64,000 bases of DNA, from the NCBI GenBank assembly GCA_030390025.1, contig CM059431.1, positions 139,998,001 through 140,062,000 of the forward strand. The letters run 5' to 3'. Both the position numbers and the translations under genes were made by a program. Source of the stretch: Squalus acanthias. Taxonomy: Eukaryota. This document shows positions 1 through 64,000 of this stretch, in pieces. The notes beneath the pieces were generated by a model. The model worked only from the letters and a program-made list of their open reading frames with translations. It was not told the origin of the DNA and did no database searches. Position 1 is the stretch's first letter, and each line of letters opens with the position of its first letter.

Positions 1-1333
1 GCCTGTGTCCAGTGGTGTACCGCAGGGATTGGTGCTGGGTCCCTTGCTGTTTGTAGTGTACATTAATGATTTAGATATGAATGTAGGAGGTATGATCAGT
101 AAGTTCGCAGATGACACGAAAATTGGTGGGGTGGTAAATAGCGAGGAGGGAAGCCTCAGGCTAAAGGAGGATATAGACGGTTTGGTTAGATGCCCAGAAC
201 AGTGGCAAATGGAATTTAACCCTGAAAAGTGTGAGGTGATGCATTTTTGGAGGACTAACAAGGCAAGGGAATACACAATGAATGGTAGGACCCTAGGAAG
301 GACAGAGGATCAGAGGGACCTTGGTGTGCATGTACATAGATCCCTGAAGGCAGCAGGACAGGTAGATAAGGTGGTTAAAGAGGCATATGGAATACTTGCC
401 TTCATTAGCCGAGGCATAGAATCTAAGAGCAGGGAGGTTAAGATGGAGCTGTACAAAACGCTAGTTAAGCCACAGCTGGAATACTGTGTGCAGTTCTGAT
501 CGCCACACTATAGGAAGGATGTGATTGCATTGGAGAGGGTGCAGAGGAGATTCACCAGGATGTTACCTGGGCTGCAGTGCTTCAGCTATGAAGAGAGACT
601 GGACAGGCTGGAGTTATTTTCCTTAGAGCAGAGAAGGCAGAGGGGGGACCTGATTGAGGTGCACAAAATTATGAGGGGCATGGATAGGGTAGATAGAAAG
701 GAACTGTTCCCCTTAGTAGAGGGGTCAGTAACCAGGGGGCATAGTTTCAAGGTAAGGGGCGAGATTTAGAGGGGATTTGAGGAAAAACGTTTTCACCCAG
801 AGGGTGGTTGGAATCTGGAACTCACTGCCTGAAAGAGTGGTAGAGGCAGGAACCCTCAGAACATTCACAGAATCCCCACAGTGCAGATAGAGGCCATTTC
901 GGCCCATCGAGCCTGCACCGACACATATCCCACCCCATCCCCGTAACCCCACGCATTTAATCCCCCCTAACACTAAGGGTCAATTTATCATAGACAAATT
1001 AACCTAACCCGCACATCTTTGGACTGTGGGAGGAAACCGGAGCATGCGGAGGAAACCCACGCAGACACGGGGAGAATGTGCAGACTCCACACAGGCAGTC
1101 ACCCGGGGCCGGATTCGAGCCCAGGTCCGTGGCGCTGTAAGGCAACAGTGCTAAACACTATGCCACCGTGTTGCCCTTCAAGAAGCATTTAGATGAGCAC
1201 TTGAAATGCCATAGCATACAAGGCTACGGACCAAGTACTGGAAAATGGGATTAGAATAGACAGGGCTTGATGGCCGGCACGTACACGATGGGCCGAAGGG
1301 CCTCTTTCTGTGCTGTATGACTCTATGACTCTA
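1..1333 (+). mobile_element. CR1-clade LINE, 3' part (RT C-terminus + 3' UTR), degenerate
   Basis: SGVPQG..LGPLLF..YINDLD...SKFADDTK RT motifs; ends in (ATGACTCT)n-like tail; near-identical to 48403-49440. Confidence 0.92.
868..1176 (-). mobile_element. tRNA-derived V-SINE (HE1-like) inserted in the CR1
   Basis: Minus strand starts GGGCAACACGGTGGCATAGTG (A box)...GCTCGAATCC (B box); V-domain; flanked by TTCA duplication (864-867, 1177-1180); absent from the sister CR1 at ~49265. Confidence 0.85.
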
Positions 1334-1529
1334 AAACGACACAAATCACACGGCAAAAATATCCATTAAAAGGTCATTAAACTCCCGGAGGAACTCCCGA
1401 ATGTTATTCCCTGAATCTTCTGAATCGGATCACTCACGTTAGGTTCCATTTGGACGGAAACCAGCTGCCCGCCGCCTCCAGGAATTGGCCATTCTAATTC
1501 TGTGACTGCGGCGAGTTTTGTTTGGGCGT

Positions 1530-2341
1530 TGTTAGATTCGAATTTGGAGAAACTCTAGACGGAGACGGAATTGAGGACAAGTTCAGAATTTATTAAAATA
1601 AACAAAAGACTTGTGCACAAGGGAGAGCCACTCAGCTTCCTCAAGCTAGGGGCGCACTCTCTGAGGAACAAGTAATGGTTCATTCAAGTTATACATTTCT
1701 ATAAGCACCGCCCACTTACTACAGAATGGGGCGTACACGTACAAACAGTGTCACTACAGTTACTCTCTATTGGTTATATGGTTAGTCACTCAACTGTCGG
1801 GCCCTCCCCTTGAACCCTGACCATGCCAGTCACAGATGTTGGTTGCCTCATCCTACTCCCCAAATTCTTGCTGTTATCTCTTCCTTTGCGGGCATAGTTT
1901 ATAGTTTGAGAAAACATATTTTATCCCTGGCTGTCGGACAGAGCGGGGTGGCTCAAGGCCGTAATGGCTTGGATGCTCAGTGACTGGAACCGTGTTGGTC
2001 ATTAATTGCTCCCTTATCTCTTGGGCGACCAGGTTCGAATAGTAGATGTACCCACCGTGCCTGGAACTGTGTTGGTTGTTAATTGCTCCCTTATCTCTTG
2101 GGAGGCCAGGCTGTGCTTTGACAATGGCTCTACTGAGGTTGTGAATACATATATCCCAAGGTTTGATAAGGGGAGGGAGGCACCTTCCAGTCTACAAATA
2201 TGCCTTAATTAGCTAAACCTACTATCCGAAATAAGTAGAGGGTAATGTAGTCAAGTATCCCAGCATTCTTTGGGAACAAGCAGGATCCTTCAGTAGTAGT
2301 CAAGTATCCCAGAGTTCTTTGGGAACAAGCTGGATCCTTCA
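1530..2341 (-). repeat. 3' LTR of ERV-A (812 bp)
   Basis: Direct repeat of 7824-8634; on the minus strand CCAAT (~1770), TATAGAA (~1700), AATAAA (1594-1589); ~49-bp tandem duplication at the U3 start. Confidence 0.95.
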
Positions 2342-2343
2342 GT

Positions 2344-2361
2344 CCCCCCTTCCAATCCCCC
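2344..2361 (-). promoter_or_regulatory. Polypurine tract of ERV-A
   Basis: GGGGGATTGGAAGGGGGG then AC immediately before the TG of the 3' LTR; conserved in ERV-B (~16121-16138). Confidence 0.85.
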
Positions 2362-2687
2362 GAAAAGGACCCTTGAAGGGGGTTGGAGAGTGTGCTCTCT
2401 ACGCTAAATAGTGTGATAAGCTAGTGAGTGTATAATATGTCAGAAACGCATATAGGTTTTTCCCGGATCAACTAGCACGAATGATGAAGGTTTACCTGTA
2501 ACCCCACCCAATTTATTCTATACTTCCCCCTAGGCCTTTGGCTATTCCAGGTAGGCCGCACATTCGTTGCATATGGTCTGGTGTGAGTCCTGTCGGGGTG
2601 GCCACCCGTCTAGGCACCAGGTATGCATCAGATGAGTGAAGTTGCTATTTAGGCATTCCCCGATTCATTATATGATTGCTTCATTAT

Positions 2688-4773
2688 TCATGCACATGAT
2701 TTCTCCAACAAGTTGTCAAAATCATCATCTGAAACACTTGGAGTAGGAGCAGTACAAGCATTAACAGTTTTAACCACTTGCTTTGCAATTTGTTTAGCCC
2801 GAGTCCGTTTACATTTCCTGCATGTCATACATAACAAGGTCAGGACAATTACTAACTGCACCACGACTAATACATATGAAATCAATCGGATCCATGGATG
2901 GATCTGTATATTTAGTCCCCAGTCCCAAATGTCATCCAGCCATGTGGTCACCTTGATCGCGCGATATCTTTCTTCAGATCCGTGTTCCGTTGTTGTAGAG
3001 TATAGTACACCTTCTGGGAGAGTCGTATCTCCTTTCGCAACTGCCTCAGGTGTTCGGGCAGGGGGGGTATAGGATACCCAAAGGTGTTGATGTAGTCCCA
3101 TAATCCATACTTGATGTCTTCAGACACTTGAAGAAAGGTAATATCAAACTGGTGTATGTCCACCAATTCCTCATGTCCAATCCGTACCGGAACTGCGGGG
3201 GTGAAGCAGAACTCTGAACTGGGGATGTTGCAAGTTAGATTGGCATACTCAAACGTTTTCAGGTTGGTCGTCACACAGTATTCGCCTTTGCCGGCGTACG
3301 CCACCTGGGTAGGCTTTGAGGCTGCGTCCAATGCTTCCATGGTGCAGTTAATTTCCATGCCTGTGTTATTAAAACCACATTGGGCTTGCGGGCTTTGGCT
3401 GATTGCATGCGGGCACATGATGATGGCATGTCTGGTGACACATCCCTCCAGCTTGGTACCCATCCAGTCTCCTTTCACCATCACTGCATAAGGTAATATA
3501 TTGTGGTAAGATATATGCATGCCATCTTTTAATATACCAATATTTTGTACCTGATACACCTCCCGCCCTTGTGTCTCTGGTGTCATTACCGGGACGACCA
3601 GAATTAGCCCCAGGAATCCCCCCCCCCGTCTGGTCTGCATTCAACCTGCGTGGGGAATACCCGTACCATGGCTCGGAATTGACAAACTGTCATATTGAGG
3701 CTACTTAAGAGATGTTTGGGTGTACCCGCCCCAGCGTGTCCACGAGTCAGGGTCCCTTTTAACTGTTGGTTGGTAATCCACAGGGGTACCTCCCCTGCCT
3801 GTATCTGTTCCAGGTTTTCTCGGGTTTGCTCCACTATCCAATTCCCATATGTGCTGCAAACGTCGTTTGCTGATGCCTGCTGTGAGGCATTGTATTCTTC
3901 TTTAATTAACTTATTTATAGTCTGTGCGTGTGTTTCTAACACAGTAGCTATATCCTGCAGGTATACGGTTAATATCTGGTCCTCCTTTAACTCTTGGTCC
4001 TCACTCTTATTTTGCTCTTGTAAAATAGCTTTAATGCGGGAACCCAGATCCCGGACCTTCTGATCTACGGTAGCCAGATCAATGGTGTTAACGACCGACG
4101 TGCCAGTGTTAAAAATCGTTGCTGCATCATTAACTAAAGACCTCTTACGTCGCCATACCCGCCGGCTTCCCTGTCTATATCCGCCTCCGCTACGATCCGC
4201 GCCTTGTTTCAATACCTGTGTTAGAAGGCGCTGGTATAACTGTTGGGTTTGTGGTGAGCACCAAGCAGGCAGGGCGGTGTTGGCCAGGTTTAGCACCACT
4301 GACACTAATTCATGACGCACATTATCATACAATATATCCCCAGTACGGGTGAACACCAACCCACTAGCGGGTCCCTCTTTCACGGGGGGGCAGGTCAGTG
4401 GCTCGCGCTCGGAGGGGAAAGGTGTTGTGGAAACCATTGGGGGCAGGGGTGTAGGGGGGGCACCCCAGTAGCAGTCGATAACCAGCGGTAGCCCGGGCTC
4501 CTCGTATTGTTCTATGATTCCGAAAGTCTGACATCTCTCTGAGGTAGGCGTGCATGAGGGGTCCCAGTGCCCCGCATTATTCTGACAGCATATCCTGTCC
4601 GTCTTCCCTGTGATTTTACTGGTACAAACTCCCCTGTGCGTTTTGTGTGGACCAGTAGTCATTTCACAGAAAAAGGGGGCTCCCGACCGGTCGACGCAGA
4701 ACCCCAGTGCCGTGATGGGTGTTGTTTGTTCACTGATCAGTATCCCTATCATTCCCATGATAAGCCACCCCAT
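2688..4773 (-). pseudogene. env: Envelope glycoprotein (class I fusion, F-protein-like), ~695 aa when joined, split by two 1-nt frameshifts (~3620, ~2960)
   Basis: Signal peptide MGWLIMGMIGILIS; furin site RRKR (4152-4141) followed by fusion-peptide/heptad region; Cys-rich block; Trp-rich membrane-proximal region; TM helix LISYVLVVVQLVIVLTLLC; ORFs 3604-4773, 2948-3640 and 2688-3101 overlap end to end. Confidence 0.88.
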
Positions 4774-4830
4774 GGTTATCCTATACCACCGCTAGGCAGA
4801 AGGAGTCCAATTTGTTTATCTGTCTCGACA

Positions 4831-5421
4831 CTAGCTTGTACAGTAGTAACTAGCAGGCTCTCTCTCTCTCTCTCTCTCTCTCCCTGTTTGTCCTGGTATT
4901 GGCCGTGTGCGCAGGGCTCGGAGCGGGGTTAGGGCTACTTCATATGTGGCATTGAGACGGTGGCCTTGTGACAGTGGCTCAATGTAACTTACCTGACTTA
5001 ACGTGATCCGGTAAGGGTTAGGAGCTGTCGGACGGGGATGGGTGAAGACAGGTTGCACTGTCCTCCTTCGGAGGTAGGAGGGTCTATAATAGGGAGTGGA
5101 TATCCCCTGGGGAAGGTCCTCCAGTCCCGACACCAGCGGTTCCCAAAGAGCAGCTGTATCTCGGAACCGGTCTGTCTCCCCTGCACGGGGTAGGGTGAAT
5201 AAAAGAGTCTGAGTTCTGTTGGGATGTAAAGCGAGGGGTCCGGTGGCCCTACCACAAAAGGGAGATAACCGGAACTCTAGAGTCAAGGGGTGAATCCCGG
5301 GGAAGGTTAGAGTCGTATAATAATGTGAGTTCGCGGGATCCCTGGTTAAGTCGAAAGCCTGGACCGTAGAAAGGTCGACATCCCCGGTAGTGGTGGCAGT
5401 ACTGAGGTCGGACCCACTCAT
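4831..5421 (-). CDS. Retroviral accessory ORF of unknown function (196 aa from the ATG at 5421)
   Basis: Open frame; ATG directly follows a canonical acceptor (TTTTACCTGTCTCTTTCTTACAG|ATG); homologous disrupted copy in ERV-B. Confidence 0.6.
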   Translation of the reverse strand: MSGSDLSTATTTGDVDLSTVQAFDLTRDPANSHYYTTLTFPGIHPLTLEFRLSPFCGRATGPLALHPNRTQTLLFTLPRAGETDRFRDTAALWEPLVSGLEDLPQGISTPYYRPSYLRRRTVQPVFTHPRPTAPNPYRITLSQVSYIEPLSQGHRLNATYEVALTPLRALRTRPIPGQTGREREREREPASYYCTS

Positions 5422-5944
5422 CTGTAAGAAAGAGACAGGTAAAATAGCAACCCGAGGAACCGACTTAATGCTTTGAAATCCGGTCCTGATCAAGTATAGG
5501 GGAGAAAAAGGCAGGTCAATACTTGTTTTTATTTCTTTTTAATTGTAAAACGAACACAACAGATATGTCTTTAAAAGGGTTGACAGCTTAAAAGGGTTAA
5601 CAGCTTTTAGCTCTCTGTACCAAAAGGTGGGTGGAGCTAACAGATACAACAGACATTTCCTCAAAAGGGTTAACAGCTTTTAGCTCTCTGTACCAAAAGG
5701 TGGGTGGAGCTAACAGATACAACAGGCACCCTTTTTAAAACAGACTTTCAGACCAAGGAAATACCGTAACTTCTTAGAGTTTATAGTCAGGAAACTTTCA
5801 CACAGACTTTCACACAGACTTACAGACAGACTGAGATCTCAGCATTCCCTTTAAGATTCCTTTCGCTCAGCAAATTCTGGATTTTACTTTTTTTTTTATT
5901 CTCCAAGAGGTGGGGAAATCTCTTCCCCGGGCCCCGTCACCGGC

Positions 5945-7212
5945 TTAGTCTGGCTCCATTTTAATACCCCCGGGTGCCGTGGTGGACCAGGGCAGAGAAG
6001 CTGGGGTGAGTCCTTGACAGGAGGCATGAAGGTCTGTCTGGTGAAGCCCAAAGTGTCGACTAGCCCACTCCCGGATTCCGGCCTCCGTGGGCTGGTGGCT
6101 GGCCCCCATTCGGAGGGCGGTTTGGTAGGGCTTTTCCAGCCCCTGGAGTAGATTATCTAAGAACCGTGGGTCGTCATGATTAGCGGGAATGTTATTCGTC
6201 TGGCCCCAATGTTCATACTGCTCGATTACTCGATCAATGTACACATTGGGGTTTTCTCCGGGACTCTGGCGCAGGGCGGTGAGCCCCACCCAGGTAGCGG
6301 TGCCGTTGCCCAGTCCAGCCTGCGCCCAGGTTTTTAAACCATTGAATTGGATCTCATACTCTGCTACCGTGGCTGGGACATTTAAGACATGGGGTCCCAA
6401 TGTCTCATAAACCATAGAGGGACATTTTACCTCAATAATATCTTTTATGTCTTGTATGGACAAATTAAAGTGCCGAGCAGCACTTCGTATTTTTGCCCAT
6501 ACTTCGACGTTAGGATTGTATCTTTTGAGGTCGGGAATGAGGAGGATGACGCTGGATCTCTCCTGGGGCGTAAAAGAATGAGCCTCGCCCATCATACCCC
6601 GTCCACCTATCTCTGCGTTTTGGGCTCCTGCTGCCGGATTAACTCGGACGGGGGCCGTGGGGTTGGATTTTCCTGCCCCAGACTGAAGCGGTAAGGTGGG
6701 ATAGATACTTGTGTATTCGGGGGGGCACGTGGGTTGGATGGCTTCAACTCGTTGAACCTTTACGGTCCCCGATGGGGGCCGGGGTTCTAGGATCGGTGTG
6801 TCTCGAGTCTCCTTTTGTAGAGCCTCAACAATGTCACCCCAGTTTTTCAAATCGTCTAGATTCTCAGTCCCTGGCGACTTAAGGTGCAGGAGATTGCTAA
6901 CTTGGACTTTAGCCTCCTGCATAGGTCTCAAGAATCCTTGAAACGGGGTCGGTCTTCCCCTCTTATCCACGATTATAGATCCCATCTGATCCATCCAACT
7001 AGTACACAGAACCGCCCCATACTTAGCTTGTTTGTTTTTTTTTGTTCCGCCCACCACTTTATTTGGTCAGCTACTGAGCTTGTTTCTTTCCACCCCTTTT
7101 TAACCATTTCACTCTGAAGTTTCAAATTAGCCTCTCGGACCTGTTGAACGACAGTGACACTGGTGGCCATAGCCGGAACGTCGGGTGAAAGAGATCTCCC
7201 CTTGTTTCCCAT
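5945..7212 (-). pseudogene. gag: Gag polyprotein (~422 aa when joined), 1-nt frameshift at the T9 run 7035-7043, C-terminally truncated (no CCHC)
   Basis: MG N-terminus; PPEY, YPTL, PTAP motifs; MHR-like LRQSPGENPNVYIDRV; ERV-B homolog reads through the frameshift site (EQKDGKQAKYG). Confidence 0.85.
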
Positions 7213-7789
7213 GTGATCCATATTAATAGTCACGTGTATTCTTATACTCTATCTTATACTTTAATCGGCACAAGCGACACAAACTTACACTCTAAACAGA
7301 CTCTAACTTAAATCCCTCCGGGTCGTCACCCGGTATTTTGCGTACACTTAATCGTCACGGGATCACGATCCTGTGGTGTTTTAGTTCTCTACACCTACTT
7401 GATCCTGGCCGTCACGTGGGGCCCAATCGCCCTCTTAATTCAGGCTCAGGCTAGGTGTTTGAGATAGACAACCACCCTTGTCCGTGTCGATCACCCGTGA
7501 CTCTCAAGGATCCAATCTTATACTTTAAATCAGAAATATACACTTATCACCTTATACTCTAAATCAGAAAAAAACCCCACTTATGTCTAATCAATTCCGT
7601 CAGTCCGGTCTCCGTGAGGAATAATTTAAGTTGTGGGTACTTTTATACTGACTGAACCATAAACGGTTTTAGCCCCACCGGTGACGAGCGAGTCCTTGTT
7701 CCTCCTAAAAGCCTTACTCTGGCTTTTCCCTTAGGACACAACATGGTTCTCGCTTTAACCGTCACTTCCAGTGTCTTTAACTCCTATGG

Positions 7790-7802
7790 TCCTTACCTGC
7801 AG
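7790..7802 (-). promoter_or_regulatory. Putative major splice donor in the ERV-A leader
   Basis: CTGCAG|GTAAGG just downstream of the PBS; conserved in ERV-B (~23023-23034). Confidence 0.6.
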
Positions 7803-7803
7803 T

Positions 7804-7821
7804 ATCCCACTTCTGACACCA
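7804..7821 (-). promoter_or_regulatory. Primer binding site, tRNA-Leu(CAA)
   Basis: TGGTGTCAGAAGTGGGAT, complementary to the 3' 18 nt of vertebrate tRNA-Leu(CAA), 2 nt after the LTR end. Confidence 0.88.
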
Positions 7822-7823
7822 AC

Positions 7824-8634
7824 TGTTAGATTCGAATTTGGAGAAACTCTAGACGGAGACGGAATTGAGGACAAGTTCAGAATTTATTAAAATAAACAAA
7901 AGACTTGTGCACAAGGGAGAGCCACTCAGCTTCCTCAAGCCAGGGCGCACTCTCTGAGGAACAAGTAATGGTTCATTCAAGTTATACATTTCTATAAGCA
8001 CCGCCCACTTACTACAGAATGGGGCGTACACGTACAAACAGTGTCACTACAGTTACTCTCTATTGGTTATATGGTTAGTCACTCAACTGTCGGGCCCTCC
8101 CCTTGAACCCTGACCATGCCAGTCACAGATGTTGGTTGCCTCATCCTACTCCCCAAATTCTTGCTGTTATCTCTTCCTTTGCGGGCATAGTTTATAGTTT
8201 GAGAAAACATATTTTATCCCTGGCTGTCGGACAGAGCGGGGTGGCTCAAGGCCGTAATGGCTTGGATGCTCAGTGACTGGAACCGTGTTGGTCATTAATT
8301 GCTCCCTTATCTCTTGGGCGACCAGGTTCGAATAGTAGATGTACCCACCGTGCCTGGAACTGTGTTGGTTGTTAATTGCTCCCTTATCTCTTGGGAGGCC
8401 AGGCTGTGCTTTGACAATGGCTCTACTGAGGTTGTGAATACATATATCCCAAGGTTTGATAAGGGGAGGGAGGCACCTTCCAGTCTACAAATATGCCTTA
8501 ATTAGCTAAACCTACTATCCGAAATAAGTAGAGGGTAATGTAGTCAAGTATCCCAGCATTCTTTGGGAACAAGCAGGATCCTTCAGTAGTAGTCAAGTAT
8601 CCCAGAGTTCTTTGGGAACAAGCTGGATCCTTCA
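7824..8634 (-). repeat. 5' LTR of ERV-A (811 bp)
   Basis: By eye differs from 1530-2341 only at ~7940 (one substitution + 1-nt indel). Confidence 0.95.
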
Positions 8635-8715
8635 GCGTGGTCACAAACGATTATTCTCAACATCATGTTTCCACGTTGGGACTTTGAGGGAATAATTCAA
8701 CATGTTTCAGCTCTG

Positions 8716-10130
8716 ACTAGCTCAACTGGACAGGGATCACCGCGCCAAGCACAGCTGGACAGAAAGACCCAGGGACTAGCTCAGCTGGACAGGGATACCC
8801 AGGGAATGGCACAGCTGGACAGAGATACAGAGGGACTAGCTCAGACGGACAGGGATACAGAGGGACTAGCTCAGATAGACAGGGATACCCAGGGAATGGC
8901 ACAGCTGGACAGGGATACAGAGGGACTAGCACTACTGGACAGAGATACCCAGGGAATGGCACAGCTGGACAGGGATACCCAGTGACAAGCACAGCTGGGC
9001 AGAGATACCCAGGGACTAGCACAGCTGGACAGAGATACCCAGGGACCAGCTTACTGGACAGGAATGCCCAGTGACAAGCACAGCTGGAGAGAGATACCCA
9101 GGGACTAGCAGAGCTGGACAGGGATACCCAGGGAATGGCACAGCTGGACAGGGATACCCAGGGACTAGCACAGCTAGACAGGGATACCCAGGGATTGGCA
9201 CAGCTGACAGATATACCATGCGACTAGCACAGCTGGACAGGGATACCCAGAGATTTGCACAGCTGGACAGGGATACCCAGGGACTAGCTCAGCTTCACAG
9301 GGATACCCAGGGACTAGCTCAGATGGAGAGGTATAGCCAGGGAATAGCACAGCTGGACAGCGAATCCCAGTGACTAGCACAGCTGGACAGCGATACCCAG
9401 TGACTAGCACAGCTGGACATGGAAACACAGTGACTGGCACAGCTGGACAGAGATACCCAGGGACCAGCACAGCTGGACAGGGATACCCAGGGAAAGGCAC
9501 AGCTGGACAGAGATACCCAGGGACTGGCACAGCTGGATAGGGATACCCCTGGAATAGCACAGCTGGACAGATACCCAGTGACTAGCATAGCTGGACAGGG
9601 ATACCCAGGGACTAGCTCAGATGGAGAGGGATAGCTAGGGACCAGCACAGCAGGACAGAGATACCCAAGGACGAGCACAGCTGGACAGAGATACCTAGGG
9701 ACCAGCACAGCTGGGCAGAGAAACCCGGGGCCAGCAGAGCTGGACTGAGATAACCAGGGACCAGCACAGCTGGACAGAGATACCCAGGGACCAGCACAGC
9801 AGGACAGAGATACCCAGGGACTAGCACAGCAGGACAAAGATACCCAGGGACCAGCACAGCTGGACAGAGATACCCTGGGACTAGCACAGCTGGACAGGGA
9901 TACCCAGGGACTAGCACAGCTGGACAGAGATACCCAGGGACTAGCACAGCTGGACAGAGATACTCAGGTACTAGCACAGCAGGACAGAGATACCCAGGGA
10001 CCAGCACAGCTGGACAGAGATACTCAGGGACTAGCTCAGATGGACAGAGATACCCTGGGACTAGCTCAGATAGACAGAGATACCCTGGGACTAGCACAGA
10101 TGGGCAGGGATACCCTGGGATTAACACTGC
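8716..10130. repeat. 30-bp minisatellite (CTAGCACAGCTGGACAGAGATACCCAGGGA)n
   Basis: About 47 tandem units with 30-bp period. Confidence 0.95.
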
Positions 10131-10429
10131 ACTTTTACTCGTGTTTATAGATTGTTTCCGAGGTCCAATTGTGATTTGAGTTTTCATCAGTATTAACCGG
10201 TCCTGTCCTCTCCAGGGGAGTGTTGTGTATTTTTAAAGGGTATGTATTGCAATAAGGGGGCATGAGATTGTCAAATTTCCTCTTTCATTGTCTGCTAATT
10301 GACACTAGCTATTTCTCTCTGGTGTTTAAAACCGCGTATACGTTTCAGGTCATTTACCTGTCGGTTTACATATTCCAGACTGCATAATGCATTCCTCCCG
10401 CCCCCACTCACACCCACAAACACACACTT

Positions 10430-10620
10430 CTAGGAGATGTCCCAAAGCGCTTTAGAGAGGTGTAATCAAAAACATGGATACCAAACACAAAGATGGAGCG
10501 AGTAAGAGGGGTGACCAAAAGACTGCTCAAAGATTTCGGTTTTAATGAGTGTCTGTAGGGAGGTGAGGGAGGGGTGAAGGTGGAGGGGTTTCGGGAGGGA
10601 GTTCCAGAGCATGACGCCTA
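10430..10620 (-). mobile_element. L2-like LINE 3' fragment
   Basis: Resembles the L2-type 3' ends at 12560-12990 and 35460-36030. Confidence 0.5.
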
Positions 10621-35459: not shown

Positions 35460-36035
35460 ATCAACAACCATTTGCATTGATGTAGCAACTTTAACGTAGT
35501 GAAACGTCACACGGCGCCTCACAGGAGCGATAGTGCAAACAACTTGAATCCGAGGCACATATGGAGACGTTGGGACAAGTGACCAAAGGTTTGGTCAAAG
35601 AGGTAGGTTTTAAGGCGCGTTATAATGCGGAGAGAGAGCTGAAACAATGAAGGGGTGCAGGGAGGGACTGCCAGAGCTTGCGGCCCAGACGGCTGAAGGC
35701 CGCCAATGTTGGAGCGAAGGACATCGGGGTTCGCAAGGTGTCAGAGTCTGAGGAATGCAGAGTTCTGGGAAGATTTTTGGGATGGAGGAGGTTACAGAGA
35801 TAGGGATAGGCGATCCATGAATGGATTCAACTCAAGAATTTTAAATCGAGTTGTTGCTGGACCGGGTGCCAATGTAGGCCAGCGAGCACAGGGGGTGATG
35901 GTGAACCGGACCTGGTGCGAGTAAAGGACACGGGCAGCAGAGATTTGGAAGAGCTGAAGTTTACAGAGGGTGGAAGATGGGAGGACGGCCAGGTCAATAT
36001 TGGAATAATCGAGTCTGGAGGAAACAAAAGCAAAG
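35460..36035 (-). mobile_element. L2-like LINE 3' fragment
   Basis: AFVSSRLDYSN...KLQL.Q..AARVL. Confidence 0.75.
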
Positions 36036-37054
36036 ATGTAACAAAAACTCCCTGTCTGTCGATCCCTCTTACTCTGTCTGTACAGTCCGAATAAAGCACC
36101 AGCTGGGCGGAGTAGAGACGAGAAATTCAGCCAGGGAAAAGACCTTAAAGAGAATTGATCGAGAGCATCCATCAAAATGAATCTTAAGAATGGGAAGAGG
36201 CGCCGTGTGAAGTGCCCGAAATAGTGGTGCTGAGGGTCTTGTTATTTTTACGCAGATGAGCTGGATGACGGGAACAAAAGATATTCATAGGTGACAGCAA
36301 ATTAAAGTCGGGAATTAATGGCGAACATTGCATCCAGAGAATGCTTGGGTCTATCCAATGAGCGAGGGCGGCAATGTGGGGCAGTTTAATGTGGTTTAAG
36401 GGTCTCATGTTACACAATATTGTCAAAGGCAGTGTGAGTGAGTGTGAAATGAATACAGGATCTGTCTGTATTGCTCCGTTTGTCAATGTAGTTGATGGTG
36501 TGTTTGTCGATGGGATTTAATAACAATGTGGGAGTTTTTTCAATTCACTCTTGTCACAGGCTGAGCAGAAACACAAGGCCTGGGAGGGAAGGGAAACGGA
36601 CCGTATAAAGCTGTGGGTTTTTGCCGCTTTAAGGGGTTCGATTGGGGATGATTATCCCGCAGTGTATTTGCTGTTCATAAGGCGGTCAGTATTAATCATT
36701 CTGGAGACTGGTTCTTCTGAGAGGGCAGGAAGTGACCGAGTGGATTATGACTCCCTGCAGTGCGCCTGCTCTGTCTGCGCCCTGTTGTTCAACAGTCTTC
36801 GGTTTCTCGGGTTTAACAATTGGTAACCTGGTGTTCAATTAAAAGGCCGAGTTTTGCAGTCCCGCCCATTTACACGGCCCAGGTCAACACCACCTCCCCC
36901 GAATACCCCGACACCCTTACCCCACACTGCCCAGTGGCGATCCCTGTCATGGCCGAGCACCGGCAGTAGGAGAAGAACCTTCAGGCGCAGTTCCGGACCT
37001 CGCAGGTGATCGAGACCTTGTGGCTTCATTCCAACCTGACCTCACTCGCAGCAG

Positions 37055-37272
37055 CAATCATTCTTCAACGTGTCCAGAGTTTGCCCACCACTGATCTACC
37101 TGGGAGTCCGTTCCAAGTGTCAGCATCAATCATTTCTTCAATGTTTCCAGAGTTTCCACTCCACTGATCTACCTGGGAGTCCGCTCCAAGTGTCAGCATC
37201 AATCATTTCTTCAATGTGTCCAGAGTTTTCCCCTCCACTGATTTACCTGGGAGTCCGTTCCAAGTGTCGGTC
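37055..37272. repeat. Three ~73-bp tandem repeats
   Basis: CAATCATT(T)CTTCAATGTGTCCAGAG...CTGGGAGTCCGTTCCAAGTGTC x3. Confidence 0.85.
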
Positions 37273-37274
37273 AA

Positions 37275-39545
37275 TCTTTGTTTCATTGATGGCGGAGCAC
37301 AAAAGACAAGTGCAAAAGACAAGGCTGAAGCTTTTGCTGCAATTTTCAGCCGGAAGTGCCGAGTGGATGACCATCTCGGCCTCCTCCTGAGTTCCCCACC
37401 ATCACAGAAACAAGTCTTCAGCCAATACAATTCACTTCACGTGATATCAAGAAACGGTTGAGCGCACTGGATAGAGCAAAGGCTTTGGGCCCCGACAACA
37501 TCCCGGCTGTCGTGCTGAAGACTTGTGCTCCAGAACTACCCGCACCTCTTGCCAAGCAGTTCTTGTCCAGCTACAGCAGTGGCATCTATCCGACAATGTA
37601 GAAAACTGCCCAGGTATGCCCTGTCCACAAAAAGCAGGACAAATTCAACCCGGCAATTTACCGCCCCATCAGTCTACTCTCAATCACCAGCAAAGTGATG
37701 GAAGATGTCAGCAACAGTGCTTTCAAGTGGCACTTACCCATCAATAACCTGCTCACCGATGTCCAGTTTGGGTTCCGCCAGGACCGCACGTCTCCAGGCC
37801 TCTGTACAGCCTTGGTCAAAACATAGACAAATGACCTGAATTCCAGAGGTGAGGTGAGAGTGACTGCCCTTGACATCAAGGCAGCATTTGCCAGAGTGTG
37901 TCATCAAGGATGTCTAGTAAACTGGAGGTCAATGGGAATCAGGGGTAAACTCTCCACAGTCTGGAGTCGTACCTAGCACAAAGGAAGTTGGTTGTTGCTG
38001 TTGGAGGTCAATCATCTCAGCCCCAGGGCATCGCTGTAGGAGGTCCTCAGGGTAGTGTCCTAGACCTAACCAACTTCAGCTGCTTCATCAATGACCTTCC
38101 CTCTATCATAAGGTCATAAGTGGGGTGTACGCTGAAGATTACACAGTGCTCAGTTCCATTCGCAACTCCTCAGATAATGAAGCAATCCATGCCCGCGTTC
38201 AGCAATACCTGGACAACATTCAGGTTTGGGCGGATAACTAACAAGTAGCATTCACAGCAACAAATGCCGGGCAATGAACATATTCAACAAGAGAGAGTCT
38301 TGCCACAGCCCCTTTACATTCAACGGCTTTACCACCGCTGATTCCCCGACCATCAACATCATGGGCGATCTCTCAGAGTTCTTGGACAAGACACCAAAAG
38401 GCAGCAGCCAGTATGTTTGAGCAATAGATCAAGATTTATGATGCTTACAGCGTAATATAGTTAACATTGGCGATAGTTTTAACCAGTATCTCGCAGCCCT
38501 CGGTCTCTGGAGCCTCTCAGACACAGATGACTTCATCTTAAGTCTGTTCCTTTGTTCTCGCAGTAAGTCTGTGTGAAGTTATTGTTTGAGTATCAAGGGT
38601 TTAACCAATTTCTTATCAAAAGTTGGTTTAGCCAATGTCCATATATGGCCTTTAACAAAGTCACCTTCTTTGATTAGTTCTAATGGTCAAAATACCATTG
38701 TCACTCAGTAGCACCTTTTTCCAGTACTTTCCACAACCCTATCCTGCTGTCTTGTCACCTTGTTTGTAGTTTTTCACCCCATTGGAATTTACCATATCTC
38801 TTGATTCCTGCTTCCCTGATACAAGCAGTACAAGGCCTTATACCAAGGGCCCAGCCCATGTGTGCAATGTTTCACTAGTCTTTAGAGTATCCAGACTATC
38901 TTACTGCAATCTACCTGCTGGATACCTTAAATCCCATGAACTCTCTCATTTTATGATCCTTTTACTAATTAACTTTTAATTATCTTGGCAATTATTTTTG
39001 TTAAGCGAACTCTAATTCCTACTTAGCATTAGGATATGTCATTTAACAATTTAACCTTCAGTCGCAGCCTATGGATGTTTCTAATCAGAGCTTAGTCAAA
39101 ACTGCTACTGATTGTCCTTGCAGCTGCATTCGGAACAAGTTTTAGCATTATAGTTACACAGGAGTAATTATGGGTAATATTATTTGGTCAATGGCTGCAC
39201 TTGAATTTATATATATATGATTCTCGTCTACGAAATATCTCTAAATATCAGCCTTTCGTACAGGGGTCACCATTGACCAGAAACTTAACTGGACCAGCCA
39301 CATAAATACTGCAGCTGCAAGAGCAGGACAGAGGCTAGGTATTCTGCTCCTAGTGACTCACCTCCTGACTCCCCAAATCCCTTCCACCAACTACAAGGCA
39401 CACGTCAGGAGTGGGGTAGCATACCCTCCACTTGCCTGGATAAGTGCAGCTCTAACAACACACAAGAAGCTCGACACCATACATGACAAAGCAGCCCGCT
39501 TGATTGGCACCCCATCCACCACCTTAAACATTCACTCCCACCACC
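37275..39545 (+). mobile_element. CR1/L2-group LINE ORF2 fragment (different family), split by an insertion at ~38365-39261
   Basis: KA.GPDNIP, NYRPISLLS, ALDIKAAF, G.PQGSVL remnants; frame resumes at GGGGTCACCATTGACCAG. Confidence 0.75.
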
Positions 39546-39621
39546 AGTACGGAACAAGAAGAAATAATTAGTTTGATTTGAGCAGAAAGGGCTCAGAATA
39601 ATGAGGAAGCTGATGTATCAC

Positions 39622-40325
39622 ATTGGCCCAAATTTTCCGGGGCCTCTGACCGCGGGCGCGCCCAGCACATTTCAGGTTTCCGCAGGTGATGTCAAGTTTC
39701 AGCTTGACAGATCGTACAAATCCCTGGGAAATGGACATTCACTGGCGGAGAGTGGGTTTTTTGCCAACTGATGGCCAGCGAATGCCCGTGAAAATCTTAC
39801 GCCTGTTAAAAGCGAGTTTAAGCCCTTCTTTTAACAGAATAAGGATTTTAATAAATATTTTAAAAATTATTTAAAGAGAAAAAACCTTTAAAATTTGATT
39901 AGCTTATTTTTGGAACATTTAAAAATGTTTAAATTTATTTTTCCAAAAATTGATGTTTTTCTAAATTTGTGTATTTATAAAAAAGTTTGTATTTTTAATA
40001 ATTTTAATACTTTTTTTCAGTTTCGTGAAAAATTATTTTTGGGTGATTTCTATTATTTTTATGGAGATTCCGTATGTAAATGAGATCACCATAAGCATAA
40101 TGGGAATCCCCCTTTTTTGATTGGTTGCACCGGCCCACCTGATCCCAGGGACATTTGGGAACCACATGCGCTCCTGGGATATGCGGACCTTTATGTAGAC
40201 GTACGCGTAGATCCCAGAAGCGCAAGTGTCCGTAGGTCCCGAGGCAGCAGGTAGGTGCGTATTTTACTTGTGGTTCAGAGGCTTTTGCCCGCAGGAAGTC
40301 TCCAACCGCAATTTCAGGCCCAATA
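39622..40325. mobile_element. Possible non-autonomous DNA transposon (MITE-like)
   Basis: Imperfect inverted ends ATTGGCCCCAAATT / AATTTCAGGCCCAAT around an AT-rich core. Confidence 0.35.
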
Positions 40326-40649
40326 TATTCTCTCTCCACCCTATCCAAAACCACGGGAGCTCTTGTGAGAGGCGACAAACCAAATCGAAACCCAGGATAC
40401 TTTAGGGGGAATAATGTGGGATTATTCTCCCTAATTCAGCGAGAAGGCGTCCATCGCAGGAGTCGGCCGCCTTTCCCAGAGTTCCACTATTCTTTAGGAA
40501 AATAATCACCTCCACAGGGATCAGGACAAGGCAAGGATCAGCTCAAATTTCAAATTTGCGAGTGCTAAAATAAATCAATGAACTTCTACCTCTTGTTTGC
40601 AATGAAGTAACCTGGGTATAAATAGGAAAATTTGCAACGATTTTTTAAT

Positions 40650-43600
40650 TAATTCTTCGGATACGGGCTTCGCTGACAAGGCCAGCATTTATTGCCCAAC
40701 GCTAGTTGCCCTTAAGAAGGTGCTGTGAGCTGTCATCTTGAACCGCTGCAGTCCATATGGTAAACGTGCTCCCTCAGTGTTGATAGGTAGGGATTTCCAG
40801 GATTTGGACCCAGTGACGATGAAGGAACGGTGATATATGTTCCAGTCAGGATGGTGTGAGACTTGAATTGGAAGCTGGGCGTTCCCACGCGTCTGCTGCC
40901 CTTGTCCTACTCGCTGGCAGTGATTGCCGGTTCGGGAGATGCTGTCCAAGAAGCCTTGGCGAGTTGCTGCAGTTCATCTTGTAGTTAGTACCCATTGCAG
41001 AAACGGTGCACCAGTGATGGAGGGAGTGTGTGTTTAACATAGAACCATAGGAACAGGAGTGGACCAATCTGCCCCTTGAGCCTGCTACACCATTCAATTA
41101 GATCAGGGATGATCTTTACCCTAACTACATATATCCGCATTCACTCCATATGCTTTAATAACCTTGGCTAGCAAAAAGCTATCGATCTCCGATTTAAAAT
41201 TATTAGTTTCGTTAGCATCTACTGCTTTTTGTGGGAGAGAGTTCCAAAGTTCCACCACCATTTTCGGAAATTAGTATTTCCTAACATCTCTCCTGAAAGG
41301 CCTTGCTCTGACTTAATGGTTCTGCTCCCTGTCCTAGACTCGCCAGACAGCGGGAAACCTTTCTCTCCGCCCTATCATAGAATCATCTAATTGTTGCAGC
41401 ACAGTAGGAGGCCATTCGGCCCGTCGAGCTGGTCCCACTTCCCCGCCCATTCCTCGTAGCCCTGCAATCAGTTTCCCTTCAGGTACTTATCAAATTCCCT
41501 TTTGAAAGCCACGATTGAATCTGCCTCCACCACCCGTTCAGGCAGTGCATTACAGATCATAACCATTCGCTGAGTAAAAGAGTTTTTCGTCCCATCGCCT
41601 TTGGTTCTTCTGCCAATCACCTTAAATCTGTGTCCTCTGGTTCTCGACCTTTCCGCCAATGGGAACAGTTTCTCTCTATCTACTCTGTCTAGACCTCTCA
41701 TGATTTTGAGCAAGAAATCTTCTCTCAATCTTCTCTGCGCTAACGAAAACAACCCCAGTTTCTCCAGTCCATCCACGTAACTGATGTCCTTCATCCCTGG
41801 AACCATCCCTGTAAATATTTTCTGAACCCTCTCTAAAGCCTTGCCTTCCTTCCTAAAGTGCGAAGCCCAGAATTGGACACAATGCTCCAGTTGTGGCCGA
41901 ACCAGTATTTTATAAACCTTCATCATAACTCCTTTGCTTCAGTATTCTATATCTCTATTTATAAAGCACAGGATTCTGTATGTTTTTTTAACCGCTTTCT
42001 CAACCTGCCCTGCCACCTTCAAAAATTTGTGTACATATATTCCCATGACTCTCTGTTCCTGCAACAACTTTGGAATTGTACTCTTTAGTTCATATTGCCT
42101 CGCCTCGTTCTTCCTACCAAAATATATCACTTCACACTTTTCTGCATTAAACTTCATCTGCCATGTGTCCGCCCATTCCACCAGCCTGTCTAAGTCCTCT
42201 TGAAGTCTATCCCTGTCCTCCTCACTGTTCACAATACTTCCAAGTTTTGTGTCATCCGCAAAATTTGAAATAATGCCAGTTACACACAAGTCCAAATCAT
42301 TAATATATATCAAGAAAGCACTGGTCATAGTAGCGACCCGATCCCTGGGGAACAACACTGTGTACCTTCCTCCAGTCCGGAAAAGAAACATTCACCACTA
42401 CTCTCTGTTTCCTGTCACTTAGCCAATTTCGTCTCCATGCTGCCACTGTCCCTTTTATTCCATAGGCTTCAACTTTGCTGGCAAGCCGATTATGTGGCAC
42501 TTTATCAAACGCCTTTTTGAAGTCCATGTACACCACATCCTTCGCATTGGCCTAATCAAGCCTCTCTGTTGCCTCATCAAAAAAATTCAATCAAGTGAGT
42601 CAAACACGATTTGCATTTAACAAATCCGTGCTGGCTTCCCTTAATTAATCCAGACTTGTCCAAGTTACTGTTAATTTTGTCCCGGATTATTCCTTTCAAA
42701 ACCCTAAAAAAAACTTAATTTATTTCACCTATTAACCTTCTATATTTCAATATAGAAGGTTAATGGGTGAAATAAATAGTTCATGTAATCTCTCTTAATA
42801 GTCTAACCCTTGGAGCCCTGGTAACATTCTGGTGAATCTGCGCTGTAATCCTTCCAAGGCCAATATCTCCTTTCTGAGGTGTGGTTCCCAGAACTGTAAA
42901 CAGTATTCCAGATGTGGTCTAAGCAGGGCTTTGTATAGCTGCAGCAAAACATTCTACCCTTTACCTGATAGCCCTCCAGTTATAAATGCTAATAATTCAT
43001 GAGCCGTTTTTATTATTTTGTATCTGACTAATACATTTTAATAATCTGTGTACATGGACCCCTAAATCTGTTAGGACCTCAACTTTTCCTATCTTTTCAC
43101 CAGTCAAAATACTCAGATTTAATCGTTTTTGGTCCATGATGTATATCCACACATTTACCTGTATTGAAGTCCATCTGCCACACTTTTGCCATTCACTTAA
43201 TCTATCAATGAATCTTCGTAATGTTAGGTTCCCGTCGACATTACTTACTGTGCACCCAACCTCTGTTTCATCGGCAAACTTGGATATATGACTCTCTATT
43301 TTGTTCTGGAAGACATTAATAAATGAAGTGAATTGTTTAAGTCCCAGCACAGTTCTTGTGGGACACCAATAGTCACTTCCTTCCAATGCGAGTATATATT
43401 CATTATCCCTACTCTCTCTCCTACTGCCTAACCAGTATCCGAACCACGTCAATAATTTGCCTTCAACTGCATGAACTTTAATTTGAGCGAACAGTCTCTT
43501 ATGTGGAACCCTATCGAATGCCTTCTGGGAAACATATGAACTATATCAGTATACATTTTCCTCACTACCGCTTTAGTTAGCTCCTCAAAAAAATTCAAAT

Positions 43601-45315
43601 AGGTTCGTTAGACATGATCTCCCATTTACAAATCCATGTTGGCTCTCTCTAATCAGCTCGATATTGTCGAAGTGCTCAGTCACGCTGTCTTTAATTATAG
43701 ATGCCATTAACTTCCCGACAACAGATATTATACTAAAAGGTTTATAATTACCTGTTTTCTCCCTGAACCTTTCTGTAGAATCTTAAAATTGTGTTACGTT
43801 TCTCATTTTAGAACCATCATTGCATTCGATAATACTTTGCTCACTTTTAGATAATAGTTCTCTTACTGTTAGATTAATAATAAGACTGGCTCATTATTCA
43901 TTACTAAATCTAGTATGGCCTACCCTCCTGTTGGTTCTTCAACTTATTGCTCCAGAAAACTATCTTGAATGGACTCAATAAATCCACTACCTTTCCGACT
44001 TGAGCTACTGTTCTCTTCACATTCTTTCTGAAAGTTAAAGTATCAAAATAAAACAACCATTATTTTGCTGTAATCCTCTCTAATCTCTGAATTAACATAT
44101 TCTGTATCGTCATTCCTGCTATCGGGAAGCCTGTAGACAACTCCCATTAAAGCTTTAAGTACAAGCTTATTCCTCAATTCCCACCACAGAGTCTCAGCTG
44201 ATTATTGTCCCTTACCTGTATCCTCTCTTACTAATGCTGTAATATACCTTTAATCATTAAGGCTACCAATCCTCTTATTACAGATTCCCTATCCTTTCTA
44301 CAGAATGGATACCCTCGAATATGTATCTCCCAATCATGACCACATTACAGCATGTCCCAGTAATAACTACTATTAGTGCCCTCAAAGCTGTATTTAAGAA
44401 CATAAGCAATGGGAGCAGGAGTAGGCCATACGGGCACTCGAGCCTGCTCCGTCATTCAATAAGATCATGGCTGATGTTCTACCTCAACTCCACCCTCCCG
44501 CACTAACTTCATATCCCTTGATTCCGTTAATATCCAAAAATCTACTGATCTATGTCTTGAATATACTCAACGACTGAGCACCCACAGTCTTCTGGTGTAG
44601 AGAATTCCAAAGATTCGCAAACATCTGAGTGAAGAAATTCCTTCTCATCTCAGTCCTAAATTGCCGACCCCTTATTCTGAGACTGTGTTCCCTAGTCCTA
44701 GACTCCCCAGACAGGGGAAACCTCTCCCAGCATCTACCCTGTCAAGCCCTGTAATAAGGTTATATGTTTCAATGAGATCACCTCACATTCTTCTAAATTC
44801 TCGGGAGTATGGGCCTAGTCTCTTCAATCTCTCCTCATAGGACAATCCCCTCATCCCAAGCAATCAGTCTGTTGGACCTTCGTTACAGTCACTCTAAGGC
44901 AAGTATATCCTTCCTTAGGTAAGGAGATCAAAACTTTACACAGTACTCCAGGTGTGGTCTCTCCAAGGATTGATATAATTGTAGTACGACTTATTTACTC
45001 TTATACTCCAATCTTTTTTTTAAATTAAAGCTAAGATATCATTTGATTTCCTAATTGCTTGCTGTACCTGCATGCTAACTTGCAGTGTATAAGGACACCC
45101 AGTTCCCTCTCAATCCCAACATTTCCCGATTTCCTACCATTGAAAAATATTCTTTCTTTCTATTTTTCCTACCAAAGTGGATAACTTCACATTCTCCACG
45201 TTATGTTCCGTCTGCCATGTTATTTACCAATCACTTAACCTGTCGATATCACTTTGAATCATATTTGCATCCTTCCTCACAACTTACTTTCACACCTAGC
45301 TTTGTATCATCAGCA
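40650..45315 (-). mobile_element. Stack of nested, decayed CR1-group LINE fragments
   Basis: Several RT remnants (VYMDFKKAFDKVPH, FADDTKLG, LVRPQLEHCVQFW) and 3' tails on the minus strand. Confidence 0.8.
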
Positions 45316-45554
45316 ACCGCGGATCCATTTGACAAATTTGAGCCTCCAATTCACTAAATTTATTTCTCATACCCCGTACCTTAGTATATAAAACTCTTAT
45401 TTGGGAAAGAGACCCTAAGCTGAACTTTTGACCTGATGCTGTCTTTCCTACACCGTTTAACAACCGTTGGTTGTGGTGGTTGAAGATCAATCATCAAAGC
45501 CCCAGGACAACGCTGCAGGAGTTCCTCAGGGCGGTGTCCTAGGCCCAAACATCT

Positions 45555-48500
45555 TCAGCCAGCTGCAGCTACTCGAAATCCGCGTTTCGGAGCTGGAGCT
45601 GCGCTGGAGTCACTGTGGAGCATCCACGTAGCTGAGATCTTTGTGGATAGCAGGTTTAACGAGGTGGTCACATCGCAGGTAAAGAGTGCACAGGTTGACA
45701 GGGAATGGGTTACCGCCAGACAGAGTAAATGAACTAGGAAAGTAGTGCAGGAGTCCCCTGGGTCCATCGCCCTCTCCGACAGATTTTCCATTTTGGATAC
45801 TGATGGGGGAGATGGTTTCTCAGGAGAATGCAGCAAGAGCCAAGACCGTGGCACTACGAGTGGCTCAGCTGCACAGGAGGGGAGGAAAAAGAGTGGGAGA
45901 GCAATAGTGATAGGGGATTCTATAGTAAGGGGAACCGATAGACGTTTCTGTGGCCACAGACGTGACTCCCGGATGGCATGTTGCTTCCTTGGTGCCAGGG
46001 TCAAGGATGTCACTGAACGGCTGCAGGACATTCCGAAGGGGGAGGGCGAACATTTAGAGGTCGTGGTTCACATTGGTACCAACGACATGGGTAGAGAGAG
46101 GGATGAGGTCCTACAAAAAGAATTAAGGGAACTAGGTAGCACATTAAAAAGCAGGACCTCAAAGGTTATATTCTTGGATTACTCCCGGTGCCACGTGCTA
46201 GTGAGTATAGGAATAGGAGGATAGAGCAGATGAATGCGTGGCTAAAGAGTTGGTGCAGGAGGGAGGCTTTAGTTTCCTGGATCACTGGGTCTGCTTCTGG
46301 GGAAGATGGGACCTGTACAAATCGGAAGGGTTGCACCTGAACCGGAACAGGATCAACATCCTTGCGAGAAGGTTTGCTAGTACTGTTTTTTTTGGGGGGG
46401 GCTGTTAAACTAACTTGGCAGGGGGATGGGATACGGAGTGGAGCTACAGTCGGGGGTGATGCACAGCCAAATTTAGAGGAAAAAACAAGTCAGCCTGGAA
46501 GGCAGAGCAAAAATGTAACGGCACAAGGGAGTATGGCAAGGCTGGATGGCATTTATTTTAATGCAAGGAGTCTTGCGAGTAAGGCAGATGAATTGAAGAT
46601 GTTGATGAACACATGGGAGAATGATAATTTTGCTATCACAGAGACGTGGTTGAGGGAGGGTCAGGACTGGCAGCTCAATATTCCGGTGTATGGAATCTTC
46701 AGGCGAGACAGAGGGGGGTGTAAAAGAGGAGGGGGTGTCGCAATATTAATCAAGGAGTCAATTACTGCTGTAAGGAGGGATGATATCTCAGCAGGTTCCT
46801 CTAATGAGGCCATATGGGTAGAACCTAAAAACAAAAAGGGTGCAAGCATTTTGCTGGGAGTGTACTATAGGCCCCCAAACAGTCAGGGGGAGATAGAGGA
46901 ACAGATATGTAGGCAAATCTCAGAGAAGTGTAGACATATTTGGGTAATAATAGTAGGGGATTTGAAATTCCCCAATATTAACAGGGATAGTCAGAATGTG
47001 AAAGGCTTCAAGGGTGCAGAATTCTTAAAGAGCATCCCGGAGAGCTTTTTGAGCCAGCACGTAGAAAGTCGTACAAGAGAGGGGTCGGTACTGGACCTAA
47101 TTGTAGGGAATGTAGCCGGGCAAGTGGTAGAAGTGTCAGTTGGAGAGCATTTTGGTAACAGTGACTATAATTCGGTGAGATTCAAGGTAGTCATGGAATA
47201 GGACAAAGATGGACCGGAAATAAAGGTTTTAAATTGTGGGAAGGACGATTTTAATATGATAAGGCAGGATCTGGCTAAAGTGGATTGGGATCAGCTACGT
47301 GTAAGAAAATCCACATCAGAGCAGTGGGCGTCTTTCGGAAAGGAAATAGAGGGAGCACAACGCCAACATGTTCCCGTAAAGGGCAAGGGTGGGACCAACA
47401 AGCCCAGGGAACCCTGAACATCAAGGGTTATACAAGAATGAATTAGGAATAAAAGGGAGGCTTTTGGCAGATACAAACGACTGAAAACAGTGGAATCCCT
47501 AGAGGAGTATAGAAAGTGCAGGGGGTTACTTAAAATATAAATTAGGAGAGCGAAAAGGGGGCATGAAATAACACTGGCGGGCAAAATAAAGGAAAATCCC
47601 AAGGTGTTTTATAAGTACATTAAGGGCAAGAGGATAACCAGGGAAAGAGTAGGGCCCATTAGGGACCCAAGTGGCAATCTGTGTGTAGAGCCGGAAGATG
47701 TGGGTGAGGTTTTAACTGAATATTTTGCATCTGTGTTCACTATGGAGAGGGACGATGTAGGCATAGAAATCAGGCAGGGGGATTGTGATATACTTGAACA
47801 AATTATTATTCAGATGGAGGGGGCACTCGCACTTTTAGCAGGCTTAAAAGTGGATAAATCACCAGGCCCAGACGAGATGTATCCCAGGCTGCTGTGTGTG
47901 GCTTGGGAGGAGATTGCAGGGGCTCTGACACAAATTTCCAGAACCTTTCTGGCCACAGGGGAGGTGCCAAATGACTGGAGGATATCTAACGTAGTACCAT
48001 TATTCAAGAAAGGTAGTAGGGATAAACCAGGGAATTACAGGCCAGTGAGCCTGATATCAGTGGTAGGGAAGTTATTGGAAAAAATTCTGAGGGACAGAAT
48101 TTGTCTCCACTTGGAGAGGCAAGGATTAATTAAGGATAGTCAGCATGGTTTTGTCAGGGGGAGATAATGTCTTACGAATTTGATTGAATGTTTCGATGGG
48201 GTGACTAGGTATGTGGATGAGGGTAGTGCAGTTGATGTAGTCTACATGGACTCCAGTAAGGCTTTTGACAAAGTCCCGCATGGGAGACTGGTCAAGAAGG
48301 TAAGAGCCCTTGTTATTCAGGGCAATTTGGCACATTGGATCCAAAATTGGCTTAGTGGTAGGAGTCAGAGGGTGATGGTCGATGGTTGTTTTTGTGACTG
48401 GAAGCCTGTGTCCAGTGGTGTACCGCAGGGATCGCTGCTGGGTCCTTTGCTGTTTGTAGTGTATATTCATGATTTAGATATGAATGTAGGTGGTATGATC

Positions 48501-49440
48501 AGTAAGTTCGCAGATGACACGAAAATTGGTGGGGTGGTAAATAGCGAGGAGGGAAGCCTCAGGCTACAGGACGAGATAGACGGTTTGGTCAGACGGGCAG
48601 AACAGTGGCAAATGGAATTTAACCCTGAAAAGTGTGAGGTGATGCATTTTAGGAGGACTAACAAGGCAAGGGAATACACAATGAATCTTAGGACCAAAGG
48701 AAGGACAGAGGATCAAAGGGACCTTGGTGTGCATGTATATATAGATCGCTGAAGGCACCGGGACAGGTGGATAAGGTGGTTAAAAAGGCATATGGGATAC
48801 TTGCCTTCATTAGCCGAGTCATAGAATATAAGAGCAGGGAGTTTATGATGGAGCTGTACCAAACGCTAGTTAGGCCACAGCTAGAATACTGTGTGCAGTT
48901 CTGGTCGCCACACTATAGGAAGGATGTGATTGCATTGGAGAGGATGCAGCGGAGATTCACCAGGATGTTACCTGGGCTGGAGCGCTTCAGCTTTGAAGAG
49001 AGACTGGACAGGCTGGGGTTGTTTTCCTTAGAGAAGTGAAGGCTTAGGGGGGGCCTGATTGAGGTGTACAAAATTATGGGGGCATAGATAGTTTAGATAG
49101 AAATGAGCTTTTCCCATTACTAGAGTGGTCAATAACCAGGGGGCATAGTTTCAAGGTAAGGGGCTGGAGTTTTAGAGGGGAATTGAGGAAAAACTTTTTC
49201 ACCCAGAGGGTGGTTGGAATCTGGACCTCACTGCCTAAAAGGGTGGTAGAGGCAGGAACCATCACAACATTCAAGAAGCATTTAGATGAGCACTTGAAAC
49301 GCCATAGCATACAAGGCTACGGACCAAGTGCTTGAAAATGGGATTAGAATAGATAGGGCTTGATGGCCGGCGCGGACACGATGGGCCGAAGGGCCTCTTT
49401 CTGTGCTGTATAAATCTGTGTCTCTATGACTATGGCTATG
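45555..49440 (+). mobile_element. Near full-length CR1 LINE: ORF1 (SGNH esterase-type) + ORF2 (APE endonuclease + RT), with stops and frameshifts
   Basis: ORF1 IVIGDSIVR...GARVKDV...HIGTND; APE YFNARS, ITETW, GVYYRPP, IVGD, LDL; RT NYRPVSLISVVGK, AFDKVPH, GVPQGS, FADD; tandem tail. Confidence 0.92.
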
Positions 49441-51159
49441 AGGTAATGAATCCGGGAATTTCCGATAATCCTCCCTCTGTGTGTGAGGCCACGCTCGGGG
49501 AGGGAACTTCTGTAACCTCAGCAAAAACGGTCGAGGAAGCTACACCTGAAATATTTGTAGACTCTGATTAATGGGAAATAAAGCGAGAGACTCCCCTCTC
49601 CCATAAATTAGTTATGCAGGAACGGTGCAGAATAAAATTTCATTTTTTTCAAACCAACCCATTGGGAAGGATTTTACAGCAGCAGTCATCGCTGTTTCCA
49701 ATTCTCTTTTGCAATTTACAATTCAATCTGCCCCAACTATACTTTCAGGTATTGCCGGCCCGATAACAACAACTCGCTGTGCAAACAATTGTTTCCTCAT
49801 GTCGCGTCTGGTTCTTTTGTCAATTACCTTGACATTCGCAGAAGTGTTTGAACAGGGCGGGTCAATATGATTGGAGCTATTTGCTTGTGTGGCGGATAAA
49901 GAAAGACATTGACTGTTTGGGTGGAATGGATTGTTTCCGTGTTATAATATCGATGTATTTCTGTGTACATTGAGGTCTCTCGGTTTAGCATTAGTATTAG
50001 GATCCTGGAAAATGATTGGGGATCTCAGGGTGTTAGAGCAGTGGGGCCAGACCTGGGATCAGGGAGCACTGGGGATGAGGACTAAAGGTTTGTGAACAGA
50101 GTTAGGTAGTTGGGGCAAATATGAAAAGTGGCTGTCTGGGATCCAGAAATTCGAACAACTCAGAATGTACATGTGTCTTTGAAAGGTTTATTCATGTATT
50201 CCGAGGTTAAAATATATTAATGTAAACCCAGGTTTTTGAGACATGCTGAGGCTTTGAAGTTTATCCTTCATGCAAGGCAATAAAATAAATATTAAAAACA
50301 ATGCAATCATTAGATTTAATGCTGTTGATGCTGAAATGACGTTTTTATTTTTTATTTTGAATCTTATTTTGAAGATCAGACATTTCAGATACTGAAAAAA
50401 GGCAGGCATTATTTTTAAGAGCTTTTGATTAATTTGATTGGTTCATCAAAAGATTCGTTCCTGTGCCGGCTCTGTGAAAGAGCCTCCATTTAGTCCCACT
50501 CCTCTGCTCCTTCCCCAAAGCCCTGCACATTTTCCCCTTCAAGTATTCATTCAACTCCCTTTTCAAAGTTACTGTTGAAACTGCTTCTACCACCCTTTCA
50601 AAGCACTGCATTCTAGATCATAGCAACTCGCTGCGAGAGACAAATTCACCTCATCTTCCCTCTGATTCAATCGCTAATTATCTTAAAAATATAATTTTTT
50701 ACATATCTTGATATTATATTATTATTTGTGGTCAGAAATCCAGGTAAATTGCAGTTTGAGAAGCGGAGATGTGGATTTGGCTTCTCTGTGGTACAGGCGG
50801 AGGAGCTGGGATGTTCAAACTGAGGCACTACAGCAACACCACTGGAAGGAGCGTGCAATTACATCATGGCCTGTTCATACAGGAGGTATCCTTAATAAAT
50901 GTGAAGAGAATGAAGGAAATGAATAGAGATGCACAAATTCCAATAAAGGACAGATAAACCTCACACCTTACCGGATCTCCCAGAATCATCCTAAAGCACT
51001 TGACACAGATTATTTTGGAGGGGCAGTGAGTATTATGCCTGCACACCACCAGCAGCAGTTATGTTATCAGGTATGGGTGTAATGATGCAGTACAATAAAG
51101 GGATTTGTGCAAGTGACATTTGGCGGGGCAAATGACAAGCCTCTTCACGATGGCCTCCT

Positions 51160-52092
51160 TCACGTATCTCCAGGGCAGTCCTCAGTTGTCGCATCTGTCA
51201 GTGCTTTCCAGTAGCTCAGCATCTCGGAGGGTTTCACCCCGTGAGAGGTCACGAGTTTCCGAAAGTCGCAAATAGAAAACGGGACCTTTGAATTGTAGAA
51301 TGCTTGCCGCGAGTGGATTTCCACCGGCGCTATCTTCAACTTAGCCACGCAAAGAGCGACGAAAACGTCCTCGAGTTTCAATCTGGGGACGGTATTCGAA
51401 ACGGTCCAAACTCGGCAGGCGACATCGGTCGACAGCACGTACCCAGTGCCAGAGCAGAATGGCGGATACGTTTCCACAGGGTATTCCTGTTCACTCACGT
51501 ACCATTTACTAGATTTGTCCCTGTTGGGTCTTGCATTTCTCTGTATGTAGCCGGTGAAGATATTCCTGCGAGTGGTACGTGACAGGAGGAGCTTTCTCAG
51601 ATAATCAGCGTTGACAAACATGTCTGAATCGGTTTTCATCACAAAGGAGGCGGATGGACAAAATCGGCTCACCCATTCCAGGCCCATCAGCACCTTGGTG
51701 GTCAGGTTGTAATAAGTGTCGCTGAACTCTTTCTGTATGATGTCTTTGTGCAGTAAACCTTCCTCCAGCAGATGCTTCTGATGCTCCCGGCTGTACCCGA
51801 GCAGGAAGTAGGTCACTACCCTCTTGCCATGTGATGTCCGCTCTCTGCCCCAGGTCTGGCGAATGGCTGAGCGAGCTTCGAACTGATCCTGGGCACTGGT
51901 GACAAGAAGGATCAGGAATGGGGGACTGACGTCACACCTGCTGTCGGGTCGCATTAAGAAGGAGCCGTCATTTAAATCTGGGTAATGCGAATAGTCAGAA
52001 ATGTTGCGGCTTAAATATCCGAGTAATATATATATCAGCAAAAGGGTCACACAAACAAATGAACATTTGTAGTACGTCATTAGGAACACCAT
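51160..52092 (-). CDS. B3GALT5: Beta-1,3-galactosyltransferase 5-like (GT31), single coding exon, 310 aa
   Basis: N-terminal TM anchor; R.AIRQTWG, DTYYNLT.K, FVMKTDSDMFVN (DxD), YPPFCSGTGYV, LEDVF motifs; intact ORF; splice acceptor TTTCTTTTGTTTTACAG at ~52128. Exact paralog assignment is less certain than the family. Confidence 0.88.
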   Translation of the reverse strand: MVFLMTYYKCSFVCVTLLLIYILLGYLSRNISDYSHYPDLNDGSFLMRPDSRCDVSPPFLILLVTSAQDQFEARSAIRQTWGRERTSHGKRVVTYFLLGYSREHQKHLLEEGLLHKDIIQKEFSDTYYNLTTKVLMGLEWVSRFCPSASFVMKTDSDMFVNADYLRKLLLSRTTRRNIFTGYIQRNARPNRDKSSKWYVSEQEYPVETYPPFCSGTGYVLSTDVACRVWTVSNTVPRLKLEDVFVALCVAKLKIAPVEIHSRQAFYNSKVPFSICDFRKLVTSHGVKPSEMLSYWKALTDATTEDCPGDT

Positions 52093-52239
52093 ATTGCACC
52101 AGAAAATATCCTAATGTTTTAAATCAGCTGTAAAACAAAAGAAACAATTTGATTTTGGTAGATTCCGGGTAATTCAAGGGGAAAACTTTCCAGTTTAAGA
52201 ATATTTGGCTCGATTAGTAACATAAAGGTCTGATGGTAG

Positions 52240-55200
52240 AAACAGTGGATGTCCAAAGTTAGAAAGAGTGGTGTACCAATGCTAAAAACAGTGGAGGTCC
52301 AATGCTAAAAACACTGGAGGTGCAAAGCTAGCAACAATAGAGGTTCATAGCAATAAACCGTGGCGATCCAAAGTGAGAAAAAGTGGAGGTCCAAAGTTAG
52401 AAAGAGTGAAGGTCCAAAGCTAGAAAGAGTGAAGGTCCAAAGCTAGAAACTGTGAAGGTCCAAAGCTAGAAAGAGTGACGGTCCAAAGCTTGAAACAGTG
52501 AAGGTCCAAAGCTGGAAAGAGTGGAGTCCAAGCTAGAAACTGCGAAGGTACAAAGCTAGAAAGAGTGGAGGTCCAAAGCTAGAAAGAGTGGAGTTCCAAA
52601 CCTAGAAACTGTGAAGGTCCAAAGCTAGAAACTGTGAAGTTCCAAAGCTAGAAACTGTGAAGGTCCAAAGCTAGAAAGAGTGGAGGTCCAAAGCTAGAAA
52701 TTGTGAAGGTCCAAATCTAGAAACAGTGGAGGACCAAAGCTAGAATCTGTGAAGGTCCAAAGCGAGAAACTGTGAAGGTCCAAAGCTAGAAAGAGTGGAG
52801 GTTCAAAGCTAGAAACAGTGGAGGTCCAAAGCTAGAAAGAGTGAAGGTCCAAAGCTAGAAACAGTGGAGGTCCAAAGCTAGAAACAGTGAAGGTCCAAAG
52901 CTAGAAACAGTGAAGGTCCAAAGCTAGAAACAGTGGAGTTCCAAAGCTAGAAACAGTGAAGGTCCAAAGCCAGAAACAGTGGAGGTCCAAAGCTAGAAAC
53001 AGTGGAGGTCCAAAGCTAGAAACTTTGGTGTCCAAAGCTAGAAACAGTGGAGGTCCAAAGCTAGAAAGAGTAAAGGTCCAAAGCTAGAAACAGTGGAGGT
53101 CCGAAGCTAGAAACAGTGGAGGTCCAAAGCTAGAAACTGTGAAGGTCCAAAGCTAGAAACATTGAAGGTCCAAAGGTAGAAAGAGTGAAGGTCCAAAGCT
53201 AGAAACAGTGGGGTTCCAAAGCAAGAAACAGTGAAGGTCCAAATCTAGAAAATGTGAAGGTCCAAAGCTAGAAACAGTGAAGGTCCAAATCTAGAAACAG
53301 TGGACGTCCAAAGCTAGAAACTGTGAAGATCCAAAGCTAGAAACAGTGAAGGTCCAAAGCTAGAAAGAGTGGAGGTCAAAAACTAGAAACTGTGAAGGTC
53401 CAAAGCTAGAAACTGTGAAGGTCCAAAGCTAGAAACAATGAAGGTCCAAAGCTAGAAACAGTGCAGGTCCAAAGCTAGAAACAGTGACGGTTCAAAGATA
53501 GAAACTGTTAAGGTCCAACGCTAGAAACAGTGGTGGTCCAAAGCTAGAAATAGTGGAGGTCCAAAGCTAGAAACAGTGGAGGTCCAAAGCTAGAAACTGT
53601 GATGATCCAAAGCTAGAAACTGTGAAGGACCAAAGCTAGAAACAGTGGAGGTTCAAAGCTAGAAACTGTGAAGGTCCAAAGCTAGAAACAGTGAATATCC
53701 AAAGCTAGAAACAGTGAAGGTCCAAAGCTAGATAGAGTGAAGATCCAAAGCTGGAAAGAGAAGACATCCAAAGCTAAAAACAGTGGAGGTCCAAAGGTAG
53801 AAAGAGTGAAGGTCCAAAGCTAGAAAGAGTGAAGGTCCAAAGCTAGAAACAGTGGAGATCCAAAGCTAGAAAGCGTGAATGTCCAATGCGAGAAAAAGTG
53901 GAGATCCAATGCTAGAAACAGTGCAGGTCCAAAGCTAGAAACCGTGGAGAACCTAAGCAAAAAGATTGAATGTCCAAAGCTAGAAAGAGTGTAGATCCAA
54001 AGCTAGAAACAGTGGCGATCCAAAGCTAGAAACAGTGATGGTCCAAATCTAGCAATAGAGGAGGTCCAAAGCTAGAAAGACTGAAGTCCAAAGCTAGAAA
54101 CAGTGGAGATCCAAAGCTAGAAACAGTGGAGATCCAAAGCTAGAAACAGTAATGGACATCAGCTAGAAACAGTGTAGCTCGAAAGCTAGAAACAGTGGAG
54201 GTCCAAAGCTAGAAACAGTGAAGGTCCAATGCTAGAAACAGTGGAGGTCCACAGTTAGATACAGTGGAGATACAAAGCTGGAAACAGTGAAGGTCCAAAG
54301 CTAGAAGCAGTGGAGCTCCAAAGCTAGAAACAGTGGAGATACAAAGCTGGAAACAGTGAAGGTCCAAACCTAGAAAAAGTGGAGGTCCAAAGCTAGAAAC
54401 TGTGAAGATCCAAAGCTAGAAACAGTGAAGAGCAAAAGCTAGAAACAGTGGAGGTCCAAAGCTAGAAACAGTGGAGGTCCAAAGCTAGAAACAGTGAAGG
54501 TCCAAAGCTAGAAACAGTGAAGGTTCAAAGCTAGAAACTGTGAAGGTCCAAAGCTAGAAACAGTGAAGATCCAAAGCTAGAAACAGTGGAGATACAAAGC
54601 TGGAAACAGTGAAGGTCCAAAACTAGAAACTGCGAAGGTCCAAAGCTAGAAACTGTGAAGGTCGAAAGCTAGAATCAATGAAGTTCCAAAGCTAGAAACA
54701 GTGGAGGTCCAAACCAAGAAACAGTGAAGATCCAAAGCTAGAAAGAGTGAAGGTCCAAAGTAAGAAACAGTGGAGATCCAAAGCTAGAAAGAGTTAATTT
54801 CCAATGCTAGAAAAAGTGGAGATCCAATGCTAGAAACAGTGGAGGTCGAAAGCTAGAAACAGTGGAGGTCCAAAGCTAGAAAGATTAAATGTCCAAAGCT
54901 AGAAAGAGTGCAGGTCCAAAGCTAGAAAAAGTGGAGATCCAAAGCAAGAAACAGTGAAGGTCCAATGCTAGAAACAGTGGAGGTCCAAAGCTAGAAAGGC
55001 TGAAGGTCCAAAGCTAGAAACAGTGAAGGTCCAAAGCTAGAAACTGTGAAGGTACAAAGCTAGAAACAGTGGAGATCCAAAGCTAGAAACAGTGAAGGTC
55101 CAAAGCTAGAAACTGTGAAGGTACAAAGCTAGAAACATTGGAGATTCAAAGCTAGAAACAGTGGAGATCGAAAGCTAGAAACAGTGGAGTTCCAAAGCTA

Positions 55201-58200
55201 GAAACAGTGAAGGTCCAATGCTAGAAACAGTGGAGGTCCAAAGTTAGAAACAGTGGAGATACAAAGCTGGAAACAGTGAAGGTCGAAAGCTAGAAACAGT
55301 GGAGCTCCAAAGCTAGAAACAGTGGAGATACAAAGCTGGATACAGTGAAGGTCCAAAGCTAGAAACAGTGGAAGTCCAAAGCTAGAAACAGTGTAGCTCC
55401 AAAGCTAGAAACAGTGGAGGTCCAAAGCTAGAAACAGTGGAGATACAAAGCTGGAAACAGTGAAGGTGCAAAGCTAGAAACAGTGGAGGTCCAAAGCTAG
55501 AAACAGTGAAGGTCCAAAGCTAGAAACAGTGAAGATCCAAAGCTAGAAACAGTGAAGAGCAAAAGCTAGAAACAGTGGAGGTCCAAAGCTAGAAACAGTG
55601 GAGGTCCAAAGCTAGAAAGAGTGAAGGTCCAAAGCTAGAAACAGTGGAGGTCCAAAGCTAGAAACAGTGAAGGTCCAAAGCTAGAAACAGTGAAGGTCCA
55701 AAGCTAGAAACAGTGGAGTTCCAAAGCTAGAAACAGTGAAGGTCCAAAGCCAGAAACAGTGGAGGTCCAAAGCTAGAAACAGTGGAGATCCAAAGCTAGA
55801 AACTTTGGTGTCCAAAGCTAGAAACAGTGGAGGTCCAAAGCTAGAAAGAGTAAAGGTCCAAAGCTAGAAACAGTGGAGGTCCGAAGCTAGAAACAGTGGA
55901 GGTCCAAAGCTAGAAACTGTGAAGGTCCAAAGCTAGAAACATTGAAGGTCCAAAGCTAGAAAGAGTGAAGGTCCAAAGCTAGAAACAGTGGGGTTCCAAA
56001 GCAAGAAACAGTGAAGGTCCAAATCTAGAAAATGTGAAGGTCCAAAGCTAGAAACAGTGAAGGTCCAAATCTAGAAACAGTGGACGTCCAAAGCTAGAAA
56101 CTGTGAAGATCCAAAGCTAGAAACAGTGAAGGTCCAAGCTAGAAAGAGTGGAGGTCAAAAACTAGAAACTGTGAAGGTCCAAAGCTAGAAACTGTGAAGG
56201 TCCAAAGCTAGAAACAATGAAGGTCCAAAGCTAGAAACAGTGCAGGTCCAAAGCTAGAAACAGTGACGGTTCCAAAGATAGAAACTGTGAAGGTCCAACG
56301 CTAGAAACAGTGGAGGTCCAAAGCTAGAAAGAGTGGAGGTCCAAAGCTAGAAACAGTGGAGGTCCAAAGCTAGAAACTGTGGATGATCCAAAGCTAGAAA
56401 CTGTGAAGGACCAAAGCTAGAAACAGTGGAGGTTCAAAGCTAGAAACTGTGAAGGTCCAAAGCTAGAAACAGTGAATATCCAAAGCTAGAAACAGTGAAG
56501 GTCCAAAGCTAGATAGAGTGAAGATCCAAAGCTGGAAAGAGAAGACATCCAAAGCTAAAAACAGTGGAGGTCCAAAGGTAGAAAGAGTGAAGGTCCAAAG
56601 CTAGAAAGAGTGAAGGTCCAAAGCTAGAAACAGTGGAGATCCAAAGCTAGAAACAGTAAAGAGCAAAAGCTAGAAACAGCGGAGATCCAAAGCTAGAAAC
56701 AGTGGAGATCCAAAGCTAGAAACAGTAATGGACATCAGCTAGAAACAGTGTAGCTCGAAAGCTAGAAACAGTGGAGGTCCAAAGCTAGAAACAGTGAAGG
56801 TCCAATGCTAGAAACAGTGGAGGTCCACAGTTAGATACAGTGGAGATACAAAGCTGGAAACAGTGAAGGTCCAAAGCTAGAAGCAGTGGAGCTCCAAAGC
56901 TAGAAACAGTGGAGATACAAAGCTGGAAACAGTGAAGGTCCAAACCTAGAATAAGTGGAGGTCCAAAGCTAGAAACTGTGAAGATCCAAAGCTAGAAACA
57001 GTGAAGAGCAAAAGCTAGAAACAGTGGAGGTCCAAAGCTAGAAACAGTGGAGGTCCAAAGCTAGAAACAGTGAAGGTCCAAAGCTAGAAACAGTGAAGGT
57101 TCAAAGCTAGAAACTGTGAAGGTCCAAAGCTAGAAACAGTGAAGATCCAAAGCTAGAAACAGTGGAGATACAAAGCTGGAAACAGTGAAGGTCCAAAACT
57201 AGAAACTGCGAAGGTCCAAAGCTAGAAACTGTGAAGGTCGAAAGCTAGAATCAATGAAGTTCCAAAGCTAGAAACAGTGGAGGTCCAAACCTAGAAACAG
57301 TGAAGATCCAAAGCTAGAAAGAGTGAAGGTCCAAAGCTAGAAACAGTGGAGATCCAAAGCTAGAAAGAGTTAATGTCCAATGCTAGAAAAAGTGGAGATC
57401 CAATGCTAGAAACAGTGGAGGTCGAAAGCTAGAAACAGTGGAGGTCCAAAGCTAGAAAGATTAAATGTCCAAAGCTAGAAAGAGTGCAGGTCCAAAGCTA
57501 GAAAAAGTGGAGATCCAAAGCAAGAAACAGTGAAGGTCCAATGCTAGAAACAGTGGAGGTCCAAAGCTAGAAAGGCTGAAGGTCCAAAGCTAGAAACAGT
57601 GAAGGTCCAAAGCTAGAAACTGTGAAGGTACAAAGCTAGAAACAGTGGAGATCCAAAGCTAGAAACAGTGAAGGTCCAAAGCTAGAAACTGTGAAGGTAC
57701 AAAGCTAGAAACATTGGAGATTCAAAGCTAGAAACAGTGGAGATCGAAAGCTAGAAACAGTGGAGTTCCAAAGCTAGAAACAGTGAAGGTCCAATGCTAG
57801 AAACAGTGGAGGTCCAAAGTTAGAAACAGTGGAGATACAAAGCTGGAAACAGTGAAGGTCGAAAGCTAGAAACAGTGGAGCTCCAAAGCTAGAAACAGTG
57901 GAGATACAAAGCTGGATACAGTGAAGGTCCAAAGCTAGAAACAGTGGAAGTCCAAAGCTAGAAACAGTGTAGCTCCAAAGCTAGAAACAGTGGAGGTCCA
58001 AAGCTAGAAACAGTGGAGATACAAAGCTGGAAACAGTGAAGGTGCAAAGCTAGAAACAGTGGAGGTCCAAAGCTAGAAACAGTGAAGGTCCAAAGCTAGA
58101 AACAGTGAAGGTCCAAAGCTAGAAACGGTGGAGATACAAAGCTGGAAACAGTGAAGGTCCAAAGCTAGAAACAGTGGAGCTCCAAAGCTAGAAACAGTGG

Positions 58201-61200
58201 AGGTCCAAAACTAGAAACTGTGAAGGTCCAAAGCTAGAAACAGTGAAGGTCCAAAGATAGAAACTGTGAAGGTCCAAAGCTAGAAACAGTGGAGATCCAA
58301 AGCTAGAAACAGTGGAGATCCAAAGCTAGCAACAGTAATGGACATAAGCTAGAAACAGTGTAGCTCGAAAGCTAGAAACAGTGGAGGTCCAAAGCTAGAA
58401 ACAGTGAAGGTCCAATGCTAGAAACAGTGAAGGTCCACAGTTAGATACAGTGGAGATACAAAGCTGGAAACAGTGAAGGTCCAAAGCTAGAAGCAGTGGA
58501 GCTCCAAAGCTAGAAACAGTGGAGATACAAAGCTGGAAACAGTGAAGGTCCAAACCTAGAAAAAGTGGAGGTCCAAAGCTAGATCTGTGAAGATCCAAAG
58601 CTAGAAACAGTGAAGAGCAAAAGCTAGAAACAGTGGAGGTCCAAAGCTAGAAACTGTGGAAGGTCCAAAGCTAGAAACTGTGAAGGTCCAAAGCTAGATA
58701 CTGTGAAGGTCCAAAGCTAGAAACAGTGAAGGTTCAAAGCTAGAAACTGTGAAGGTCCAAAGCTAGAAACAGTGAAGATCCAAAGCTAGAAACAGTGGAG
58801 ATACAAAGCTGGAAACAGTGAAGGTCCAAAACTAGAAACTGCGAAGGTCCAAAGCTAGAAACTGTGAAGGTCGAAAGCTAGAATCAATGAAGTTCCAAAG
58901 CGAGAAGCAGTGGAGCTCCAAAGCTAGAAACAGTGGAGATACAAAGCTGGAAACAGTGAAGGTCCAAACCTAGAAAAAGTGGAGGTCCAAAGCTAGATCT
59001 GTGAAGATCCAAAGCTAGAAACAGTGAAGAGCAAAAGCTAGAAACAGTGGAGGTCCAAAGCTAGAAACTGTGGAGGTCCAAAGCTAGAAACTGTGAAGGT
59101 CCAAAGCTAGATACTGTGAAGGTCCAAAGCTAGAAACAGTGAAGGTTCAAAGCTAGAAACTGTGAAGGTCCAAAGCTAGAAACAGTGAAGATCCAAAGCT
59201 AGAAACAGTGGAGATACAAAGCTGGAAACAGTGAAGGTCCAAAACTAGAAACTGCGAAGGTCCAAAGCTAGAAACTGTGAAGGTCGAAAGCTAGAATCAA
59301 TGAAGTTCCAAAGCTAGAAACAGTGGAGGTCCAAACCAAGAAACAGTGAAGATCCAAAGCTAGAAAGAGTGAAGGTCCAAAGTAAGAAACAGTGGAGATC
59401 CAAAGCTAGAAAGAGTTCATTTCCAATGCTAGAAAAAGTGGAGATCCAATGCTAGAAACAGTGGAGGTCGAAAGCTAGAAACAGTGGAGATCCAAAGCTA
59501 GAAAGATTAAATGTCCAAAGCTAGAAAGAGTGCAGGTCCAAAGCTAGAAAAAGTGGAGATCCAAAGCTAGAAACAGTGAAGGTCCAAAGCTAGAAACAGT
59601 GGAGGTCCAAAGCTAGAAAGGCTGAAGGTCCAAAGCTAGAAACAGTGAAGGTCCAAAGCTAGAAACTGTGAAGGTACAAAGCTAGAAACAGTGAAGGTCC
59701 AAAGCTAGAAACAGTGGAGCTCCAAAGCTAGAAACAGTGGAGATACAAAGCTGGAAACAGTGAAGGTCCAAAGCTAGAAACAGTGGAGGTCCAAAGCTAG
59801 AAACAGTGAAGGTCCAAAGCTAGAAACAGTGGAGGTCCAAAGCTAGAAACAGTGGAGATACAAAGCTAGAAACAGTGAAGGTCCAAAGCTAGAAACAGTG
59901 GAGGTCCAAAGCTAGAAACAGTGAAGGTCCAAAGCTAGAAACAGTGAAGGTCCAAAGCTAGAAACAGTGGAGATACAAAGCTAGAAACAGTGAAGGTCCA
60001 AAGCTAGAAACAGTGGAGCTCCAAAGCTAGAAACAGTGGAGGTCCAAAACTAGAAACTGTGAAGGTCCAAAGCTAGAAACAGTGAAGGTCCAAAGATAGA
60101 AACTGTGAAGGTCTAACGCTAGAAACAGTGGTGGTCCAAAGCTAGAAATAGTGGTGGTCCAAAGCTAGAAACAGTGGAGGTCCAAAGCTAGAAACTGTGA
60201 AGATCCAAAGCTAGAAACAGTGAAGGTCCAAAGCCAGAAACAGTGGAGGTCCAATTATAGAGACAGTGAAGGTCCAAAGCTAGAAACTGTGAAGGTCCAA
60301 AGCTAGAAACTGTGAAGGACCAAAGCTAGAAACAGTGGAGGTTCAAAGTTAGAAACTCGGAAGGTCCAAAGCTAGAAACAGTGAATATCCAAAGCTAAAA
60401 ACAGTGAAGGTCCAAAGCTAGATAGAGTGAAGATCCGAAGCTGGAAAGAGAGGACATCCAAAGCTAGAAACAGTGGAGGTCCAAAGGTAGAAACAGTGAA
60501 GGTCCAAAGCTAGAAAGAGTGAAGATCCAAAGCTAGAAACAGTGGAGATCCAAAGCTAGAAAGAGTGAATGTCCAATGCTAGAAAAAGTGGAGATCCAAT
60601 GCTAGAAACAGTGCAGGTCCAAAGCTAGAAACAGTGGAGATCCAAAGCAAAAAGATTAAATGTCCAAAGCTAGAAAGAGTGTAGATCCAAAACTAGAAAC
60701 AGTGATGGTCCAAATCTAGCAAAAGCGGAGGTCCAAAGCTAGAAAGACTGAAGGTCCAAAACTAGAAACAGTGGAGATCCAATCTAGAAACAGTGGAGAT
60801 ACAAAGCTAGAAACAGTAGTAGACATAAGCTAGAAACAGTGGAGCTCCAAAGCTAGAAACAGTGGAGGCCCAAAGCTAGAAACAGTGAAGGTCCAAAGCT
60901 AGAAGCAGTGGAGCTCCAAAGCTAGAAACAGTGGAGATACAAAGCTGGAAACAGTGAAGGTCCAAACCTAGAAAAAGTGGAGGTCCAAAGCTAGAAACTG
61001 TGAAGATCCAAAGCTAGAAACAGTGAAGAGCAAAAGCTAGAAACAGTGGAGGTCCAAAGCTAGAAACAGTGGAGGTCCAAAGCTAGAAACAGTGAAGGTC
61101 CAAAGCTAGAAACAGTGAAGGTTCAAAGCTAGAAACTGTGAAGGTACAAAGCTAGAAACAGTGGAGATCCAAAGCTAGAAACAGTGAAGGTCCAAAGCTA

Positions 61201-64000
61201 GAAACTGTGAAGGTACAAAGCTAGAAACATTGGAGATTCAAAGCTAGAAACAGTGGAGATCGAAAGCTAGAAACAGTGGAGTTCCAAAGCTAGAAACAGT
61301 GAAGGTCCAATGCTAGAAACAGTGGAGGTCCAAAGTTAGAAACAGTGGAGATACAAAGCTGGAAACAGTGAAGGTCGAAATCGAGAAACAGTGGAGCTCC
61401 AAAGCTAGAAACAGTGGAGATACAAAGCTGGATACAGTGAAGGTCCAAAGCTAGAAACAGTGGAAGTCCAAAGCTAGAAACAGTGTAGCTCCAAAGCTAG
61501 AAACAGTGGAGGTCCAAAGCTAGAAACAGTGGAGATACAAAGCTGGAAACAGTGAAGGTGCAAAGCTAGAAACAGTGGAGGTCCAAAGCTAGAAACAGTG
61601 AAGGTCCAAAGCTAGAAACAGTGAAGGTCCAAAGCTAGAAACGGTGGAGATACAAAGCTGGAAACAGTGAAGGTCCAAAGCTAGAAACAGTGGAGCTCCA
61701 AAGCTAGAAACAGTGGAGGTCCAAAACTAGAAACTGTGAAGGTCCAAAGCTAGAAACAGTGAAGGTCCAAAGATAGAAACTGTGAAGGTCCAACGCTAGA
61801 AACAGTGGTGGTCCAAAGCTAGAAATAGTGGTGGTCCAAAGCTAGAAACAGTGGAGGTCCAAAGCTAGAAACTGTGAAGATCCAAAGCTAGAAACAGTGA
61901 AGGTCCAAAGCCAGAAACAGTGGAGGTCCAATTATAGAGACAGTGAAGGTCCAAAGCTAGAAACTGTGAAGGTCCAAAGCTAGAAACTGTGAAGGACCAA
62001 AGCTAGAAACAGTGGAGGTTCAAAGTTAGAAACTCGGAAGGTCCAAAGCTAGAAACAGTGAATATCCAAAGCTAAAAACAGTGAAGGTCCAAAGCTAGAT
62101 AGAGTGAAGATCCGAAGCTGGAAAGAGAGGACATCCAAAGCTAGAAACAGTGGAGGTCCAAAGGTAGAAACAGTGAAGGTCCAAAGCTAGAAAGAGTGAA
62201 GATCCAAAGCTAGAAACAGTGGAGATCCAAAGCTAGAAAGAGTGAATGTCCAATGCTAGAAAAAGTGGAGATCCAATGCTAGAAACAGTGCAGGTCCAAA
62301 GCTAGAAACAGTGGAGATCCAAAGCAAAAAGATTGAATGTCCAAAGCTAGAAAGAGTGTAGATCCAAAACTAGAAACAGTGATGGTCCAAATCTAGCAAA
62401 AGCGGAGGTCCAAAGCTAGAAAGACTGAAGGTCCAAAACTAGAAACAGTGGAGATCCAATCTAGAAACAGTGGAGATACAAAGCTAGAAACAGTAGTAGA
62501 CATAAGCTAGAAACAGTGGAGCTCCAAAGCTAGAAACAGTGGAGGCCCAAAGCTAGAAACAGTGAAGGTCCAATGCTCGAAACAGTGGAGGTCCAAAGTT
62601 AGAAACAGTGGAGATACAAAGCTGGAAACAGTGAAGGTCCAAAGCTAGAAACAGTGGAGCTCCAAAGCTAGAAACAGTGGAGATACAAAGCTGGAAACAG
62701 TGAAGGTCCAAACCTAGAAAAAGTGGAGGTCCAAAGCTAGAAACTGTGAAGATCCAAAGCTAGAAACAGTGAAGAGCAAAAGCTAGAAACAGTGGAGGTC
62801 CAAAGCTAGAAACAGTGGAGGTCCAAAGCTAGAAACAGTGAAGGTCCAAAGCTAGAAACAGTGAAGGTCAAAGCTAGAAACTGTGAAGGTCCAAAGCTAG
62901 AAACAGTGAAGATCCAAAGCTAGAAACAGTGGAGATCCAAAGCTAGAAACAGTGAAGGTCCAAAGCTAGAAACTGTGAAGGTCCAAAGCTAGAAACTGTG
63001 AAGGTCCAAAGCTAGAAACAGTGAAGGTTCCAAAGCTAGAGACAGTGGAGGTCCAAACCTAGAAACAGTGGAGATCCAAAGCTAGAAACAGTGAAGGTCC
63101 AATGCTAGAAACAGTGGAGGTCCAAAGCTAGAAATGCTGAAGGTCCAAAGCTAGAAACAGTGGAGGTCCAAAGCTAGAAACAGTGAAGGTCCAATGCTAG
63201 AAACAGTGGAGGTCCAAAGCTAGAAACAGTGGAGATACAAAGTTGGAAACAGTGAAGGTCCAAAGCTAGAAACAGTGGAGCTCCAAAGCTAGAAACAGTG
63301 GAGATACAAAGCTGGATAAAGTGAAGGTCCAAAGCTAGAAACAGTGGAGATCCAAAGCTAGACACAGTGAAGGTCCAAAGCTAGAAACTGTGAAGGTGCA
63401 AAGCTAGAAAGAGTGAAGGTCCAAAGCTAGAAAGAGAGGAGATCCAAAGCTAGAAACAGTGGAGTTCCAAAGCTAGAAAGAGTGAAGGTCCGAAGCTAGA
63501 AACAGTGGAGATACAAAGCTGGAAACAGTGAAGGTCCAAACCTAGAAAAAGTGGAGGTCCAAAGCTAGAAACTGTGAAGATCCAAAGCTAGAAACAGTGA
63601 AGAGCAAAAGCTAGAAACAGTGGAGGTCCAAAGCTAGAAACAGTGGAGGTCCAAAGCTAGAAACAGTGAAGGTCCAAAGCTAGAAACAGTGAAGGTTCAA
63701 AGCTAGAAACTGTGAAGGTCCAAAGCTAGAAACAGTGAAGATCCAAAGCTAGAAACAGTGGAGATACAAAGCTGGAAACAGTGAAGGTCCAAAACTAGAA
63801 ACTGTGAAGGTCCAAAGCTAGAAACTGTGAAGGTCCAAAGCTAGAAACAATGAAGTTCCAAAGCTAGAGACAGTGGAGGTCCAAACCTAGAAACAGTGGA
63901 GATCCAAAGCTAGAAACAGTGAAGGTCCAATGCTAGAAACAGTGGAGGTCCAAAGCTAGAAATGCTGAAGGTCCAAAGCTAGAAACAGTGGAGGTCCAAA
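52240..64000. repeat. 23-bp satellite (TCCAAAGCTAGAAACAGTG[G/A]AGG)n with higher-order duplications
   Basis: About 500 tandem units running to the window end. Confidence 0.97.

Follow-up and report, generated by a model that had tools for sequence, protein, structure and literature searches.

The env-bearing element in the window

The analysed window is a stretch of 64,000 nucleotides from Squalus acanthias (assembly GCA_030390025.1, contig CM059431.1, positions 139,998,001 to 140,062,000). It possesses an env gene on the minus strand (4773-2688), situated within a 7.1-kb LTR element. The element is organized as LTR, primer-binding site, gag, orfX, env and LTR, without pol, and all its features given below are on the minus strand. 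The 5' LTR in the orientation of the element (7824-8635) and the 3' LTR (1530-2342) were identified by LTR alignment, in which they showed 99.75% identity over 813 nt with one mismatch and one gap. The LTRs have TG..CA ends, the element is flanked by a 4-bp duplication (GCGT), and a purine-rich tract was found ahead of the 3' LTR by sequence reading. This env belongs to a young endogenous retrovirus which was inserted recently. A TGG-led primer-binding site of 18 nt (7804-7821) is positioned 2 nt past the 5' LTR. The genome contains 389 occurrences of its complement and none of the reversed control, and the site corresponds to the 3' end of a long-arm tRNA-like gene of 84 nt.

Sequence reading identified a splice-donor-like site, CAG/GTAAGG, at 7795-7803. 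A joint between 7797 and 5421 was present in contigs from two of four sequencing runs, which are RNA by guess only, and the segment skipped by it has GT..AG ends on the strand of the element. None of the runs listed as containing the sequence is recorded as RNA, and expression is not claimed. The gag-like open frame (5945-7066, 373 codons stop to stop) was recognized by its similarity to the gag of L044, a relative with full gag-pro-pol-env (26% identity over 217 aa, E 1.7e-13), while Pfam and PDB sequence searches gave no match for it. The third gene, orfX (4834-5421, 196 codons), was defined by its open reading frame and by the contig joint, its ATG being the first codon past the splice acceptor. 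Among the fetched loci, orfX is preserved at 66-98% identity in 19 distinct places. Its stop-to-stop frame of 235 codons (4834-5538) had no Pfam match, the protein of 196 aa had no usable match in the ESM Atlas, and derivation from pol was not found by tblastn.

The env gene starts with an ATG at 4773, ends with a stop codon at 2690-2688 and has its coding sequence spread over three frames (4773-3607, 3640-2951 and 3119-2691). The three pieces are colinear with uninterrupted paralogues and correspond to residues 1-373, 369-591 and 593-679 of the Env of one of them, L021. Two frameshifts had been proposed in an earlier note made from the letters of this DNA alone, and comparison with the paralogues indeed located two breaks. 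The first is inside a 10-nt G homopolymer (3618-3627), a run whose length differs among genomic copies and contigs from other runs, and the second is at about 2960-2972, at the end of the HRB-like region. Because these breaks split the gene, the window copy is unable to make an Env protein. Elsewhere in the genome, there are copies which retain an uninterrupted env frame.

At least 113 matches to the first env piece were found in the genome, and the dN/dS of env between lineages is 0.09-0.23, representing purifying selection between lineages. Due to these two observations, env is not regarded as a chance open reading frame. The purifying selection, along with the presence of the sequence in contigs of the runs guessed to be RNA, would also suit a domesticated host fusogen, in which the locus had undergone a syncytin-like co-option. 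Such an origin is highly improbable, as the window copy has two frame breaks and is one of many near-identical young copies with almost identical LTRs, and the selection signal is found between retroviral lineages rather than orthologues.

Anatomy of the Env protein

The translation begins with a signal-peptide-like hydrophobic N-terminus (residues 1-16, 4726-4773), which would probably act as a cleaved signal peptide. It is followed by an N-terminal module defined by its cysteine pattern (residues 21-102, 4468-4713), with eight cysteines at positions 26, 36, 50, 62, 63, 74, 81 and 101. The C..C..CC..C..C pattern of this module is preserved in sub-lineages, and the module is the fastest-evolving part of Env with a dN of 0.65 compared to 0.11-0.15 in the core. 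When folded alone, it gave a mean pLDDT of 40 and no usable model, and a word-indexed protein search found no homologue of it outside the family. A Pro-rich hinge, PPTPLPPMVSTTPFP, was identified in the translation at residues 106-120 (4414-4458); it has pLDDT below 50 in the paralogue model, and the GLVFTRTG core is situated after it.

The F2-like conserved core (residues 128-207, 4153-4392) is predicted from the paralogue model to be composed of two strands and an HRC-like helix. In the L021 model, these are the strands 127-137 and 141-150 and the helix 162-183, with pLDDT 86-96. The core aligns with the start of F2 of hPIV3, RSV and Nipah virus, and it also aligns with lokiretrovirus-type Env from the PGPxxGIVL motif onward. 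The sequence then shows a furin-type site, RRKR (residues 208-211, 4141-4152), and a basic site is present at the same column in paralogues and in lokiretrovirus-type Envs. The fusion-peptide position (residues 212-234, 4072-4140) was assigned by positional homology to the FLGALL... peptide of lokiretrovirus-type Envs. For a fusion peptide this segment is polar, with a mean Kyte-Doolittle value of 0.66 compared to 1.6-1.7 in those Envs.

A long HRA-like helical region (residues 235-326, 3796-4071) is represented by helices 221-243 and 249-313 of the L021 model and aligns with the HRA of postfusion F. The beta-rich domain I/II region (3197-3616), corresponding to L021 strands 374-524 with pLDDT 85-98, was aligned with domains I and II of F in the model comparison. 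It includes a Cys cluster at 3451-3197 (residues 64-148 of the second piece). An internal fusion loop was considered for the stretch FLGLILVVPV but dismissed, as the model makes it a buried core strand of high confidence. The HRB-like heptad region (2960-3067) was positioned by alignment and corresponds to helix 562-591 of the L021 model. It is followed by a Trp-rich membrane-proximal segment and the TM anchor (2820-2960), identified from sequence and from L021 helix 614-659; the anchor itself is of 25 residues (2894-2820). Together with the signal-peptide-like N-terminus, this single C-terminal anchor fits a type I membrane protein. About 43 codons for a basic cytoplasmic tail, followed by the stop codon, close the gene (2688-2819), as read from sequence.

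Most of this layout had been described in the earlier note. The furin site which it placed after residue ~211 is RRKR, and in place of the ~484-aa anchored subunit, about 487 codons are counted past RRKR when the gene is read piecewise. The eight-cysteine module and Pro-rich hinge which it saw ahead of GLVFTRTG were recovered with cysteines at 26-101 and the hinge at 106-120, and the Cys cluster reported between the heptad regions is flanked by the long helical region and the second heptad region. It had also described CX6CC and an immunosuppressive domain as absent. CX6CC is absent from every window piece and from L021, and the sole CX6C sits in the N-terminal module. The absence of an immunosuppressive domain stands in the sense of a missing CX6CC motif and a missing retroviral-TM Pfam match, the two signs by which it was judged.

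Fold of the Env protein

The fold was predicted with AlphaFold2 on L021, a natural uninterrupted paralogue which is 68-76% identical to the window pieces, and not on the window copy. The model has a mean pLDDT of 71, with values above 85 in most core blocks. Foldseek against the PDB gave 252 matches at E<=0.001, and all 41 of the matches listed were paramyxo- or pneumovirus F proteins, the best being postfusion RSV F (E 7.8e-11) and hPIV3 F (E 2e-10). In VIA structural comparison, Z scores of 12.8 (1ztm_B), 12.2 and 11.2 were obtained over model residues 121-530, with Nipah F (8dmj_A) at Z 11.2 and an rmsd of 5.0 over 295 residues. Across the 50 F entries listed, Z ranged from 12.8 to 9.5 over model residues 121-531. 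The rmsd of full-length alignments is large (5-19 Å), as is expected for a predicted monomer model mixing pre- and post-fusion features. A search of 48,161 chains made without Foldseek had 10 F proteins and two foamy-virus Env entries (8rm1_D, Z 8.6; 8rm0_A, Z 8.0) as its top 12. No retroviral TM was found among the matches listed by Foldseek or the VIA comparison, and no gamma- or beta-type TM among the best 50 of the 48,161-chain search.

Among the BFVD models, arlivirus and lispivirus glycoproteins were the top matches (arlivirus G, 1.2e-13), and matches were also obtained with baculovirus F (1.4e-12 to 9.7e-12), the epsilonretrovirus Envs Q9WHI8 (3.2e-12) and A4GTG3 (2.3e-9), paramyxovirus F0 (about 1e-9) and foamy gp130 (7.7e-5). 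Only from model residue 121-123 onward does the model align with F; hence the signal peptide, Cys module and hinge are outside the F fold.

With good confidence, therefore, the window env is taken to encode an F-type class I fusogen with an appended N-terminal eight-cysteine module, and it very probably does not encode a gamma- or beta-type retroviral Env. The earlier note had arrived at an F-type fusogen from the letters and had named AlphaFold and Foldseek as a check. The matches to pneumo-/paramyxovirus F, baculovirus F and foamy Env for which it hoped were obtained, with F proteins as the top structural matches of the paralogue model. The contrary outcome it had named was a best match to gamma- or beta-type Env or the lack of a class I fold; F and foamy Env rank first. 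In 2024, Fernandez et al. (PMC11468914) distinguished from class Ia a 'complex-topology' subclass of class I, representing paramyxo-/pneumovirus F, coronavirus S2 and foamy-virus Env. Judged by its predicted model, the Env described here belongs to this subclass.

Sequence-level searches

Pfam scans of the three env pieces, gag, orfX and three intact paralogues gave nothing relevant. PF00523 and PF12259 had no match in the window pieces (E up to 1) or the three intact paralogues (E up to 10), and TLV_coat and GP41 were likewise without a match in both sets. PDB sequence matches to single env pieces were dismissed as coiled-coil or ribosomal chance matches. The word-indexed search of proteins with Env gave no match among longer proteins and only three shark proteins at near lengths. 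An IMG/VR scan for exogenous relatives with a single pol query found no relative.

A profile of 14 sequences had no match in the PDB and retrieved 76 proteins at E<=0.001. Protein matches place the Env family also in frogs, a cyprinid and Chiloscyllium. PF00523 was matched by two of the 22 profile relatives scanned, with E values of 1.3e-6 and 4.7e-6 and scores of 27.4 and 25.6 bits, below the gathering threshold of 29.8, and one family member showed a weak PF12259 match (0.0011, 18.1 bits against a cut-off of 24.1). The likeness is claimed at the level of the predicted fold, and membership in PF00523 is not claimed at the sequence level. With a profile of 79 sequences, the best PDB match was foamy gp130 (E 4e-4). 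This profile also matched a HERV-K Env TM chain, 9nnd_a, marginally (E 0.0023); either a distant relationship with beta-type TM or a fortuitous similarity in the anchor region may lie behind this match. The gamma-type ERV ectodomains of cartilaginous fish (PMC11521997) were considered as members of the same family and rejected, as they are ISD-bearing and of a different env type.

The fold, the weak PF00523 link and the arlivirus and lispivirus glycoproteins at the top of the BFVD matches all point to the F proteins of Mononegavirales, and they could be read as an F gene captured from a mononegavirus which merely lies between LTRs in a non-retroviral element. The gene is, however, in env position between gag/orfX and the 3' LTR, and in the relative with gag-pro-pol-env, env is directly after integrase. 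The number of genome matches and the joint from leader to orfX/env with GT..AG ends in contigs also argue against simple capture, which is thus extremely improbable.

Relationship with lokiretroviruses and foamy viruses

The profile of the Env family (A2) was compared by hhalign with that of lokiretrovirus-type Envs (A6), and the two are homologous (98.8%, E 1.1e-16, 374 columns) with an identity of only 19%. The label 'lokiretrovirus-type' is used here on the basis of P0074, the N-terminus of which resembles, by eye, the start of the Loki-Bsp env consensus in the supplement of PMC7947760. The PGPxxG(I/L)V core start, the furin site and an FNxGxSxxN segment are common to both groups. In P0064 and P0074, both lokiretrovirus-type, the core comes directly after the signal peptide, whereas the Env described here places its Cys module and hinge (residues 21-120) ahead of it. 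The N-terminal module is considered as an add-on because lokiretrovirus-type Envs start their core right after the signal peptide. The description of the module as appended in the earlier note is in agreement with this, and also with the start of the F alignment behind it. The N-terminal module varies by lineage, being Cys-rich here and Ig-like (Ig V-set) in others.

F-type Env in lokiretroviruses was published in 2020 (Wang & Han, PMC7947760). Like the Env considered here, lokiretrovirus Env is carried by a vertebrate LTR element and combines a signal peptide and RXKR site with a coiled coil, a TM anchor and a detectable PF00523 link; its fusion peptide corresponds by position to the segment after RRKR. 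Lokiretrovirus-type Envs differ by their strongly hydrophobic fusion peptide, compared to the polar segment after the furin site in the present Env, which is also about 100 residues longer in front due to the Cys module and hinge.

The element itself could be a lokiretrovirus (lokiortervirus), seen for the first time in a cartilaginous-fish-type genome. The profile homology and the shared core start, furin site and FNxGxSxxN segment favor this possibility. So does the presence of the Env family in frogs and a cyprinid, both reported as lokiretrovirus hosts. The low identity and the lack of the N-terminal module in lokiretrovirus-type Envs speak against it. Further, the supplement of PMC7947760 gives a lokiretrovirus count of 0 in a row for cartilaginous fish (Orectolobiformes, 3 genomes), yet a Chiloscyllium protein is a member of the Env family. 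The main text of that paper names five host classes, and the terms cartilaginous, shark and Chondrichthyes are absent from it. Lokiretroviruses are defined there by an RT which groups with those of other lokiretroviruses and falls outside the canonical retroviruses.

The related full element bears indirectly on this point through its pol, which scores far higher against MLV/XMRV than against foamy virus, Ty3 or HIV. MLV/XMRV RT-RNase H gave 283 bits, foamy PR-RT 106, Ty3 61 and HIV about 30, and the score ranges for related pol were 233-283 bits for MLV, 106-208 for foamy virus, 61-110 for Ty3 and 30-55 for HIV. Taken together, assignment of the element to the lokiretroviruses is rather unlikely. 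Since pol scores highest against MLV, its sequence would fit a gamma/epsilon-like lineage.

The fingers/palm region of RT had a nearly equal score with foamy PR-RT (208 bits) and MLV (233 bits), and this is one of several observations which may suggest that env comes from an endogenous retrovirus of foamy-like (class III) type. Foamy gp130 was the best PDB sequence-profile match, the model has Z 8.0-8.6 to both foamy Env states, and the GCGT duplication fits, as foamy viruses make 4-bp duplications. In the RNase H region, the evidence is in the opposite direction, with an MLV match of 89 bits and a foamy PR-RT alignment which extends only to query residue 254, short of RNase H. F proteins outrank foamy Env structurally, and the Env has a short signal-like start in place of a long leader peptide with a first membrane span. 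In the L021 model, the HRC-like helix ends at 183 and cleavage would be after 199, leaving about 15 residues between helix and furin site compared to residues 217-543 in foamy Env as described in PMC11468914. A foamy-like origin is accordingly considered very unlikely.

Comparison with known fusogens

Among the known fusogens, Env was compared with paramyxo-/pneumovirus F (hPIV3 1ztm, RSV 3rki/6apb, Nipah 8dmj, NDV 3maw). These proteins share with it the short N-subunit and long anchored subunit and, according to the predicted model, the nested DI/DII/DIII fold with HRA and HRB, and they were the top match in every PDB structure search. The identity is only 6-14%, and the Env considered here is retroelement-encoded with its own N-terminal module. 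Paramyxo-/pneumovirus F depends on a separate attachment protein. Gamma- and beta-type orthoretroviral Envs show the opposite arrangement, with a long SU and short TM in contrast to the short N-subunit and long anchored subunit found here.

F-like structures of foamy-virus Env were published in 2024 (Fernandez et al., PMC11468914), and foamy gp130 likewise combines a retroviral origin with F-like fusion machinery. In contrast to the Env here, its leader peptide itself spans the membrane and an RBD of about 330 residues is inserted between HRC and the furin site, as described in PMC11468914, while the extra domain here is of about 80 residues and is situated ahead of the F2-like segment. The BFVD models of epsilonretrovirus Env from walleye epidermal hyperplasia virus 1 (Q9WHI8) and walleye dermal sarcoma virus (A4GTG3) matched better than foamy gp130, and Q9WHI8 also better than the paramyxovirus F0 models listed. 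These Envs are of about 1,160-1,320 residues, roughly twice the size of the present Env, and were compared by predicted models only. The literature search found no paper calling epsilonretrovirus Env F-like, and one preprint gives the Env type of epsilonretroviruses as unclassified. Baculovirus F (Ld130, PF12259) and errantivirus F-type ENV (PMC13524379 / bioRxiv 2023.10.26.564294) show that the F-type fold is also present in DNA viruses and Ty3/gypsy elements, which differ in their invertebrate hosts and other pol lineage. For baculovirus F, the structural likeness came from the BFVD models alone. In the account of PMC13524379, no vertebrate ERV is reported as homologous to the invertebrate elements.

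A working model of Env can be proposed from these comparisons. From the N-terminus, a signal peptide would be followed by the eight-cysteine module (about 80 residues), the Pro-rich hinge, the F2-like segment (again about 80 residues) and RRKR. Behind this site would come the fusion-peptide position and HRA, then the beta-rich domains I/II and HRB, and finally a Trp-rich stem, the TM anchor and a basic tail. The Cys cluster probably staples the beta-rich domains I/II. Env would form a trimer, and furin would cut it into a small N-subunit and a large anchored subunit, which together would build the three nested domains. The N-terminal module, a candidate receptor-binding module in the earlier note, might engage the cell, after which HRA would extend and then fold back with HRB into a six-helix bundle, driving fusion.

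Implications

F-type Env in vertebrate retroviruses is already published, which the earlier note did not take into account, and the Env described here is a variant of it with an N-terminal module. Its occurrence in shark-type genomes, the association with a pol scoring highest against MLV, the swappable N-terminal module and the pol-less gag-orfX-env derivative are possibly new. The window locus itself is of little practical meaning, being a defective env copy within a derivative element that lacks pol.

As a tentative synthesis, rather less likely than not, the shark-type ERVs could be canonical class I (gamma/epsilon-like) retroviruses by pol, with an Env that is a homologue of lokiretrovirus Env by sequence and a relative of foamy and epsilonretrovirus Env by fold. 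Rather than a peculiarity of lokiretroviruses and foamy viruses, the F-type fusogen would then be an old and widely shared retroviral env type in which receptor binding is provided by interchangeable N-terminal modules. According to the published view, canonical retroviruses and lokiretroviruses have env genes of different origin (PMC9040795). If the pol lineage is canonical, this view would need revising.

The Env family adds a well-populated, young and partly intact clade in a cartilaginous-fish-type genome, and provides a sequence-level bridge to lokiretrovirus Env. It points to a modular design composed of an F core and a small swappable N-terminal domain, in contrast to the internal RBD of foamy virus and the separate attachment protein of paramyxoviruses.

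Sequence features of the env gene

The env gene is situated on the minus strand (4773-2688) and is distributed over three consecutive stop-to-stop frames, 3604-4791, 2948-3640 and 2688-3119, with the first ATG at 4773. The three pieces are colinear with uninterrupted paralogues of the same genome and correspond to residues 1-373, 369-591 and 593-679 of one of them, the L021 Env. The gene therefore contains exactly two frame breaks, the number proposed in an earlier note on this sequence. The first falls within a run of ten G residues (3618-3627), the length of which varies between genomic copies, and the second at approximately 2960-2972. Length differences from the window occur at or beside both breaks in contigs of other sequencing runs, and the first break may be a homopolymer error of the assembly.

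The features of Env were read by script from the window's own translation. The N-terminal part possesses eight cysteine residues (26, 36, 50, 62, 63, 74, 81 and 101) followed by a proline-rich hinge (residues 106-120), and the conserved core begins at CPPVKEGPASGLVFTRTG. The furin site, expected after residue 211 or so, was found as RRKR at residues 208-211 (4152-4141). The cysteine cluster is in the second piece (3451-3197) and is followed by the second heptad region (3067-2960), a tryptophan-rich stem, a 25-residue anchor (2894-2820) and a basic tail. The CX6CC motif is absent from the entire env translation of the window. The cysteine module with its hinge, the cleavage site, the cysteine cluster and the lack of CX6CC were thus all as the earlier note had described them.

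Fold of the Env protein

No Pfam match was obtained for the env pieces of the window or for the intact paralogues, and the single pieces had no PDB match by sequence. A profile of 14 Env sequences searched against 1.84 billion representatives identified 76 proteins at E<=0.001, the named ones belonging to sharks, to frogs of four genera and to a cyprinid. The L021 Env was modelled by AlphaFold2 as the first sequence of a 79-row alignment, composed of 65 of these 76 proteins and the 14 rows of the first alignment. The model has a mean pLDDT of 71 and a pTM of 0.53, with pLDDT above 85 in most blocks of residues 110-180 and 290-530.

Foldseek against the PDB gave 252 matches at E<=0.001, and all 41 matches listed were paramyxo- or pneumovirus F proteins, led by postfusion RSV F (6apb_A, 7.8e-11) and hPIV3 F (1ztm_A, 2.0e-10). 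A second look by VIA at 991 chains found 220 chains at Z>=8, including 1ztm_B (Z 12.8, 336 aligned, rmsd 16.0), 8tve_A (Z 12.2, 361 aligned, rmsd 8.1) and 8dmj_A (Z 11.2, 295 aligned, rmsd 5.0), with all alignments running from residues 121-123 of the model to about 530. In a wide VIA search of 48,161 chains, made without Foldseek, the best 12 rows were 10 F entries and two foamy-virus Env entries, one postfusion (8rm1_D, Z 8.6, 293 aligned) and one prefusion (8rm0_A, Z 8.0, 269 aligned). Below rank 12 mostly helical matches of 55-150 residues were found, together with F entries at ranks 17, 22 and 43. Gamma- or beta-type retroviral TM was not present among the matches listed in this search.

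Against an F-type reading stand the large full-length rmsd values and the fact that the model represents the paralogue L021 and not the window's own gene. The 79-sequence profile also showed a marginal match to a HERV-K Env TM chain (9nnd_a, E 0.0023), spanning the FCxTP motif, the second heptad region and the anchor, which could reflect either chance or a distant relationship; in the same search foamy gp130 scored 4e-4 and 0.003 and henipavirus F 0.099. With F proteins leading the Foldseek and both VIA searches, the F-type fold proposed in the earlier note is supported for Env through its paralogue, and the observation on which it was based is confirmed.

N-terminal additions to the F core

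Pfam scanning covered 22 of the 76 family members. PF00523, the Pfam family of F, matched two of them, P0064 (1.3e-6, 27.4 bits) and P0074 (4.7e-6, 25.6 bits), both below the cut-off of 29.8 bits, and PF12259 matched one of the 22 weakly. The PF00523 values mirror the E of 2.2e-7 given for lokiretrovirus Env in section 5 of PMC7947760. The P0074 N-terminus, moreover, closely matches the start of the Loki-Bsp env consensus printed in the supplement of that paper (translated by eye), and P0074-type proteins were therefore treated as lokiretrovirus-type Env. The shark-family profile matched a profile of nine such proteins with 98.8% probability (E 1.1e-16, 374 columns, 19% identity) over the PGPxxG(I/L)V core start, the furin site, the fusion-peptide position, the first heptad region (HRA) and the beta domains.

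In the lokiretrovirus-type proteins the core starts immediately after the signal peptide, whereas in the window Env about 100 residues precede it. These residues are therefore an addition, in agreement with the description of the module as appended. In three proteins from other genomes (P0012, P0025 and P0073), an Ig V-set-like domain replaces the cysteine-rich module before the same F core; the domain was detected by Pfam in P0073 (9.9e-6) and weakly in P0025, and P0012 is named Ig-like by a source. Another addition, a Trp/Cys-rich region, is present in the locus L039 and the protein P0007. This distribution suggests that N-terminal modules have been swapped between lineages. In public gene models of three further proteins (P0003, P0029 and P0022) Env fragments are joined to zinc-finger, F-box or cadherin domains, probably as annotation chimeras across ERV insertions.

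Predicted mechanism of Env

The analysis shows the order of the domains, conservation of the basic cleavage site, an F-type fold in the model of a close paralogue and selection on the whole gene. By analogy with F and foamy Env, as described in PMC11468914, Env would trimerise and be split by furin into two subunits jointly building domains I-III; the segment after the cleavage site would insert into the target membrane, and HRA and the second heptad region (HRB) would form a six-helix bundle. The residues following RRKR are unusually polar, so the fusion-active element may be different, or fusion may be weak. The N-terminal module is a putative receptor binder, judged from its position and fast evolution, from the different modules that take its place in relatives and from the fact that an envelope made of one protein must itself bind cells.

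Organization of the element

The env gene belongs to an LTR element flanked by a 4-bp duplication (GCGT). The two LTRs (1530-2342 and 7824-8635) are direct repeats with TG..CA ends and share 99.75% identity over 813 nt, with one mismatch and one gap; this near-identity indicates a young insertion. In its own orientation the element is composed of the 5' LTR, an 18-nt TGG-led primer-binding site (7804-7821), a splice-donor-like site (CAG|GTAAGG), a gag-like frame (7066-5945, minus strand), a frame termed orfX (5421-4834, minus strand, 196 codons), env, a purine-rich tract and the 3' LTR. No pol was found in it by frames, Pfam scan or comparison with relatives, and gag, orfX and env form its content. 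Copies of the L021/L022 type are shorter still (LTR, leader, env, LTR): their env is uninterrupted, and both gag and pol are missing. Such non-autonomous env-carrying derivatives (window 1530-8635; L021, L022 and L045-L047) have multiplied.

The primer-binding site matches the 3' end of an 84-nt tRNA-like gene with a long variable arm (L062), present in at least 238 copies in tandem clusters. ARAGORN assigned the anticodon CCA to a sampled copy, and the 3' end resembles that of vertebrate tRNA-Leu(CAA). The complement of the site was counted 389 times in the genome, whereas a control gave 0. A LINE-type reverse-transcriptase fragment (2-769, plus strand, PF00078, E 1.1e-11) is situated beside the element, and a 30-bp minisatellite of 47 copies (8715-10127) starts about 80 nt past the 5' LTR. 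The final 11.8 kb (52237-64000) is filled by a 23-bp satellite in 512 copies or more, which accounts for the extreme AT and GC skew of the window.

The orfX frame lies between gag and env in the frame of env, from which three stops and a (GA)n run separate it. The frame recurs in 19 distinct places of the loci compared. It had no Pfam match when scanned as a 235-codon frame (4834-5538), no Atlas match and no detected relationship to pol. Its ATG is the first codon past a textbook splice acceptor (5421). Contigs in two of the four runs examined, both from one study and only guessed to be RNA, connect window 7797 with 5421; read on the strand of the element, the part left out starts with GT after CAG and ends with a polypyrimidine tract and CAG. 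The joint fits a spliced subgenomic RNA carrying orfX and env, and a DNA copy from which gag is missing would give the same picture.

Relation to retroviral lineages

The Env of L023, 51% identical to L021 Env, directly follows integrase in a gag-pro-pol-env element (L044), the gag of which is related to that of the window (E 1.7e-13). The pol of L044 and 68%-identical pols were compared with PDB chains. Reverse transcriptase scored 233 bits with MLV/XMRV, 208 with foamy PR-RT, 110 with Ty3 and 55 with HIV-2; RT-RNase H scored 283, 106 and 61 with the first three and about 30 with HIV. These values, being bit scores and not a phylogeny, favour a canonical class I-like pol in the relatives.

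BFVD models of walleye epsilonretrovirus Env (Q9WHI8 and A4GTG3) match the L021 model at 3.2e-12 and 2.3e-9, whereas the foamy gp130 match is weaker (7.7e-5). No paper describing epsilonretrovirus Env as F-like was found in a literature search, and one preprint places it outside beta/gamma typing. One cartilaginous-fish row in the supplement of PMC7947760 gives no lokiretroviruses for three genomes of Orectolobiformes; in contrast to that row, a Chiloscyllium protein belongs to the window's Env family. F-type retroviral Env is a kind of Env already known.

Copy number and selective constraint

Genome-wide, dozens of places carry an open frame of 1,187 codons from a related pol family (56-59% identity in RNase H-integrase), which points to very recent ERV activity. 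Between 0.39 and 0.72 of the env 31-mers are present in runs labelled as six different coded organisms, so near-identical copies exist under several species labels.

At least 113 matches to the first env piece were detected in the 3.7-Gb genome, a lower bound derived from 106 candidates scored among 8,140 first-look candidates, and 69 to the Env of a more distant paralogue. In several genomic copies the env frame is uninterrupted over 629-760 codons, and these natural copies stood in for a mended window gene. By the Nei-Gojobori method, dN/dS was 0.22 between L021 and L022 (681 codons), 0.16, 0.14 and 0.23 between L021 and window pieces 1, 2 and 3, and 0.09 between the loci L039 and L040. The N-terminal module is the fastest-evolving part of env, with a dN of 0.65 (its dS being saturated) against 0.11-0.15 in the core. 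The Env family of this genome is both large and constrained.

Follow-up and report, generated by a model that had tools for sequence, protein, structure and literature searches.

Provirus A and ORF X

The window analyzed here, a 64,000-nucleotide stretch of the Squalus acanthias genome, carries on its minus strand an endogenous retrovirus (8634-1530, provirus A) with 812-bp LTRs, a primer binding site (PBS), a shortened gag, no pol, an open reading frame that we call ORF X, and env (Table 1). The target duplication of provirus A is 4 bp long (ACGC). We take the PBS to be of the tRNA-Leu type, and ARAGORN gave no confirmation of the tRNA identity at the two loci tried. The gag region contains the late-domain motifs PPEY, YPTL and PTAP, and another copy of the family (L033) has a longer gag with two CCHC knuckles. 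Frameshifts near 3620 and 2960 break the env frame of provirus A, and no further long ORF is seen after env. A short-unit tandem array (8720-10230) adjoins the provirus. The window also contains a second provirus (provirus B, 15405-23780), a single-exon host ORF of 316 codons on the minus strand (51163-52110), whose motifs read to us like those of a beta-1,3-galactosyltransferase, presumably its product, and a 23-bp satellite that fills the window end (52100-64000) with no fewer than 470 units.

Table 1. Positions of proviral features in the window
Feature	Position	Strand	Remarks
5' LTR, provirus A	7824..8634	-	TG...CA; TATAA at 7986, AATAAA at 7888; 99.75% identical to 3' LTR
PBS	7804..7821	-
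Major splice donor CAG|GTAAGG	7791..7799	-	Exon end 7797; behind PBS
gag	5945..7211	-	3'-truncated, frameshift near 7040
Splice acceptor 1 (TTTACCTGTCTCTTTCTTACAG)	5422..5440	-	Directly before ORF X
ORF X	4831..5421	-	196 aa in provirus A; conserved core about codons 1-180
Candidate consensus donor CAG|GTAAGT	4987..4995	-	After codon 143 of X; no joint among those listed
GA microsatellite	4847..4893	-	Variable length shifts frame of X tail
Proposed acceptor 2 (CTCCTTCTGCCTAG)	4792..4805	-	Unsupported
env	2688..4773	-	Signal peptide, Cys-rich domain, RRKR site, long ectodomain with hints of F type, membrane anchor
3' LTR, provirus A	1530..2341	-
Broken X copy, provirus B	19170..20020	-	Acceptor kept, ATG lost

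ORF X consists of 196 stop-free codons (ATG at 5421-5419, stop at 4833-4831), and the acceptor TCTCTTTCTTACAG, whose last base is 5422, lies directly ahead of it. A stop-free run of this length was obtained in 30 of 20,000 base shuffles when any of three frames was allowed, and the remaining five frames across ORF X contain 6-12 stops each. When the host genome (3.7 Gb) was searched with X, 140 matching pieces were found among the best 150 of 197 candidates. We examined the 30 top-ranking loci together with 40 selected as diverged, and later 10 more found through their integrase. The AG|ATG at the start of X is present in 69 of the 70 aligned loci, and the 70th is without that part. An earlier reading of the window made without database searches (the sequence-only reading) had proposed a 196-aa stop-free ORF behind a strong acceptor and a donor CAG|GTAAGG behind the PBS at 7797/7796, and both are borne out. 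The proposed length of 196 aa stands only in part: about 180 codons are conserved, and the tail, which crosses a G/GA microsatellite, may reach its stop in each of the three frames (open copies are 191-267 aa long).

Most present-day copies of X are decaying. At least 180 open codons are kept at 32 of the 70 loci, a count that is biased upward because the loci were picked as best matches. A 37-nt frameshifting deletion is common to all 12 copies examined in the gamma subfamily, and a stop at codon 138 is common to 11 copies of an alpha sub-lineage. Since the copies with either defect have spread, X is dispensable in cis for copying, and its retention in an element that lost pol, previously read as a sign of function, is no such sign. 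The X stretch of provirus B had been described as conserved except for the ATG; it also has the 37-nt deletion, an insertion of ~250 nt (19770-19522) and in-frame stops, and it is homologous DNA in which the gene is dead. At one locus (L047, G000:C12:968580-978570) a natural deletion fuses ~148 X codons in frame with mid-env, giving a 398-codon frame.

The X protein has a pI of 9.3, no signal peptide and no membrane segment (maximum 19-residue KD, 0.63). It gave no match to Pfam, to PDB sequences or, in usable form, to the ESM Atlas, and none of 223 candidates from 5.8 billion clusters was related (candidate lengths of 107-343 only). A profile of X run against 1.84 billion representatives returned two matches (E = 2e-7 and 3e-4), which were rejected as tandem-repeat proteins with 7 and 4 weak stretches summed. 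The AlphaFold2 model has a pLDDT of 35.6, so the Foldseek comparison that the sequence-only reading had recommended (best viral E = 0.07) is unusable.

The retroviral family and an X-less sister

ORF X is shared by four groups of elements (alpha, beta, gamma and delta), whose gag, pol and env are not alike. Provirus A itself is without pol, and it is from pol-bearing copies (L048, L071-L073, L076) that the proposed location of X, between pol and env, can be seen: in these X starts ~400-480 nt after the pol stop. The pol pieces comprise protease, RT, tether, RNase H and integrase. By score, not by tree, the RT-tether piece is closest to the MLV type (105 bits, residues 3-273), followed by foamy (61 bits) and Ty3 (40 bits, residues 7-191), and the same order is seen against PDB (MLV-type 1e-29, foamy 1e-15, Ty3 3e-9, lentiviral RT 1e-4). 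The integrase matches MLVIN_C at 8e-6, which is below the curated cut-off. The element is thus likely to be class I-like (gamma/epsilon-like), as far as scores rather than a tree can place it. Membership in the lokiretroviruses was considered and dropped, since the RT scores far better to MLV than to Ty3. Env gave no match to Pfam or PDB sequences. In Foldseek, the top nine rows for its model (pLDDT 38) consist of pneumovirus F (hMPV, RSV) and foamy Env, with E values of 0.003-0.05, a hint that env may be of F type.

The subfamilies are mosaic (e.g., 15405-23780; L051-L066; L031-L046). Provirus B and its kin contain the integrase of another family, remains of a second env and AT-rich filler, and another subfamily keeps X and is without gag and the env 5' part. 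Related families (L081-L090, L038, L050) share the core of the putatively F-type env and have wholly different N-terminal domains, and L086/L087 combine a gamma-type env with a related integrase. Env modules have thus been swapped among related families. Some pol-less copies lie head to tail, ~6.2-6.3 kb apart (L067; G000:C29:9454000-9470000; G000:C20:13697000-13706400), with extra LTR copies upstream at L067. In Heptranchias perlo, two gene models (P0001, P0121) are fused from pieces of this ERV group, with 85% identity to the integrase and 65% to env. A 1154-bp tandem array with a tRNA-like sequence complementary to the PBS was also found (G000:C13:49375889-49403668; G000:C575).

A sister family without X was found in the same genome, with 41 matches among the best 40 of 150 candidate places. 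Its integrase is ~80% and its env 62-72% identical to those of the X family. It has the homologous acceptor and ~45-80 nt behind it, a stretch with no start codon and no X, and in 18 of 20 loci the first ATG is that of env, at +104 to +107 behind the acceptor. The first ~25 codons of X are homologous to this non-coding UTR, and ~540 nt of X are absent from the sister. Because the X-less sister has a homologous site 105 nt before env, the alignment identifies the acceptor at 5422 as the env acceptor by descent. The earlier proposal of an accessory gene with its own acceptor is supported for the gene and its splice from 7797 to 5421, and unsupported for an acceptor of its own, the site at 5422 being homologous to the env site of the sister. 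The donor behind the PBS is missing in five of five sister copies checked, and the acceptor of that family is a predicted one. Sister copies L111-L115 have the same PBS and, ~115 nt further, GGCGAGT (GGTGAGT in one copy), a possible donor.

On parsimony, a gain of X is likely simpler than a loss. In a search for a third lineage to polarise the two, the env N-terminal domain was found, among the best 150 of 160 candidates, only in the X family and in sister-matching places (38-48%). Ten of ten more distant loci, representing about five families, contain no ORF of at least 60 codons between pol and env. We consider it rather likely that X was gained behind an env acceptor already in place, once its family had separated from the sister, and that Env is made from the same RNA.

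Splicing and selection at ORF X

Ten public runs were on offer, none recorded as RNA and eight guessed to be RNA, and we examined four of them (X1-X4). The runs were examined as contigs, from which level, strand and rare isoforms are unreadable and from which rare forms are dropped. The joint 7797->5421 anticipated by the sequence-only reading, which has GT-AG borders and skips 2375 nt, was found in three of the four runs guessed to be RNA (X1, X2 and X4) and not in X3. X1 and X2 stem from one study, X4 from a second study with a different organism code. Over 294 nt, one joined contig matches provirus A without a difference, and only 2 of 69 other loci match it equally well. The joined form 7797/5421 has no copy in the genome, as compared with 89 exact unspliced copies of the donor, and spliced retro-copies were absent from the genome for both joints searched. 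The spliced RNA has no AUG between the TATAA box (7986) and X. If transcription starts ~25-30 nt behind this box, the X AUG would be the first on the spliced RNA, and in that case X was probably translated.

A lentivirus-like arrangement, with X and env each on its own singly spliced mRNA from the acceptors at 5422 and 4792, is in our view unlikely. The sequence proposed as second acceptor is present: no other pyrimidine-rich AG occurs from 5000 to 4700, the site lies 18 nt before the env ATG, its AG is kept in 52 of the 66 covered loci, and the subfamily lacking that AG (GG in all 13 covered copies, out of 14 GG loci in total) also lacks this part of the env 5' end. Its pyrimidine tract is, however, short and variable, no joint to 4791 occurs among the 15 of 18 joints listed from the contigs of the four runs, and each of the four runs has contigs that read through 4791 without a splice. 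These contigs may derive from full-length RNA, and a rare form would have been dropped from them. The junction 7797->4791, and with it the claim of at least two spliced mRNAs, thus found no support among the joints listed.

We regard it as still less probable that X serves as a cytoplasmic leader in a long form of Env, with a second splice 4993->4791 joining codons 1-143 of X in frame to env. Long Env leaders exist in foamy viruses and betaretroviruses, the perfect donor CAG|GTAAGT after codon 143 (4993) is present in 55 of 70 loci in phase 0 and in frame with env at 4791, and the unstable microsatellite would then sit in an intron. Against such a leader, the donor has AT in place of GT in the other 15 loci, including four of the eight in the pol-bearing delta group, no joint from 4993 is among those listed, codons 144-178 also lean synonymous (5/7, P = 0.04), and env has a signal-like start of its own, as in the sister family.

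Selection on X was assessed by using only differences fixed between subfamilies, permuted over sites with the same base. Among 47 such differences in codons 27-178, 28 are synonymous as compared with 16.0 expected (omega ~0.35, P = 0.0007), whereas the two other frames of the region give omega values of 1.9 and 1.3. The result is similar after removal of CpG changes (omega 0.42, P = 0.003), and the same test gives 0.35 for gag and 0.34 for env (0.20-0.38 for env before indel edges were masked). Among 18 non-coding control frames there was likewise one that passed (leader; P = 0.003, then 0.013 after indel edges were masked). We do not take this result as a sign of coding in the 5' leader, where every frame has stops and 14 indels are shared. 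In a whole-tree codon model of 64 distinct rows, X has an omega of 0.75, which fits better than omega = 1 (2dlnL = 8.6) and is diluted by neutral decay after insertion, so that the dN/dS across copies for which the sequence-only reading had called is below 1 by both approaches. The count of shared versus private codon changes in X, taken alone, is weak (82/60 vs 115/59). Few shared indels are found in X, namely one of 2 nt (two copies), one of 9 nt (three copies), a 6-nt repeat unit and the 37-nt deletion of one subfamily, as compared with 14 in 270 nt of the leader, 20 in 495 nt of the LTR and 13 in 341 nt of the 3' UTR. X was thus under frame-specific purifying selection, at a level with gag and env. 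A rival reading takes the X stretch for non-coding sequence, either env 5' UTR or a cis-acting RNA element, whose frame is open by chance. This reading would fit the lack of a homologue and of a Pfam or PDB match, the low pLDDT (36), the homology of the first ~25 codons with the sister UTR, the spread of broken copies and the false signal in one control frame, but is very improbable given a synonymous bias that is frame-specific and equal to that of gag and env, the scarcity of frameshifts, the near-universal ATG and the rarity of such an open frame by chance.

A proposed role for X and its known counterparts

Several features of an accessory gene can be recognized in X: it is an ORF other than gag, pol and env inside an LTR-bounded provirus, purifying selection acts in its frame, and a spliced subgenomic RNA, seen as a joint in three of four runs guessed to be RNA, would have its AUG first. 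X is likely a real orphan accessory gene. Its start context is weak (CAG-AUG-A, with C at -3 and A at +4), that of env is strong (ACC-AUG-G), and between the two starts lie three uORFs of 11, 5 and 2 codons. There are 3 ATGs in these 643 nt as compared with 7.9 expected from base shuffles (P = 0.04), a deficit that is not significant in a dinucleotide model (P = 0.36). From the weak start, the strong start and the three tiny uORFs between them, we infer an mRNA shared by X and env. The splice 7797->5421 would place the X AUG first, the weak X start would let ribosomes scan on to the strong env start (leaky scanning), and a small intracellular accessory protein and Env would be produced from one message. 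In HIV-1, the small gene vpu encodes a membrane protein of ~80 aa, and its weak start stands ahead of the strong env start on one spliced RNA. X and vpu have the same order of weak and strong starts; X is without a hydrophobic segment, and its leaky scanning is predicted. A shared X/env message read by leaky scanning is more probable than not. Taken together, we favor, with a probability of roughly 0.6, the reading that X, from a class I-like ERV, was under purifying selection, has its message formed by the splice 7797->5421 and likely encoded an accessory protein whose mRNA would be shared with Env.

What the X protein might do is a matter of speculation. It contains no lysine as compared with 4.0 expected (P = 0.011), and a PTAP, the TSG101 motif, is present at residues 131-134 in 56 of 70 loci and changed in the other 14 (chance of P[ST]AP in X, 0.028); both tests were chosen after looking. 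Because of these two features X might be a trans adaptor to the host ubiquitin/ESCRT machinery, for example removing a host antiviral factor or aiding release, a guess we hold to be doubtful. Lysine-free stretches are described as common in ubiquitin-pathway proteins in the parts of two papers available to us (PMC10169902, PMC10665810).

The sequence-only reading placed X where lentiviruses carry vif. Vif lies between pol and env and is a basic protein of ~190 aa, and X is like it in position, size and basicity. There is, however, no sequence or Pfam match between them, the pol of the X family is class I-like and not lentiviral, and X does not overlap pol. With no PDB match to the Vif family either and a fold model too poor to compare, the likeness to vif comes down to position.

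That a fish ERV of foamy-like type can hold an orphan ORF in its pol-env interval is already known. In the consulted part of PMC5210030, the teleost foamy-like ERVs DrFV-2, PpERV-1 and AcERV carry such ORFs under purifying selection, with dN/dS of 0.13-0.19 for ORF-1 and 0.48-0.82 for AcERV ORF-2. The present element resembles them in having a pol-env orphan ORF with dN/dS < 1 in a fish ERV. As far as descriptions can be compared, they differ in being foamy-like, with 1.3-kb ORFs and more genes behind env, whereas the X family has an MLV-like pol, an ORF of ~0.55 kb and an observed splice. Epsilon-like class I ERVs of fish and sharks, according to the sections consulted, share with the present family an MLV-like RT and integrase C-terminal domain, a gag followed by a stop and an in-frame protease, and a 4-bp target duplication (PMC4422223, PMC4977317, bioRxiv 2021.11.23.469661). 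Some of them in fish have extra ORFs (CNPase, macro domain), as excerpts of PMC4977317 report. Within the portions consulted, the survey of epsilon-related ERVs with gamma-type env reports no accessory gene (bioRxiv 2021.11.23.469661), the elephant-shark ERV paper does not mention one (PMC4422223), and PMC12690878 and PMC5388530 contain nothing bearing on one. The present env is by layout not gamma-type, and X is not a captured enzyme known to any library. Lokiretroviruses, as described in the portion of PMC7947760 at hand, have an Env with an RXKR site that is like pneumo/paramyxovirus F, some with an extra gene (smc); their RT is sister to all retroviruses, their tether is nearer to Ty3 than to MLV, and the host classes listed there do not include sharks. 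The F-like env would be alike in the two, whereas the RT and tether of the X family are nearer to MLV and X is not SMC-like. No description of the X family came up in literature searches; supplementary files to PMC7947760, to PMC4422223 and to the envelope survey on bioRxiv, which lie beyond the text consulted, and repeat libraries could hold one.

More tentatively, a shark lineage with a gamma/epsilon-type polymerase and a putatively F-type env may have gone from simple to complex by gaining the lysine-free, PTAP-bearing X inside its env leader, the env mRNA now serving two genes and X still being spliced. The way in which retroviruses acquire accessory genes is poorly documented, before-and-after pairs being rare, and here the X family and an X-less sister with a homologous acceptor are found in one genome. 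If this scenario is true, the simple sister beside it in the same genome would make the birth of an accessory gene directly testable, and X, as an accessory protein of orphan type in a retrovirus of cartilaginous fish, could be a lead to an antiviral pathway of the host and thus to a shark antiviral factor.
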